The notes beneath the pieces were generated by a model. It was not told where the DNA came from and did no database searches. It worked only from the letters and a program-made list of their open reading frames with translations. A stretch of DNA of 64,000 nt from an uncultured delta proteobacterium. GTDB taxonomy: Bacteria > Myxococcota_A > Polyangia > Polyangiales > Houyiibacteriaceae. The DNA lies in assembly GCA_963699755.1 (NCBI GenBank), contig CAVOVB010000011.1, forward strand, positions 29,788-93,787, in the 5' to 3' direction. Shown one piece after another: positions 1 to 64,000 of this stretch (positions within the stretch are counted from its first letter, which is position 1; the number at the start of each line of letters is the position of its first letter). Both the position numbers and the translations under genes were made by a program.

Positions 1-476
1 TCCACGCCGGCGGCCCTGGCCTTCTCGATTCGCTCATGATCGCTCGAGCCGCAATCGCAGGTGACGAGGAGGCTGGGCCGTTCGGAGAGGCAGCGATGCA
101 CGGCCTGCTCACTGAGTCCGTATCCACCATGGAATCGGTCGGCAATGAGCGTCCGCACTTGTCCGCCGAGGGCGCCGATGACCTCACTTAGAATCACCGC
201 CGAGGTAGTGCCGTCAACGTCGTAGTCGCCGAAGACCACGATGCGCTCACCGGCGCGAATGGCTCGCGCGATCCGCTCCGAGGCCAATGCCCGGTCTGCC
301 ATTTGTTCCGGGTCGCTCAGGCCGCGCAGCGTGGCATCGAGGAACGGCTGGGCCTCGTCGCCATCACGGATACCCCGATTCAGAAGCACCTGAGCCGCCG
401 TTAGCCCGAGGCCCGAGGAGTCGGCCAGCATGCCTGCCGCCCGCTCGTCGGAAGGCTGCACCCGATACCGATCCAC
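1..476 (-). CDS. recJ: ssDNA exonuclease RecJ, 5' part (runs off window start)
   Basis: Hand translation from GTG at 476 gives IVVFGDYDVDG, DRFHGGYGL and LVTCDCG, the DHH/RecJ motifs; directly follows secF. Confidence 0.92.
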   Translation of the reverse strand, partial: MDRYRVQPSDERAAGMLADSSGLGLTAAQVLLNRGIRDGDEAQPFLDATLRGLSDPEQMADRALASERIARAIRAGERIVVFGDYDVDGTTSAVILSEVIGALGGQVRTLIADRFHGGYGLSEQAVHRCLSERPSLLVTCDCGSSDHERIEKARAAGV

Positions 477-480
477 GGTG

Positions 481-1614
481 TCAGCCCCGCGAACGACTGA
501 AGAAACGCCGATCCATGAACTCGGTGATGGGCGCCGCGATGAAGATCGAGGACAGCGTACCGACCACGATACCGATGCCAAGCGCGAAGGCGAGGTCCCG
601 AATGACGCCCGTACCCAGGAAGAAGAACGCGGACACCGACAAGAGGGTCGTCAACGAGGTGATGATCGTTCGAGAGAGCATCTGCGAGGTGCTGATGTTG
701 ATCAGCTCCCGTAGGCTCTTGTCCCGAACGCGCACCATGTTCTCGCGGATTCGGTCGAATACGACAATCGTGTCGTTGATCGAATACCCCATGATGGTCA
801 GCAGCGCGGCCACCGTCGTGAGATTCACTTCCTTCCGCAGAAGGACGTAAATACCGAGCGTGATGAGCGCGTCGTGGAACATCGCAACTACGCCGCCGGG
901 AGCGAAACGCAGGTCGAAGCGGAACGCGACGTACAGCATGATGAATGCGATGGCGTACAGAAGAGACTGAATCGCCGCGTCACGAAGCTGCGCACCCGCC
1001 TTCGGACCAACCCATTCGACACGAAGCGCTTCCTTCGGGGCGCGGTCGCCGAATTGCTCGCTAAGCTGGGCGGTGAGCTCGTCTGCAACTCCGACGAGGT
1101 TTGCCTCGTAACGCTGATCGCTGCCCCCGGTGATGGAATTGATCGAGCGCACGTGTGCGCCGCCGGCGAGGAGCGCCTCTTCGAGCTGCTGCTCCTCGAC
1201 CAGCCCCGAGACGCGAATGGTGATCTTGTCGCCGCCCGGGGAAACCTTCATCTCCTGAACGACGCCCTCTCCGAGAACCGTGTCGACTGCCTCTCGGATC
1301 TTGTCGACTTGGTGCTCCGGCAGGGAGGACACCTCTTGAACGCGGATGATGTACTCGTTGGGGCTCCCCTCGACGCTGATCACGTCGGGGCGCGCATAGC
1401 CCCCCTTTACGAGGGCTTCGCGGACCTCCGCGGGGCTCGTCGCGCCATTGAAGGCGAGCTGGACCTCAGTGCCGCCGGCGAAGTCGATGCCGTAGTTCGG
1501 CCCTGGGTAGACGAGCGAGATCAGGCTCAGAGCGGACAAGAGACCGAGGACGGTGACCACCGGCCCGCGGTACTTCATGAAGTCGAAATAGGTGCCGGGT
1601 TTGATGAACTCCAT
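481..1614 (-). CDS. secF: protein translocase subunit SecF
   Basis: GIDFAGG, VGPKAGAQL, GYSINDTIVVFDRIRE; start at MEFIKPG. Confidence 0.96.
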   Translation of the reverse strand: MEFIKPGTYFDFMKYRGPVVTVLGLLSALSLISLVYPGPNYGIDFAGGTEVQLAFNGATSPAEVREALVKGGYARPDVISVEGSPNEYIIRVQEVSSLPEHQVDKIREAVDTVLGEGVVQEMKVSPGGDKITIRVSGLVEEQQLEEALLAGGAHVRSINSITGGSDQRYEANLVGVADELTAQLSEQFGDRAPKEALRVEWVGPKAGAQLRDAAIQSLLYAIAFIMLYVAFRFDLRFAPGGVVAMFHDALITLGIYVLLRKEVNLTTVAALLTIMGYSINDTIVVFDRIRENMVRVRDKSLRELINISTSQMLSRTIITSLTTLLSVSAFFFLGTGVIRDLAFALGIGIVVGTLSSIFIAAPITEFMDRRFFSRSRG

Positions 1615-1615
1615 G

Positions 1616-3415
1616 TCAGCCCACCCGCAGTCGCTGCACGCGCGCGCCGCGTACGAGCCAGTCGAAGAGCACCTTCGAGCAGAACGTGCCGGTGAAGAGC
1701 GAGGTGCCAATGCCGATCAACAGCATCGTCGCGAAGCCCTTGATCGGGCCTGTGCCAAACTGCCATAGGACCACGCCCGCGATGGCCGTCGTGAGCTGGC
1801 TGTCGAAGACCGACGAATACGCCCGAGCGTACCCTTGCTCGACGGCGGAGCGTGGGGACTTCCCCAGCCTCAGCTCCTCGCGGATGCGCTCGGTGATGAG
1901 CACATTCGCGTCGACCGCCATACCAACCGTGAGCGCGATCGCCGCAACGCCCGGCAGAGTCAGGGTGGCCCCGATCCCAGACATCACGCCGAGCAAGAGC
2001 TGCAAGTTCAACAAGACCATGGCGTCCGCGACTAGCCCGGCGACCTCGTAGTACAGCGCCATGAACACGAGCACGAGGATGACCCCGACCAGCGCCGCCA
2101 CGGCACCCTTGCGAACCGAGTCCTGACCGAGCGTCGGGCCGATGAGTTGCTCGTTGGCGGGGCGAAGTGGCGCGGGAAGCGCGCCCGCCTGAAGCACCAC
2201 GACGAGGTCTTTGGCCTCTTGTAGAAGCTCATTCCGATCTTGGTAGGCACCTAGCGTGATGCGACCGCGCGCCCCGATCTGGCCCTGAATGACCGGCGCG
2301 GACTCCACACGCTCATCGAGCACGATCGCCATACGCTTCCCGATGTTGCGGCCCGTGAGGTCTGCCATGCGTGATGCGCCGCGCGTGTTCATCGTGAAGT
2401 CGACCTCCGGGCTTCCGCTCTGGGGGTCGAAGCCGACCGACGCATCATCGAGGTCCTCACCGGTCGCATCGGCGACGCGGTAGACGTAATAGGTCCGCCA
2501 ACCCTCGCCGCCTCGCTCGGGGTCGGGCGCCTGACGACCGATCGAAAGCTCGTGGTCATCGGGCACCGGGAGTGTAGCGATGTATGCGCGGAGGCGATCT
2601 CGAGCATCCTCGCCAAACGCCTCGGCAAAGGTCTGAGCGCCCTGGTCGAGGTAGATGCCCTCAGGCGGCGTAGTGAAAATCGACCGAGAGTCGGATTCGT
2701 CGTCGACGATCTTGAAGCTCAGTTGCGCGGTTCGGCTGATGATCGACTTGATGCGCTCGAACGAGCTCTCCTCCGCGCCTGGAATCTCGATGATGATATC
2801 ACCGTCGTTCGGGCGCGCGATGATGGTTGGCTCGAGGACGCCCATGCTATCGATACGGTTGGTGATGGTGCGTTCGGACTGGCGAACCGCCGTCTCGCGC
2901 ATGTTGGTAAGCTGCTCTTCGCGCATGTGAAGGTCGACGACGAGGTCGCCCACGCCGCTCGCCACTCGGAGGTCGCGGAAATAGTCCTTCACCCAAGTCT
3001 TGGACAGCTTGCCGGCGTCTTCTTGATTCGAAAACGTGATTCGAATCGCGCGAACGGCCCCGCCTTCCTTGTCGACGCGTTCGACTGTGCATCGCTGTCG
3101 AATCTCATCGAGCTTGGCTCTATCGATGTCGTCGACCTCCTCCTCGGGAACGACTCCGATCAAGACGCCGCACTGGCGCTGCACCTGCTCTGCGATCCGG
3201 TCGCGACGGTCACGGATGTACTCATCGACTTCGACTTCATACATCAGCCGTAGGCCGCCCTTGATATCGAGGCCGGGGTTGATTTGATTTTCGAAAGTCT
3301 CCTTGACGATGTCCGGGCAGGGCAACCAACGGTCGATGCTCGGCCACAGGGCGAGAAAGCCCAGGACAGACGAGCCGACGACGATTGCCAAACGAAAATA
3401 CCAGCCTCGATCCAT
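1616..3415 (-). CDS. secD: protein translocase subunit SecD
   Basis: GLDIKGG, AGALPAPL, GMAVDANVLITERIREE. Confidence 0.97.
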   Translation of the reverse strand: MDRGWYFRLAIVVGSSVLGFLALWPSIDRWLPCPDIVKETFENQINPGLDIKGGLRLMYEVEVDEYIRDRRDRIAEQVQRQCGVLIGVVPEEEVDDIDRAKLDEIRQRCTVERVDKEGGAVRAIRITFSNQEDAGKLSKTWVKDYFRDLRVASGVGDLVVDLHMREEQLTNMRETAVRQSERTITNRIDSMGVLEPTIIARPNDGDIIIEIPGAEESSFERIKSIISRTAQLSFKIVDDESDSRSIFTTPPEGIYLDQGAQTFAEAFGEDARDRLRAYIATLPVPDDHELSIGRQAPDPERGGEGWRTYYVYRVADATGEDLDDASVGFDPQSGSPEVDFTMNTRGASRMADLTGRNIGKRMAIVLDERVESAPVIQGQIGARGRITLGAYQDRNELLQEAKDLVVVLQAGALPAPLRPANEQLIGPTLGQDSVRKGAVAALVGVILVLVFMALYYEVAGLVADAMVLLNLQLLLGVMSGIGATLTLPGVAAIALTVGMAVDANVLITERIREELRLGKSPRSAVEQGYARAYSSVFDSQLTTAIAGVVLWQFGTGPIKGFATMLLIGIGTSLFTGTFCSKVLFDWLVRGARVQRLRVG

Positions 3416-3432
3416 GATCCTCGCCTGTGCGT

Positions 3433-3819
3433 TCAGCTTTTCTGTTCGGTGGGTTGGTCCAACCCGGCGATGTGGCTCCGCAACACCTTGATGCGGGTCC
3501 GCTCCGCGACCTCGACGGTCACATCGCGCTCGTCGAGCGCCGTAATCTCGCCGCGGATTCCGCCATTGGTTCGGACGATGTCACCCTTCTTCAGGGCGCC
3601 GATCATCGCGTCGTGCTGCTTGGCGCGCTTCTGCTGCGGGCGGATCATCAGGAAGTAGAGGACCGCGAACATCAGGAGAAGGAAACCGATTTGCTCGGTT
3701 CCGCCGCCGCAGCCTAGGGGTCCCGGCACCGGTCCACCACCACCACCGGTCGGAGGCACGGGGACGGGGCCGCCGCTGACGTCCGGCTGAAGCAAAATGT
3801 GAAGTAACGAGTAGAGCAC
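3433..3819 (-). CDS. yajC: preprotein translocase subunit YajC
   Basis: YFLMIRPQQKR...LKKGDIVRTNGGIRG; upstream of secD. Confidence 0.95.
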   Translation of the reverse strand: MLYSLLHILLQPDVSGGPVPVPPTGGGGGPVPGPLGCGGGTEQIGFLLLMFAVLYFLMIRPQQKRAKQHDAMIGALKKGDIVRTNGGIRGEITALDERDVTVEVAERTRIKVLRSHIAGLDQPTEQKS

Positions 3820-3981
3820 TGCTAACCCTCAATGCGAATGGAGCCCGGATGCACACCGCTATCCAGGCTCCTGAAGCGCGGGCGTTTCTACTCCATGCCC
3901 CGAAGGAGGTCAACTCAGCGTAATTGCGTATTTATGCTACAACCGCGCGACCCCCGCTTGGCGGGGGTGTAAGGAGCAGCC

Positions 3982-4902
3982 ATGGTGGACAAAGTGGACA
4001 AGATCTGGCTCGACGGGAAGCTCATTCCTTGGGACCAGGCGAACGTCCACGTATTGACGCACACCCTTCACTACGGGCTCGGCGTCTTCGAGGGAATCCG
4101 CTGTTACAAGCTCGAAGACGGCCGAAGCGCGATCTTTCGTTTGGATGAGCACATCCGGCGCCTATTCGATTCCGCCCAGATTTGCATGCTCCCAATGCCC
4201 TACAGCCAGGAGGAGATCGTCGAGGCATGTCTCGAGACGGTCCGGGCCAACGGCCTCGACGAGTGTTACCTGCGCCCTATCGCCTTCATGGGCGATGGTG
4301 AGATGGGTCTGGGCGCGAGGACGAACGCCACTCGTGTGTCGGTCATTGCGTGGCGCTGGGGCGCGTATCTTGGAGAGGAAGGCCTTCGCCAAGGCATTCG
4401 AGCCAAGGTGAGCTCGTTTCAGCGTGCCGGCATCAACACCTTGATGTCGAAGGGCAAGATCAACGGCCACTACGTCAACTCGATTCTCGCCAAGCGGGAG
4501 GTTCAAGCCATCGGCTACGACGAGGCCATCATGCTGGACACGCAGGGCTACGTCTCTGAAGCCTCCGGCGAGAACATCTTCGTCGTCCGCGACGGCGAGA
4601 TCGCCACCCCACCGATGGGCATGTCGATCCTCGGCGGCATCACTCGAAACTCAGTGATGCGCGTCATGCAGGACCTCGCCCTGACGGTCCACGAGCGATT
4701 GATTTCACGCGACGAGCTCTACATCGCAGACGAAGTCTTCATGGTCGGCACAGCAGCAGAAGTGACCCCGGTGCGCGAGCTAGATGACCGAACCATCGGC
4801 ATCGGCAGCCGCGGGCCGATTACGGAAAAGGTCCAGAGCGCATACTTCGACGCGGTGCGCGGAGTGAAGGTGCCGGACGAGAGTTGGCTGGCGATCGTCT
4901 AG
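3982..4902 (+). CDS. ilvE: branched-chain amino acid aminotransferase
   Basis: HTLHYGLGVFEGIRCY, EASGENIF, ILGGITR, GTAAEVTP. Confidence 0.96.
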   Translation: MVDKVDKIWLDGKLIPWDQANVHVLTHTLHYGLGVFEGIRCYKLEDGRSAIFRLDEHIRRLFDSAQICMLPMPYSQEEIVEACLETVRANGLDECYLRPIAFMGDGEMGLGARTNATRVSVIAWRWGAYLGEEGLRQGIRAKVSSFQRAGINTLMSKGKINGHYVNSILAKREVQAIGYDEAIMLDTQGYVSEASGENIFVVRDGEIATPPMGMSILGGITRNSVMRVMQDLALTVHERLISRDELYIADEVFMVGTAAEVTPVRELDDRTIGIGSRGPITEKVQSAYFDAVRGVKVPDESWLAIV

Positions 4903-4964
4903 TCGGCAGGACCGTGGCGGTGCGGCCGCGGGAAGCTCGTGGGTGACCGACAGGGCTCTAGGGC

Positions 4965-5678
4965 TCAGTCCTCGATGACGGATTTGTGAATGATAATCCG
5001 CCGGCAGTGTGGACACTGGTGCATTTCGTTCGCGCGCCGCAGCTCGATCGTGAGTTGTGGGGGTAGCGCCATGCGGCAGGCGGTGCAGTTGCCGTCGCTG
5101 ATGATGATCACGGCGTTGGGGATGCCAGTCTTGAGTCGCTCATACCGCTTGACGATCGTCTTCGAGACCTTGGCGACAAGCGCATCACGGCCGTCGAGGA
5201 GCTTGGCGCGCTGCTCCTCGAGCTCGACGACGCGAGCCTTGGAGGATTCTTCGTCCGCCTGAAGAGCGCTCTTGGTATCCTCGAAGTCTTTTTCGCGTTC
5301 GGCGAGTGAGGCCGTCTTGGCTTCAATCGCCTCGGCAATTCGGCCGAGCTCGTCTTCGCGCTCTTTGATGGCGCGACGATTGGCTTCGACTTCGCGCTCT
5401 GCCGCGTTGGCTTCTCGAATGTTCGATGCCTGAGCAATCTTCTTGCGAGCCCGTTGAAGCCCTTCGTTCCGATCCTTGAGCTCGCCGCTTTGTTGTGCCT
5501 TGAGCTGTCCGGCTTCGTGAAGCTGCTGCCGCTCCTGGGCCAACATCTTCTCCAACTGCTGAACGCTCTGCCTCAGCTCTTCGAGGCGCTCCGGAATCTG
5601 TTTGAGCTCGGCGTCGATGTCGCGAGCCGAGTCATCCATCTCAGCAAGTCTAGCAAGCGCTACGAGCTCTTCGCGCAA
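4965..5678 (-). CDS. coiled-coil protein with C-terminal C4 zinc ribbon (DUF164-like)
   Basis: Long coiled coil followed by CTAC...CPHC. Confidence 0.85.
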   Translation of the reverse strand: MREELVALARLAEMDDSARDIDAELKQIPERLEELRQSVQQLEKMLAQERQQLHEAGQLKAQQSGELKDRNEGLQRARKKIAQASNIREANAAEREVEANRRAIKEREDELGRIAEAIEAKTASLAEREKDFEDTKSALQADEESSKARVVELEEQRAKLLDGRDALVAKVSKTIVKRYERLKTGIPNAVIIISDGNCTACRMALPPQLTIELRRANEMHQCPHCRRIIIHKSVIED

Positions 5679-5869
5679 AGATCGCCTCCGTCATCGGCCA
5701 AAGCTGGCGAGCCTCTAGCGTGCCTTGCCAGACGGTGCAAGATGGCAGGGCGGCGAGCCCGCGCGACAACGACAGCTGGGACGGCTGTTCTTATTTCGCG
5801 TGGCTTCGCAAAGGTGCCGCTTCGCGCCGCCCACAGGGCGCGCTGAATGCGCGAAGCGCTGTTGAGCGG

Positions 5870-5943
5870 TGGGCCCACCTGGACTCGAACCAGGAACAAC
5901 CCGGTTATGAGCCGGGGACTCTAACCAATTGAGCTATGGGCCC
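5870..5943 (-). tRNA. tRNA with CAT anticodon, probably tRNA-Ile2 (lysidine type)
   Basis: GGGCCCATAGCTCAATTGGTTAGAG...CCCGG-CTCATAA-CCGGG...GTTCGAGTCC; lies downstream of rpoD like ileX; CCA not encoded. Confidence 0.92.
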
Positions 5944-6024
5944 TAGGGGCATTACTAGCCCGATCACCCACTGAACGCGAATGAAACGCGACCATGTGAA
6001 CGGGGCTCGGAAAAAAGTGCCCGG

Positions 6025-7881
6025 TCAATTATCCATGAAGGACCGGAGTTGCTTACTCCGACTTGGATGCCTGAGCTTGCGGAGAGCCTTGGCCTCGATT
6101 TGGCGGATGCGTTCTCGGGTGACTTCGAAGTCCTGGCCGACTTCTTCGAGGGTGTGGTCGCTCTTCTCGCCGATGCCGAAGCGCATGCGAAGGACTTTCT
6201 CTTCTCGGGGCGTCAGGGTTTTGAGGACGCGGCGGGTCTGGTCCTCGAGGTTACCGCCAATGACGGCATCCACGGGGGAGACGGCGTTCTTGTCTTCGAT
6301 GAAGTCACCGAGGTGGCTGTCTTCCTCCTCACCGATCGGGGTCTCCAGGCTGATCGGCTCCTTGGCGATCTTCAGAACCTTGCGGACCTTCTCGAGCGGC
6401 ATCTCCATGCGCTCCGCGATCTCCTCTGGATCGGGCTCACGGCCGAGCTCCTGAACCAGGTAGCGCGAGGTCCGGATGAGCTTGTTGATCGTTTCGATCA
6501 TGTGGACCGGAATGCGGATCGTTCGAGCCTGATCGGCAATCGCCCGCGTGATCGCCTGTCGGATCCACCAGGTGGCGTAGGTCGAGAATTTGTAGCCGCG
6601 CCGGTACTCGAACTTGTCGACGGCCTTCATCAGGCCGATGTTGCCTTCCTGGATCAGGTCAAGGAACTGCAAGCCACGGTTCGTGTACTTCTTTGCGATC
6701 GACACGACGAGACGAAGATTGGCTTCGACTAGCTCGGCTTTCGCCCGCTCGGATTGGCGCTCGCCTTCCGCGAGAGCCCGATAGGTTTCGCGCAACCGTT
6801 GGACTGGTTGCCCCATCGCATCTTCGACGTCGACGATCGCCTGTTGCGCATCGCGGATGTGTTCCTCGGAGCGAAGAATCTGCTCTTCGGAGCCGTACTT
6901 GCGCTGAACCCGCTTTTCGACGGCCTTGCTCTCTTGCATGTCGCGCACCACGCGCTTCATGTCTTTGTAGCTGAGGCCTCCGACACGCTCCTCGGCTTCG
7001 TTCATTTCGCGCTCCGCCCGCTCGACGCGGCGGGTGTAGGCTTTGATCCGAGCGACGACGCGATCGATCTGCTTCTTGGTGAGATTGAGCTCCCTCAGAA
7101 GCGCTATTCGCTCTTGAAGATGTTTCTCGAGCTGTACGGCTTGCTGCTTCTTGCTCCGTTCGGAAATCCTCTGTTTGCCATCGAGCTCGCCCAGGACCTT
7201 CGTCATCGAAGACTCGATTCGCTTGACCTTATCAAAGACCTTGAGAGCCCGAACTTTCGCTGCCTCGAAGTCGACCTCTTCTTCCTTGTCGAGATCTCGG
7301 ACGACGTCCTTGACGCGAAGCTTGCCCTTGCGGAGCAACTCGCCGATCTCCAGAATCTCGCTCACACCCACGCGGGACTTCAAAATCACCTGAAAAATCT
7401 TGCTTTCGCCGTCTTCGATCCGCTTCGCAATCTCGACCTCGCCCTCGCGCGTGAGCAGCGAGACCGAGCCCATCTTTCGCAGGTACATGCGAACCGGGTC
7501 GTTCGACTTCTGTGCATAGCCGTCATCGGCAGGAGGCGGAATCGTCGATGCGCGACGCGCTGAGCTTCGCGTCGCCGCAACCGGAACTTCGCTCGTTCGG
7601 CTTTGGCCCTCGGGCGCCCCATCGACTACGTCGATGTCTTCGCTCTTGAGCCACACCATCAGGTCGTCGATCTGGTCGGACGTCACCATGTCGGGTGGAA
7701 GAGCCTCGTTGAGCTCGTCGTATGTCAGGTGACCATGGATGCGCCCTCGTTCGAGAAGGACTTGTACTTCCTTCCGCTCTCGGCCTTTCGTCTTCGGCAC
7801 GACACGCGATACAGGTTCAGAGTTGAACTTGGATGCAGTCGATTCCTCGGTACGCTCTGAGCTCTTGCCCGCCATGTTCAC
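6025..7881 (-). CDS. rpoD: primary sigma factor RpoD
   Basis: [48 protein letters not shown]. Confidence 0.98.
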
Positions 7882-9710
7882 CTCTGTTTAGTGTTCGACT
7901 TGAGCCTGTGTGCGCTGCGCGTCAGCTCCACAAACTCTCGAGTGAGCCCTGCCGCCAGTGCATCGTCGCCGACTCGGCGCGCTTCGACGATGCGCTGTTG
8001 CAAACGGGGCAGCTCATGTTCGATGTTTTTTCGTTCGAGAAGTGGAAGGCCCTCGTCGAGAATTTGACGCGCTTCCTCTAGGTCGTGCTCCTGCACAGCC
8101 AACTTCGCTTCCAACCACGGCCTGAGTTGATTGTCGTTCAACTCGTTGAGCAATGCCGCGCCACTGAGCGATCCCTGCCTATCCACCATCCGCAAGATAG
8201 AGTCAAAGATGGCGCGAAGATCAGGGCTCGTCAAAAGCTTCGGGAGCTTATGCACGCCTTCGTGGTGAACCAAGCTCGGTTGATCGATCAGCAAGGAAAT
8301 CAACTTCGACTGTAACTCCGACACCGTTGGTGCAATCGGCTGCTGCACTGCGTCACGGCGAGGGATAGGTCGATCGCCATGACGCCCGAGTCCGCGGCGC
8401 AACTCGCGACGCACCAGACCAAGGTCCGTGATCCCAAATTTGCGGGCAACGCGTTCGACGTAGAGACCGCGTTCGATTGGACTTTCGACCTTGGCAAGAA
8501 TCGGACCAAGTTTGGCAATGGAATCAGCCTTCGCATGGGGATTCGGCTCGGTCGTCGCCGCCGAATCGTCGATCAAATATTCAATTATGGTGGGGGCGCT
8601 CACGATTCGAGCGCGCAACGAGTCGGCTCCATGCTCTCTCAGAAAGCTGTCCGGATCGGCGCCCTGCGGCAGTGTTACGACGTGCGCCTCGAGCCCGGCT
8701 TTGCTCACGACGCTATAGGCTTCGCGAACCGCCTTGCGGCCTGCCTTGTCGCCATCGAAGAGGAAGACCACCTTCTGAGCGAAGCGTTTGAGCAACTTGG
8801 CGTGCGCTTCGGTAAAGGCGGTGCCCATGGGGGCAACCGAGTTTTGAAAGCCGGCCTGGTGCAACGCGACGAGATCGAAGTTCCCCTCGCACAGGACACT
8901 AGTGTCTTCGCGCCGGATCTCCACGCGGCCTTCGTGCAAGCCGTAAAGGACCTCGCCTTTGTGATAGAGCTGGTTCTCCGGGCTGTTGAGGTACTTCGCA
9001 GGTGGCTCTTTCTGCTCCTCCATCGATGGCGCGGGCGCCAGCGCTCGGCCGCTGAACGCTACAATTTTGCCGTGCACGTCGGCGATGGGAAACATCAATC
9101 GATGGCGGAACCGGTCGTAGTGTCCGCGGCCCGAGCGACGAGGGACAATGAGGCCGACAGCTTCTGCGTCGGCAGGTGATGCGCCGGCACGTTCCAAGAA
9201 ACGTACGAGCGAGTCCCATCCGTGTGGCGCATAGCCGAGGCGAAACTTGCGCGCGGACTCTTCGCTGATGCCACGATCGAGTAGCTCGCTGCGCGCGATG
9301 CCGCCATCGGGATGCTCGAGGAGCTGCGCACAATAGAAGTCGGTGGCCAGTTCGATCAAGGACGCCAGGCGCTCGGACTGCTTCCTGTGGCGTTGGTGCT
9401 CTGCTTCGCGCTGCGCGTCATAGACCGGCAACTGCACGCCGGTTTGCTCAGCGAGATCGCGCGCAACTTCTGGGAACGTCTTTCCTTCGACGTGCATCAG
9501 GAACGAGAAAATGTCGCCTGACGCCTTGCAGCCGAAGCAATGGTAAAAGCCCCGGTTCGGATGCACGTAGAAGGAGGGGCTCTTCTCGTTGTGGAATGGG
9601 CACAGGCCCTTGAGGCTGCTGCCGGACTTCTTGAGCGCGACGTAGTTGCCAATGACCTCTGCGATGGGGGCGCGGTCGCGGATCTCAGCAATCTTGTCTT
9701 CGGAAATCAC
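7878..9710 (-). CDS. dnaG: DNA primase
   Basis: [11 protein letters not shown] zinc finger, KYLNSPE, TOPRIM EG..D, DGDKAG, DPD. Confidence 0.97.
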
Positions 9711-9810
9711 CGCAGCTTCTCACCTGTGCTTGTCGTCCCTGCGAAGTGGGCGCAGTGTAGACTTCGCCTGGTTCTTGGCAAGCACCGCTTGCCGCTGTAG
9801 TTGTGGCGCG

Positions 9811-10551
9811 ATGGCTTCAGCACGAACATCGCTCCCACGAATTGTATCGGTGTACGTCCTAGTGAGTGCCGCTGTGTTCACGGCGACCCGGCTCGAACAA
9901 ACCGCCGTCGTCGGGCAGTACGTCCACCTGCTCGTCGCCGCCATCTTCCTACTGACCTCGATCCGACTCACACGCAGCGACCCGGCACACTTCGGCCTGG
10001 CGCTCGGCGGGCTACTCGAGCCGCCCACGGACGATGAAGCAGGGGGCCCGCTTGGAATCTTCGAGCTAGGCCGCGCGCTTCGCAAGGCGCTCCCGTCTGC
10101 AGCGACGGAGCTCGGGATTGCCCTGTGTATTGCAGGAGTGGTGTTTCCTCTCTACGCCATTGGCTTCTCCTGGTGGAGTCAACCTGCCGGTTCTTTCTCC
10201 TTGTCGTTTCCGCCCAAGGTCGCGAGCTTCCTCTTGGCACAGCTCGTCGTGGTCGCTCTGCCCGAAGAGGCATTTTTCCGTGGCTATCTGCAAACCGCGT
10301 TACGCGACTTGCAGAGAACGCGACTCCGCATTGTCGGAGTCGAGCTAGCGCCGCTCGCCTGGCTCTTTCAAGCGATCCTGTTTGCAGTGCTCCACTTCAT
10401 CGTAGAACCCCACCCGGCGCGGCTCGCAGTCTTTTTCCCAGCCCTTCTATTCGGATGGACGCGTGCATGGCGCGGCGGAATCGGCGCCGCGCTGGCCCTC
10501 CATGCCATGAGCAACCTTTATTCCGAGATTCTGGCGCGGAGTTGGCTATAA
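9811..10551 (+). CDS. CPBP/Abi-family intramembrane glutamic protease (myxosortase MrtC-like)
   Basis: PEEAFFRG, FAVLH, HAMSN motifs; multiple TM segments; subfamily assignment is from memory. Confidence 0.8.
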   Translation: MASARTSLPRIVSVYVLVSAAVFTATRLEQTAVVGQYVHLLVAAIFLLTSIRLTRSDPAHFGLALGGLLEPPTDDEAGGPLGIFELGRALRKALPSAATELGIALCIAGVVFPLYAIGFSWWSQPAGSFSLSFPPKVASFLLAQLVVVALPEEAFFRGYLQTALRDLQRTRLRIVGVELAPLAWLFQAILFAVLHFIVEPHPARLAVFFPALLFGWTRAWRGGIGAALALHAMSNLYSEILARSWL

Positions 10552-10558
10552 CTCCGGT

Positions 10559-11407
10559 ATGCAGGTCAGTCCGCCGGCTCCCACCATTCTCGCGGAAACG
10601 GTTCGTCGTGCGCTCTCGGAGGACATCGATCGCGGAGACCTGACCAGCGAAGCCTGCATCGAGCCCAGCACGATCGGCACGGCCGCGCTCAGCGCCCGTG
10701 AGCGCGTCATCGTCTGCGGGCTCCCGATTCTCGAAGAGGTGTACGCGCAGATCGATCTTCTGGTCGACGTGGAGAACCACGTGCAGGACGGAGACCAGAT
10801 CGAAGCAGGCATGACGCTCGCCACGATTTCTGGGCCGGCGATCTCGATTCTCCTTGGCGAGCGCGTCGCGCTCAATTTCATGCAAAGGCTCACGGGGGTT
10901 TCGACCATGACCAGGCGATTCGTAGACGCCCTGCCTGACGGTTCCCCCACCCGGGTCGCCGACACCCGCAAGACGACTCCGGGGCTCCGGGCCTTCGAGC
11001 GCTATGCCGTGCGCTGCGGCGGCGGCCACAACCACCGCCAGGATTTGGGGGCCGCCGTCTTGATTAAGGACAATCACATCGCAGCAGCGGGTGGTGTCAG
11101 CCGGGCGATCCAGCGCGCGCGCGCGTACGCTCCGCATACTTGCCGCATCGAATGTGAGGTCGATACTCGGGAGCAGCTCGAGGAAGCGCTCTCGGCCGGG
11201 GCCGACATCGTCATGCTCGATAATTTCGATGATGCGCAGGTGCGTGATGCGCTCAGCCTCGTCGATGGGAAGGCACTAGTCGAGGTGTCCGGCGGCGTCA
11301 CGCTCGAACGCGTTGCCAGGCTGGGCGCACTCGGAGTCGACGTGATCAGCGTCGGCGCGCTCACGCACTCTTCTCCCTCCTCTGACCTCGGTCTCGACTG
11401 GACCTGA
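10559..11407 (+). CDS. nadC: nicotinate-nucleotide diphosphorylase (carboxylating)
   Basis: DTRKTTPG, LIKDNH, MLDNF, SVGALTHS. Confidence 0.96.
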   Translation: MQVSPPAPTILAETVRRALSEDIDRGDLTSEACIEPSTIGTAALSARERVIVCGLPILEEVYAQIDLLVDVENHVQDGDQIEAGMTLATISGPAISILLGERVALNFMQRLTGVSTMTRRFVDALPDGSPTRVADTRKTTPGLRAFERYAVRCGGGHNHRQDLGAAVLIKDNHIAAAGGVSRAIQRARAYAPHTCRIECEVDTREQLEEALSAGADIVMLDNFDDAQVRDALSLVDGKALVEVSGGVTLERVARLGALGVDVISVGALTHSSPSSDLGLDWT

Positions 11408-11410
11408 CTG

Positions 11411-12193
11411 GTGATCGACGATCTTCGACCGGAACGACTTGGCGAGTTGATCGAGGGTGACTGGGGTCGGTCCTTGACCGTGCAGGAGTGCACCGACTCG
11501 ACGATGGACGACGCCTCCAGGGCAGCGGCCCAGGGTGCGCCGGATGGGCATGTCATCCTTGCCGACCAGCAGCGTCGCGGAAGGGGAGCGCACGGACGAG
11601 AGTGGGTTTCGCCGCCGGGCACCGACCTCTACTTCTCAGTGGTCGCGCGCCCACTGGTCGAGCCCTCTGCAACTGCCCTCGTCACACTTGCCACGGGGCT
11701 CGGGGTGCGCGACGCAGTTGCGAGCTGCCTGCCCGGCCGCGCGGTCCACGTGAAGTGGCCCAACGACATCTGGGTCGATCGTCGCAAGTGCGCTGGCATT
11801 TTGGTGGAAAGCCGCACCCTTGGAACGCGCATTGATTCGGTCATCATCGGTGTAGGCTTGAACGTGAACCGCATGCAATGGCCGACCGAGCTGGATGGCG
11901 CGGCAACTTCGCTACGGAGCGAAACTGTGGGCGCAGAACCGCTCGACCGTGCCGAAGTCTTGGCCGCCCTGCTCTTTCGCATGGAGCGCTGGGTGAAGCG
12001 CCTCGTCATCGATGGCGCATCGGTCGTCGTCGACGCCCTCCGGCCGAGCCTTGCATTGGTTGGCGAACGAATTCGCTGGGAGGATGGGGAGGGCGTGTTC
12101 GATGGCATCGATCGGGATGGCGCCGCGCGTGTGCGGACGCATGCTGGCCTCCGATCTCTTCATGCGGCACATATCGAGCCCCTCGAAGGCTGA
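11411..12193 (+). CDS. birA: biotin-protein ligase (no N-terminal HTH)
   Basis: QRRGRG..GREWVSP, KWPNDI, KCAGILVE. Confidence 0.93.
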   Translation: MIDDLRPERLGELIEGDWGRSLTVQECTDSTMDDASRAAAQGAPDGHVILADQQRRGRGAHGREWVSPPGTDLYFSVVARPLVEPSATALVTLATGLGVRDAVASCLPGRAVHVKWPNDIWVDRRKCAGILVESRTLGTRIDSVIIGVGLNVNRMQWPTELDGAATSLRSETVGAEPLDRAEVLAALLFRMERWVKRLVIDGASVVVDALRPSLALVGERIRWEDGEGVFDGIDRDGAARVRTHAGLRSLHAAHIEPLEG

Positions 12194-12237
12194 GCCCTGC
12201 GCTTGCCTATGCCCGGCTCGCGCACCAAAACTCGCCG

Positions 12238-13164
12238 ATGACCCATGCAAACGAGCTCGACTGGTTGCAACGCTCCGTCGGGGCTCTCGCTCTAGAGGAG
12301 CGGGCGATCCTGTCAGTCGCAGGGGACGACGCACGCGGCTGGTTGCAAGGGCAGGTCAGCAACCAACTCGAAGGGGTCGAGCCCGGGGGCTCGGTCTATG
12401 CCTTCGTACTCACCTTGAAGGGCCGAATCTTGGCCGATGTGTACGTGCTCGTTCGCGAGGACGAGCTCTGGGTAGATGTCCCAGCCGCGCAGGTCGACGC
12501 GCTGCTCGAGCGCTTCGACCGATACATCATCATGGAAGACGTCGATATCGAACACCGCAAGGACCTGCACCTCCTCACGGCGCAAGGTCCGCGCGCGGCC
12601 GAGCTCGGCAACGGCGGATGGCCGGCGGATCGACTTGGCGTCGGAGGTCGGCAATGGGTCGTCAGTGATCAAGATTTCGAGTCGGAGCTTGGGAACCTAG
12701 TCGCGCGCAGTCACGAGTTGGACGGCGGCGCCGTGAGCAGAGCGACCTGGGCGCAAGCGCATGTCATTCGCGGACGCCCCCGCTTTGGCGTCGATTTCGG
12801 CGAGTGGACCTACCCCCAGGAAAGCGGCCTGAACCCGCTCGCCGTTTCGTTCCAGAAGGGTTGCTACATCGGGCAGGAGACGGTCGTGATGCTCGAGAAC
12901 CGGGGAAAAGCCCCCAAGGTCCTCTGGCGCTGGGCTATCGAGGGCTCGGAGGCCCCCGCGGCCAAGTCGCCCATCACGATGGACGACACCATCGTGGGGG
13001 AAATCACCTCGGCCGCCTCCGCTGCTCAGGGTGTGCTGGCCCTTGGTTTTCTCAAGCGTGGGTACGAGTCGGCAGGTCCCGAAGGCTTTGCGATCGCGGG
13101 CTTCGCGGCGCGAGCGCTCGGGCCGGTCCAAACAGGCCCTGGCGTTTGCCCCGCGGCAGCATGA
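12238..13164 (+). CDS. ygfZ: folate-binding Fe-S repair protein YgfZ (GcvT family)
   Basis: KGCYIGQE signature. Confidence 0.9.
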   Translation: MTHANELDWLQRSVGALALEERAILSVAGDDARGWLQGQVSNQLEGVEPGGSVYAFVLTLKGRILADVYVLVREDELWVDVPAAQVDALLERFDRYIIMEDVDIEHRKDLHLLTAQGPRAAELGNGGWPADRLGVGGRQWVVSDQDFESELGNLVARSHELDGGAVSRATWAQAHVIRGRPRFGVDFGEWTYPQESGLNPLAVSFQKGCYIGQETVVMLENRGKAPKVLWRWAIEGSEAPAAKSPITMDDTIVGEITSAASAAQGVLALGFLKRGYESAGPEGFAIAGFAARALGPVQTGPGVCPAAA

Positions 13165-13230
13165 CCTTACGGAAGCGCCGAGCTGGCGCGATTGCACCCC
13201 TGACCTTATAGTGCGGGGCAAAGGAGCACC

Positions 13231-13554
13231 ATGCTAACCCTCACCCCCCGCGCCGCAGACAAAGTCAAAGAAATCCGAGACGCCGAAGGGCTTGCCGAAC
13301 AAGGGCTTCGCGTACGGGTCATCGGTGGTGGTTGTGCTGGGTTTTCGTATGATTTGTTCTTTGAGGATGAAACCTCCGACCTGGATCAGACCTTCACCTC
13401 GCACGGGATTTCCATTTACGTGGATATGATGAGCGCGCAGTACGTCGAAGGCACCGAGATCGACTACGTAGAGGGCCTGCAGGGCGCTGGATTCAAGTTC
13501 CAAAACCCGCAGGCTAGCCAGACCTGCGGCTGTGGTTCCAGTTTTTCCACCTGA
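13231..13554 (+). CDS. erpA: A-type Fe-S carrier (ErpA/IscA)
   Basis: GGGCAGFSY and TCGCGSSF. Confidence 0.9.
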   Translation: MLTLTPRAADKVKEIRDAEGLAEQGLRVRVIGGGCAGFSYDLFFEDETSDLDQTFTSHGISIYVDMMSAQYVEGTEIDYVEGLQGAGFKFQNPQASQTCGCGSSFST

Positions 13555-13731
13555 TTCCTCTGCAATTTCAACATGCTGTGATGCTTGAGCGACTTTTGCT
13601 CAAAATTGTTCTTGCGTCTGTCGCATTCTTGTCTAAGTATTGTCTTGTTTTCATGGACGCAATCTAGACAACGCTCTTCCTCCTAGACAGTGACGTAACG
13701 TAACGGTAGGGAGCGCATATAGGACATCATC

Positions 13732-14568
13732 ATGCAGTCATCCGCATCACTCGACCGATACATCCAGCAAGTTCGGGCCATCCCCAAGCTGACCCGCGAA
13801 GACGAGCACGAGTTGGCCGTGCAGTGCCGTCAAGGGAACCAGGAGGCCGCCGATGCCCTGGTCGAGGCCAACCTTCGTTATGTGGTTGCGATCGCCCTTC
13901 AGTATCGACGCTACGGCGTGGCGCTCGGTGACTTGATCGCTGAAGGGAGCGTCGGCCTGGTGACGGCGGTTCGGAAGTTCGATCCGGATCGTGGCACACG
14001 GTTCGTGACGTACGCCGGCTATTGGATTCGCGCGTTCGTGCTCGAAGCAGTCGTTCGCTCGAGCACGATGATCGGCGCCGGCTCGGGGCCTTTCCGTTCG
14101 AAGCTGTTTTTCCGGCTTCGACGTGAGCGTGCGCGGCTCTCGAACCTGATTGCCGATCCGCAGGAGCTGATCGAGACGCTCGCGGTCGATTTCGAAACTA
14201 CCCCGGCCAAGATGACGGAGTTGCTCCGCCGCCTCGACCAGCGCGAGGTTTCGCTCGACGCGCCTGCCTATCACGACTCGGATGCGACCCTCGTCGAGGT
14301 CCTGCCTGGCTCCACGGAGCCGCAAGATGACGTCGTCGCACGACAACGACGACAGAGTGGCATCCAGATGCGCCTTGCAGGGGCGCTTTCGTTGCTCGAT
14401 GACCGCGAGCGGCTCATCGTCGAAAAGCGAATCCTGAGCGACAATTCGGCGTCCCTCGCCTCCCTCGGCCGCGAGCTAGGTGTGAGTCGGGAACGCGCAC
14501 GGCAACTGGAGGCACGGGCGAAGAAAAAGCTTGCCGATGAGCTCAGGGACCTGGCCCCCGCTGCCTGA
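13732..14568 (+). CDS. RpoH/sigma32-like sigma factor
   Basis: ANLRYVV, FVTYAGYWIRA, RpoH-box-like KLFFRLR, SRERARQLEARA. Confidence 0.88.
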   Translation: MQSSASLDRYIQQVRAIPKLTREDEHELAVQCRQGNQEAADALVEANLRYVVAIALQYRRYGVALGDLIAEGSVGLVTAVRKFDPDRGTRFVTYAGYWIRAFVLEAVVRSSTMIGAGSGPFRSKLFFRLRRERARLSNLIADPQELIETLAVDFETTPAKMTELLRRLDQREVSLDAPAYHDSDATLVEVLPGSTEPQDDVVARQRRQSGIQMRLAGALSLLDDRERLIVEKRILSDNSASLASLGRELGVSRERARQLEARAKKKLADELRDLAPAA

Positions 14569-14651
14569 CCTACCTGCTCAAATGTAGGGTGTTCGCTCAC
14601 CCAATGAGGCCAATGCGATTTTCGCAGAGCCAGAGTAGCATGTAGGTCACG

Positions 14652-17600
14652 ATGGTGTTCGAGGACGGGGACAGCACGGTATTGCGCCGCGAGGCGACGC
14701 AGGCGTTGGAACAAGACGATCTCGTCGACGAACCAGACGTTGCCCTGCCCCCTGCCATCCCAGTCCCCCGAGCGCCCCGCGCGCCAGAAAAGGCTGCGCT
14801 CTCCGAGGCGGATCGCAGCCGGCGCGCGCGCGACTGGATCGGAGAATGCGAACGAGAGCTACGCGAGCAACCCGACGTGCGGCGCGCGGCCCGCCTCTAC
14901 TTCGAAATGGGACGCAGCTGCGAAGGTTCGCTCAAAGATGCGCGACGCGCACTCGAGTACTACCAGGCGGCACTGGAGCGCGCACCAGACTATGTGCCGG
15001 CGATTCGCGCCACCCGCCGCCTCCTGCTCGGCGCACGTATGTTCAAGGAGGCACTACCGCTCTTCGACGCCGAGGCGCGAATCACCAGGCAGCCGAGCGA
15101 CAAAGCGACCCTGTTCTTGCTGAAGGGGCGACTGCTGGAGGACGTGCTCGGCAATCGCGATGCCGCAGAGCAGGCGTACCATACGGCCCGCGCATTGGAT
15201 CGTTCGCATGCAGCGATTCTGCGAGCCACCGAGCAGCGCGCATTCGCCAGGCAAGCCTGGCCGGATGTCGATCGTAATCTCGCCGAGCTGGCCAACGCTG
15301 CGGCATCGGACGACAGGCATCGAGCCGCTTTGATCATCCGTCGGGCCCAGCTGCTCGAAAGCCGGCAGCAACGTCCGGAACAAGCGGCCGAGCTTTACGA
15401 GACGGCCTTGCAGCTGGACCCCAACGCCGTCATCGCGTTGCAAGCGCTAAAACGACTCTACTATGGGCAACGTCGCTGGCGCGACCTCATTCGGACGCTC
15501 GAAGCCGAGGCTCAGTGGGCGACCGAACCGTCCCTAAAGGCCTCTTCGCTATACCGCGCGGCACGCATTCACGCCGAGCTGCTTGGAAATCGCGACGGAG
15601 CAATCCAAGCCCTAGAGCAGGCCCGAAGTTTACAGCCGGACGATCCGTTGATCCTGGGCGAGCTCGCGAGGCACTACGAGTCCGGGCAGCACCTCGAGGC
15701 GCTGGTCGAAACCCTCGAAGCCCTGACCAAAGCAACCGATGATCAAACGGAGAAGCTCACCTTCACCCAACGCATTGCACGGCTGTACGAAGAGGAGCTC
15801 CGCGACGTCGATCAGGCCATCACCTGGCATGAACGCGCGGTGGAGCTCGACCCTACTTCACTTTCGAGCCTGCAGGCCTTGAGCTTGCTCTACCGGATTC
15901 GCGGCGCCTGGCCAAAGCTGATCGACATGTGTCTTCGCGAGGCGCGCTACACGACCGACGCCGAACGGCGAGCCGACTCCCATGCACGCGCCGCGGAGAT
16001 CTACGAGACCCGGCTCAATGCGATCGACGATGCCATCGAGCACTATCAGCGCGCCCTCAACGCAACGCCTGACCACCCCACCGCGTTCAAGGCGCTGGCA
16101 CGGTTGCTTTCCGACGTGCACAAGCCCAAGGAGCTGATCCAGCTGTATGAGAACGCCTTGGATCGCGCCAGCGGGTCGCGAGCGGTCTCATACCTGCTCA
16201 AGATTGGGCAGATCTACGAGGATTCGCTCGGAGAGCCCGCGCTGGCCGCTCAGACTTACAAGCGCGTCCTGCAGCAGGACCCGGCGCACCTCTTGGCGGT
16301 TCAGGCTTGGCAACGTTCGGCCGCCCGTGCGCATCGGCCCCGGGAGCTCCTGGAGGCGCTCGACTACGAGATCGAGCTGACCGTCGAGCGCGATCGTTTG
16401 GTTGCGCTCTTGCACCGAGCCGGAGAGCTGCTCAATGAGCACCTAGACGACCGGGACGAAGCCATCACCCGCTACCGCCGAGCGCTCGAGAAGGACCCGC
16501 GTCACGTTCCGACGCTTTCGAGCCTCGGACGCCTCTACTACGCCGCCGGCCGCTGGAACGACCTGCTGGATGTCTATGGCCAAGAGCTCAGGCTGACGTC
16601 CAGCAAGCACCGAAGGGTGGCCCTTTTGCAGAAGATGGCCGAGATCTCCCGCGACCGGCTCGGAAGCGACGAGGACGCGCTCCGGTATCACCGCGAGGCG
16701 GTCAGGGTCGACCCGTCGCATGCTCCTTCACTTCAGGAGCTGGCGCGTCAGCTCCGCGAACGCGGCGATTGGTCCGACTTGGTCGACGTGCTGGAGCTCC
16801 AGCTTCACCACTCGAGTGCCGTTCGTATTCGAGCGCGTGCAGCGTTCTTGCTCGGTCAGGTCTACGAGGAGCACCTCGCGGATCGAACGAAGGCAATGAC
16901 GGCCTACGAGGCCGCAATCGCGGCAGACGCGAACTATCGGCCCGCGGTCGATGCTCTGGCACGGGTGCGAGCCGAAGAGCACGACTGGACCCATCTGCTG
17001 TCTGATCTCGAACGCGAGCTCAAGCTCACCGAGGAGTCACCACGACGCGTCGCCCTATTTGCGCGAAAGGCACAAGTCTTGGAGCGCCAAGACAAGCACC
17101 GCCAAGCGATTCAGGCTTGGGAACAGGTGCTTGCAATCGACCCGAAGCATCTCGGAGCCCTATTGGCACTCGAGCAACTGTATCGGCAAGTCGGCGCGTG
17201 GCAGTCTCTATGCGGCGTGTATTCGGCGCAAGCCGAGGTGCTCGAAGATCCAAGCGGCAGAGTTTCCGCCCTCTACGAGCTTGCCCGGCTCCTAGAGCAC
17301 CAGGGACTCGGAGAGTACGATGATGTCATTGGAGCGTATCGACGGGTCCTCGAGGTCGCGCCTTCGGACTTGGGCGCCTTGCTCGAGCTAGAGCGCTTGG
17401 CCGCGGGTCGCTGGGATTCGGAGCTTCTCCGCGAAGTCGACTCCCTGGGCGCACGCTCTGCGCAGGATCCAGCCGTCGCGGCGGCCCATCGCACTCGCCT
17501 GGCTGAGCTGGTCGAGGGCGAAGAGGATACCCAAGCGATCGAGCAGTTCCGCGCAGCGTCCATGGCTGACCCATACCACATCGGCGCAGCCCGAGGGCTG

Positions 17601-19724
17601 ACCCGCGTGGCGGAGGAAACCGACGACCCAACCGCGCTGGTCGACGCACTCCACCGGGAAGCCGAAGCCGAACGTGACCCAAAAGCCTCTTCGGACCTCT
17701 ATGTGCAGAGCGCGTTGGTCCGCCTGGAACGCATTGGAGACCACGACGGCGCCAGACGCGACTTCGAGCGGGCGCTCGAGCTTTGGCCGGATTCCTCCAA
17801 GGCCGCAGAAGGGCTCGTCGACGTACTCACCATCGACGCCGCCTGGTCTTCGCTGGTGGACCGGCTTTCCCAAGCGGCTTCGGGCGCGCGATCCGTCGAC
17901 CGAGCGAGTGCGCTCTGGCTGGTGGTGGCGCGTGTCCAGAGCGAGGAGCTAGGCGAGCTTCCGGCTGCCATCCGCACACTGCAACGCGTGCTGAAAGTGC
18001 AGCCCCGAAACCTCGACGCACTACATCGGCTCGCGGAGCATTTAGAGTCGAATCAGTCCTGGCACGAAGCGGCGGCAACAATGGAACAACTCCTCGCCGC
18101 TGCGCCTGGGAATGGCCAATTACGAAGAGTGCTGCTCGATCTCGCGCGGCTCTATCGCGAGCGTTTGAACATGCCTGACAAGGCGCTGCGTCATGTCGAA
18201 TTCGCCTTGGCGGCCGAGCCCGAAAACCCGGCAGCACTTCAAGAGCTTTCCCTGATTCACGAGGCGCTTGGGCATCTCCCGGAGGCATTGGCTGTGACCC
18301 GCCACCTGCTCGACGTAAGCGAGGGACAGGTGCGAGGAGACGCGCTCGTTCGTCTAGGGCAGCTCGAGTACGCCACCGGAGACCCGGAAAATGCCAAGCT
18401 CGCTCTCCAGCGGGCGGTCGTCCTCGAAGGGCCCAGTAGTGATGCGGCTCGGACGCTCGAATCCTTGTGCGAAAGCCCGAACGACTGGCGGGCCTACGCG
18501 AACGCATTGCAGGAACATCAGGCCGAGGATGAGCGCGGCAGCGTGACCACCACTCTCGAGGTCGCCCGCGTGCTATCGGATTACTGCCGTGATGAGCTAG
18601 CGGCTATCGATGCGCTTCGAGGCGGGCTCGATGAAGGCGCCGCGAACGCGGACCTTCGGCGCGAGCTCGCGGTACGACTTCGCGCGCGAGGCGCCAACGC
18701 GGCAGCGGTCGAGCAACTCCAAGCGGTGCTCGCACAGGAGCCGATGCGCGAGGAAATCTGGCGCGAGCTTGCGCTGACCTATCAAACCGAAGGTCGCCCG
18801 AGGGAGGCGCGAATCGCGAGCCTGCCACTCCTTCAAATGGGCGTGGCCGACGAACGTGACCTTGCACGGATCTCGGCTGTCGAGCCCTGGCCGGCTAAGG
18901 TTCGTCCTCTGTCGCTTCGCGGGCCTGTCTTGGATCAACTAGGCACGCCCCGCGCCGAGGATGCTGCAGCGGGCGCGCTCCTGGCCGCGCTTAGCCCGAC
19001 GCTCGCTAAGCTATACCCGCCTGACCTCCAAAGTTATGGCCTTGCGACACGCGACCGCCTCCCCACCGAAGCCAATCATCCGCTTCGAGATGTGGCGAAC
19101 AGCCTCTCGTCGGCGCTCGACATCCGTAACTTCGATTTGTTCCTGCACCGAGTGCGAAACCGCGGCATCACCATCGAGTTCGGCGCCCACCCTGCGGTGC
19201 TCGTGCCAGCAACCATCATGGAAAGGGATGCGCAGACGCAAACGTTCATGCTGGCGCAGCCGATGACGCAGATCGCTCGCGGCTATCATGCGATCGACAA
19301 GCTCACGCCCCGCGAGCTCGATGTTCTCTTGGCCTCGGCGGCCCGGATCGTGAAACCGGACTTCGGCATGGGCCTGACGAGCGAAGAGTTTCTGAACGAA
19401 CAAACGCGACGTTTGCAAAGAGCGATTCCGCGACGAGACCGAAAGCTCGTGCGTGACGCCGCCCTGGCCTACTCGCAGGCCAAGCGCGTCAAGTTCGACC
19501 GCTGGGTTCATGCCGCCCAAAGGACCGCGATCCGCGCGGCCATGTTGCTCTGCGACGACCTTGACCCATTGGTTCAGGAAGTCCGGAGCCGCATCGCTCC
19601 GGAGCGAGAAGCCGAGGGCGAGACTTTCGACAAACATCCCACTTACATCTATGCGCTGAAGTTTTGGGCATCCCCAGCAGCGATGTTCTTGCGCGAGCAC
19701 ATGGGGATGATTCCTCCTCGCTGA
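14652..19724 (+). CDS. very large tetratricopeptide repeat protein
   Basis: 1690 aa of repeated A...Y..AL..DP....A...L..L units. Confidence 0.88.
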   Translation: MVFEDGDSTVLRREATQALEQDDLVDEPDVALPPAIPVPRAPRAPEKAALSEADRSRRARDWIGECERELREQPDVRRAARLYFEMGRSCEGSLKDARRALEYYQAALERAPDYVPAIRATRRLLLGARMFKEALPLFDAEARITRQPSDKATLFLLKGRLLEDVLGNRDAAEQAYHTARALDRSHAAILRATEQRAFARQAWPDVDRNLAELANAAASDDRHRAALIIRRAQLLESRQQRPEQAAELYETALQLDPNAVIALQALKRLYYGQRRWRDLIRTLEAEAQWATEPSLKASSLYRAARIHAELLGNRDGAIQALEQARSLQPDDPLILGELARHYESGQHLEALVETLEALTKATDDQTEKLTFTQRIARLYEEELRDVDQAITWHERAVELDPTSLSSLQALSLLYRIRGAWPKLIDMCLREARYTTDAERRADSHARAAEIYETRLNAIDDAIEHYQRALNATPDHPTAFKALARLLSDVHKPKELIQLYENALDRASGSRAVSYLLKIGQIYEDSLGEPALAAQTYKRVLQQDPAHLLAVQAWQRSAARAHRPRELLEALDYEIELTVERDRLVALLHRAGELLNEHLDDRDEAITRYRRALEKDPRHVPTLSSLGRLYYAAGRWNDLLDVYGQELRLTSSKHRRVALLQKMAEISRDRLGSDEDALRYHREAVRVDPSHAPSLQELARQLRERGDWSDLVDVLELQLHHSSAVRIRARAAFLLGQVYEEHLADRTKAMTAYEAAIAADANYRPAVDALARVRAEEHDWTHLLSDLERELKLTEESPRRVALFARKAQVLERQDKHRQAIQAWEQVLAIDPKHLGALLALEQLYRQVGAWQSLCGVYSAQAEVLEDPSGRVSALYELARLLEHQGLGEYDDVIGAYRRVLEVAPSDLGALLELERLAAGRWDSELLREVDSLGARSAQDPAVAAAHRTRLAELVEGEEDTQAIEQFRAASMADPYHIGAARGLTRVAEETDDPTALVDALHREAEAERDPKASSDLYVQSALVRLERIGDHDGARRDFERALELWPDSSKAAEGLVDVLTIDAAWSSLVDRLSQAASGARSVDRASALWLVVARVQSEELGELPAAIRTLQRVLKVQPRNLDALHRLAEHLESNQSWHEAAATMEQLLAAAPGNGQLRRVLLDLARLYRERLNMPDKALRHVEFALAAEPENPAALQELSLIHEALGHLPEALAVTRHLLDVSEGQVRGDALVRLGQLEYATGDPENAKLALQRAVVLEGPSSDAARTLESLCESPNDWRAYANALQEHQAEDERGSVTTTLEVARVLSDYCRDELAAIDALRGGLDEGAANADLRRELAVRLRARGANAAAVEQLQAVLAQEPMREEIWRELALTYQTEGRPREARIASLPLLQMGVADERDLARISAVEPWPAKVRPLSLRGPVLDQLGTPRAEDAAAGALLAALSPTLAKLYPPDLQSYGLATRDRLPTEANHPLRDVANSLSSALDIRNFDLFLHRVRNRGITIEFGAHPAVLVPATIMERDAQTQTFMLAQPMTQIARGYHAIDKLTPRELDVLLASAARIVKPDFGMGLTSEEFLNEQTRRLQRAIPRRDRKLVRDAALAYSQAKRVKFDRWVHAAQRTAIRAAMLLCDDLDPLVQEVRSRIAPEREAEGETFDKHPTYIYALKFWASPAAMFLREHMGMIPPR

Positions 19725-19740
19725 TTGTGCAGCGACTCGG

Positions 19741-20295
19741 TCAGATGCTGTCGTGGGTGTGCCGATCGATCCGATAGACGAGCCAGCCAAAGGCGAGCCC
19801 GATCGTCAAGAGCATGACGAGCCCTGAGTAGAAGGCCGGGCTCGCGAAGAAGGGAGTGAGGCCATAAACACGATTGAATTGCCGGTAGGAACCGACTAGG
19901 GAGAGCCGGTTCCAGCCGAGCGGCCATACGGTCAACGCAACGAAGAGGACGCCGGCCGCGATCCGACGGGCGGCGGTGTCACGCGAAGCTCGACAGAGGG
20001 CCGCGCCGATTCGAAAGCCGAGGAAGGCCGCGCCGAGCAGGAGCACGGCGCCGAGCAAGCACCAGAACAACGGCGCTCCGGCTGTGTCGACCGAGTAGAA
20101 GAGAAACCAGTCCCCGTGAAATAGGTAGAAGTAAACGACGGTTGGCAAGAGGACCAGCGCGACGAAGAGCGCGTAGGCGAGGAAGGTCTCCATGCGCCAG
20201 ACGGGGTCCGGGCTATCTCGAACCTCGTCGCGACCGGCATAGGCAGAAAACGCCCCGGTGGCGATAGCGATGAGCAGCAGGAAAAGTAGAGGCAA
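19741..20295 (-). CDS. hypothetical membrane protein
   Basis: 184-aa ORF with about 5 hydrophobic segments. Confidence 0.7.
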   Translation of the reverse strand: MPLLFLLLIAIATGAFSAYAGRDEVRDSPDPVWRMETFLAYALFVALVLLPTVVYFYLFHGDWFLFYSVDTAGAPLFWCLLGAVLLLGAAFLGFRIGAALCRASRDTAARRIAAGVLFVALTVWPLGWNRLSLVGSYRQFNRVYGLTPFFASPAFYSGLVMLLTIGLAFGWLVYRIDRHTHDSI

Positions 20296-20365
20296 AGTGG
20301 TCCCCGCTGAAAGGCTACGTCCCCGGTTCGTGGACGGTCAACCAATCGAGCACCATAGTCAGGGG

Positions 20366-21685
20366 ATGCGGAAGGCTGCCGGGGTCGGTTTGCTGGGCTT
20401 TGTCGCCGCTTTGGTTGCGGAGACTCATGCGTCCGCCGACAGCCTCAGTCAGCTCACCGGGCCCTTTGCGACCGCATTGCGAGACGGTAGCTACCTAGGC
20501 GCATTGGGACTGGTCTTTTTAGCAGGGCTAGCCACCTCACTGACCCCCTGCGTGTATCCGATGATCGCCATCACCGTCAGCGTATTTGGCGCGAGGCAGG
20601 CTGAGAGCCGCGCTAGGGCGGCCCTTCTCTCGAGCGCATTCGTTCTGGGCATTGCGGCGCTCTTCACGCCGCTCGGGGTGCTTTCTGCGTTGACCGGAAA
20701 CGCGTTTGGAAGCGCCTTGGCGAGCCCCTGGGTAGTTGGGGCGCTGTCGGCCTTGTTCGCTGTGATGGCGTCGAGCATGTTTGGCTTGTTCGACCTCGCC
20801 TTGCCCACGGCGCTGCAGAACCGGCTCGCACAGGTTGGAGGCTTCGGGGCGCGCGGCGCATTCGTCCTCGGCTTCGCCAACGGGCTCATTGCAGCCCCTT
20901 GCACTGGGCCGGTGCTCGCCGTCTTGCTCACATGGGTGGCCACCACGGGGAACGTAGCGTTCGGCGCTCTTTCTCTGTTCGTCTACGCGATTGGCATCGG
21001 CGTGTTGTTCTGGTTCGTTGGAACCTTCGCGATCACGTTGCCAAAGTCGGGTCGCTGGGTCGAATGGACCAAAAGCGCGTTCGGCATCGCCATGCTTGCC
21101 CTAGCGTTCTACTACTTGCGTGGGGTCTTGCCCTACCCGCGTCCGGCCGTACGCGATGAGACCTGGCTCGCTGTGGCCCTCGGTCTCCTGCTTGGGGGCG
21201 TCATAGTTGGCGCGATTCACCTTTCGTTCAAGAGCGGTGACTGGGGAGCGCGTGTTCGAAAGGCGATCGGTGTGACCGCGTGCGTGGCGGGCGTGCTTGG
21301 CATCGTTGCCTGGGCGGAGGCGCTGCCACCGGGCACGCACATCCACTGGATCGAGAGCTTCGATGTCGGCAAGGCACGGGCGGTCGCCGAAGAGAGGCCG
21401 ATGCTCGTGGACTTCGGCGCCGACTGGTGTGGGGCGTGCCAGGAGCTCGAACGAGACGTTCTGAGTGACCCCCGAGTCGTGTCTCAGGCGCAGCGGTTCG
21501 TGACGGTCAAGGTCGATCTGAGCACCGACCAAGCCACAGACGAAAAATGGGCGCTGCTCAAGGCTTACGAGCAGCCCGGACTGCCCCTGGTGGTCCTTCA
21601 TCACAGCGATGGCTCGGAGGCCTCGCGCATCACCGGATTGGTAGAGAGTGACGTGTTTCTGAAACTGATGGATGCTGTTCGCTGA
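20366..21685 (+). CDS. dsbD: DsbD-family thiol:disulfide interchange protein (TM domain plus thioredoxin)
   Basis: LTPCVYPMI, APCTGP, ADWCGAC. Confidence 0.9.
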   Translation: MRKAAGVGLLGFVAALVAETHASADSLSQLTGPFATALRDGSYLGALGLVFLAGLATSLTPCVYPMIAITVSVFGARQAESRARAALLSSAFVLGIAALFTPLGVLSALTGNAFGSALASPWVVGALSALFAVMASSMFGLFDLALPTALQNRLAQVGGFGARGAFVLGFANGLIAAPCTGPVLAVLLTWVATTGNVAFGALSLFVYAIGIGVLFWFVGTFAITLPKSGRWVEWTKSAFGIAMLALAFYYLRGVLPYPRPAVRDETWLAVALGLLLGGVIVGAIHLSFKSGDWGARVRKAIGVTACVAGVLGIVAWAEALPPGTHIHWIESFDVGKARAVAEERPMLVDFGADWCGACQELERDVLSDPRVVSQAQRFVTVKVDLSTDQATDEKWALLKAYEQPGLPLVVLHHSDGSEASRITGLVESDVFLKLMDAVR

Positions 21686-21727
21686 CCATCAGTCGGCCGT
21701 GCTAGCCTCCGCGCAGGAGTATTGCGG

Positions 21728-22048
21728 ATGAGTATGATCACCATTACGAGACGCGAGATGCTTGGCCACTCCGTGCGCCTCGCCCTGATAGGCTCGGCGC
21801 CAGCGCTGCTCAACGCCTGTAAGAAACCAGAGCTTCATTGCGACGACCTGAGCGGCCTCAGCGAAGAGGATTCGAAGTTGCGGTTGGCGCTCAACTACCA
21901 AGACGTCTCCCCCCACGGCGACAACAAGAACTGTGCGAGCTGCTCGTTCTATCGCCCGGGCAAGAAGAACGAATGTGGACAATGCACCCTGGTCAAAGGC
22001 CCCATCCACCCGCAGGGATATTGCGACTCCTGGGCGGCAAAGCTCTGA
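21728..22048 (+). CDS. high-potential iron-sulfur protein (HiPIP), Tat-exported lipoprotein
   Basis: TRREML Tat motif, LNAC lipobox, CASC...C...GYCDSW; start uncertain. Confidence 0.85.
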   Translation: MSMITITRREMLGHSVRLALIGSAPALLNACKKPELHCDDLSGLSEEDSKLRLALNYQDVSPHGDNKNCASCSFYRPGKKNECGQCTLVKGPIHPQGYCDSWAAKL

Positions 22049-22060
22049 CTCCGGCACGAC

Positions 22061-22813
22061 ATGGCATTGTTCGAGGTACGCGGCCTGCGAAAGGCGTTTG
22101 GACAACACCTGGTCTTGAGCGGGCTCGACATCGACATCTTCGCCGGTGAGGTCATCACGATCATCGGAGAGTCCGGCTCAGGCAAGAGCGTCTTGCTCAA
22201 GGCGATGATGGGCCTCATCGAGGTCGACGCCGGCCACATTCGATTCGATGGCGTAGAGGTCGCCGGTCAGACCGAGCGAGAGTGGAACCGCACTCGTCGC
22301 CGCATCGGCATGCTGTTCCAGGAGTCCGCCCTTTTCGACTCCTTCACCGTGTTCGAGAACGTCGCCTATGCCCTACGTGAGCAGACGACGATGACCGAGG
22401 AGGAGATCACGAAGCGCGTGGCCGAAACGCTAGCCTTGGTCGCGCTGCCCGGGATCGAATCGATGTCCCCTTCGGATCTTTCAGGAGGCATGCGCAAGCG
22501 AGTCGCCCTGGCCCGAGCGGTTGCGGTCCGTCCGGAGGTCGTGTTCTACGACGAGCCCGCCGAGGGCCTCGACCCGATCAACGTCACGCGAGTCAATCGC
22601 CTGTTGCTCGGACTGCAAAAGCGCCTGCACGTGACCTCGGTCGTCGTGACGCACAATCTCAAGGCCGCGTTCGCCATCAGCGATCGCATCGCCCTCATCC
22701 ATGATGGAGTGGTGGCGGCAACCGGTGCCCCCGAAGGGTTTCTCGAATCGGAAGACCCGGTCGTGCGAGAGTTCATCGGCGATCGAATGATGAAGGTGCT
22801 ACGTGCAAGTTGA
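22061..22813 (+). CDS. ABC ATPase, MlaF/Mkl family
   Basis: GESGSGKS, FQESALFDS, LSGGMRKRVALAR. Confidence 0.9.
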   Translation: MALFEVRGLRKAFGQHLVLSGLDIDIFAGEVITIIGESGSGKSVLLKAMMGLIEVDAGHIRFDGVEVAGQTEREWNRTRRRIGMLFQESALFDSFTVFENVAYALREQTTMTEEEITKRVAETLALVALPGIESMSPSDLSGGMRKRVALARAVAVRPEVVFYDEPAEGLDPINVTRVNRLLLGLQKRLHVTSVVVTHNLKAAFAISDRIALIHDGVVAATGAPEGFLESEDPVVREFIGDRMMKVLRAS

Positions 22814-24209
22814 GTTCGTCGGAGCGGTGGGGGGCGACGTCACCGGCTCGAGGCATATCGTTCACACCGAGAAGGCGCGCATTCTGCTCGACTGCGGCCT
22901 GTTCCAGGGTCGCCGGGCGGAAACCATCGAGCGCAACCGAGACCTGGGCTTTCGCGCAAGGGACATCGATGTGATGGTCCTCTCGCACGCTCACATCGAT
23001 CACTCGGGCGCCCTCCCCCGACTCTATCGCCAGGGCTTCCGCGGGCCGATCTATTGCACACCAGCCACCCGGGACCTGTGCGCCGCGATGCTCGAGGACT
23101 CAGCCGAAATTCAGGCTCAGGACGCAGCCTACATCAATCGCAAGATCGAAAAGGACGGCGCCGACATGGACCCCGTTGAACCGCTCTACGAGCAGAAGGA
23201 CGTCGTCGGGACGCTGGAGCTCATGGTCGGCGTTCCATACCACCGACCGCAAACGATCGCGGAAGGCGTGACTCTGACCTACTACGATGCGGGCCATGTC
23301 CTCGGAAGCGCCATGGTTGCTTTGGATGTCGACGTGGTTGGCCAGGAGCGGCGTCTGGTCTTCTCTGGCGACCTCGGACGGCACAACATGCCCATCCTCA
23401 GAGACCCCGAGATTCCGCCGGGGGCCTCGTGCCTCATCATGGAAAGCACTTACGGCGACCGGAATCACGATCCGATGGAGGAGATGGAGGGTCAGCTCGA
23501 GGAGGTCATCAACCGCACAATCGGGCGCGGCGGCAAGGTGGTCGTCCCGTCGTTCGCCTTGGAACGCGCACAAGAAGTGATTTACTCGCTCAAGAAGCTC
23601 AAAGATCGAGGACGGCTCCCCGACGTTCCGGTATACGTCGACTCGCCGCTGACGGTGAAGCTGACGGACGTCTTTCGGATGCATCCGGAGTGCTTCGACG
23701 ACAAGGCGCGAAAGCTCTTGCTCGAAGGAGACTCGCCCTTTGACTTCGAGGGACTTCGCTACGTCTCAGCCGTCGAAGATTCCAAAGCGATCGACCGGAA
23801 CGACGAGCCTTGTGTGATCATTGCGGCCAGCGGCATGTGCGAGTTCGGGCGAGTCGTCCATCACTTGGTGGCCACCCTCGAAAGTCGAAAGAACGCCGTG
23901 CTCATCGTCGGCTGGCAGGCGCAGCACACGCTCGGGCGACGCCTCGTCGAGCAACGGACGCGGGTTCGGATCTTCGGCGTCGAGCGCGAACGCCATGCGG
24001 AGGTGGTGGTGCTCAACGGATTCAGCGCGCATGCCGGGCAAGACGACCTTTTGGACTACGCGGAAGCGGTTCGCGAGGCAGGTCCGCTCCGACATGTGGC
24101 GCTGGTCCATGGTGAGAATCCGGGACGCAATACGCTCAAGGCGCTCCTCGAAGAGCGCGGCTTTCCGAGCGTCAGGACTCCAGTGCGAGGCGATCGGATA
24201 GACATCTGA
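22803..24209 (+). CDS. metallo-beta-lactamase/beta-CASP ribonuclease
   Basis: SHAHIDHSG, AGHVLG, ESTYG, FSAHA, VHGE. Confidence 0.92.
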   Translation: MQVEFVGAVGGDVTGSRHIVHTEKARILLDCGLFQGRRAETIERNRDLGFRARDIDVMVLSHAHIDHSGALPRLYRQGFRGPIYCTPATRDLCAAMLEDSAEIQAQDAAYINRKIEKDGADMDPVEPLYEQKDVVGTLELMVGVPYHRPQTIAEGVTLTYYDAGHVLGSAMVALDVDVVGQERRLVFSGDLGRHNMPILRDPEIPPGASCLIMESTYGDRNHDPMEEMEGQLEEVINRTIGRGGKVVVPSFALERAQEVIYSLKKLKDRGRLPDVPVYVDSPLTVKLTDVFRMHPECFDDKARKLLLEGDSPFDFEGLRYVSAVEDSKAIDRNDEPCVIIAASGMCEFGRVVHHLVATLESRKNAVLIVGWQAQHTLGRRLVEQRTRVRIFGVERERHAEVVVLNGFSAHAGQDDLLDYAEAVREAGPLRHVALVHGENPGRNTLKALLEERGFPSVRTPVRGDRIDI

Positions 24210-24280
24210 GGCCAGGGGCCTTGACCTGAGGAGGGGTCTGCGCGCATCCTCGCGCGCGACTCGAACAATGAGGAGGGGCG

Positions 24281-24868
24281 ATGAGCAAGGGCTTGATCGG
24301 ATGCGGTGTGATCGTGGTAATCGCGCTGATCCTCGTGGTAACCGGGGTTGGAAGCTACAACCGCCTGGTCAATCTGGATGAAGGCGTCGACAACGCTTGG
24401 GGCCAAGTCGAGAATGTCTACCAGCGGCGCGCGGATCTGATTCCGAATCTGGTGGCCACCGTGAAAGGAGCCAAGGAGTTCGAGCAAGAGACGCTCACCC
24501 AAGTGGTCGAGGCGCGCGCCAAAGTCGGTCAGGTCAATTTCGAAAAGGCGCCTGACGCGGCGCAACTCCAGCAGTTCGAGGCGGCCCAGTCACAGCTCTC
24601 GTCTGCTCTGTCTCGCTTGCTCGTCGTGGTGGAGCGTTACCCCGAGCTCAAGGCAACCGAGGCCTTCCGTGACCTTCAGGCGCAACTCGAAGGCACCGAG
24701 AATAGAATCAGCGTCGAGCGCAAGCGCTTCAACGACGCGACCCTGGACTACAACAAGACCCGTCGGCAGTTCCCGACGGTCCTGCTCGCAAACATCATGG
24801 GCTTCGACGACAAGCCATACTTCGAGTCGACACCCGGAGCAGATGAGCCTCCGAAGGTCGAGTTCTAG
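24281..24868 (+). CDS. lemA: LemA family protein
   Basis: YQRRADLIPNLV, ERYPELK, EGTENRI. Confidence 0.95.
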   Translation: MSKGLIGCGVIVVIALILVVTGVGSYNRLVNLDEGVDNAWGQVENVYQRRADLIPNLVATVKGAKEFEQETLTQVVEARAKVGQVNFEKAPDAAQLQQFEAAQSQLSSALSRLLVVVERYPELKATEAFRDLQAQLEGTENRISVERKRFNDATLDYNKTRRQFPTVLLANIMGFDDKPYFESTPGADEPPKVEF

Positions 24869-24876
24869 CCCAGGCC

Positions 24877-25533
24877 GTGCCCCTGCGAATCGAAACCTTC
24901 TTTTCCAAGGCGGATCGAGAAGCGATCCGTGCCGCGACGGCGGCCGCCGAAAGGAAAACCGCTGGCGAGCTCGTCGTCTATGTCAGCGAGCGCTGCGACC
25001 CGCATCCGGAGGTCGCATGGAAGGGTGCGCTCCTGGGCGGTGGGCTAGGGGCGCTCTGTGCGGCCATTTCGGGTTGGCGTTTCGGAGGCTGGGGGGTGCC
25101 CGACTATCCGTGGATCTTGATCGGTCTTCAGCTCGGTCTCGTGGTCGGCTGGATCGCGAGCCGGTTCGACGCGGTCGCCCGACGGCTGATCTCGGACGAG
25201 GCTATGGATAGCCGGGTGGACGGCCGCGCGGCCGAGGCCTTCTTGGACGAACGCGTGTTCGCCACGCGTGAGCGCACCGGCGTCCTGATCTTCGTTGCGC
25301 TTTTCGAGCACAGGGTCGTCGTCCTCGCGGATGAGGGGATCGACGAAAGAGTTGCCGATGACGCTTGGGATGAGATCTCGAGCGAGCTTGCCCTAGGAAT
25401 TCAGGGCGGCGCGCCCGCCCAGGCCCTGATCCATGCGGTGCAACGCTGTGCCGACCTCCTGGAGGCTCATGGCGTTCACCCCGCAGATTCTGAAAACGAG
25501 ATTTCGGACGAGCCGAGGCTTCGCCATGACTAG
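24877..25533 (+). CDS. TPM domain membrane protein
   Basis: AERKTAGEL, TRERTGVLIFVALFEH; lemA operon context. Confidence 0.88.
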   Translation: MPLRIETFFSKADREAIRAATAAAERKTAGELVVYVSERCDPHPEVAWKGALLGGGLGALCAAISGWRFGGWGVPDYPWILIGLQLGLVVGWIASRFDAVARRLISDEAMDSRVDGRAAEAFLDERVFATRERTGVLIFVALFEHRVVVLADEGIDERVADDAWDEISSELALGIQGGAPAQALIHAVQRCADLLEAHGVHPADSENEISDEPRLRHD

Positions 25534-26428
25534 AACGCAAGCACTCCTTGCGGCGCTTCTTCTGTGCTCGATCTCCGTCACCGCGCTCGCTCTTCGCGTC
25601 CCCGAGCTCTCGGGACGCGTCAACGACTACGCGAATCTAATCAGCCCTGGCCCCGAAGCCCGCATCGATGCCCTGCTGGCGCAACTCGAGGAAGATACCG
25701 GAACCCAAGTCGTCGTTCTCACAATCGACAGCCTAGAAGGCGAGCAGCTCGAAGAGTATAGCCTTCGGGTCGCCGAGGCCTGGCAGCTCGGCCGCGCAGA
25801 TGCAGACGACGGCGCACTTCTACTCATCGCGAAGAACGATCGGAAGATGCGGATAGAGGTCGGATATGGCCTCGAGCCTGTGCTGAGCGACGTGCTCTCG
25901 AGAAGAATCCTAGACCAGGTGCTACGTCCGCGCTTCCGCGCCGGTGACTTCGATGGCGGCATCGAGCGTGCGGTCGAGGCAATCGACGGCTTGGTCCGCG
26001 GGACGAGCACGCTGCCGCCACCGAGCCCGGGCGATACGGCGACCGCGACCGATTTCCCGATGAGGATCTTCGGCGGGCTTTGGCTCCTGTTCTTGGTCCC
26101 ATTCATCTGGGTCGTGATCAGCACCAATCCCTATCAGTGGTTCCTCTATTTCTTCATGATCCCATTCATCGGGGCGGGTGGGATCGCCACCCTCGGCCCC
26201 AACGCGGCTCCCTTCTTCGTCGTCTTCTGGCTGATCGCAGCGCCGATCTTCTGGTCGTTCATAGGCCGACGACGGAAGAAACAGAAGCGAGCCCCCGGAC
26301 GACGGCGTTCGGGCTGGTCGGGCGGGAGCTGGTCGTCGAGAGGAAGAGGAGGCGGTTGGTCCGGTGGGGGTGGTTTCTCGGGCGGTGGTGGCAGCTTCGG
26401 CGGCGGTGGCTCTTCGAGCAGCTGGTGA
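25526..26428 (+). CDS. TPM domain (YgcG-like) protein with Gly-rich tail
   Basis: RVNDYA, RIEVGYGLE, GGGSFGGGGSSSSW. Confidence 0.9.
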   Translation: MTRTQALLAALLLCSISVTALALRVPELSGRVNDYANLISPGPEARIDALLAQLEEDTGTQVVVLTIDSLEGEQLEEYSLRVAEAWQLGRADADDGALLLIAKNDRKMRIEVGYGLEPVLSDVLSRRILDQVLRPRFRAGDFDGGIERAVEAIDGLVRGTSTLPPPSPGDTATATDFPMRIFGGLWLLFLVPFIWVVISTNPYQWFLYFFMIPFIGAGGIATLGPNAAPFFVVFWLIAAPIFWSFIGRRRKKQKRAPGRRRSGWSGGSWSSRGRGGGWSGGGGFSGGGGSFGGGGSSSSW

Positions 26429-26431
26429 GCG

Positions 26432-26986
26432 CTACGGGTCGCTCTCGAGGCGGCCGTGCCAGTATACCCAGTTGGCCCAGGCTTCGGGAATAGAGCTCGC
26501 CGGGTCGACCCGAAACGCGACCAGGGGCAGCCACTTGGGTTTGACAGGAGGACGTCGCAAACGGAGGCCTGCCTGCCTGGGCGAACGATTGCCCTTCTTC
26601 TCGTTGCAGGCGTAGCAAGCCATCACGATGTTCTCCCAGTTGGTCTTGCCGCCTTGGGACTTCGGAAGCACGTGGTCGTAGGTCAGCCCTCGAAGGCGAT
26701 GACGCACCCCGCAGTACTGGCATTTGAAGTCGTCCCGCATCGCGACGTTGATCCGTGAAAACTTGATCGCACGCTTCCGGCCGACGATCGTTCGCAGGAG
26801 CCGCACGACCGCGGGCATCTTGATGGTGATGCTGACCGAGCGAACGTCTTCGTCGTACTCTTCGACGACTTCGACCTTGCCATCGAAAATCATGCAGACG
26901 GCTCGCTGCCAACTGATGATTCGGTGGGGCTCATAGCCCTGGTCTAAGACAAGGGTCCGCATTCCGTTCGAGGCTTCGTATATCAC
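26432..26986 (-). CDS. HNH endonuclease
   Basis: RDDFKCQYCG, TYDHVLPKSQGG, WENIVMAC..CNEKK. Confidence 0.92.
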   Translation of the reverse strand: MIYEASNGMRTLVLDQGYEPHRIISWQRAVCMIFDGKVEVVEEYDEDVRSVSITIKMPAVVRLLRTIVGRKRAIKFSRINVAMRDDFKCQYCGVRHRLRGLTYDHVLPKSQGGKTNWENIVMACYACNEKKGNRSPRQAGLRLRRPPVKPKWLPLVAFRVDPASSIPEAWANWVYWHGRLESDP

Positions 26987-27008
26987 ATGCTATACGCGGC
27001 GATCAAAA

Positions 27009-27082
27009 GTCCTCGTAGCTCAGTAGGATAGAGCAGTGGTTTCCTAAACCGAAGGTCGGAGGTTCGAATCCTCCCGGGGACG
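27009..27082 (+). tRNA. tRNA-Arg(CCT)
   Basis: GTCCTCGTAGCTCAGTAGGATAGAGC...TTCCTAA...GGTTCGAATCC. Confidence 0.93.
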
Positions 27083-27178
27083 CCCTCCGGCGGTTGACTT
27101 GATCGGCCGACCTGTACTAGTCCTGGTCAACTTGGGAGCAGCACCATCTCTAGCGAACGACGATATCCGGCACCGGTC

Positions 27179-28270
27179 ATTGCGGTTTCCAACCCCGCTC
27201 CTGCGGAGCAGCAGCACGGCGCCGCTCATCCCAAAACCAAACGGCGGAGCACGCTTCCCGACGATCTTCTGGCTCGGAGCGACGAAGAAGCGGCACGGCG
27301 CCTGGCCCTCAAGAGCCTCGGCGCCGCCCGGACGGCGGAGCGTCGACTGGACGATCGTTTCGATCGCGAGGCGCTGCATGATTTCCGGGTTTCCGTTCGT
27401 CGACTTCGCAGCCTATTGCGCGCATATCGAGCTCAACTCGATGGAGCGATACGGCCCAAGGACCGAAAGCGCCTCCGCGCAATCCAACAGGCGACTGGCG
27501 GCGGCCGTGAGGCCGAAGTGGCGCTCGAATGGCTGACCAAGCAGCAAGCCGACCTTGCGCCGGAGCATCTTGCGGGTCTCAACTGGCTCGCCTCTCTGCT
27601 GCTGGCGCGTCGGCGCGAGTGCGCCGAGGCGCTCGACACCGAGCTGCGAGAAGATTTTAGACGAACCGCCGAAAAGCTCGAAGAGCGGCTGGCGGTCATG
27701 CGAAGCGAACGGAACCTGCTGGCGGATCAGTCGCACGTGACCTTTGCACGAGCGCTTGCAAACCAGACCGAGGCCTACGCTACCGAACTGCTCGTCAACC
27801 TCGGCGAAATCGTCAGCATGGACCACACCGAGCGGCTGCACGAGGCCCGCATCGTCGCGAAGCGACTCCGCTATCTCCTCGAGCCCATCCGAGCGTACGT
27901 GGGCGGAGCGCAGTCGGTCGTGAGGCGAAGCAAGAGGCTGCAGGAGCTGCTCGGCGAATTGAACGATGTCCACGTTCTCATGCGTGAAATCGATCAGTCT
28001 TTCGAGGCCTCGATGCAGCAGAAGGCGAGCAAACTACGAGACTGCCTGCGCAGAGGCGACCTCGAACGCGCACGCCGTGAGGCCTCGGTCAGCGAATGGG
28101 CCGGCCTCGTCGAGCTCTACGGTCGACTCGACAAAGACCGCCGCCAGCTCATCGCAACCCTTCGTGATCGCTGGCTCGGCGGCGAGCTCGATGTGCTCGT
28201 GGCGCGAGCCCGCGACCTCGCGCAAGAATTGCGCATTGCGGACAGCCAGCTCAATAGTCCAGTATCGTGA
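27179..28270 (+). CDS. CHAD domain protein (start uncertain)
   Basis: EALHDFRVSVRRLRSLL upstream of the tracked ORF, then LHEARIVAKRLRY and LQELLGELNDVHV. Confidence 0.8.
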   Translation: MAVSNPAPAEQQHGAAHPKTKRRSTLPDDLLARSDEEAARRLALKSLGAARTAERRLDDRFDREALHDFRVSVRRLRSLLRAYRAQLDGAIRPKDRKRLRAIQQATGGGREAEVALEWLTKQQADLAPEHLAGLNWLASLLLARRRECAEALDTELREDFRRTAEKLEERLAVMRSERNLLADQSHVTFARALANQTEAYATELLVNLGEIVSMDHTERLHEARIVAKRLRYLLEPIRAYVGGAQSVVRRSKRLQELLGELNDVHVLMREIDQSFEASMQQKASKLRDCLRRGDLERARREASVSEWAGLVELYGRLDKDRRQLIATLRDRWLGGELDVLVARARDLAQELRIADSQLNSPVS

Positions 28271-28781
28271 CGACGCGGCTCGGGGCCAGCTTCTCGTTGC
28301 CTTCGAGGGCGGCCAAGTTGATCAGGAAGACGAAGGCTGCGACTTCGGCACCGCACTTGTGGACGAGATCTTTGGTCGCTCGCGCCGTGCCGCCGGTGGC
28401 GATCAAATCATCGACCACCACGACCCGCTCATGCGGCCGGAGCGCATCTTGGTGGATCTCCACGGCGTCGCTTCCGTATTCGAGGTCATACTCGACGCGA
28501 TAGGTCGCCGCGGGAAGCTTGCCTGGTTTTCGGACGGGAACGAAACCCACTCCGAGCGCGTCGGCCAGGGCCGCACCGAACATGAAGCCGCGCGACTCGA
28601 TGCCGACGACCGCATCCACCGTCTCTCCATCGAGAGGCTCCGCCATGAGTCGGATGCAGGTACGGAAGGCTTCGACGTCGGCCAGCAGCGGTGTGATGTC
28701 CTTGAAGAGGATGCCCTCCCTGGGAAAATTGGGCACGTCCCGGATGCGCCTGCGCAAGAGGCTGACGCGCTCATCGCTCAT
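28251..28781 (-). CDS. apt: adenine phosphoribosyltransferase
   Basis: FKDITPLL, VRKPGKLP, LEYG, VDDLIATGGT. Confidence 0.96.
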   Translation of the reverse strand: MSDERVSLLRRRIRDVPNFPREGILFKDITPLLADVEAFRTCIRLMAEPLDGETVDAVVGIESRGFMFGAALADALGVGFVPVRKPGKLPAATYRVEYDLEYGSDAVEIHQDALRPHERVVVVDDLIATGGTARATKDLVHKCGAEVAAFVFLINLAALEGNEKLAPSRVVTILDY

Positions 28782-29542
28782 GGTTCCCCTTTCGATCCGG
28801 CCACGTACGCTGCGACGCCCAGATGGTCCGGCTGCGTGGCCTCGATGCTCAGAGGCGTGACGGAGATGAAGCCCGCATCGAGCGCTTCGGTATCGGCACC
28901 TTCGACTGGCTCGCTCGTGGCGCCCCCTGGACCGCCAATCCACAGGTAGTGCCGCCCCCGTGGATCGTCGCGCACCTCGACCTCGTCGGAATAGAGCCGA
29001 AGCCCGAGCCGCGTTGCCCGAACTCCCTTGGGCGGGACCGGAGGAAAGTTGACGTTGAGCAGAATGGCTTGCCCTGCGGGTGCGGTGGTCTGCAGAAGCT
29101 GCTTACAGAAGCGCTTGGCGTATTGAGCCGCCCCTTCCATGTCCGCGGAGCAGCTTGAAAAGGCGATCGACCGCACCCCGCGGAGCGCTCCCTCCCGTGC
29201 GGCCGCCACCGTGCCCGAGTAGTGCACGTCGTTTCCGAGATTGGGCCCATGGTTGATCCCCGAGACCACCATGTCCGGCCTGCGTGGCAAGAGGTCTTTG
29301 AGGAAGAACGCGACGTACACGCAGTCCGCGGGTGTGCCGTCGACTGCCCAGACGTGCTTCTCGACTTCGTGAAAACGCAGCGGATGATGGAGCGTGATCG
29401 AGTGGCTCTTCGCGCTCTGCTCGGTCTGCGGGGCCACAGTGTAGACATCGGCAAACGTCGACAGGGCAGTGCGCAGCGCGATAACCCCCGGCGCATCGAC
29501 CCCATCGTCGTTGGAAACCAAGAGCAGTGGGCGGTCCGACAT
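28778..29542 (-). CDS. surE: 5'/3'-nucleotidase SurE
   Basis: SNDDG, GTPADC, SGINHGPN, YSGTVAAA. Confidence 0.96.
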   Translation of the reverse strand: MSDRPLLLVSNDDGVDAPGVIALRTALSTFADVYTVAPQTEQSAKSHSITLHHPLRFHEVEKHVWAVDGTPADCVYVAFFLKDLLPRRPDMVVSGINHGPNLGNDVHYSGTVAAAREGALRGVRSIAFSSCSADMEGAAQYAKRFCKQLLQTTAPAGQAILLNVNFPPVPPKGVRATRLGLRLYSDEVEVRDDPRGRHYLWIGGPGGATSEPVEGADTEALDAGFISVTPLSIEATQPDHLGVAAYVAGSKGEP

Positions 29543-29649
29543 GCGCTCAACGACCTATCGCGGATGCGCGATTCGGGCAACGGGATTGACCTTTGGGAGA
29601 CCGAACGGTGGCCAATATCGGAATGCTGGCGGGCGGATACAAGCGGGTA

Positions 29650-29688
29650 TAAAAGGAGGACCGGCGGGCTTTCACCCTCCGGTCCGCC
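29650..29688 (-). terminator. probable intrinsic terminator after tRNA-Pro
   Basis: Minus strand GGACCGG(A)GGG-TGAAAG-CCC(G)CCGGTCC hairpin followed by TCCTTTT. Confidence 0.55.
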
Positions 29689-29690
29689 AT

Positions 29691-29767
<77 letters not shown>

Positions 29768-29856
29768 TCCAACCTCTCGATGAGAGGCAGCCGACTGTAA
29801 CGCAGGCCGCCTGGAACGCAAACCAAACATGAGCAAAAAGCGCCTGAAAAGCGTAC

Positions 29857-30312
29857 TCAGGCCTCTGGACCGCGCTTGACGGTCACCGGGACCACCTTGT
29901 GCACGGTCACCTGAAGGGGCGCAGTCTTGACCGGCTCACCCTGATCGCTGGAGAAGCCGTCGAGCAGCTCAGTCAACTGCTGGCGCAGACCAAGAAGCTC
30001 GGCGCGCAAGGCCACCTCGCGCTGTGCGCGCGGCTCCGGAGGGCTGCTGCGCTGATGGAGACCCAGATCACGGATACGCTTGCGTGCACCGGGAATCGTG
30101 TAGCCCTGGTCATGAAGGAGCTGGCGAATCAACATCGCGAGCTCGACGTCTTTGCGGCTGTACTGCCGATGCGCCCCGCGGGTTTTTTTGGGACGCAGCG
30201 CGGGAAACTCCGTCTCCCAGTAGCGTAGCGCGTGGGGCTTGACGCCGACGATGTCGGCGACTTCGCCAATCTTGAAGAACAGTTTGTCGGGCAGTTGGGT
30301 GCGCCGTGCCAT
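29857..30312 (-). CDS. MerR-family regulator
   Basis: FKIGEVA...LRYWETEF; follows ihfA. Confidence 0.9.
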
Positions 30313-30320
30313 CGTTGAGC

Positions 30321-30641
30321 TCAGAAGCCTTCTTGCGAACCAGCGCCGTCCTCAGCGGTGCGATCCGGGTTGAGCACTGTTTTGAGTACCTGACTGGGCT
30401 TGAACGTCAACACGCGCCGCGCGCTGATTGGAATTGGGGCGCCCGTCTGCGGGTTTCGGCCGATGCGCTCTTTCTTAGCGCGCACCACGAAGTTTCCAAA
30501 CCCTGAGATTTTGATTTTGTCACCATCGGCCAACACGTCCTTCATCGTGTCGAAAACGGCCTCGACGACCTCTGCAGCTTCTTTCTTCGAGAAGCCCCCA
30601 ACCTTCTCGTAGACGGCATCAATGATTTCCGCTTTCGTCAT
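30321..30641 (-). CDS. ihfA: integration host factor alpha
   Basis: [33 protein letters not shown]; after pheT. Confidence 0.93.
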
Positions 30642-30762
30642 TCGGTCTGTTCCTCCAGATGCCCGGTATGGCGGAGAGAACCACAAATCGGTTTGAATCT
30701 CAAGGGTTTGGCGCGCCCACCTCGATAGAAAGGTGCGTATTCTCGCACATCATGAGATATCC

Positions 30763-33243
30763 CTAGCGGATGGTCGCTCCAAAGCGATCGCTTGCCAGCC
30801 TGGCTAGCGACGCGTGGACTTTGTCCACCCTCTTGTCGGTCAGTGTTCCCTCCGGATCGCGGTAGGTCACTCGGAAGGCAAGGCTGCGATGGCCCTCCGG
30901 AATCTGATCGCCTCGGTAGAGATCGAAGAGGCGGACCGACTCCGCCAAACCCTCCGAAGCATCGCGGAGCGCGTCGGCGATCTCGCCGGCGTTGAACTGA
31001 TCATGGACGAGCATCGCGATGTCGCGCGCGACGGCCGGAAACCTCGGAAGGTCACGCGCCTGCCTCGGCCCGAGCTCTTCCGACAGGGCATGGAGCCCTG
31101 CCACACCCAGCTCCGCATAGATCACTCTACCGATGAGCCCCAGATCGAGGCCGACATCGGGGTGCATCTCTCCGACGAAGCCGATCGGGCGCGACGCAAG
31201 AGTCACGAGTGCGGAGCGCTTCGGATGCAAGAAGCTCGGCACCTCCCCCAGGACGAGCTCGGGGGCTTGCCCAAAGACGCGATCGACTATCGCTTGGACG
31301 ACGCCCTTGCCGTCGTATAGGTCAAACGATTGCTCGCCACCAATCCAACCCGAGCGCTGCCCGGCCAAGACGATCGCCAGCACGGTGTCTTCGCGCGGAA
31401 GAAGATCGTCACTCGGCTGAAACGTTCGCGCAAGCTCGAAGAGCCTGACCTCGGTTGCCCCCCTTCGCTGCGCGCGGGTCGCCGCAGCGGTGAGCCCCGG
31501 GAGTAAGGACGTCCTCATGATCGAGCGCTCTTCGGAAAGCGGGTTTGCGAGCCGCACTGCAGCAGTGGATACTCTGGCCTTGCGCAAGTCGTCGACCGAC
31601 AGAAATCCGTAATTCACGGCTTCGTAGAGGCCCGCGGCCACGGCCGCCCCTCGAAGGCGATCGGTGAACTTGAGCAAGCTGGCCGTGCCCGATTCGGACG
31701 GATGAACGCGTGGCACCGCCGTCGGAATCTCTTCGTAGCCCCGTATTCGAGCAACTTCTTCGATGAGGTCGACCTCGCGACCGAGGTCAGGCCTCCAGCT
31801 CGGTGCCTCGGCCGTGATCGCATCGTCACTTGGATCGACGATGCGACAGCCGAGCGATTCGAGGATGCGAAGGCTTTCCGTTTTCGACACCGGTGTCCCG
31901 AGAAGCTGTGTAGCTCGGGCGGGGCGAAAGCGGATCGACCTCGCCTCATACGCGGTCGCGACGCGATCGATAGCAGTTGTCGCTGCAAGCCCACGTCCGA
32001 GCTCGGCGATCAGAGAGGCAGCGCTCGCGAGAACGCGCGGGACGGCCTCCGGGTCGACACCACGTTCGAATCGATAGCTCGAATCGGTCGACAGGCCCAG
32101 GCGCCGCGACGTGCGCCGAATCGACGTCGGATCGAAGTACGCACACTCGATGAGCACGTCTTTGGTCTCATCGCGTATCTCGGTACCGAGGCCGCCCATG
32201 ACGCCAGCCACTGCGACCGGACCATTTCCGTCACAGATCAGTAGGTCGTCGCCGGTGAAGGTACGCTCGATTCCATCGAGGGTCGCCATCTTTTCGCCTG
32301 GCCTCGCCCGACGCACGACGACCTTGGATCCGCCGAGTCGGGCGAGGTCGAAACCGTGAATCGGATGGCCCCACTCGAGAAGAATCAGATTCGTCGCATC
32401 GACCACGTTCGAGAGCGCCCGAAGCCCGAGATTGTGCAGCCTGTAGCGCAGCCAAAATGGGGAAGGCGCGACTCGGACATCGACCACCAGTGCGGCGCCG
32501 TACCGAGGACAGCGATCGGCATCCAGGATTTCGACACGAATCGAGGGACACTCAGGGGCATCGGCGGCTTTGCTCCCGTCGTCCCAGAGTGCTCTGAGAT
32601 CGGTCGTCGGCTCGCCGGACTTGAAAGCGCCGCCGGCGGCGAAGGTGCGCCGCGGCCCGGCCGATTTGCGAGAAGCGAAGCCCACGCCGTAAAGCACCCC
32701 AATCTCGCGGGCGATCCCGACGTGGCCCAGGCAATCAGGACGATTGGGCGTAAGGCTGATATCCAGAATCACGTCATGAAGGTCGAGCGCATCGGCCACA
32801 TCGACGCCTGGAAGCGCTTGGTTCTCGGCGTCGACGACGAAAATTCCATCACCGTCGGTGCCGATCCCAAGCTCGGTCTCGCTGCAGATCATTCCACTCG
32901 ACTCGACGCCGGCGACCTTCCGCGGGGCGATCTGAATCCCGTTCGGCAGGACCGCGCCCGACCGGGCGAAGAGAACCTGGCCGCCTGGCTCGGGCACATT
33001 AGACGCGCCGCAGACGACCTCAAGCTCGTTCTCTCCGTCGAAGACCGTAACCAGAGTCAGGTTGTCTTTCTTCGGATGAGGGCTCTTGGCGCGAACTTCC
33101 GCGATGACGACGCCGACGAGGTTCTTGCCTTTCTCTTCCATCGCCTCGACTTCGAGACCTGCAAGCGAAAGACGTTCCGCGACCTCGGCGACATCCGCGT
33201 CGACGGGACAGAGCTCTTGCAACCAGCGAAATGAAACCAGCAT
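30763..33243 (-). CDS. pheT: phenylalanine-tRNA ligase beta subunit
   Basis: TPNRPDC, RFERGVD, EEVARIRGY, C-terminal FDX-ACB domain. Confidence 0.96.
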   Translation of the reverse strand: MLVSFRWLQELCPVDADVAEVAERLSLAGLEVEAMEEKGKNLVGVVIAEVRAKSPHPKKDNLTLVTVFDGENELEVVCGASNVPEPGGQVLFARSGAVLPNGIQIAPRKVAGVESSGMICSETELGIGTDGDGIFVVDAENQALPGVDVADALDLHDVILDISLTPNRPDCLGHVGIAREIGVLYGVGFASRKSAGPRRTFAAGGAFKSGEPTTDLRALWDDGSKAADAPECPSIRVEILDADRCPRYGAALVVDVRVAPSPFWLRYRLHNLGLRALSNVVDATNLILLEWGHPIHGFDLARLGGSKVVVRRARPGEKMATLDGIERTFTGDDLLICDGNGPVAVAGVMGGLGTEIRDETKDVLIECAYFDPTSIRRTSRRLGLSTDSSYRFERGVDPEAVPRVLASAASLIAELGRGLAATTAIDRVATAYEARSIRFRPARATQLLGTPVSKTESLRILESLGCRIVDPSDDAITAEAPSWRPDLGREVDLIEEVARIRGYEEIPTAVPRVHPSESGTASLLKFTDRLRGAAVAAGLYEAVNYGFLSVDDLRKARVSTAAVRLANPLSEERSIMRTSLLPGLTAAATRAQRRGATEVRLFELARTFQPSDDLLPREDTVLAIVLAGQRSGWIGGEQSFDLYDGKGVVQAIVDRVFGQAPELVLGEVPSFLHPKRSALVTLASRPIGFVGEMHPDVGLDLGLIGRVIYAELGVAGLHALSEELGPRQARDLPRFPAVARDIAMLVHDQFNAGEIADALRDASEGLAESVRLFDLYRGDQIPEGHRSLAFRVTYRDPEGTLTDKRVDKVHASLARLASDRFGATIR

Positions 33244-33251
33244 CACCCTTC

Positions 33252-34340
33252 CTAAAACTGCGACAGGAACCGAACGTCGTTCTCGTAGAGGAGCTTGATA
33301 TTCGGGATGCCGTACTTCAGCATGGCGATGCGGTCGAGACCCATACCAAACGCGAATCCGGTGTATTTCTCCGGGTCGTATCCGACGTTCTCGAAGACGA
33401 CTGGATGAATCATTCCGCAGCCGAGGATCTCCATCCACCCGGTGCCTTTGCAGATACGGCACTCAGCGGTACGCGCCCGGTTGCCTTCCCAGGCCCGACA
33501 GAAGACGCAACTCATGTCGACCTCGCCGCCAGGCTCGACGAACGGGAAGTAGCTCGCGCGAAAGCGAACCGCGATATGCTCATCGAATAGGCGGCGAAGA
33601 AAGAGCGTGAGCACGCCCTTGAGCTCGGCAAAGGCGACGTCTTCATCGACGAGGAACCCTTCGAGCTGAAAGAACATGGGCGAATGGGTGGCGTCATCGT
33701 CGCGGCGGTACACCGCGCCCGGAGAAACGATCGCAAGCGGGGGCTGACGCTTCATCATCTCGCGAATCTGGATGGTCGAGGTCTGCGTGCGAAGCAGCAC
33801 GCTTTCGGTGTCCGATGCGCCGTCTTCGCGGATGAAGAAGGTGTCCTGCTCGTCGGTCGCGGGATGATCCGGCGGGAATCCAAGCTTGTCGAAGCAGTTT
33901 TCGTAGAGCTCGACCTCGGGCCCATCGGCGATGTCGAAGCCGAGCGAAACGAAGATTTCGAGCACCTCGTTTCGAACGCGGGTGATCGGATGGAATCGGC
34001 CTGGCATCTGCCAGCGGCCCGGCAAGGTCACATCGAGCGCGGCACCTGTGAGCTCTGCTTCGCGCGCGCCCCGATGAATGTTCTGTAGAGCCTCATCGAA
34101 GGTCGATTGAATTTCTTGCTTGAGCGCGTTGGCAGCCTGACCAAGCGCGCGCCGCCGCTCGCCCGGGAGCTCTGGCATGAGCTTGAGGAGCTTGGTGAGC
34201 TCACCTTGCGGTCCTAGGTATCGCCCGTTGATCAAGCGAAGCTCGGGCTCGTCACCTGCAGCCCGCAAGGCTTCGGCATAGGCGCCACGGATTTCGTCAA
34301 GCCCGTTCTCGAACGTCTGAACCGCATCAGGCTTTGCCAT
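33252..34340 (-). CDS. pheS: phenylalanine-tRNA ligase alpha subunit
   Basis: YFPFVEP, GFAFGMGLDR. Confidence 0.97.
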   Translation of the reverse strand: MAKPDAVQTFENGLDEIRGAYAEALRAAGDEPELRLINGRYLGPQGELTKLLKLMPELPGERRRALGQAANALKQEIQSTFDEALQNIHRGAREAELTGAALDVTLPGRWQMPGRFHPITRVRNEVLEIFVSLGFDIADGPEVELYENCFDKLGFPPDHPATDEQDTFFIREDGASDTESVLLRTQTSTIQIREMMKRQPPLAIVSPGAVYRRDDDATHSPMFFQLEGFLVDEDVAFAELKGVLTLFLRRLFDEHIAVRFRASYFPFVEPGGEVDMSCVFCRAWEGNRARTAECRICKGTGWMEILGCGMIHPVVFENVGYDPEKYTGFAFGMGLDRIAMLKYGIPNIKLLYENDVRFLSQF

Positions 34341-34357
34341 GGCGCGTCCTGACTGTG

Positions 34358-34702
34358 TTAATCGATGGCTTCGACGACGGCCTTGAATCCGCCCGGATCG
34401 GCGTACGCAATCTCTGCGAGCACCTTGCGGTCGAGCGCGATATTCGAGCGCTTGAGCCCCGAGATGAACTGGCTGTAGTTGATGCCGTTGTTACGCGCCG
34501 CTGCATTGATGCGGGCGATCCACAGGCGGCGGTATTCGCGCTTTTTGGTGCGTCGATGCCGGTAGGCGTCCTGCCATGCGTTGTGAACCTGTTCGATCGC
34601 AACGTGGAAGGCCTTGCGGCGCGCTCCGTAGTAGCCTTTCGCATGCGTGAGCACGCGATTGCGTCGGCGGCGGGCTTTGAAGCCTCGTTTAACTCTGGGC
34701 AT
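34358..34702 (-). CDS. rplT: 50S ribosomal protein L20
   Basis: MPRVKRG, RRLWIARINAA, LDRKVLA. Confidence 0.97.
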   Translation of the reverse strand: MPRVKRGFKARRRRNRVLTHAKGYYGARRKAFHVAIEQVHNAWQDAYRHRRTKKREYRRLWIARINAAARNNGINYSQFISGLKRSNIALDRKVLAEIAYADPGGFKAVVEAID

Positions 34703-34723
34703 TGGGCGTTCTCCTTAGAAGTC

Positions 34724-34924
34724 TTAGAGCTCGTAAGGAACCAAACGCCGGATGCGGGGTTCGTCGCTCGGGTGGACCATGGAGTTCTTTTTGAGCTTCC
34801 GCAGTCGATTGGCGGACTTTCCACGCATGATGTGCTGCTTGCCAGCCGTGGAACGGCGAATGCGCCCTCCACCCGTGGCTTTGAACCGCTTCGCAGCAGC
34901 ACGCTTTGTCTTCATCTTAGGCAT
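34724..34924 (-). CDS. rpmI: 50S ribosomal protein L35
   Basis: MPKMKTKRAAAKRFK. Confidence 0.96.
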   Translation of the reverse strand: MPKMKTKRAAAKRFKATGGGRIRRSTAGKQHIMRGKSANRLRKLKKNSMVHPSDEPRIRRLVPYEL

Positions 34925-35166
34925 CTGACTGTCCTCACTTGAAGCTCCCGGACCAGCGGCGCCCGCGGCCAGGGAGCGGAGAGCAGGCTGTGTAGCGCGT
35001 GCCTCTCCTCGGTCAAGGGGACAGACTCGCCCTCCGAAACCCTTGCGGTTTCAAATGCTTGAAGGCCAAAGCGCGGTGACCCCATCGAGGCCCCCTTCTG
35101 GCGGTCAGGACCCTAACTGCGGGAAAGGGCTTCCCTCTCGAGGGTGAGCCAGTCCCCGTTGCTGTT

Positions 35167-35943
35167 ATGATTTCCCCGATGGAGTCGAGCCGACGGACGC
35201 TCCTAGCACTCTCGATTGCACTTGGCGCGGCGCTTGTGCTGATCGCGTTCTTGCTGGGTCGAGAATCAGTCAGGACGCCGAACCGCGAACCTGCGGTGGC
35301 GGCGTTCTCGCGAACGCCGATCGAGGGATCGGTGCCGGAGCGCCCCGCTGAGGAGGAGCGGCCGTGGCCCAAGTGGGCCGACCTGGCGGACGGGGAGGAT
35401 TCCGACGAAGGAACGACCCTGGCGACCGAGGTCGTCGGCGATCGAATCGAGAGAACACCGCAGCAGGATTCCGTTGCGTTTTCCAACCGCGGAAGCCGCC
35501 CAGAGCCCACGCCGATGACAGGCCCGCCGGGCCATTCTCGACTCGAAGACCGGGAAGCCGCGGTGGCCGCCTACTTCCGACAGGTCGACGTCATCCACAC
35601 CGAGGAGGGTGCTGGAGATCCCAACGCGTTCGCCATGAGTCTGATCAAGGGTGGACTTGGAGGCGCTACGTCCGGATTCGATCGGCTCATCGCGGACACC
35701 AAGGAGATGGAGCGCGAAATGCAGCGCCTGAGCCCGCCGCCCTCGTGCCAGAGGTATCATGAAGCCAGCCTCGAGGCGCTGGTCGAGAGCCGGCAGTTGC
35801 TCGAAGACATCAAGCAGGCCATCGCCGGCCGCGACATCGACCGACTCAAGGCTATCGCCCTCCGATCAAACGACCTTCGAAGCAAGGTAGAGGCGATCGA
35901 GAGGATGCGAAAACTGCTTCTCTCGGATTCGACCACCTACTGA
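35167..35943 (+). CDS. hypothetical membrane-anchored helical protein
   Basis: N-terminal TM segment, low-complexity linker, helical C-terminal domain. Confidence 0.7.
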   Translation: MISPMESSRRTLLALSIALGAALVLIAFLLGRESVRTPNREPAVAAFSRTPIEGSVPERPAEEERPWPKWADLADGEDSDEGTTLATEVVGDRIERTPQQDSVAFSNRGSRPEPTPMTGPPGHSRLEDREAAVAAYFRQVDVIHTEEGAGDPNAFAMSLIKGGLGGATSGFDRLIADTKEMEREMQRLSPPPSCQRYHEASLEALVESRQLLEDIKQAIAGRDIDRLKAIALRSNDLRSKVEAIERMRKLLLSDSTTY

Positions 35944-35982
35944 ACGTCGGGGTCAACGTTCAGCGGGAGAGTAGCGCGTCCC

Positions 35983-36546
35983 CTATTTGCCGGGTTGGAC
36001 TTTGACGCGAGGGGCGATGATGGCGGTCATCGTGCGGCCTTCTAGGCGCGCCGATGTTTCCACGGCGCCCAAGTCGTCCACGGCTTCCACGATGGTATCG
36101 ATCTGACGCTGCGCGGTTTCCGGGTGGGTGATCTCCCGGCCGCGGAAGCGAACGGTGATTTTTACCTTATTGCCCTCTTCGAGGAACCGGCGCACGTGCT
36201 TCGTCTTGAACTCGAGGTCGTGTTCGTCGGTCTTCGGGCGAAGCTTTATCTCTTTGAGCGCGATCTGCGTCTGCCTCTTGCGAGTCTCGGCCTGCTTCTT
36301 CTTTTCTTCATACTTGAACTTTCCGAAGTCCATGATCTTGCAGACAGGCGGGCTGGCCTTCGGGTTCACCTCGACCAAGTCGAGGTCGAGACCACGTGCC
36401 ATCCGACGGGCTTCGTCGGTGTTCAACACGCCCAACATTTCACCCTCGGCTCCGATGACTCGGATCTCGGGCACTCGAATGCGATCGTTGACCCGCGGAC
36501 CGAAATCCCGGGGCCGATCGCGTGATCCAAAGCGCGGTCTAGCGAT
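35983..36546 (-). CDS. infC: translation initiation factor IF-3 (probable ATC start)
   Basis: PPVCKIMDFGKFKYE, KEIKLRP, FRGRE; GAGGAG lies 6 nt before ATC. Confidence 0.95.
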   Translation of the reverse strand: MARPRFGSRDRPRDFGPRVNDRIRVPEIRVIGAEGEMLGVLNTDEARRMARGLDLDLVEVNPKASPPVCKIMDFGKFKYEEKKKQAETRKRQTQIALKEIKLRPKTDEHDLEFKTKHVRRFLEEGNKVKITVRFRGREITHPETAQRQIDTIVEAVDDLGAVETSARLEGRTMTAIIAPRVKVQPGK

Positions 36547-38530
36547 GACTATCTCCTCTTGTTGTATTCCTGGTCGAAGGGGGCCTGTTCTCCTGCGCGA
36601 GGCGATCGAAGACATCAGACATCCGGATGAACCCGAGGTCCTTATCCTCGTCTCGTGAACGGAGGGCCAGGCCCTGCCCCTCTACTTCTTTTTGACCAAT
36701 CACACCGAGATACGGAATCCGCATTAGGCGTGCTTGGCGAATCTTTGCGCCCAGCTTGTCGCTGCTCAAATCGGCGGTGACCCGGAAGCCTCGTTCCTCG
36801 AGCTCTTGCTGCACGTTCTCCGCATACTCGTTGAACTTCTCGCTCACCGTCAACAGGGCGATCTGCTCGGGCGCGAGCCAGACTGGAAAAGAGCCGCCCA
36901 CGTGCTCGGTGAGGACCCCAAAAAACCGCTCGATCGAGCCCAAAATCGCTCTGTGAAGCATCACCGGTCGATGGCTGCTGTTGTCCTGGCCCACGTAGCT
37001 GAGATCGAAGCGCTCAGGGAGATTGAAGTCTGCCTGAATGGTGCCGAGCTGCCAAGGACGTCCGATCGCGTCCTTGAGATGAAACTCGATTTTCGGCCCG
37101 TAGAACGCGCCCTCCCCTTCGGCGATTTCGTACGGAAGCGCCTTGGCTTTGACGGCCTCCTCGAGCGCTTCCTCGGACCGATCCCAGACCTCGTCGGCGC
37201 CGAGGCGCTTCTCAGGTCGGGTCGCGATCACGATGCGCACCTCTGAGAACCCGAAGTCCCGGTACGCATCATGCACGAGGTCGAGAAAGGCCTTGATCTC
37301 GTCCTGTACCTGGTCGAGCGCGCAGAAGATGTGCGCGTCGTCCTGCGCGAAGGTGCGAACGCGCGTAAGCCCCTGCACCACTCCGCTTCGCTCGAAGCGA
37401 TGAAGACGGCCGAAGTCAGCCATGCGCATCGGAAGGTCGCGATAGCTGCGCTTGGTCATCCCGTACACGAGGCAATGACTCGGGCAGTTCATCGGTTTCA
37501 CTCCGAAACGCAAAGACTCGTCGAACGCTCGCGTCCAGTCCTCGGAGCTCTTCGGAGGATTCTCCTCGATCTTGGTCTGCAGCTTTTCGAGGTTCTCTGA
37601 TGTCGCCGCCATGTACATGTTCTCTGCGTACGACGGCAAATGTCCGGAGGTGTGAAAAAGCTCGTTGTCGAAAATCTGCGGTGTGATCACCTCTTCGTAG
37701 CCATAGCGCGCATAGAGCGACCGGACGTAGCCTTCGAGGAGGTTGTAAATGGTGGCGCCGCGAGGCAGGAAGAACGGAGACGCCGGCGCGTGGGGATGGA
37801 AGGCGAAGAGCTTCAGCTCCTTGCCGAGCTTTCGATGGTCCCGCTTCTTCGCTTCTTCGAGCTGCTTGAGGTGGGCACGCAGGGCCTTGGGCGACGCGAA
37901 TGCCGTCCCGTAGATCCGTTGAAGCATTGGGTTGCGCTCGTCGCCGCGCCAGTACGCACCGGCTACGCTGGTGAGCTTCACCGCTTTCAGAAAACCCGTC
38001 GAAGGAACGTGCGGCCCTTCGCAAAGGTCGACCCAGTCGCCGTGGCGGTACAGTGAAATCGGATCATCGAGACGCTCGAGGTGCTCGAGCTTGAAGCCCT
38101 CGTCGAGCGACTGCAGCAGCCTACGCGCTTCGTCCCGGGTCACGACCTCGCGACGAAATGGGCTGTCCGCTTCGACGATCTCGGCCATCTTCTCTTCGAT
38201 GGCCCGCAAGTCCTCTTCGGAGAAAGTGCCATCGGGTTTGGCGTAGTCGTAGTAGAAGCCGTCCTCGGTCGCTGGCCCAAAGGCGACCTTGGTTCCAGGG
38301 AACAGGCGCTGAACCGCATCGGCCATGACGTGGGCGCTCGAATGCCGGATGATCGGAAGGGCATCGGCGTCGTGGGCGTCAATGGCCTTCACCTCCGACG
38401 CACCCTCGGGGATGGGGCTGTGCAAATCGTACACTTTGCCGTCCACCCTGGCGGCCACCGTGTCTTTACCTAGCGCGCTGCGCTCCTCGAGCAGCTCGCG
38501 CGCCGTGCGCGCTCTCGCTTCATTCATCAT
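36539..38530 (-). CDS. thrS: threonine-tRNA ligase
   Basis: RHSSAH, DLCEGPH, KPMNCP, QDDAHIF, FYGPKI. Confidence 0.97.
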   Translation of the reverse strand: MMNEARARTARELLEERSALGKDTVAARVDGKVYDLHSPIPEGASEVKAIDAHDADALPIIRHSSAHVMADAVQRLFPGTKVAFGPATEDGFYYDYAKPDGTFSEEDLRAIEEKMAEIVEADSPFRREVVTRDEARRLLQSLDEGFKLEHLERLDDPISLYRHGDWVDLCEGPHVPSTGFLKAVKLTSVAGAYWRGDERNPMLQRIYGTAFASPKALRAHLKQLEEAKKRDHRKLGKELKLFAFHPHAPASPFFLPRGATIYNLLEGYVRSLYARYGYEEVITPQIFDNELFHTSGHLPSYAENMYMAATSENLEKLQTKIEENPPKSSEDWTRAFDESLRFGVKPMNCPSHCLVYGMTKRSYRDLPMRMADFGRLHRFERSGVVQGLTRVRTFAQDDAHIFCALDQVQDEIKAFLDLVHDAYRDFGFSEVRIVIATRPEKRLGADEVWDRSEEALEEAVKAKALPYEIAEGEGAFYGPKIEFHLKDAIGRPWQLGTIQADFNLPERFDLSYVGQDNSSHRPVMLHRAILGSIERFFGVLTEHVGGSFPVWLAPEQIALLTVSEKFNEYAENVQQELEERGFRVTADLSSDKLGAKIRQARLMRIPYLGVIGQKEVEGQGLALRSRDEDKDLGFIRMSDVFDRLAQENRPPSTRNTTRGDSHR

Positions 38531-38739
38531 CGGTCCGTGGACCGAAATATGTAGCTGACGCTCAAGATTCGCCATCTCCGGGTTGATAGGGACGCGGAGC
38601 TTTCTGACACACGGTGGGTCGATTGCAACCCTCACCGGGGGGCGTCCTCAGCGATCGGGACGCCACCGTTCGGGGGGCTGCCCTCGACGGACGGTTGCCC
38701 TCGACGGTTGGGTCTTGAACGAGCTCGAGGAGCGAGGGG

Positions 38740-38930
38740 ATGACTGACCGACTGCCGAAGAGGCCAAAGTCGCGCATGATCTGGTTCCGCGTCGATGAAG
38801 ACGATTTTCATCGGCTCGACAGCTTGGCTCAACAGACGAGCTGCTCGCGCGCAGAAGTCTTTCGGCGCTGCCTCGTCACCACGCGCGTTGAAAGTACAAC
38901 TGACGCGCACGACCTGCATTTGAGCACTGC
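38740..38930 (+). pseudogene. MobC/TraJ-like ribbon-helix-helix protein, probably truncated
   Basis: IWFRVDEDDFHRLDSLAQQTSCSRAEVFRR RHH pattern; downstream part of the ORF (to 39159) loses plausibility. Confidence 0.5.
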
Positions 38931-39284
38931 GAGGCGAAAATTGTGCGCAGGGCTGAGGTCCGTTCATCCGCCGGAGCGTCGCCAGCACGTCCGGATGTCG
39001 CAGCTGGACGACCATGGCGGGGGCGCGTGCTCCGAAATAGCGGAGTATTGTCGGATGCAAACGGGCGTCGATGAGACGCGTGTCGACGCGTTAGATCCGA
39101 TCGCGACGCGTCACGCGCACGCGACCCCAGCTCGCTTCGAGCGTACTCGGCATACGTAATTCTTTACCGAGGACTTCGATGCACGCGCGTCTTGTGTGAG
39201 CTCCCGCGCAACTCTTGCGGCGCATGTGCACCGTACTTGCGCGCCGCGCATCGCAAAAGTCGGTCGCCGCCGATGCAAGCGGAT

Positions 39285-39300
39285 TGGCACGCGAGGTGCA
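39285..39300 (+). promoter_or_regulatory. sigma54 -24/-12 promoter
   Basis: TGGCACGCGAGGTGCA (GG-N10-GC) 30 nt before the GGAGG-led ATG at 39330. Confidence 0.65.
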
Positions 39301-39329
39301 GGAATAGAGACGTAGAAGCGGAGGCTGCA

Positions 39330-42300
39330 ATGAGGGATTCACGATCGTTCTTCGCGGTGCGGGGTTGCGCTTGGACACCGGGACGGGTGCTACGAGGGTT
39401 GGTGGGTGTGTTCGCCTTCGCGCTGCTTTCCGGTATCACCACATGCCACACGTCAGATTGCCCGGCCGTTGACGTCCATGGCAATCCGCTTGGCGTTCCA
39501 TGCATCCAATGTTCCGTGCCGGTTACGGTGCCCTGCATGGGGAGCGTCTGGTACCTCCCCGAGGGCGCCACGTGTCTGGACGAACAACGACCCGCGCTCG
39601 AGGACGGTACCGCGTGCGGCTCGGGTGTCGGCGTCTGTATGGCTGGTGTTTGCGAAGTCGACGGCTTCCCATGCACGGAGCAGGGGATTAGGGACGCTAT
39701 TGCAGCGGGTGGTGGACCGCACACCTTTGCATGCGTCGGACCGACCACGGTAGCGACCCAGTCGGAGATCTCCATCAACAACGATGTCATTCTCGACGGT
39801 CGGGGCTTGTTGACCGTGGATGGCCAAGACGACCACCGCGTGTTCAAGGTCCTGCACTCGGGTATCACGGCGGAGCTTCGTGACATGACAATCACCCGCG
39901 GAGGCGGAGACGCCGACTATGGCGCAGGGATTTACAACGCAGGCGCGCTCACCCTGACTGACGTGGTCGTGACAGATTGCACCGGAACCGCCCATGGCGG
40001 TGCGCTCTACCAGCATGGGCCATCGATGAACCTCACGCGGGTGACCCTGACAGGGAATAGTGCGTATGCGGGCGGCGCCATCGGGGGTGGTCAGGGTCCG
40101 ACCACGATCACGGACAGCGTGTTGTCGAGCAACACCGCCACCTCGTTGGGGGGTGCCATCTACGTTGGCGGAATCACGACGATGAGCGGCACGACCCTGT
40201 CCGACAACGAGACCCTCTTCGGCGGCGCAATCATCGTGATTCACCAGGGGGAGTTGGCGGTGTACGATTCGGCCATTTCAGGCAACCGAGCCCAATCGGG
40301 GGGCGGCATCTACACCCACGGCACGGTCACGATCGACAACAGCGTCGTGTCGGACAATGAGGTAACCCATGGAGGCGGCGGGATTCGCCAGGACGAGGGG
40401 ATGGTCGCCATCAGCAACTCGACCATCTCCGGCAATACCGCCCAGTTTGGCGCGGGCATCGAGGCCGCGACCGTCTCGCCCAACACGAGCTTGCTGACCA
40501 CCCTCAACACGACCGTATCGGGTAACGCGGCAGTCAGCACGGGGGGGGGCGTAGTCGCTTTCGGCACTTCGACGCTTGCGCTCGTGCACAGCACCGTGTT
40601 CGGGAACACCGCTGGAAACGAAGGAAGCGCCGGGTATGGCACGGACACTGTGACGGTCACCTACAAGAACAACATCATCGAAGGGACGTGCGCTGCGGGT
40701 AGTACCACCGGGACCGTCATCTCGTATGGCTACAACATCGAATCGCCTGGCAACACCTGCTTCTTGACGCATCCGACGGACGTCACTGGCGTCACGCTCG
40801 GAAACCTCGGGCTCGGCCCGCTACAGGACAATGGCGGACCCACGCTCACCCATGCACCAGAGTCATCTCAGAGCATCGCCGTGGATTTGGTGCCGGCCGC
40901 GGCATGCACCGACCATGGCGGCGCGGCGCTTGTGCTCGACCAGCGTGGTTCGATTAGACCAGACAACTTGGACTGCGACGCAGGCGCCGTCGAGGGTTAC
41001 TGCGAAAACTGCGACGACGGCAATGTGTGCGCGACCGGCGCGTGCGATCCAATCACCCGAACCTGCAGCTACGAGCAGCTCCCCGACTGGACGCCCTGTC
41101 CGTCCGGTACCGGACAATGTGTCGGGGGCGTGTGCTATCTATGCGCCGGCGTGATTTGCCCACCCGATGGCAACGAGTGCACGGACGACGTGTGTGATCC
41201 GGCCACCGGCGACTGCTCTGTGCCCGTTCCGGATGGCACGGCATGCGAGTTGAACAATCACCTTGGGCAGTGCGTTGATGGCGTCTGCGAACTGTGCGCC
41301 GATGCGTGGTGTCCGCCTGACAGCAACGAGTGCACCGCGGATCTTTGCGATCCAGCGACCGGCGACTGCGTGTATCCACCGGCGCCTGATGGTACTCTGT
41401 GCGACTCAGGCAATGGCGAGTGTGTAGCCGGAGAGTGCGATCTGTGTCCGGGCTTGGTTTGCGAACCAGGCAATCCCGAGTGCCCGTGCGGCTGGACGTA
41501 CAAGGGCGTGAGCTACTGGTACGCTGGGCGCTGGGGCCATGCGATGGCGTACGCCGGTCCGGGTGAATGCGTCATGTTTGCCGGTCATTCAGGTGGCAAC
41601 CTGCAGGACATCTGGTGGTACAATGTCGAGTCGAATTCCTGGTCTCCGGGCAGTCCTTCGACCGTGCCACCCCATCGGTACAGCCATGACATGGCATACA
41701 CCGGTGGAGACAAGGTGCTGATGTTCGGCGGGACGAACACGCAGGGCCCAACCTACGGTGACACTTGGATCTTCGATCTGCTTGCTGGGGATTGGAGCGA
41801 GCAAGCACTCAGCCCGAGCCCAAGCGCGAGACACGGTCACCAAATGGTTTACCTGGGTGATGACAAGGTTCTGCTATTCGGCGGACGGTCTGGTACCACG
41901 AACCATGCTGATACTTGGGTCTACGATCTGAGTGACGGTGTCTGGACGCTCAAGAGCCCGGCGATGAGTCCGCCCGCGAGGTATCAGCACGCCATGGCTC
42001 GCATCGGTGGTGACAAGGCGCTGCTGTTTGGCGGCTTCGGTTGGGGCGATACCTGGGCGTACGACCTATCGGACGATGCCTGGACGCCGGTGAGTCCGGC
42101 CGTGTCGCCGATAACTCGGTACGCGCACGCGATGGCATGGATCGGAGATGACCAAGTCATGCTGTTCGGCGGATACGGCCCAGGTGCAGGTCAATTCGGG
42201 TCGCCGCTAGACGACACCTGGATCTATGACCTCTCGAACAACTCGTGGACCGAGCAGATCGGCTCACCGGATCCCGACGCCAGGCTAGATCACGCGTCCT

Positions 42301-42407
42301 GTGAGACAAGCCTCGACGCATCGAGTCCGGCGGTCGTATTTGGAGGCCAGCTCGACTGGTTGGGGAACGATCTCTCGCCGGAGACTTGGAGCTTCGGTGT
42401 GCCGTAG
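39330..42407 (+). CDS. secreted modular protein: beta-helix with choice-of-anchor-Q-like end, Cys-rich repeats, Kelch propeller
   Basis: Hydrophobic N-terminus; GGAI/GGGI..N repeats; LGPLQDNGGPT..H..DQRG..CDAGAVE; DGNECT.D.CDPATGDC repeats; about six R..HAMA..G..LFGG..DTW blades. Confidence 0.85.
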   Translation: MRDSRSFFAVRGCAWTPGRVLRGLVGVFAFALLSGITTCHTSDCPAVDVHGNPLGVPCIQCSVPVTVPCMGSVWYLPEGATCLDEQRPALEDGTACGSGVGVCMAGVCEVDGFPCTEQGIRDAIAAGGGPHTFACVGPTTVATQSEISINNDVILDGRGLLTVDGQDDHRVFKVLHSGITAELRDMTITRGGGDADYGAGIYNAGALTLTDVVVTDCTGTAHGGALYQHGPSMNLTRVTLTGNSAYAGGAIGGGQGPTTITDSVLSSNTATSLGGAIYVGGITTMSGTTLSDNETLFGGAIIVIHQGELAVYDSAISGNRAQSGGGIYTHGTVTIDNSVVSDNEVTHGGGGIRQDEGMVAISNSTISGNTAQFGAGIEAATVSPNTSLLTTLNTTVSGNAAVSTGGGVVAFGTSTLALVHSTVFGNTAGNEGSAGYGTDTVTVTYKNNIIEGTCAAGSTTGTVISYGYNIESPGNTCFLTHPTDVTGVTLGNLGLGPLQDNGGPTLTHAPESSQSIAVDLVPAAACTDHGGAALVLDQRGSIRPDNLDCDAGAVEGYCENCDDGNVCATGACDPITRTCSYEQLPDWTPCPSGTGQCVGGVCYLCAGVICPPDGNECTDDVCDPATGDCSVPVPDGTACELNNHLGQCVDGVCELCADAWCPPDSNECTADLCDPATGDCVYPPAPDGTLCDSGNGECVAGECDLCPGLVCEPGNPECPCGWTYKGVSYWYAGRWGHAMAYAGPGECVMFAGHSGGNLQDIWWYNVESNSWSPGSPSTVPPHRYSHDMAYTGGDKVLMFGGTNTQGPTYGDTWIFDLLAGDWSEQALSPSPSARHGHQMVYLGDDKVLLFGGRSGTTNHADTWVYDLSDGVWTLKSPAMSPPARYQHAMARIGGDKALLFGGFGWGDTWAYDLSDDAWTPVSPAVSPITRYAHAMAWIGDDQVMLFGGYGPGAGQFGSPLDDTWIYDLSNNSWTEQIGSPDPDARLDHASCETSLDASSPAVVFGGQLDWLGNDLSPETWSFGVP

Positions 42408-42568
42408 GGACAACCCCCAATAGGGACCAGATCCGCCCGAGGTCGCCTGATTCGCGATGAGTGAGGCAGGTTTATTCTCGTGATTTCGCAAGTTGGCGCC
42501 CGCCGGCGCCGACGAGGAATCCGCCACGATGGTGCTCGGTAAAGCTCTGAACTCACAAAGTCCCGTGT

Positions 42569-42584
42569 CGGCACGCCGTTCGCT
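42569..42584 (+). promoter_or_regulatory. sigma54-like motif before the transposase
   Basis: CGGCACGCCGTTCGCT (GG-N10-GC) 15 nt before ATG 42599. Confidence 0.4.
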
Positions 42585-42598
42585 TCTGTCGACGGGGC

Positions 42599-43516
42599 AT
42601 GACGCGACCCCGCATCGTCGATCCAGGCACGACCTTGGCTGTGTCGCGCCGCACCACCCGTCGCCACTTCCTGCTCAATCCGGATGAGCGTGGACAGATG
42701 GAGCAGATCTATTGGTACTGCCTCGCGCACGCCGCGAAGCTGCATGGGGTCGTGGTTCATGCAGCCTGCCTCATGTCGACCCACGCCCACGAGGTCATCA
42801 CGGACGTGCGGGGCGTCTATCCGAGGTTCTTGGAGACCTTTCACCGCAACCTCGCCCTGTGCACCAAGGCGTTTCGGGGCTGGCCCGAAGAGGTATTCAA
42901 CAAGCGAAGTAGCGGCATCCATGCGTTGCGGACCCCGGATGCCATCGTGGACTCGATCGCCTACCTCATCACCAATCCGGTGGCTGCCGGGGCGGTGCGC
43001 TACGCCAAGGACTGGCCTGGGACGCAGACGCTGCCCCGCCATGTCGGGGCCCGCGTCATCCGGGTGAAGCGGCCCAGGTACTACTTCGACCCCGACAACG
43101 GCGTGTGGCCCGACGAGCTCGAGCTTCGGCTCGAGATGCCGGTGGCGCTGCAGCTCGAGTACGGCGCCGGGCTTGCCCAAGAGCGCATCGCCCAGCGGGT
43201 GCGTGACAAGCAACACCAGGCCTGGAACGAGGCGAGGCGCACCGGTCGCACCTTTCTCGGCTCGCAGCGTGTACTCCGGCTCCCACACACCAAGCGGGCC
43301 AAAAGCTACGAAGTGTTTGGGAGCCTCAACCCACAGTTTGCGGCCGCGGGAAATCGAGCGGTTGCGACCGAAGCGGTGAAGCGTCTTCGCGCCTTCAAGG
43401 CGCAATACCAACGGGCCCTTGCGAAGTGGATGGCCGGAGACCGAAACGCGTGCTTCCCGGCCGGCACCTGGTGGATGCGCGTGTGCCATGGGGCCCGGTG
43501 CGGGCCGGCACCTTAG
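42599..43516 (+). CDS. HUH Y1 transposase (RAYT/IS200-like)
   Basis: CLMSTHAH (HUH) and YLITNPVAAG (catalytic Tyr + NP), then DWPG. Confidence 0.85.
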   Translation: MTRPRIVDPGTTLAVSRRTTRRHFLLNPDERGQMEQIYWYCLAHAAKLHGVVVHAACLMSTHAHEVITDVRGVYPRFLETFHRNLALCTKAFRGWPEEVFNKRSSGIHALRTPDAIVDSIAYLITNPVAAGAVRYAKDWPGTQTLPRHVGARVIRVKRPRYYFDPDNGVWPDELELRLEMPVALQLEYGAGLAQERIAQRVRDKQHQAWNEARRTGRTFLGSQRVLRLPHTKRAKSYEVFGSLNPQFAAAGNRAVATEAVKRLRAFKAQYQRALAKWMAGDRNACFPAGTWWMRVCHGARCGPAP

Positions 43517-43674
43517 GCAGCAGCTGACGCGGCGTTGTTCGCGGCTGCCTTGGAGGGCGGCGGCACTTAGGTGCATGCAGAGCATGCCGCTGGGGGCACC
43601 GCGCGAGTCTTCGGCGCGCCAGGCCGCTCGTCTTCGCTCGCCCGACAGACATCCACGGCGTTCGAGCCGGTGTC

Positions 43675-43823
43675 AGCGGCTCGTGGGGGTGTCCGCGGGG
43701 CGCCCGCGACTGGGTTCACACGGCGCCAACCTCGGCAGGATCTCGTTGTTAGCGGCTCGTGGGGGTGTCCGCGGGGCGCCCGCGACTGGGTTCACACGGC
43801 GCCAACCTCGGCAGGATCTCGTT
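43675..43823 (+). repeat. 76-bp tandem repeat, two identical copies (second 73 bp)
   Basis: AGCGGCTCGTGGGGGTGTCCGCGGGGCGCCCGCG...GGATCTCGTT at 43675 and 43751. Confidence 0.95.
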
Positions 43824-43837
43824 ATCTTGTTTCGTTG

Positions 43838-43880
43838 TAGGCACGGGCGGTTTCGAACCGCCGACCCCTACCGTGTCAAG
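43838..43880 (-). mobile_element. 3' fragment of tRNA-Val(GAC): att site of an integrative element
   Basis: Minus strand CTTGACACGGTAGGGGTCGGCGGTTCGAAACCGCCCGTGCCTA: anticodon loop, T arm and acceptor strand, no 5' half. Confidence 0.85.
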
Positions 43881-44216
43881 AATGCGGTCGGCTCGCAAGG
43901 GCCGCTTTCGCTTATCCAAGACGAGGGTGGCATCGGGCCAAACCAGGCCAATCTGGCCACCGCCGAGCACCTTTCTACACCCGGGGTGTACCTCGAGAAT
44001 CTGGCCAACCACGTCCTCAAGCACCCTGACGACGTAGACGCCGTCGTCGCGCTCGCAACGTGGGCGCTCGACGTCGCGGAAGGGGAGGACTGGTGAAGCC
44101 CTCATTTGCTGCACGCGTGTTGCGAGTCGTGACTGTATCTTCTTCAGTCCGGAGACAGCTCCGGCTGGTTGACCTGGTCCTTTCGGCGGAGGATCGGTCT
44201 GAAGCGGATCGTCGCC

Positions 44217-44290
44217 ATGATGTACTCGCTCGTCGAGACCGCGAAGATCAACCGCGTCGACCCCCGAACTCTACCTCAAGCTCGCCGCGC
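44217..44290 (+). pseudogene. IS66 TnpC C-terminal remnant
   Basis: [15 protein letters not shown], frameshift, YLKLAA. Confidence 0.6.
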
Positions 44291-44484
44291 TCGACTTTGC
44301 GCACACGGCGGATGCGCAGGGCCACGCCGCCGGCATCATTCACCGCGACGTGTCGCCCTCAAACGTGCTCCTCAGCAATCCCGGCGAGATTAGGCTCGCC
44401 GACTTCGGCATCGCCAAGGCCACCAACCTCCCTGGCAGCATCCAGAACGGCGCACTGAAAGGAAAGGTGCCCTATATAAACTGA
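44284..44484 (+). pseudogene. internal Ser/Thr kinase fragment (subdomains VI-VIII)
   Basis: AALDFAH...[13 protein letters not shown]...LADFGIAK...LKGKVPYIN*. Confidence 0.85.
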
Positions 44485-44609
44485 GCGATCAGAATCATTG
44501 AGAAAGCCCCTCAAAATGCGGGGGAACCTGTTTCCGGGTGTTGCGTGCCGTTTCTGGTTGTCTCGCGGCTCGTGGGAGAAACTGTGGGAGTTGGGTTCGG
44601 CGTGTTGAG
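44470..44609 (+). repeat. dispersed element end, copy A
   Basis: CCCTATATAAACTGA...ATCATTGAGAAA...GGGGAACCTGTTTCCGGGTGTTGCGTG...GTGGGAGAAACTGTGGGAG. Confidence 0.92.
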
Positions 44610-44699
44610 GGGGCCACAAAACGCTATCGAACGACGCCACCGGTGCGCGGTGTGCAAGTCGCGCGCGTCGGGCCCCTTTGGCAGCTCGCTGGTCAGTAC

Positions 44700-44969
44700 C
44701 GACACTGTCGGGGCACCCCAGAGCGTCCGGGAATGCCTGGGCGGTTCACTCGGTGGGATCGTGACATCAGCAATGGTTGCCACATCAGTCTTCATGCGCG
44801 AACCACGGACCAAGTTCGCGATTTCTACGCGACGGCTACCGCGCTCGGTTCACCGGGCGACGGCGAGCCCGGACTTCGCCCTGAATACTCCAACCGATAC
44901 TACGCCGCCTTCATCCGCGACCCGAACGTCAAACGGACCGAGGTCGTGACTTTGGTCGAGTCAATTCGA
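44700..44969 (+). pseudogene. VOC/glyoxalase family remnant
   Basis: GCHISLHA...VRDFYATA...DGEPGLRPEY..YYAAFIRDP; no intact start. Confidence 0.7.
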
Positions 44970-45893
44970 CTAGATCGCGCAGGTCACCTCGAACGTGCGG
45001 AGGCTGAAGTCGCATTGGATGGTCTGAATGCCTGTGCGGAAGGCCACGGGCACGATCTTGTCCGGGCCGCTCGTCCAATAGAAGGCTTCACCCGCATCGG
45101 CTCCCCAAATCACAGAGCCCTCTATCGTAGCCGTGGCGTCACCCTCCGTGTAGGCCGTCCTGAAGTCGAGCTGCAGCGAATACATCTCGTCGGGACGCAG
45201 GCGCCACATCATGGTAAACGCCGTGACCTCGAGGCTGCAGCCTTCGTCGTGGATGACGCGAGGGTTTCGATCGACGATCGTGTAACGAGTGGCATCGCTC
45301 ATTGCGATTTTGTTGGCGCTCATCGTGCCGAGGGCGATTTCATCGGTAGACAGCGCTCTCTTGGCGGACCACTCGAAGACGCAGACGTCGCCCGAGAACA
45401 TGCCCCCTTCGCAGTCCGGTGGTCGTACAACCCCGGACATGAATTCCAGCACGCCGTCGGAGCCTGCATCGACCTCGGCACTGAGCTCGCCCCCGGCGTC
45501 CCAGTCGATCGAGTGGAGCGGTGGTAGCTCGTACGCGGGGTTGTCGGCTTCCTTAAGCAAGTGGATCAGCGCGTTGAGATAGGTGTTGAAGTCGGTCAAC
45601 ACGTCCCCGGCACAGGCAATCTGATCCTCGAGCGGCAGCTGGACCGAAGACGGGACGCAGACCGGTCCTTCCGATCCGGCTTGGCACACCATCTCGGCTC
45701 CACATTCCTCCAGGAGCCTGAGCTCTCCCTCCTCACAGATCAGAATCGATGCGAGATCGCTGGAACAGACCTCAAGCCCTTCGATGTCGCACGAACTCGC
45801 TTCCGTCGCCGCGTCTCCACATCCCGTCCCCGTTGCGAGCGCAACGACCACGAGCAACCAAGAGCGCATGCTGCGCAAACCAAAGCTAGACAT
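44970..45893 (-). CDS. Cys-rich lipoprotein, unknown function
   Basis: GGAGG RBS, signal peptide ending TGTGC, multiple Cys. Confidence 0.75.
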   Translation of the reverse strand: MSSFGLRSMRSWLLVVVALATGTGCGDAATEASSCDIEGLEVCSSDLASILICEEGELRLLEECGAEMVCQAGSEGPVCVPSSVQLPLEDQIACAGDVLTDFNTYLNALIHLLKEADNPAYELPPLHSIDWDAGGELSAEVDAGSDGVLEFMSGVVRPPDCEGGMFSGDVCVFEWSAKRALSTDEIALGTMSANKIAMSDATRYTIVDRNPRVIHDEGCSLEVTAFTMMWRLRPDEMYSLQLDFRTAYTEGDATATIEGSVIWGADAGEAFYWTSGPDKIVPVAFRTGIQTIQCDFSLRTFEVTCAI

Positions 45894-45916
45894 TGGCACC
45901 TCCGACAGACTGCACA

Positions 45917-45932
45917 AGCACGCGGCGTGCCA
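45917..45932 (-). promoter_or_regulatory. sigma54 -24/-12 promoter
   Basis: Minus strand TGGCACGCCGCGTGCT (GG-N10-GC) just before the lipoprotein RBS. Confidence 0.65.
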
Positions 45933-46059
45933 AGACCCAACCCGCGGTTTTCATTGGCTATTGCAGATCCGCGACGCGCACGGATCGCGCGTGCGCGAAA
46001 TACATGCACGTCGGGCAACAAGAGCCGCAGTGGAGGCCAGCCATGGACCATATGTTTTC

Positions 46060-46246
46060 CCCTACGTAAACTGACTGTTCACAATCATTGAGAAATCCCC
46101 GCAAAACAAGGGGGAACCTGTTTCCGGGTGTTGCGTGCCGTTTCTAGTTGTTTCGTGGTGTGTGGGAGAAATTGTGGGAGTGGTGCTCGGCACGTTGAGC
46201 CTGCGTCACGATGCGGCCTAACCTGTTTCCACCGGTCCGAAATTCC
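46060..46246 (+). repeat. dispersed element end, copy B
   Basis: CCCTACGTAAACTGA...TGTGGGAGAAATTGTGGGAG...TTTCCACCGGTCCGAAATTCC. Confidence 0.92.
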
Positions 46247-46259
46247 GAGGTCAGGTCAG

Positions 46260-46455
46260 GTCAGGTCGCCTTCGATCAGGGCGAAAGCACGACCCACGCG
46301 GGCAGCGCGCCGCGGTTCGTGATGCTCTCGCCTTCGCAGAGCAGCGGATCCCCGTCACGCGCGGCCTCGTCGAGGATGAGGTCGTCCCGTGAACTGACCC
46401 CGCGCGCCTGGTACGTAGCGAACAAGGCGTCGGTCATGACGTCGAAGAAGGATCT
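46260..46455 (-). pseudogene. C-terminal fragment of an unknown gene
   Basis: FFDVMTDALFATYQARG...LPAWVVLSP* with typical codon usage and no start. Confidence 0.4.
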
Positions 46456-46522
46456 GTTAGCCCATCAGGCTCAAGAGAAGCGCCGATGTCAAAACCAGAC
46501 GTTGGTGTCCGGTAGTTCTGCT

Positions 46523-47770
46523 GGCGGTCTCAAGCCATCGACGCAACAGCCATGACGGTGTGATAGCCAAAATCGCACCAAGGAGGCTGAGCGATGAAGC
46601 GTCGAGAAGTGAAACGAGGCATTCGTCTAACGGGAGCGGAGCACGAAGAAGTACTCTGTCGTCTTGGGGCCGGCGAATCGTACGAAAGAGCGGCCGCGGC
46701 CATTGGATGTTCAACAAAGTCGATACAGAGACTGCTCGCTCGAGGTCGCAAGGCTAAACGCCGTCGCAGGCCTCGACCTCGCTCCCCGCATCGGCTGTCG
46801 TGTGCCGAGCGGGAGGAGATCTCTCGACGATTGGTTGCCGGAGACTCGTTTCGGCAGATAGCGAGCCACCTTGGTCGTGCGCCGTCGACCATATCGAGAG
46901 AGGTCGCTGGGAATGGAAGCCGCACGACGTATCGTGCCTGGTCTGCGGAGCAAAGCGCCGCACGTCGAAATCTTCGTCCCAGGGCGGGCAAGCTCACAGC
47001 CCATCCAAGGCTCCGAAAAGAGGTGGAAAGGCGACTCGAACAACGCTGGTCGCCGCAGCAGATAGTCGCACGGCTCGTCCTGGACTATCCCGAGGACCTC
47101 AGCATGCGCATCTCTCACGAAACGATCTATCAATCCCTGTTTATCCAAGCCAGAGGCGCGTTACGCAAGGAACTCACCACGTGCTTACGAACGGGCCGTG
47201 CTCGACGGCGTCCTCATCGACGAACCGAGCGGCAAGGTCAATTGCCCGACATGGTGATGATCAGCGACCGTCCGCCCGAAGCCGAGGACCGTGCCGTCCC
47301 AGGCCATTGGGAAGGCGATTTGATCATTGGCAAAGGCGGAAAGTCTGCCATCGCGACGCTGGTCGAACGGACAAGTCGTTATCTCCTGCTCGTGCGCCTA
47401 CCCGATGGGCGTCGTGCCGAGCAGGTGCGTTGCGCCCTCACACGTGAGGTGATTCAGCTGCCCCCGCAACTACGAAAAACCCTCACGTGGGATCAAGGCA
47501 AAGAGATGGCCGGGCATGCGCAATTCACGGTGGCCACAAACGTCAGCGTCTTCTTATGCGACCCGCATGCGCCATGGCAGCGAGGGAGCAACGAAAACAC
47601 AAACGGTTTGCTACGACAGTATTTTCCAAAATCCACTGATCTGAGTCGACACACTCAGACCGAGTTGAACGCTGTCGCAAGGGAGCTCAATGCGCGGCCT
47701 CGACAAACCCTTCAATGGATGAAACCGTGCGAGATATTCAACGCTGTTGCGTCCACCGCTTGAGACCGCC
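46523..47770 (+). mobile_element. IS30-family insertion sequence
   Basis: Terminal IRs GGCGGTCTCAAGC..TCGACGCAACAGC / GCTGTTGCGTCCA..GCTTGAGACCGCC around the transposase. Confidence 0.93.
46594..47763 (+). CDS. IS30 transposase
   Basis: PSTISRE, WSPQQI, HWEGDLI, TWDQGKEM, PWQRGSNENTNGLLRQYFPK. Confidence 0.96.
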   Translation: MKRREVKRGIRLTGAEHEEVLCRLGAGESYERAAAAIGCSTKSIQRLLARGRKAKRRRRPRPRSPHRLSCAEREEISRRLVAGDSFRQIASHLGRAPSTISREVAGNGSRTTYRAWSAEQSAARRNLRPRAGKLTAHPRLRKEVERRLEQRWSPQQIVARLVLDYPEDLSMRISHETIYQSLFIQARGALRKELTTCLRTGRARRRPHRRTERQGQLPDMVMISDRPPEAEDRAVPGHWEGDLIIGKGGKSAIATLVERTSRYLLLVRLPDGRRAEQVRCALTREVIQLPPQLRKTLTWDQGKEMAGHAQFTVATNVSVFLCDPHAPWQRGSNENTNGLLRQYFPKSTDLSRHTQTELNAVARELNARPRQTLQWMKPCEIFNAVASTA

Positions 47771-48049
47771 GGGAGAAACCGGACACTATGGCTTGGGGCT
47801 TACAGCCGAATTTCGCGGTACTAGGTGTTATGTCGCCTGGGACGCGAACCGGAAAGGGCCTTTGTTTCGGCTATGCTCGAGGCAAACTGATGGGAGGACA
47901 ACCCTCCGAGGCGGCGAACATCTCGCTACGGACAACGTTCTGAGGAAGGACAAGGTTGCTCGTGAGATCCAGGGAACGGGATGGCGTTCCCCGGCTCAAG
48001 GTGTAGTATACTCCCATTCGTCATTCCTGACCTCAGGGGGAGGTAGTCC

Positions 48050-48787
48050 ATGGGCAGGGTACTCGCGTTCCTCTACGGCGTCGTCTCGTACGTGGTCTTC
48101 CTGGTCGTGTTCCTCTATGCCATTGGATTTGTCGGGAACTTCGTGGTGCCGAAATCGATCGACACCGGCGCGGAAGGCGCCTTCCTGCCGTCGCTCCTGA
48201 TCAACAGCCTCCTGCTGGGCGCCTTTGCCATCCAGCACACCATCATGGCCCGCCCCGGGTTCAAGCGGTGGTGGACCCAGATCGTTCCCGAGGCGATCGA
48301 GCGCAGCACCTTCGTCCTGGTGGCCAGCCTCCTCCTGGCGCTGCTCTACTGGAAGTGGCAGCCGCTGCCGAGTGTCGTCTGGGAGGTCCAGAACACGGCG
48401 GGGGTGTACGTGCTGTGGGGGCTGTTTGGACTGGGCTGGCTGATGGTGCTCCTGTCCACCTTCATGATCAATCACTTCGACCTGTTCGGGCTGCGGCAGG
48501 TCTACCTGAACCTCCGCCAGACCAAGTACTCCCACCTCCCCTTCACCACCGTGTGGCTCTACAAGCTGGTGCGCCACCCGATCATGCTCGGCTTCGTCAT
48601 CGCGTTCTGGGCCACGCCGTACATGACCGTCGGGCACCTCATCTTCGCAATTGGCACGACGGGCTACATCCTCATCGGGCTGCAGTTCGAGGAGAAGGAT
48701 CTCGTGACCTATCACGGCGAAGACTACGAGGAGTACAAGAAGCGGGTGCCGATGATCGTGCCGCTGGCGGGGGGATCGAAGCGCTGA
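48050..48787 (+). CDS. mddA: methanethiol S-methyltransferase
   Basis: [56 protein letters not shown]. Confidence 0.85.
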
Positions 48788-48838
48788 CCTAGTAGGTCAC
48801 TTGCAATATACGGCGGCGAGGCTGTGGTTCACTTCTGG

Positions 48839-49720
48839 ATGCGGCTACCTGGATTCCACGACGTCAACTCGCTCGACAATCGCGATCCGCAGGTGCTCGA
48901 GCGTTTTGCGGATATTGCGGGACCGATCCTGTGGAAGTGGTTTCGGCCTCGGGTCCGTGGTCTCGACACAATCCCGGACGGCGGTGCTCTTTACGTGTGC
49001 AACCACAGTGGTGGTTTCATGACACCCGACACATGGATCCTGGCAGTCGCCCTGATACGCGAGCGTGGGATTGACGACGTCCCGTATGCGCTTGCGCATC
49101 AGGTCGTGATGGAGGCTCCGCTCACGAACCAGATGCTGCCCGCCATGGGTGCGATCGCGGCCAACCCCGAGAATGCGCACCGCGTCTTTGCCGCCGGGCG
49201 CAAGGTGCTCGTCTATCCGGGCGGCGACCTCGATGCCTTTCGACCCTCACGCGACCGCGGTCGCGTCATCTTCGGTCCCCGCCGTGGGTATGTGCGACTC
49301 GCGTTGCGCGAGGGCGTGCCGATCGTCCCCGTCGTCTCGGCGGGTTCTCACGACGTCTGGTGGGTGGTGAGCGACGGGCGGTGGTTGTCGCGCTTGTTGC
49401 GCACACATCGGTTCCTGCGCACGGATGTCCTTCCGATCACCGTGTCGGTGCCGTGGGGACTCACCGTGGGGGCGCCGCCCTTCCTCCCTTTACCCGTGCC
49501 CGTCTTGATCGACGTCCTCGAGCCCATGTACTTCGAGCGCTCCGGACCTGAGGCTGCGGACGACCCAAGCTACGTGGAGCAATGCCATCGGCGCGTGCTC
49601 GGCGCCATGCAGCTCGCGCTGGACCAGCTGATGGAGGACCGGCGCCTCACCCGGCAGAAGCGGCTCCGAGCTGGGCTCCATCGTGCAACTCACCTCTTCT
49701 CACGGGCTCCTCGGAATTGA
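48839..49720 (+). CDS. lysophospholipid/DGAT-type acyltransferase
   Basis: NHSGG..PD, VLVYPGG, GVPIVPV. Confidence 0.88.
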   Translation: MRLPGFHDVNSLDNRDPQVLERFADIAGPILWKWFRPRVRGLDTIPDGGALYVCNHSGGFMTPDTWILAVALIRERGIDDVPYALAHQVVMEAPLTNQMLPAMGAIAANPENAHRVFAAGRKVLVYPGGDLDAFRPSRDRGRVIFGPRRGYVRLALREGVPIVPVVSAGSHDVWWVVSDGRWLSRLLRTHRFLRTDVLPITVSVPWGLTVGAPPFLPLPVPVLIDVLEPMYFERSGPEAADDPSYVEQCHRRVLGAMQLALDQLMEDRRLTRQKRLRAGLHRATHLFSRAPRN

Positions 49721-49748
49721 CGTCCCCTTCAAAGGAAACGAGAGATAG

Positions 49749-50228
49749 CTAGATGCCGCAGACACCCTCGGGGGCCTCGCAATCGATCACGATCTCCCAG
49801 CCGGGGACGTTCGTCACCTCGCGCTCGCAGTAGCATTGTTGGGGGTCAGACGGATCGTAGATGCAGCCGAACGCCGTGAAGCCATCAGTGCAGCCGTCTC
49901 CGCCCGCAAGACAGGTGACGAACTCAGGGGGCTGCTCCAGACACTCCTGTAGGCTCCCCTGCCAAAGCGGGGCTTCTAACGCGAGGCAACCGTCATGCAG
50001 ATTGCATTCCGATTCGCTTAAACCTTCACACGCCAAGCGGAGGGCTTCGCAATCCTCTATCCCGGAGCCGCCGCTGCCCCCAACCCCTGAGTCCATGTCC
50101 GGCGAGGTTTCACCGCACGCAACGCCAATCAGCATTCCGAAGCCAAGGCAAGACGTTGTCCAGCGTGTCACGAGCCTCCGTCGCGGATTGTACACGCGGG
50201 AGACCTTGGGGTTCGCGGGCTGACTCAT
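49749..50228 (-). CDS. Cys-rich lipoprotein
   Basis: Lipobox GVAC, Gly/Ser linker, many Cys. Confidence 0.7.
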   Translation of the reverse strand: MSQPANPKVSRVYNPRRRLVTRWTTSCLGFGMLIGVACGETSPDMDSGVGGSGGSGIEDCEALRLACEGLSESECNLHDGCLALEAPLWQGSLQECLEQPPEFVTCLAGGDGCTDGFTAFGCIYDPSDPQQCYCEREVTNVPGWEIVIDCEAPEGVCGI

Positions 50229-50414
50229 AGTTCTTCCACCATGCCGACGATGATCGATGCCTCCTCAGCACCTCGTCGCCCGCACAATCCTTGATGGTTC
50301 CGCGCTCGCGGTCCCGCTAGCGTGCCCCAATACGTCACTTACTGCACGCTCTGCTCGCGACCGCCAGATCGAAGCGCGGACCGTCGACTGCGGCTGTGGT
50401 ACCTTCAGCCGTTC

Positions 50415-50996
50415 ATGACGCCTTCGACCCCCGAACGCTTTGGCGACTACGAGCTCGTCGAACGACTCGGCGTTGGCGGCATGGCGGAGACGTTTCTGGC
50501 GATTCGGCGCGGGCCGGCGGGCTTCGAGCAGCGCGTTTGTCTCAAGCGAATACTGCCGACATTCGTGCACGACACGGAGTTCGTCGAGATGTTCCTGCGC
50601 GAGGCGCGCCTGTCGGCCCTGCTGCATCATGGACACATCGCGCGGGTGCTCGACTTCGGCATCGTCGGCGGCACGCACTACCTCACGCTCGAGCTGATCG
50701 AGGGGACCGACCTGCGGGCGACCTTGCGCCATCTTCGCTCACGCGGAGAGGCGCTCGACCCGGGGCTCACGTCGTACGTCGCACATGCCGTCGCCTCCGC
50801 CCTCGACTTCGCACATACGGCGGACGACGAGGGACACGCTGCGGGCATCATTCATCGCGATGTGTCTCCTTCCAACGTGCTCCTGAGCGAGGCCGGTGAG
50901 GTGAAGCTCTCCGACTTTGGGATCGCCAAGGCCACCAATCACCCCGGCAGCGTTCAGAGCGGCGCCCTCAAAGGAAAGATCCCCTACATAAACTGA
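50415..50996 (+). pseudogene. Ser/Thr protein kinase, 5' half truncated at subdomain VIII
   Basis: [31 protein letters not shown]; no SPE/APE or C-lobe. Confidence 0.9.
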
Positions 50997-51166
50997 CCGA
51001 CCAGGATCATTGAGAAATCCCCGCAAACAAAGGGGAACCTGTTTCCGGGTGTTGCGTGTCGTTTCTGGTTGTTTCGTGGCGTGTGGGAGAAATTGTGGGA
51101 GTGGTGTTCCGTGCGTTGACCCTTCGTGACGATGTCGCCTGTCAGATTTCCACTGGTCCGAAATCC
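50982..51166 (+). repeat. dispersed element end, copy C
   Basis: CCCTACATAAACTGA...TGTGGGAGAAATTGTGGGAG...TTTCCACTGGTCCGAAATCCC. Confidence 0.92.
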
Positions 51167-51180
51167 CTCAAGTGCTTTGG

Positions 51181-52419
51181 TCATCGGGTCGTCGTCATTG
51201 CGGGCTCGCCAAGGAAGCGCAAGATTTCGTGTTCAACAGTTTTGGGTTGCTCAATCTGCGGCACGTGTCCGCACTCAATGACGATGTTCTCCGCGGAGGG
51301 AAGCGCGTGGCGCACATGCTGCGCGAAGGCCACTGGGACGAGTCGGTCGTTCTTGCCCCAAATGAAAAGGCTCGGTGCGTCCAGACCTGCAAGTCTAGTC
51401 CAGAATCCATTCGTGCCGTCCGGCTCTTCAAGATAGATGTTCCGAACGGCCGAGTAGAACGCCAACCGTCCACCTCGGGTCCTGTGCATTCGCAAGAACT
51501 CATCGACACCCGCCTGTGCCCACCCGCTCCTGGCGCCGGGAATCATCAGTCTCATCGCAGCTCCTACGGCGTCGTTCGGCACGAGTTGGAGCAGCCCGAG
51601 CTCGGGGCGAAGGAGCCGAACAAGAGGAATCCATCCGCGTTTTTGCCGCCAAGCAAGCGAGGGAGACAAGAGCACGAGGCGGTCAACTCGGTCTGGGTGG
51701 CGAAGTCCGAGTTCGATGGCAACTCGGCCCCCGAGGCTGTTGCCCACGATCGACGCGCGCTCGATGCCGAGTGCGTCCATGAGCTCGACTACAGCCCCAC
51801 AGAAGAATGGTGGATCGTAGCGCGCACAGAGCGGCTTGTCCGAATCTCCGAAGCCCGGCAGATCAACAGCGACGACCTCGAATTGGCCAGCGAGCGCCGC
51901 GACCGTCGGGAGGAAAGAGATCTTGGTTGCCCCGAGCCCATGAATCATCAGTACCGGTTCACCGGCGCCCGCCCGCACTACCGACAGCGTTCCGGAAGGT
52001 GTCGACACCCGTTCAAATCGAACGCGTCTGGTGTCGTGAAAACCGCTGGTCGCCGCCAGAATTGCAACGCCCAAGTGAAGATTGTCCCGAACGATGAGGC
52101 GACCAGCCCGGTAAGCGGCCAAACCGCCTCGTGCATTCTGTGCAATCGACAACCACGTGGCCCGATCGGCGATGAGTCGCGCATCGCAAACGCTGCCCCG
52201 GATGGCTCGACGGATCTGAAGTTCCGTGCCGTGAATGGCAATATCCCACTCTCCTTCGTTGACTACGACTGCCCGAATTCGCGCGTTCTGCTCGGAACCA
52301 TCGAGAACCGATGTGTCAAAGCGAGTCGCAAGCGAACCAAGGATCTCTTCCATGGATTCAGTCAACCCCGACTCAGAGGCTTGGGTGGCACCGCCTGTCT
52401 TCGTTTTTTCCTCCGTCAC
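51181..52419 (-). CDS. alpha/beta hydrolase with N-terminal SCP2-like domain
   Basis: HGLG, DLPGFG, GNSLGG, WGKND, CGHVPQIE; N-terminus ends in AGRLIVRDN. Confidence 0.85.
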   Translation of the reverse strand: MTEEKTKTGGATQASESGLTESMEEILGSLATRFDTSVLDGSEQNARIRAVVVNEGEWDIAIHGTELQIRRAIRGSVCDARLIADRATWLSIAQNARGGLAAYRAGRLIVRDNLHLGVAILAATSGFHDTRRVRFERVSTPSGTLSVVRAGAGEPVLMIHGLGATKISFLPTVAALAGQFEVVAVDLPGFGDSDKPLCARYDPPFFCGAVVELMDALGIERASIVGNSLGGRVAIELGLRHPDRVDRLVLLSPSLAWRQKRGWIPLVRLLRPELGLLQLVPNDAVGAAMRLMIPGARSGWAQAGVDEFLRMHRTRGGRLAFYSAVRNIYLEEPDGTNGFWTRLAGLDAPSLFIWGKNDRLVPVAFAQHVRHALPSAENIVIECGHVPQIEQPKTVEHEILRFLGEPAMTTTR

Positions 52420-52639
52420 AGCTGCCCCACTTTCGGATGTCCGAGCGCACTACTTGGTGGCAAAGAAAGCACTAGAATCTTGCGAATGACCGTCACGAAC
52501 TGCCCTGCTGCATCCGCAGACATTTCCATGATCCGTGTTCGCAACTGCGACACGCCGGTAATCAAAGATGAAATCGCCGAGCTAACTCGGGAAAGCCGAG
52601 TGTGCCAGACACGGAGCCATGCCGCAGCCCCCCGAAGCC

Positions 52640-52801
52640 GTCGCAGCCATGACCAACAGGGCGGCACACGCATCGTCTGGACCTACACCTTCGTGTCTGA
52701 CCTCCGCCCTCGCCTATCTGCTCGCCATTCCAATCGTCTGGCTCTTCAGAGAACGGTTGCAACAGGGCCTCGACGCCATCCGCGCGGAGCTTCTGGCTTA
52801 G
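52640..52801 (+). pseudogene. frameshifted SRPBCC-like C-terminal fragment
   Basis: GGTRIVWTYTF then frame change to LAYLLAIPIVWLFRERLQQGLDAIRAEL*. Confidence 0.45.
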
Positions 52802-52855
52802 GTCGGTCTTCATTCGCTGCCGATGCTCCCGAAAGAGAGCTCGGAGACGGCGCGC

Positions 52856-53386
52856 TCAAATCGAGTCGGTGATAACGCTTTCCGGGCGTGGAGCCGCCTC
52901 ACTGCGAAGCCGTGCGACCTGGGCCTCGATGCCCGCTAGACCCTTCTCGAACATCCCGGTGAGGCGCCATCGCAACAGGGGGACCAGTGGCCGGAGGTAT
53001 GGGGCGACGTCAGCTCCCATGAGGTAGGTCACCCTGGTCTGGTCGTTACCAATCGCTTCGAGCCGGGCCTGCTCGACGACGGAGATGATGCCGGGCAGGT
53101 TGGCGTCTAGAACCGTGAACGCCCATCGATGCGGGGGGTCCCAGGCAATGAATCGTTCGTTGACCTTGAACAAGTCGACGTGAATCCAGCGGGTAGCGCC
53201 GACCCCCTGTGCCCGGTCGGAGGTGGTACGGCACTCCTTCGCCGCCGCAAACCAGTCGGGCCAGCGTTCGTTGTCGACGAGCACCGCCCATACCTCTTCC
53301 GGGGTGCCGTTCACGGTCGCGATCGTCGTGATCCGGGTCGAGGCTGCGTCGATGAAGTCGGTATCACGTGGAGTAAGTGTGAACAT
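52856..53386 (-). CDS. SRPBCC (polyketide cyclase-like) protein
   Basis: PEEVWAVL...WPDWF, GVGATR, ERFIAWDP. Confidence 0.85.
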   Translation of the reverse strand: MFTLTPRDTDFIDAASTRITTIATVNGTPEEVWAVLVDNERWPDWFAAAKECRTTSDRAQGVGATRWIHVDLFKVNERFIAWDPPHRWAFTVLDANLPGIISVVEQARLEAIGNDQTRVTYLMGADVAPYLRPLVPLLRWRLTGMFEKGLAGIEAQVARLRSEAAPRPESVITDSI

Positions 53387-53506
53387 GGCTCATCCTAAGA
53401 TCAAAGGCCCTCTTGGGTCACGGAGAAACTAAACCGCCCCGAGATTCCGGGAGACTCGAGATGTTGCGAGGATAGAGCCTCCGGTCACGGCTCGATGACT
53501 CTCCCA

Positions 53507-54342
53507 TCAATGATTGGGTGAAAGCAACGGGTTGAGGGAGTCCACAAGCGCCGCAAGCGCCGCCTGATGAAGTTCGTTCAGCTCCTCCGCGTTCATCCCG
53601 AACTTCAATCGGGCACTCCGGTAGTCAAGTCGATCCCTGTAGAGTGCCAGCAGGACCTCGCGCCGATTTGATTCGGGGAGATGAGCAACGCTATGTTCGA
53701 CGTGTTCCTTTTCGAGAGCGCTTCCGAGAAGCAGCAGTTTCTGTACCGTCTCAATCCCCGCTTGGTGAATGCGGAAGACGCGGGGCCTATCCTTTTGATG
53801 ATTCGGCAGACGTCCATCCGCGACAGACCATCCACGTAGATCAGGCGCAGCACTTCACGTTGCTGTGCATCAGGCAGTCGCTCGATCGCCGCCCGCACCG
53901 CGTTCTTCTCAAGCCGATCGCCGATCGCCGTGAACGGGTCCATGTGAAGCTCATCCGCTCCTTCCTCAACCCTGTCCGCGGCGTACTGTTCGGTGTGCAC
54001 CTCGTGCGCGTTGTGAGCGCGCTTCCGTGCGGTTGCCGCATTCTTCTTCGCCGCGCGGTACACCCCGCGTGGAACGCCCCCCAGGACTTCAACCGCTTCT
54101 TGTACCTTCCGCTGCACGTGCGGGAATGCAAAGGTCATGAACTTGGCCCCCGACCGATGCTTCCGGTCGAACTCCCGATGCGCCTCGAGCAAGCCGAGCC
54201 GCCCCTCGGCGACGCACTCGTTGTGGGCGTCGGTCGAGAGGTCCATGCCGAGGCTCATACGCTTCACGATGCCGTGGACGAGCTCCTCCTGCTGATGCAT
54301 CACGGACGCCGTGTTCTCGACCGCGAGCCGCGGTGCTCGCAT
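53507..54342 (-). pseudogene. sigma70-family (FliA/WhiG-like) factor, frameshifted near 53795, with tandem region-4-like domains
   Basis: EGRLGLLEAHREFD..GAKFMTFA; AIERLPDAQQREVL; shifted frame continues SVAHLPESNRREVL. Confidence 0.7.
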
Positions 54343-54369
54343 CTTCGCACTGCGGCTCGCGGTCGAGAA
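54314..54369. repeat. 23-bp inverted repeat (1 mismatch, 10-nt loop)
   Basis: TTCTCGACCGCGAGCCGCGGTGC / GCACTGCGGCTCGCGGTCGAGAA. Confidence 0.9.
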
Positions 54370-54544
54370 GCTCGAGGCGCTGCGTCCGAAGGCGCTCATA
54401 TCGAGAGAGCGTCCGCTTGGACTGGTCGCACTCGATCCCGAACGGGCCCCATCCTTGGTCTTCTGCGTACTGCATGACCAAGGACGCCACCAAGGACTTC
54501 CCGACGCCGCCCTTGTTCCCGACGATGCAATGAAATTCCTTCAT
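54355..54544 (-). pseudogene. traL: TraL-like P-loop protein, N-terminal fragment
   Basis: HCIVGNKGGVGKSLVASLVMQY...IECDQ..TLSRY; directly after traK. Confidence 0.7.
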
Positions 54545-54548
54545 CTTT

Positions 54549-55004
54549 TCAAATCTCCTCAGACGGAATGAATTCGCGCGGCCGCGAGACCGGCGGCGGA
54601 TAGACCTTCGAAGGGCGCGCCGAATTCGCGATCGCTGCAGCCTTGGGCTTCTGGCCACTGGAGGGTTCGGGCGGGGACGGGGCTCTCGGAACCTGAATTC
54701 CGTTGGTCGCAACGAGTCTTGGGTGCGGCGCGAACAGACCCCCGCCTGCATGGTTGTGATCGCGGCTTGGATTTTCAGGCTCCACCGCACCGGAACGTGG
54801 AAGATTGTGTGTCCGACAATACCGGAGAAACGAGCGATAACAGCCCGGAAAAGCACCCTTTTGCTTCCATTCGATCCAGACGCTCCGCATCGAGCACCCT
54901 GCATTGAGCCAGGCGTTGATTTCATGGAGATGGAGGCGAAACGCCCCGTAGGGCTCGAGCCTCGGCGAGAACTTCGCATGCAAGATCTGGTTCGGTACGT
55001 TCAT
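54549..55004 (-). CDS. traK: TraK-like relaxosome protein
   Basis: AFRLHLHEINAWLNAGCSMRSVW...YRSFLRY plus Pro-rich tail; divergent from traJ across oriT. Confidence 0.7.
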   Translation of the reverse strand: MNVPNQILHAKFSPRLEPYGAFRLHLHEINAWLNAGCSMRSVWIEWKQKGAFPGCYRSFLRYCRTHNLPRSGAVEPENPSRDHNHAGGGLFAPHPRLVATNGIQVPRAPSPPEPSSGQKPKAAAIANSARPSKVYPPPVSRPREFIPSEEI

Positions 55005-55096
55005 CGTGCCTACCCCTGTTATCGGTTTTGCCCCTCCAAATGTTGTCCTGGCTCGTGATCTTTTTTCCGTCGTGCTCGCCGCAGGCGATTGGTCAG

Positions 55097-55146
55097 CGTG
55101 TGACTCTGAGTGCACTCCGTGTGACTTTGAGTGCACTCCGTGTGAC
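55097..55146 (+). repeat. 21-bp direct repeats (about 2.4 copies)
   Basis: CGTGTGACTCTGAGTGCACTC / CGTGTGACTTTGAGTGCACTC / CGTGTGAC. Confidence 0.9.
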
Positions 55147-55164
55147 AGCATGGGACCCAACTTG

Positions 55165-55205
55165 TTGGGGCAAGGGATAGTTTTGTCTGCCAACAAAACT
55201 GCACG
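55165..55205. promoter_or_regulatory. putative IncP-like oriT (nic region and inverted repeat)
   Basis: Minus strand TATCCCTTGC resembles RP4 nic TATCCTGC; adjacent IR AGTTTTGT-N6-ACAAAACT; between traK and traJ. Confidence 0.65.
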
Positions 55206-55320
55206 CGCTACCTTCTCCCGCTAGTCGCGTGCTCGGTTGCGCGAGTTGCGCGCTCAACGCCTTCGGCTTATTCGCGCGCTCAGAACAGACTTCCCTCTAG
55301 ACAACGCGATCGCGATGCCT

Positions 55321-55659
55321 ATGCTCGTACATGTGGGGGAACTGAAGCATCGACTCACCGTGCGGCTTGGAGACGCGCACGTCGCTCAACTCAACGCGCT
55401 CGCAGAAACGAGCGGGCTCAGCCGCAACGATGTGGTTCGTCGCATCCTCTTGAGCCACGACTTACCGACTGCAGAGTCGCTCGAGGAAATCGAGAAGCTC
55501 CAAAGGCTTCAGGGCGAACAGAATCGGCTCGGCGGCCTACTCAAGAAGACGCTGACTGAGCGTCGCAAAAAAGCGGACATTCGACGAACGCTTGCTGAGA
55601 TTGAGAAAACGAGCGCGCACATTCGCGCCGTGATCGATCGCTTGGCCCGGCCGCGATGA
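55321..55659 (+). CDS. TraJ/MobC-like relaxosome accessory protein (start uncertain)
   Basis: RHH (LTVRL...GLSRNDVVRR) and NRLGGLLK; ATGA overlap with relaxase. Confidence 0.75.
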   Translation: MLVHVGELKHRLTVRLGDAHVAQLNALAETSGLSRNDVVRRILLSHDLPTAESLEEIEKLQRLQGEQNRLGGLLKKTLTERRKKADIRRTLAEIEKTSAHIRAVIDRLARPR

Positions 55660-57182
55660 TCATCAAGCCGAAGAAGTGGAACAAGGGGGGCAGGATGTCT
55701 CCGAAGCGCTCGCGTTTTCGCGCGTTAGTGACCTATATGCTCAGGGGTAAAGGCACCGAGCGGTGCACATGGTACTGGGCAGGAAACCTCGAGGGGATCG
55801 ATCGGCAAGAGGATGCGGACGTCGCGATCCATGTGGTGGAGGCGTTTCAGCGCGCGAACACCCGCGTCAAAGGTGACCGGACCTACCACTTGATCATCTC
55901 GCTTCACCCCGGTGACCGTTCGCTCAACGAACGGGAGCTCGAGGTAGTGGTTCGGCGTGCCGTCAACGCGGCCGGACTCGGCGAACATCAGTACATTGCG
56001 GTCCGGCACAGCGACCAGGAGCACGAGCACGTTCACGTTGCGGTCAATCAGATTCATCCGAAGACGCGGAAGATCCACCACCCTTGGCGGGACGTCGAGG
56101 CGTTCAAAGCGTTGGCGAGCGAGCTCGAGGTCGAACTAGGCCTTCACAAGGTCGATCGAAGCGTGAGGCGAGTCGATAGCGATCGGTCCCGCGACTACGA
56201 GTCGGCGCGAGGGGTACAGAGCTTTTCTCGCTGGGCGAGGAGTCGCATCGGCGAGAAGATCGACTTGGAAGGCGCCGCCAACTGGAATGACCTTCACGCG
56301 CGACTGGCGGTGCATGGGGTGCGAGTCGTCAAGCGCGGAAATGGTTTGGCTGTGGTCGACGCAACGCGAGGGGACCTCGCCTGCAAGGCCTCGGCGCTTG
56401 GGCGCCACTGGTCCAAACAAAGGCTCTGTGAGCGCTTCGGAGATTTCGTTGCAGGTCCTACGCCGGACCAAGTGACGACCAAGAGCCGAGAGGCGTATCG
56501 ACCCGAGCCCCTGGGGGCGCTACGTGAGGACGGACTCTGGAGGGAGTACCAGGATGCGCTCAGCGCCTCGCGGACTCGGCGGGACGAACGGCGCGAGGCC
56601 CTGTCATCCAAGCTCGACTCAGCCCGAGTTGCGCATCGACGGCATTTCAAGCTGAGGCATCACGCGATTGCGGCGATGCCGATTCCTGGGCGCGAGAAAC
56701 ACAAATTGTACAAGATGCTTTCGTTCGAGAAAAAGGCTGCCGAGCGCAGACTGAGGACGACGATCAAGGGATGGCGGACCCTCGGCGTCAACACGCACCC
56801 GGGGTCTTGGAAGGAGTTCTTGGCAGCCCGCGCCGGACACGGAGATCAGCGGGCGATCCGACGACTCGCCCGCAAGTCCGGGGGATTGGTGATCAAGAGT
56901 GGCGAGAAGCAGGTTCGCGCCCTCCCGTCTCGCAGCGGGCGCACGAGTCGGGGGAGCATCGTCCACAACCTGCCGAACGGGGTTAGGCTTCGAGAGTGGG
57001 CCGGATCGATCGAGCTCCTCGGCGAGGCCCGCGAGAGTGCGCTCGAGCAACTGGTGAGCGTCGCCAAGCAGAGGTTCGGAACGAAGGAAGTCACGCTCCT
57101 GGGATCGAGGCGCGCACAAGAGCGACTGGCGAAACTGGCTGCCGAGCGAGGGCTGGAAATTGCCGAAGAGCGCCAGCGCTGA
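55656..57182 (+). CDS. traI: MOBP (TraI-like) relaxase
   Basis: ALVTY, YHLIISL, HQYIAVRHSDQEHEHVHVAVNQIHP, KASALGR. Confidence 0.9.
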   Translation: MIIKPKKWNKGGRMSPKRSRFRALVTYMLRGKGTERCTWYWAGNLEGIDRQEDADVAIHVVEAFQRANTRVKGDRTYHLIISLHPGDRSLNERELEVVVRRAVNAAGLGEHQYIAVRHSDQEHEHVHVAVNQIHPKTRKIHHPWRDVEAFKALASELEVELGLHKVDRSVRRVDSDRSRDYESARGVQSFSRWARSRIGEKIDLEGAANWNDLHARLAVHGVRVVKRGNGLAVVDATRGDLACKASALGRHWSKQRLCERFGDFVAGPTPDQVTTKSREAYRPEPLGALREDGLWREYQDALSASRTRRDERREALSSKLDSARVAHRRHFKLRHHAIAAMPIPGREKHKLYKMLSFEKKAAERRLRTTIKGWRTLGVNTHPGSWKEFLAARAGHGDQRAIRRLARKSGGLVIKSGEKQVRALPSRSGRTSRGSIVHNLPNGVRLREWAGSIELLGEARESALEQLVSVAKQRFGTKEVTLLGSRRAQERLAKLAAERGLEIAEERQR

Positions 57183-57277
57183 GGGCTGGGCATGGGGTTA
57201 GTCATCGACTTCGGCGCTTGAAGCCGCCATGGTGAAACTCTAGGTCGCCGTCTGCAGCGGGCGACCGCGCGGACGGC

Positions 57278-57646
57278 ATGAGTTTCAAAGACGGCAGACA
57301 TTCGAATCGGCGACCTCCGAAAGGTACGAACTCCGAGGTTCGCCCCGCTGCTCGAGAAAACGAGCGGCGCCGTGCGGACCGGTGGCATTCAGATGCCGAG
57401 GTGGAGATCTTGTCGCCGATCCAGCAAGTGGCGTCGGCCGTCGACGTAAGCAAGACCGGCATACAGCTCTCACTCGACCACTGGCTCTCCGCGGGGACGG
57501 TGTGTGATCTGCGCATCACGACTCACTCGGGCAGTACGATGCACAAGCGCGTGCGGGTTATATGGACGCGGCGCGAGGGACAAAGCTGCGTGTCTGGATT
57601 GGAAGTAGTGGGGTCGATCGCGCCACACACCTCCAACCAGGAGTGA
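57278..57646 (+). CDS. PilZ domain protein
   Basis: ERRRADR and DVSKTG motifs. Confidence 0.8.
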   Translation: MSFKDGRHSNRRPPKGTNSEVRPAARENERRRADRWHSDAEVEILSPIQQVASAVDVSKTGIQLSLDHWLSAGTVCDLRITTHSGSTMHKRVRVIWTRREGQSCVSGLEVVGSIAPHTSNQE

Positions 57647-57789
57647 TCACGTTGCTCAATACGAAGGCCCCAAAGGACCCGGCGACTGTGAGGGTGAGCT
57701 TCAGCGCGCCCTAGGCCGATTGACGACGGTTCAGCCGTGGGAGCGCCCTACCTGCCCAATGTGGGCTTCGGCTCCTACAGACGCAATAC

Positions 57790-57960
57790 CGACAGCAACA
57801 GAAACCGTCGCGGCGCAGATCCGTCGGGGTGAGGTGACGCCGGTGGTCGACCCGCGCCGTCTGGGCTCGCGAAGGTGTGTCGAAGCACGTGCCACTGGAT
57901 GGTGCGGCCGAGACCTGCCTTTCGGCAGGCGCGACGCAAGGCCCGTTTGATGGCCCCCCT
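57790..57960 (-). pseudogene. tyrosine integrase C-terminal remnant
   Basis: RACRKAGLGRTIQWHVLRHTFAS, then HLTP..LRRD in another frame. Confidence 0.75.
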
Positions 57961-58076
57961 GGCGGACACGGAAAACGCTGACCTCGACCGCGAGCGAAAT
58001 GAACGCGCGACGGACCGTGAATTTGAGTTCTCGGAACTGACCGCTGTTTACGTCGAACGGTAGGATCCTTTTCTTT

Positions 58077-58205
58077 CTATTTCAGAATCGCCAGTCCCGC
58101 CTCGCCTTCCTTCTTGGCAGCCTTTGCTGCCTTCTTTGCCTTCTTCTCCTTCGCAGTGAGCTTCGGCTTGTTCTTCGTATCGGTTCTCTTCTGATTCTTG
58201 CCCAT
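58077..58205 (-). CDS. 42-aa Lys-rich small protein
   Basis: MGKNQKRTDTKNKPKLTAKEKKAKKAAKAAKKEGEAGLAILK* with GAAGGGA RBS; below ORF-track cutoff. Confidence 0.6.
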   Translation of the reverse strand: MGKNQKRTDTKNKPKLTAKEKKAKKAAKAAKKEGEAGLAILK

Positions 58206-58545
58206 TCGGATCCCTTCGTCGTTCGGTTGCAGCCCAGACTAGCTACGGCCTGATTCGCTGAACCAGCTCTAGTATCCAGCGGGCGCAGGACAGGGCAAGC
58301 TGATGTGACATCGCCCCTTTTGTCTCACGGGTTGTGCGCTGAATGCCCAACAGTTGCGTCCGCCATCTCCTCTCGGAAGGCCTCCGCGCTTGGAACGGAG
58401 CCCAGGCAAGCGGGAACAAACTCGAGGATCGCTGACGCAGCGCTCACCGGGTTCGAATTGGAATCGCTCTACAAGCCATCCAACAAGTGCGTTCAAGTGG
58501 CCGGTGAATTCTTTGCCCGCTTTGGGCGCAGGGATGGACTCCTAC

Positions 58546-59076
58546 TTAACCCGCAGGAACAGGCGTCGACACGCTTTCGGGAGGCAACGCCAGCGCAGCG
58601 AGGGAAGTGTCCAACCCCTTGCACGCCGCGCTGCGATAGGCCTCCAGGGCGTGTGAAAAGCCCTCGGACCAGTCGGCATCGGAGGCGCGCATTGACTGGA
58701 CTTGCGCGGGAAGCCCGGGTGACGTCGTTAGCCCGCAGCCATCACGGAGCTCGTGGCAGCATGCATCCAGAGCCACGCGAAGTGAACCCGTCTCGCCTTC
58801 CAGCTCGGATCGCGAAGGCTCCCGTCCCAGCACCTGACCGGGAGCCAATTCCTCGAGATCAGCGATCGTCTGTCGGACGACCCCACGGATCGCGTCGAGA
58901 CGGAAGGTCTTCCACGCGCTCCGCAAAATGCCGGCTATGCATATCTCGCCCACACCCAACCCTAGCATCGAACGTCCGGCAGCACCGGGGAAACCGTCGA
59001 CTTGCGGGGTATTGCATTCGGCAAGAGCTGCGCTGCCCGGTTTGAGTCTAGAACGCAACTGCTCGGCCAACGACAT
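58546..59076 (-). CDS. hypothetical protein
   Basis: 176-aa ORF overlapping the end of the upstream gene. Confidence 0.5.
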   Translation of the reverse strand: MSLAEQLRSRLKPGSAALAECNTPQVDGFPGAAGRSMLGLGVGEICIAGILRSAWKTFRLDAIRGVVRQTIADLEELAPGQVLGREPSRSELEGETGSLRVALDACCHELRDGCGLTTSPGLPAQVQSMRASDADWSEGFSHALEAYRSAACKGLDTSLAALALPPESVSTPVPAG

Positions 59077-59839
59077 CAGGCTCGAGAAATGGAGCGGGCG
59101 ATGCGCGGTGCTCCGAGGGCTCTGTTATCGGTATTCGAACGCTCAGAATCTCCTGGTCCTGGGTGTGGCGGCGGCTCAGCGTCCCGTCGAGCTTCAGCGC
59201 GTAGGCGGCCGCCAGGGCGAAATACCTCGACTTGTCACGGTCATCCTGCGTGCGGCTATCTTCGGTTGTCGACGACTTCGGCCAGGCAATCTGGAACTCG
59301 GCCCATGTCCCCGAGCACGGCGGAAGAGTCACCTCGACCTCGTCCTCGGCTCTCGCAGATGCCGACCGGATCGCGACCTCGAAGAGAGAGGTCACCAGCC
59401 AGCGCCTCGCGGTGACGCGGCGCTCGCCTTGGATGACAAGACGAAGGCGCATCTCCCCGGATAACTCCGCGACGGCCTCGCGCGCGCAATCAGAGAGCTC
59501 GATCGAATCGGGAGTCCTGCCAGAGGGAGCCACGACGTCGCAGAAATGGTCGACGGTCTTTCCCAACAACTGGCAGCGCTCCCGGAGCTCCGACGCTAAC
59601 TCACCGACTCCAAACGTCGCGCGTCCCGCCAGTTGCTGCAGCTGCACGTCGGTTTCTCGGCCCAGCGCGTGTAGAAACGAAGGTCGCTCGCCGGCGTCCG
59701 CAATCGCAAGCCCTAGCTGCCGCCGAAGCCGTCTGATGTCTTCAACAGGGTCATCCCGTCGGAGCGACCGCTCCCACCACTCGAAGGCGTGTGGAGGCTG
59801 CCTGGAGGTGACGCGGAGCGCCCTTGGTAGTTCAAACAT
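59048..59839 (-). CDS. hypothetical protein with degenerate histidine-kinase/HATPase-like C-terminus
   Basis: IELSDCAREAV, LVTSLFEVAIRS, LAAAYALKLDGTL pattern without catalytic N/G boxes. Confidence 0.55.
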   Translation of the reverse strand: MFELPRALRVTSRQPPHAFEWWERSLRRDDPVEDIRRLRRQLGLAIADAGERPSFLHALGRETDVQLQQLAGRATFGVGELASELRERCQLLGKTVDHFCDVVAPSGRTPDSIELSDCAREAVAELSGEMRLRLVIQGERRVTARRWLVTSLFEVAIRSASARAEDEVEVTLPPCSGTWAEFQIAWPKSSTTEDSRTQDDRDKSRYFALAAAYALKLDGTLSRRHTQDQEILSVRIPITEPSEHRASPAPFLEPDVVGRAVAF

Positions 59840-59847
59840 CGCGGCGT

Positions 59848-60084
59848 CTAACCTTCGCCACCGAGGTCGCAGTACATTTCGGGGAACTCCAGCGCCCTGA
59901 GGGGCGAGCGGCACTCGCGACACAGGACAAGCCGATCTGGGTCGTCCGGGTAAACGAGGTCGCTAGCACTGTCGCAGGAAGCACAGACCGCCGTCCGAAG
60001 CGACCAAGGGCCCTGATCGCTCCATGTCGAGAAACCGATTGGTGGAAACGAAGCTCGTGTGGTGTGGGTCGCTCTGTGTTGCAT
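59848..60084 (-). CDS. small zinc-ribbon protein
   Basis: GGAGAAGAGG RBS; CASC...CREC. Confidence 0.55.
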   Translation of the reverse strand: MQHRATHTTRASFPPIGFSTWSDQGPWSLRTAVCASCDSASDLVYPDDPDRLVLCRECRSPLRALEFPEMYCDLGGEG

Positions 60085-60109
60085 CCTCTTCTCCCCTGGG
60101 GATTTCCGA

Positions 60110-60125
60110 TGCAAGACTCTAGCCA
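60110..60125 (-). promoter_or_regulatory. sigma54 -24/-12 promoter
   Basis: Minus strand TGGCTAGAGTCTTGCA (GG-N10-GC). Confidence 0.7.
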
Positions 60126-60187
60126 CGTACAAATCTCCTGTATTTTTGGTAAGTTGCATTTCGGTTGACCCTTCGCCGGCTTGCGTA

Positions 60188-60222
60188 TTCAATCAAAATG
60201 AATCACCGTTATTTCAATTTGA
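60188..60222. promoter_or_regulatory. putative activator binding sites (UAS)
   Basis: AT-rich imperfect inverted pair ATCAAAATGAA...TTCAATTTGAT. Confidence 0.5.
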
Positions 60223-60233
60223 TGGGGTGACTG

Positions 60234-61907
60234 ATGCGTGTGGAAGATCTGCATCACAAGGAGCTGCTGGAGCTCGATCCAGAGGGGGGCGTGATCCGTT
60301 TCGCCGGGCAGCGCGCCCTCCTTGTCGACGCGGTGGCGATGGGGCTCTTGCGTCAGTACCTCGTTGAAAACTTTGGCCTGACCGCTGCCCGAGCGGTGCT
60401 CACCCAATTTGGATTCGCGCACGGTTGGCGCATGGCGGCGGCAATGGAAAAGGAATTCAATTGGGACGACAATACGGAATGGCGTCTTGCCGGCTCCCAC
60501 ATCTACACCCTCGAGGGGCTTTTCCGCATCGAGCCGGGAACTGATGACCCGCTCACCAAGAACGGGGCGATGCTTCTTGCATCCTACGAGGCCGAGCAGC
60601 ATCTCTTGCACTTCGGTCGCTCCGATTCGGGCGTGTGCTGGACCATTTGCGGCCTCATGAGCGGTTACGTCAGCCACACTGCCAGCAAAGAAATCTATGT
60701 CCTCGAAGATCGCTGTTTGGGCCAAGGTCACGCGGCGTGCCACCTCTTGGGGCGTACGCGCGAAGATTGGGCTGACAAACACGCCGAAGAGCTGGTGTTC
60801 TTCGACTCGGGGCGGCTCAAGGAATGCCTCGATGTCTCACTCAGCAGGGTCACGGAGACCTTGAAGGCTGCAGAACAAAAGCTCCGAGCACACCATCAAG
60901 CGCTGGTACGCGCGGTGCCCGAAGTGGAAGATCCGCTCGGGTTTGTCGCCAAGAGCCCAAAGATGCAGCAGGTGGTGGACCTGGCGCGACGTGTGGCGAA
61001 AGTCGATGCCACCGTACTCATTACCGGCGAGAGCGGAGTGGGCAAGGAACGAATCTCGCGGTTCATCCATGACGAATCAACGCGAGCGGCTGGACCGTTC
61101 ATCGCCGTGAACTGTGGCGCCATTACAGAAACGCTCCTCGAGAGTGAGCTGTTTGGGCACACGCGCGGCGCGTTCACCGGTGCAGTCTCGGACCGGCCCG
61201 GCCTGTTCGAAGCCGCAAACGGCGGGACGCTGCTGCTGGACGAGATCGGCGAGGTCTCTCCACGCATGCAGGTCAAGCTCCTGCGGGTGCTTCAGGAGCG
61301 GGAGATCCGTCGGGTCGGGGAGACCAAGAACCGAGCGGTAAATGTGCGCGTCCTGGCCGCCACCAACCGCGATCTTGCCGAGGGGGTCGCTGAAGGCACT
61401 TTCCGGCAGGACCTCTACTACCGGCTTAAGGTCGTCGAGCTGCACGTTCCGCCGCTCCGGGAACGCAGAGACGACATCCTGCCACTCGGCCGGCTGCTGC
61501 TTGCGGATGCAGCGGTCCGGATGGCTCGCAAGATATCGGGTCTCGCCCCAAGCGCCGCCGATCAGCTCCTGCGCTACGAGTGGCCAGGCAACGTCCGCGA
61601 GCTGGAGAACGCCATGGAGCGTGCCGTCGCGCTCGCACTCGGAAGTCGTGTGGACCTCGAAGACCTGCCTGAGGAGATCCGCCGCGCGTCCCCCAAGCCC
61701 GTGGCTATCGAGGGAACGGTGAAACCGCTCAGCGAAATCGAAAAGGCGTACATCCTCGAGGTCCTGGAGCTAAACGGCGGAAATCAGACCCGCACCGCTG
61801 AGCAGCTCCGAATCGGCTCGGCGACGCTGTATCGCAAGCTCAAGAGATACGGCGTGATCGGCGGCAGGCCCGCGATCCGGAAGGGCCCCCGAGGAGAGAG
61901 CGCATGA
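60234..61907 (+). CDS. XylR/DmpR-type sigma54-dependent activator (XylR_N, V4R, AAA+, HTH)
   Basis: GVIRFAGQRALL, SYEAEQH, GESGVGKE, GAFTGA, WPGNVRELEN, TLYRKL. Confidence 0.93.
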   Translation: MRVEDLHHKELLELDPEGGVIRFAGQRALLVDAVAMGLLRQYLVENFGLTAARAVLTQFGFAHGWRMAAAMEKEFNWDDNTEWRLAGSHIYTLEGLFRIEPGTDDPLTKNGAMLLASYEAEQHLLHFGRSDSGVCWTICGLMSGYVSHTASKEIYVLEDRCLGQGHAACHLLGRTREDWADKHAEELVFFDSGRLKECLDVSLSRVTETLKAAEQKLRAHHQALVRAVPEVEDPLGFVAKSPKMQQVVDLARRVAKVDATVLITGESGVGKERISRFIHDESTRAAGPFIAVNCGAITETLLESELFGHTRGAFTGAVSDRPGLFEAANGGTLLLDEIGEVSPRMQVKLLRVLQEREIRRVGETKNRAVNVRVLAATNRDLAEGVAEGTFRQDLYYRLKVVELHVPPLRERRDDILPLGRLLLADAAVRMARKISGLAPSAADQLLRYEWPGNVRELENAMERAVALALGSRVDLEDLPEEIRRASPKPVAIEGTVKPLSEIEKAYILEVLELNGGNQTRTAEQLRIGSATLYRKLKRYGVIGGRPAIRKGPRGESA

Positions 61908-62217
61908 ATCAAGACGAGAGCTCCGGAGCGGTCCGCCGCGTAGCGCTGCTCGGAAACCACCTCCCGCGGCAGTGCGGGATCGCCACGTTCACGACCGACC
62001 TGGCTGACGCGATCTCGGCGACGTTCCCAGGCATCGACTGCGGAGTCGTCGCCATGAACGACGCCGGGAGACGCCACGCCTACGGCGATCGCGTTCGCTT
62101 CGAGATCGCCGAGAGCGATCGCGCGTCGTACCGCCGCGCGACCGACTTCTTGAACATCGGCGGGATTGACGTCCTCTGCCTCCAGCACGAGTACGGCATC
62201 TTCGGAGGCAAGGCGGG
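61904..62217 (+). pseudogene. glycosyltransferase family 4, 5' fragment cut by IS481
   Basis: HLPRQCGIATFT, LQHEYGIFGG, ends at IS terminal repeat. Confidence 0.8.
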
Positions 62218-63215
62218 TGTGATGTTACGGATCAAGCTGGACGTTCGTCGCTAGGATAGTTTGTCTCGCAGAGACTCGTAAGGAGTTTTTCCGCGATGAG
62301 CTCCGTGGGGTCGGTCGAAGTTGTAGAAGCGTTCCCATTCGGCGAGCTTCTTCCCGAGATCCACGTCGTCGCGATAGGTGAGCAGCTGGTAGAATTCGTC
62401 CTGGTCGGTCCGGTGGGACCGCTCGACTTTGCCATTGAGCTGAGGCGTCCGCGGTTTGATGTAGACGTGTTCCATGCCCAGGTCAGCGACGTGCCAGTGG
62501 AATAGCGCCTGGAACTCGTGGCCACGGTCCGTCCGGATAGTGCGTATCCGGAACGGAAACTTCTTCACCACGTAGTTGATGAAGTCGATGGCGTTGGCCT
62601 GCGTGTGGCGGCGATAGACCTTGAGGGCGCGAACCCGCGTGGCGTCATCGATGGCCGTGTACTGGTAGCGACGCACTGAGGTGCCGTTCTTCCGCTGAAG
62701 CGTCAGGAATTTCACGTCGACCTGTACGTGGTGACCGGGAACCCGCTTCTCGTAGCGATGCGTGTGTACGGCACGACGACCTACGCGGTTGGGAAGTCGG
62801 TTGAGGCCATGCCGCTTGCAGACCCGATAGACGGTCGCGTCGGACGTTTTGATTCCGTGGTAGCGCTGCAGGTACCAAACGATGCGGATAGGCCCCATGT
62901 GGTAGGTCCGACGCAGGTGCAAGATCTTCTCGACCACCTCGTCCGGCGTCTTGTTCGGGTGCTTGTGAGGGCCGCGTCTGCGGCTTCTGAGCCCCTCCTC
63001 ACCGAGCTCGCGATACCGGTCTCTCCATAGGTAGAAGGTCGACCTCGCAACCCCGAAGTATCGGCAGGTTTTGTTGACGTTTCCGATTCGCTCGGCGTGC
63101 TCAAGGATTCGCTTCTTCCGATGGATCTCTCGTTCTTCGTGGGTCATTCAGACCTCCTTGGCCATCCTCTACTCCGGGGATGACAAGATGGTCCGACTCG
63201 ATCTGAAATTTCACA
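62218..63215 (-). mobile_element. IS481-family insertion sequence
   Basis: TGT...ACA ends; imperfect IRs TGTGATGTTACGGATCAAGCTGGAC / TGTGAAATTTCAGATCGAGTCGGAC. Confidence 0.9.
62251..63147 (-). CDS. IS481 transposase
   Basis: VQVDVK, AIDDATR, TDRGHEF, PQLNGKVERSH. Confidence 0.95.
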   Translation of the reverse strand: MTHEEREIHRKKRILEHAERIGNVNKTCRYFGVARSTFYLWRDRYRELGEEGLRSRRRGPHKHPNKTPDEVVEKILHLRRTYHMGPIRIVWYLQRYHGIKTSDATVYRVCKRHGLNRLPNRVGRRAVHTHRYEKRVPGHHVQVDVKFLTLQRKNGTSVRRYQYTAIDDATRVRALKVYRRHTQANAIDFINYVVKKFPFRIRTIRTDRGHEFQALFHWHVADLGMEHVYIKPRTPQLNGKVERSHRTDQDEFYQLLTYRDDVDLGKKLAEWERFYNFDRPHGAHRGKTPYESLRDKLS

Positions 63216-63754
63216 CCACGCATACTTACATGGTGGCCGGCGTCTACACGGTTACCATGACGGTCTCAGACGTCGATGGGGCGTTCGATTCCCAACTGTT
63301 CCAGTTCGCTGTCATCTACGACCCAGATGGCGGCTTCGTCACGGGCGGTGGTTGGATCGATTCGCCCGAGGGCGCATACGTGCCCGACCCGGCACTGATT
63401 GGAAAGGCGAACTTCGGATTCGTGTCGAAGTACAAGAAGGGGGCCAGCGTGCCGACTGGAAACACCGAGTTCCAGTTCAAGGTCGCTGACCTCAACTTCA
63501 AGTCGTCGAGCTACGAGTGGCTGGTCATTGCTGGAGACCAGGCCAGGTACAAGGGCGAGGGCACCATCAACGGCGACGGCAGTTACAAGTTCATACTGTG
63601 GGGTGGTGACGGCACCGGGACGGATGGCGCGGATACATTCCGGATCAGGATCTGGACCGAGGACGAAGCGACTGCTGTCGAGACGGACGTCTATGACAAC
63701 GGCTTTGACCAAGATCTCGGAGGCGGGAGCGTCGTGATTCACAAAGCCAAGTAA
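63216..63754 (+). pseudogene. 3' fragment of a PKD-domain surface protein
   Basis: HTYMVAGVYTVTMTVSD, GFVTGGGWIDSP, KANFGFVSKYKKG; begins at the IS end. Confidence 0.8.
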
Positions 63755-63787
63755 GTAATATGGCCATCTGGGCCAACGACTCGAGAG

Positions 63788-63815
63788 AGACCCCGCTTGG
63801 GCGGGGTTTTTCTTT
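63788..63815 (+). terminator. intrinsic terminator
   Basis: AGACCCCGC-TTGG-GCGGGGTTT then TTCTTT. Confidence 0.75.
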
Positions 63816-64000
63816 GCCAGAACGGCCGAGAGCGGCTGTCGCAAATCTGCACAGGTACGAGGTCTAGAGCGCATCCGCGTGACACACATTTGCCACAACG
63901 CACCAAGGGACTCCGACCGAAATCAGAATCCCTTGGTTTTTTGGTGACCCCAACGATGCGAAGTTGGAACCAATTTTCCGCTTTCATTGAAGAGTGGGAC

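Follow-up and report, generated by a model that had tools for sequence, protein, structure and literature searches.

A tyrosine-integrase element family at the activation-segment codons of a Polyangiales Ser/Thr kinase, with internal kinase front halves that likely restore the gene

A family of tyrosine-integrase mobile elements, so far known from a single Polyangiales genus, inserts into the activation-segment codons of a conserved Ser/Thr kinase. Our favoured reading, which we regard as probable, is that the family's integrase gene sits beside the kinase back half, cut at GK(I/V)PY|M, and that kinase front halves held at internal ends of the elements likely restore the gene on excision. We infer from sequence that three repeats in the window (the whole 64,000-nt stretch of DNA analyzed, from the 5.35 Mb genome G000) are left ends (attL-type) of this family.

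Repeat units and kinase halves in the window

The three repeats, units A (44470..44608), B (46060..46246), and C (50982..51167), are direct non-coding copies on the forward strand that start with CCCTA(T/C)(A/G)TAAACTGA at 44470, 46060, and 50982, as the initial annotation had described. They shared 84-86% pairwise identity (BLASTN), with ~130-140 bp common to all three and ~190 bp common to B and C. The genome-wide BLASTN proposed in that annotation returned 7 unit copies at E 1e-29 to 1e-69 with the next match at E 0.07, so the copies are not chance matches. The annotation also had paired repeats closing each unit. TGTGGGAG-N4-TGTGGGAG was exact in units B (46161, 46173) and C (51082, 51094), whereas the first repeat of unit A (44571, 44583) was CGTGGGAG. 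The paired TGTGGGAG motif occurred six times in the genome, in five unit copies and at a right end on contig C10. The Rfam scan of the window found three tRNAs alone and no match for the unit, RNA folding of unit C was no better than that of shuffled sequences (z 0.26), a sigma-70 and terminator scan of 50200-51300 found nothing, and the unit was absent from a viral collection.

Units A and C were fused to kinase sequence that terminated LKGK(V/I)PY-IN*, where the expected continuation is PYMAPEY. That both pieces break at the same base was borne out, with 21 synonymous and 11 non-synonymous codon differences across their 62 common codons. The piece before unit C (50415..50996, forward) is a complete 5' half of 193 aa ending GKIPY-IN* (Pfam Pkinase positions 1-155 of 263). 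The piece before unit A (44285..44477, forward; ~64 codons, with HRD and DFG and running to GKVPY) is only ~194 bp because its left side is cut by an IS66 transposase C-terminal remnant (44169..44279, forward; Pfam DDE_Tnp_IS66_C, E 7e-4, under the curated cut-off). A putatively promoter-like motif, TGTGGTACCTT (50395..50405, forward), lies ~10 nt upstream of the kinase ATG of piece C. A variant of it preceded nearly all orthologous kinase copies, native or displaced, and a simple sigma-70 scan around it gave no two-hexamer site. An rve-type insertion sequence, of which a truncated left end remains (50258..50387, forward), abuts this upstream motif; it has 10 related copies in the genome, two of which enter a transposase remnant (one rve_3, Pfam E 1e-12). 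The truncated end is likely the scar of one kinase-half capture. A conserved 140-bp segment before many kinase halves, considered as a right arm, proved to be an IS left end instead.

Unit B had been read as following a short ORF with GGAGG-N6-ATG. That flank is instead 35 bp left over from the start of an IS110 transposase gene (46018..46052, forward; ribosome-binding site and first codons), 97-100% identical to IS110 gene starts on C7 and C1, the C7 gene matching Pfam DEDD_Tnp_IS110, and we rejected both a short gene and an attP arm on this basis. A similar left flank was present in G026 and L119. Unit B would be an attL that has lost its kinase half or that lies at a secondary site.

Right end and integrase

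The partner end that had been predicted, a kinase 3' half linked to an integrase, was present on C10 of the same genome in the order Xis-like ORF (HTH_17), tyrosine integrase, TGTGGGAG repeats, core, and kinase 3' half (YMAPEY...). The core CCCTACAT was found at the left ends and at this right end, and the genome contained 7 left ends and 1 right end. The shared repeats and core agree with the earlier tyrosine-integrase reading of the unit layout, in which arm-type binding is putative. A second genome, G023, had the same right-end layout with an intact 391-aa integrase (PF00589 and PF14659) whose catalytic residues R202, K236, H308, R311, H333, and Y342 were invariant in three homologues. The G000 integrase copy has a one-base frameshift, and the base is absent from contigs of runs X1, X3, and X6. 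Contigs from other runs (X3, X15) spanned integrase, core, and kinase 3' half, and in one X6 contig the alignment stopped at the core end with 46 letters of contig beyond.

G023 carried a relaxase and a ParA-like gene 5-6 kb upstream of the integrase, and the window has relaxase and MobC genes as well. The window mobilization backbone (54351..57182; ParA-like on the reverse strand, NikA/MobC and MOBP-type relaxase on the forward strand, by Pfam) matched 2,847 bp of the element inserted in the G023 kinase at 83% identity. In both G000 and G023 the element is interrupted by a contig gap, and the two ends never lie on one contig. Single-protein and alignment scans of the genome collection for the integrase gave only G023, three PP2C-type loci, and distant matches, while an arm-core pattern search of that collection matched solely the G023 attR and no attP. 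An attP junction was found in 0/61 metagenomic junctions. No phage genes were seen with the element. A serine recombinase was considered as the enzyme, but its sole copy in the genome (C3:777-1121) had no matching end and the C10 tyrosine integrase was preferred.

Target kinase and insertion site

The elements target a single conserved Ser/Thr kinase of 333 aa, with one paralogue also struck (L131/L143), and the cut falls at codons GK(I/V)PY|M in the activation segment. These codons serve as the insertion site. The suggestion that such codons act as attB therefore holds for one orthologous kinase plus one paralogue, but not for many kinases. The kinase was joined at the core in 39/45 genomes having the gene, and the integrase was at the kinase site in 2/45 (G000 and G023). 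In these two genomes only 10 non-kinase codons stand ahead of YMAPE. The proposed inactivation of the kinase was seen in both. G000 and G023 are different species. Their integrases were 99% identical, compared with 77% for the kinase 3' half and 81% for the next gene, and the integrase has moved between species recently.

Locus L143 (paralogous kinase) and L160 (orthologue) were 99.7% identical from the core on and unrelated before it. Near-identical elements fused to divergent kinase halves refute a single old duplication, the origin that the initial annotation had named as fatal to its own hypothesis. Script joining of three 5' halves to the C10 3' half gave 333 codons and no stop.

Kinase pieces in a tRNA-Val island

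The kinase pieces in the window are passengers in a tRNA-Val island, away from the kinase's own locus. The island end is the 3' 44 bp of a tRNA-Val(GAC) (43837..43880, reverse), 100% identical to positions 30-73 of a full tRNA-Val on C6 that adjoins a tyrosine integrase. The order of tRNA, IS66, kinase, and unit recurred in G005:C10 at 89% over 756 bp. We rejected the window as the native kinase locus, as the single aminotransferase neighbor is on C4 and the kinase 3' half on C10.

Between units A and B lies a cargo lipoprotein-like ORF of 315 aa without a Pfam match (44970..45917, reverse). Unit B is followed by an insertion sequence (46516..47777, forward; HTH_38 and rve, 389 aa, terminal inverted repeats), presumably IS30-like from its domain layout, that had 99.6-99.9% identical copies on C7, and then by an NnrU-family membrane protein and an acyltransferase (both forward) and a lipoprotein-like ORF (reverse) within 48050..50228. 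The cargo of element C is an alpha/beta hydrolase and a polyketide-cyclase-like gene (51181..53386, reverse). Its hydrolase region recurred at 98% identity behind units of G062 and of three metagenomic contigs, and unit C with cargo matched a copy on C3 at 97% over 2,447 bp, the identity on C3 starting at the core.

The window copies are likely stranded in the island, and exchange in the shared backbone would likely have moved them there from the kinase locus. Bin contamination was rejected as the cause, since thrS, the aminotransferase, and the coiled-coil gene were all single copy. The duplicated contig in G000 is C7 (311 kb at 82% to C1), and there may be a strain mix inside islands.

Modules and rejoined kinases

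Many internal ends retained the kinase upstream motif and the 193-codon 5' half. At least four relatives (G004, G019, G005, and G026) had modules of unit, cargo, and kinase 5' half that ran into a rejoined kinase. In comparisons of empty and filled forms, G004 was arranged like G019 except for an additional 2.3-kb module lying between two cores, and a molybdenum/tungsten module ended in a rejoined kinase in G005 but in a kinase 5' half followed by a unit in G000. The captures were several and separate, and their left boundaries are IS ends or aminotransferase remnants.

In a test for chimeric kinases, synonymous identity for the 5'/3' halves was 0.405/0.401 in native pairs and 0.536/0.447 in island pairs (permutation p 0.024), in a comparison whose relatives are not independent samples; the amino-acid version was not significant (p 0.105). 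The codon at the core was CCC in 13/16 island-context kinases vs 4/16 native kinases. Rank correlation with the neighboring gene differed little (native 0.82 vs island 0.77), 25/38 inner branches of the 5'-half tree were open, and the intact half of G019 was 87.7% identical to the intact half of G004 and 88.2% to its displaced half. As tests of chimerism, the rank correlations and trees were weak. The earlier idea that kinase halves are swapped has moderate support, among orthologues. The identity of C4a and C4c was 96-100% over nt 100-400, and in several cases the cargo switch falls inside the unit and not at the core, which indicates homologous recombination. This process also contributes to module shuffling.

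Metagenomic junctions and related integrases

Tabulating the left flanks of 61 distinct metagenomic junctions, as had been recommended, gave 37 with a kinase half, 8 with a PP2C phosphatase 3' end, and 16 with other sequence (three kinase and two PP2C rows were reclassified by eye). A sister integrase with 67% amino acid identity targets the PP2C 3' end. Its repeats are the same, and its core, present on both sides, is a PP2C 3' end. Repeats occurred on both arms in the kinase and PP2C families and were paired in 47/55 units, their binding being putative.

The closest protein relatives are tRNA-Gly tyrosine integrases of the same order (38-53% identity); 21/25 other integrase loci adjoined tRNA-Gly and 2 more adjoined partial tRNA-Gly. 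In a quick tree, the kinase and PP2C integrases formed one long branch, with protein-coding targets and repeats that differ from those of the tRNA-Gly relatives. A second kinase-inserted integrase was found in G036, and its homologues were not within 1.5 kb of kinases in 9/9 other loci.

Proposed cycle and alternatives

An element with integrase, Xis-like gene, and relaxase would enter an intact kinase and split it, the state of G000 and G023, and an earlier kinase 5' half would remain upstream as an internal attL. Excision between attR and the internal attL would then remove the element, leave the cargo, and fuse the internal 5' half to the host 3' half. Excision from an outer attL would instead let the element take kinase halves and cargo onward to its next host. 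Modules would also be reshuffled where homologous recombination acts in the 580-bp half and in the 130-bp unit.

Alternatively, the integrase may have made the junctions while RecA-type recombination via the 580-bp half and 130-bp unit mainly moves the modules, with kinase repair a by-product as in a specialized-transducing derivative with an attL flank. We consider this unlikely. In its favor, C4a and C4c are nearly identical inside the kinase half, cargo identity can reach 99-100% where the units differ in their first 50 bp (L167, G062, L125; L229, L239, L241), and a single crossover in the half yields the same end structure. However, breakpoints fall exactly at the core in L143/L160 and in unit C (C11) against its C3 copy, kinase halves are mostly just 75-90% alike, and a crossover inside the half would retain the host codon, whereas the CCC core is enriched in rejoined island kinases.

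A further alternative is a regulated genetic switch, comparable to elements excised during development, in which excision on a host signal would activate the kinase. It could draw on the 333-codon frame that excision would restore, the Xis-like gene preceding the integrase, the occupied and empty forms in the same run (X15, X6), and the position of the kinase two genes behind a gene that we take from its sequence to be LexA-like. We think this quite improbable. The integrase is at the site in 2/45 kinase genomes after a recent interspecies move, unlike a domesticated element, the mixed forms in metagenomes may come from separate strains, the integrase copy of G000 carries a frameshift, and our analysis gave no direct support for the regulated, excisable interruption raised earlier. 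Least credible of all, to a degree that we give it hardly any weight, is a reading in which the C10 integrase has nothing to do with the unit, which would instead be a structured RNA, an integron-like cassette site, or a non-autonomous repeat, and in which the kinase fusions come from one old event. Several unit copies do stand behind non-kinase flanks, and copies are arrayed with cargo between them. The matching right end, with the same repeats and core beside the integrase, contradicts it, as do the independent insertions in divergent kinases, the lack of an Rfam match, and the folding result (z 0.26).

Beyond the integrase-driven cycle, we tentatively offer a broader and rather doubtful picture of the kinase as a self-repairing cassette dock. 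A visiting element would switch the kinase off, and exit by an internal end would leave cargo and switch on a chimera whose N-lobe and activation segment are foreign. With a sibling integrase docking at a Ser/Thr phosphatase, mobile DNA would act on both arms of a phospho-signaling system and diversify it.

Islands inserted in coding genes are common, making up 43.4% in one survey (PMC12424338). In a literature search that did not extend to the TIGER target tables, we found no report of an integrase acting at activation-segment codons in Hanks-type kinases, nor of passengers bearing half a gene as a repair piece. The system would be a concrete route for cargo build-up at a mid-gene site without gene loss, and for the interspecies swapping of signaling-enzyme halves. 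With their 67% identity, shared arms, different cores, and tRNA-Gly relatives, the integrases of the kinase and PP2C sites are a ready pair for studying integrase target change.

Comparison with known systems

The skin and heterocyst elements are developmentally excised, and most such elements are serine-recombinase or long-resident. Our family resembles them in that an integrase element interrupts a signaling gene whose frame is restorable: precise excision would give 333 codons, as each of the three 5' halves did when joined by script to the C10 3' half. In place of long vertical residence, we found the integrase in 2/45 genomes, at 99% identity against 77-81% for host genes. Integron cassette arrays have attC sites that form hairpins and an integrase of the IntI type; unit C folded like shuffled RNA (z 0.26), and the integrase grouped with tRNA-Gly integrases. 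Lambda-dgal is a specialized-transducing derivative in which host DNA flanking attL is carried along and allows re-entry through homology. The kinase modules likewise hold the attL host flank, and homology re-entry is possible, but they differ in having no phage, several separate captures, and a captured flank that would repair the target.

The lambda att layout, as summarized in the Fig. 1 legend of PMC1807965, comprises core, overlap, arm-type sites, and Xis. The kinase family is like the layout of that legend in that its core is short and the crossover point fixed, direct repeats lie in pairs ~100-130 bp off on both sides, and integrase and Xis-like gene adjoin one end. It differs in that the target lies mid-gene in a kinase and phage genes were not seen. 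Any arm binding, overlap length, and host factors in the kinase family are putative.

The ICESt1/ICESt3 and IME/ICE-CIME structures (PMC5704250) share with the kinase family an integrative element that bears a relaxase, decayed modules that are stacked and lack an integrase, internal att sites, and cargo gained by outer-site excision. In the ICESt systems, attR is where the newcomer enters, and IMEs with a tyrosine integrase usually leave the target undisrupted. In contrast, an internal junction of the kinase family has just the left arm and a host-type kinase half, and the gene is split by the autonomous element. In CIME accretion, the passenger has an attL and an attR of its own, and a right arm meets a left arm at the internal site; in the kinase family, an internal junction with the integrase-side arm was found in 0/7 cases in G000 and 0/61 metagenomic junctions.

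A parallel in gene repair comes from dusA-specific IMEs and SXT at prfC (PMC8409611), where an element in the 5' part of the gene gives promoter and N-terminus and expression is kept. The replacement described there belongs to attP and is short, the DusA comparison covering 35 residues. In the kinase family, the piece is instead a 193-codon captured orthologous half that passenger modules carry and the integrase end lacks, and its action would have to await internal-site excision.

Repeat unit and distribution

The unit, a repeated core followed by an arm with paired repeats, occurs three times in the window as the initial annotation had reported, with cores at 44470, 46060, and 50982 (copies A, B, and C) and the paired repeats ~100 bp downstream of each. 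A profile built from these copies recovered seven in the 5.35-Mb genome (E 1e-29 to 1e-69), three on the window's contig C11, three on C4, and one on C3, and no further match below E 0.07. Four of the seven were preceded by a kinase 5' half ending GK(I/V)PY and three by unrelated sequence retaining part of the core. The unit had no Rfam match and folded no better than shuffled sequences (z 0.26). It was present in 12/36 genomes of the same genus and 0/24 genomes of other families. The exact 23-letter unit pattern had no match in the viral collection and 15 across the whole genome collection, where titles naming a taxon below class were Polyangiales or Polyangiaceae.

Right end and integrase

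The cognate right end and linked integrase implied by the initial annotation were present on contig C10 beside a kinase 3' half. Among 39 kinase-like motif matches from a six-frame genome search for the expected continuation past the kinase break, one was a 3' half lacking its 5' half (C10:4033, YMAPEYALG...). Immediately upstream were an Xis-like ORF (HTH_17; first 65 residues scanned), followed by a tyrosine integrase, TGTGGGAG repeats that fall inside the last codons of the integrase gene, and the core TCCCCTACAT. Residues R202, K236, H308, R311, H333, and Y342 were invariant among three aligned homologues. The integrase gene of this genome (G000) carried an additional base when compared with the intact copy (391 aa) in its relative G023; contigs from sequencing runs X1, X3, and X6 (two studies) did not have that base, which is therefore an assembly error or a private mutation. 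Three 5' halves, each joined in silico to the C10 3' half, gave 333 stop-free codons.

The units and the C10 end are very probably the att sites of this integrase. By analogy with the lambda layout (PMC1807965), we infer that the TGTGGGAG-type repeats would serve as arm-type sites and that strand exchange would involve a 7-bp overlap, TCCCCTA. No attP was found among 61 metagenomic junctions or in the genome collection; one X6 contig stopped aligning where the core ends, 46 letters short of its own end.

Target kinase and native locus

The break in the activation segment and its association with an integrase held, with a narrower target than kinases in general: one orthologous kinase, whose 5' half was present in 45/55 genomes of the genus. 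The halves were joined at the core in 39 of these 45 (three look frameshifted elsewhere), an integrase end occupied the core in two (G000 and G023), a different element broke the gene at another position in one (G036), and three were left unassigned. The native gene order is a class-V aminotransferase, the kinase, and a coiled-coil gene on the opposite strand. In G000, C4 carries the aminotransferase and C10 the coiled-coil gene, each in single copy, so its native locus runs from C4 to C10 with a gap. Elsewhere in the assembly, C9 shares overlaps of 99% identity with the ends of C3 and C4, and C7, which duplicates 311 kb of C1 (82% identity), represents a second organism in the bin.

At five loci (L076:5561-7396, L206, L210, L211, and L216), a gene that we take to be LexA-like, the aminotransferase, and the kinase are arranged in native order on a single strand; co-transcription of the target kinase and an SOS regulator is therefore possible. 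The G036 element (L219, G036:C7:262970-276370) is 13.4 kb long and has genes for a family-A DNA polymerase and a beta-clamp-like protein along with an unrelated tyrosine integrase of 444 aa. A 12-bp direct repeat lies in the YLTL codons, with GCTGCTAC repeats on both arms. Two unrelated integrases thus target this one gene; none of nine loci with homologues of the L219 integrase had a kinase beside it.

Independent insertions

Copies could also have descended from a single old duplication of one junction, as the initial annotation allowed, and this was ruled out because near-identical elements join different flanks exactly at the core. Between G000 and G023 the integrase was 99% identical, the kinase 3' half 77%, and the next gene 81%. 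In metagenomic locus L143 the unit was fused to a paralogous kinase (SRKQSAVKGKIPY) and in L160 to the orthologous one, and the two were 99.7% identical from the core onward. Element C of the window matched the C3 copy at 97% over 2,447 bp, with identity beginning at the core, and another copy of the C3 flank at a different place diverged at the same core point. Metagenomes held 72 unit-pattern matches at 61 distinct junctions, which are not independent events; a script classed these as 34 kinase, 6 PP2C, 19 other, and 2 short, and reclassing by eye (three to kinase, two to PP2C) gave 37, 8, and 16 other.

Displaced 5' halves and modules

Upstream DNA was readable for 32 joined kinases: the aminotransferase preceded 16 of them and foreign DNA the other 16, the latter including 5' half-unit junctions in G004, G019, G005, and G026. 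G004 had the order 5' half, unit, one gene, IS end, 5' half, 3' half, with 2.3 kb and no integrase between the two cores, and G012 had a spare kinase 5' fragment. The same carbohydrate-binding-module gene was upstream of the displaced half in G004 and of the joined kinase in G019. One molybdenum/tungsten module terminated in a joined kinase in G005; in G000 it terminated in a junction of 5' half and unit. Displaced 5' halves retained a conserved motif 10 nt before the ATG, and among 29 rows for metagenomic kinase junctions with 600 bp or more of upstream sequence (counting duplicates), 14 had a full open half. The left boundary differed between halves: some abut the truncated left end of an IS, some the final 13 codons of the aminotransferase, and some other DNA, a variation indicating that the 5' half was captured more than once.

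The window itself was rejected as the kinase locus; it holds a tRNA-Val remnant and a displaced kinase element block. The 44-bp remnant (43837-43880) corresponds to the 3' part of a tRNA-Val on C6 that is accompanied by an integrase of its own; the ParA-MobC-relaxase block is 83% identical to that of the G023 kinase element, and G023 sequence bridges the ends of C11 and C6. From these three observations, a kinase-type element with stacked modules was likely joined to a tRNA-Val integration module, and C11 and C6 may be adjacent. Copy A, cut by IS66, recurred in G005 (89% over 756 bp). Copy B had lost its kinase half and was preceded by 35 bp of an IS110 start. Copy C was complete, and its hydrolase cargo recurred at 98% identity in G062 and on three contigs from metagenomes.

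Outside the tRNA-Val remnant were a 305-aa transposase-like ORF (42599-43516; no Pfam match), which we take to resemble REP-associated tyrosine transposases, and two tandem 76-bp repeats following it (43668-43819). Copies of the ORF (69-79%) occurred on five other contigs, and a relative follows the aminotransferase on C4 and in G005. Just inside the thrS neighbourhood, a 956-aa protein with repeat regions and a C-terminal Kelch propeller (39537-42407) is probably older island cargo. L081 (G020:C1:247700-253800), another case of modules relocated from the kinase locus, had a unit fused to an IS fragment beside Hsp70-like genes, far from G020's intact native kinase. The L128 unit (metagenome), fused to the apparent reverse strand of a tRNA fragment, may mark a secondary site within a tRNA gene.

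Proposed cycle

Two ordinary reactions suffice for the simplest model. Integration of attP into the kinase would always occur beside the 3' half, pushing the resident 5' half upstream as attL, and excision would join the sole attR with any attL. Through an inner attL, excision would leave cargo behind and fuse the inner 5' half to the host 3' half; through an outer attL, it would carry off cargo and kinase halves. The model would account for the multiple left ends beside a single right end (seven and one in G000), for the restriction of split kinases to places that hold the integrase, and for modules recurring in differing order.

The model predicts chimeric kinases. Across 21 native pairs, the 5' and 3' halves had equal synonymous-site identity (0.405 and 0.401, respectively); across 45 island pairs the two values differed (0.536 and 0.447; p 0.024 by permutation of labels, 17 in-frame genes). 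CCC was the core proline codon in 13/16 island-context versus 4/16 native genes (p 0.004 by Fisher's test, on relatives that are not independent). Counting against the model, the amino-acid chimerism test was not significant (p 0.105), the 5'-half tree was mostly without resolved branches, rank correlations barely separated native and island pairs, and the G019/G004 half comparison did not discriminate for or against chimerism. We lean modestly towards repair of the kinase through internal attL excision. Near-identity of two C4 copies (C4a and C4c) within the kinase half, and cargo swaps that switch within the unit, show that homologous recombination or conversion also acts. Regulated switching of the kinase by excision was unsupported.

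Sister integrase and probable target history

A sister integrase (67% aa identity), found twice in G011 and in G012 and G004, had the same repeats as the kinase type. Its site is the 3' end of a PP2C phosphatase gene, which is undisrupted because its last codons are duplicated. Sister elements (L073, L074, L075, L177; units in L015, L016, L031, L037) shared the arm repeats and a near-identical Xis-like gene (91% nt); the PP2C site of G000 (C3:781700) was empty. A search of 301 genomes of the order yielded 30 fetched integrase loci, 2 of kinase type, 3 of PP2C type, and 25 others, 21 of which adjoin tRNA-Gly. The kinase and PP2C integrases formed one long branch in a quick, midpoint-rooted tree. 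A switch from tRNA-Gly to the kinase and PP2C genes is likely.

Comparison with known systems

Overall, the system is real and largely as first suspected, with a narrower target and a richer mechanism. Lambda-dgal and skin also served as comparisons, and one insertion sequence in the window is IS30-like. No kinase-targeting integrase appeared among the listings of our literature search; the TIGER target tables or flat file may list kinase-inserted islands. Term searches of PMC12884075 and PMC13626063 returned nothing on kinases. Among the papers compared, which include PMC12424338, two describe systems that work alike and from each of which the kinase element differs in a defining feature: IME-CIME accretion (PMC5704250) and target restoration at dusA/prfC (PMC8409611).
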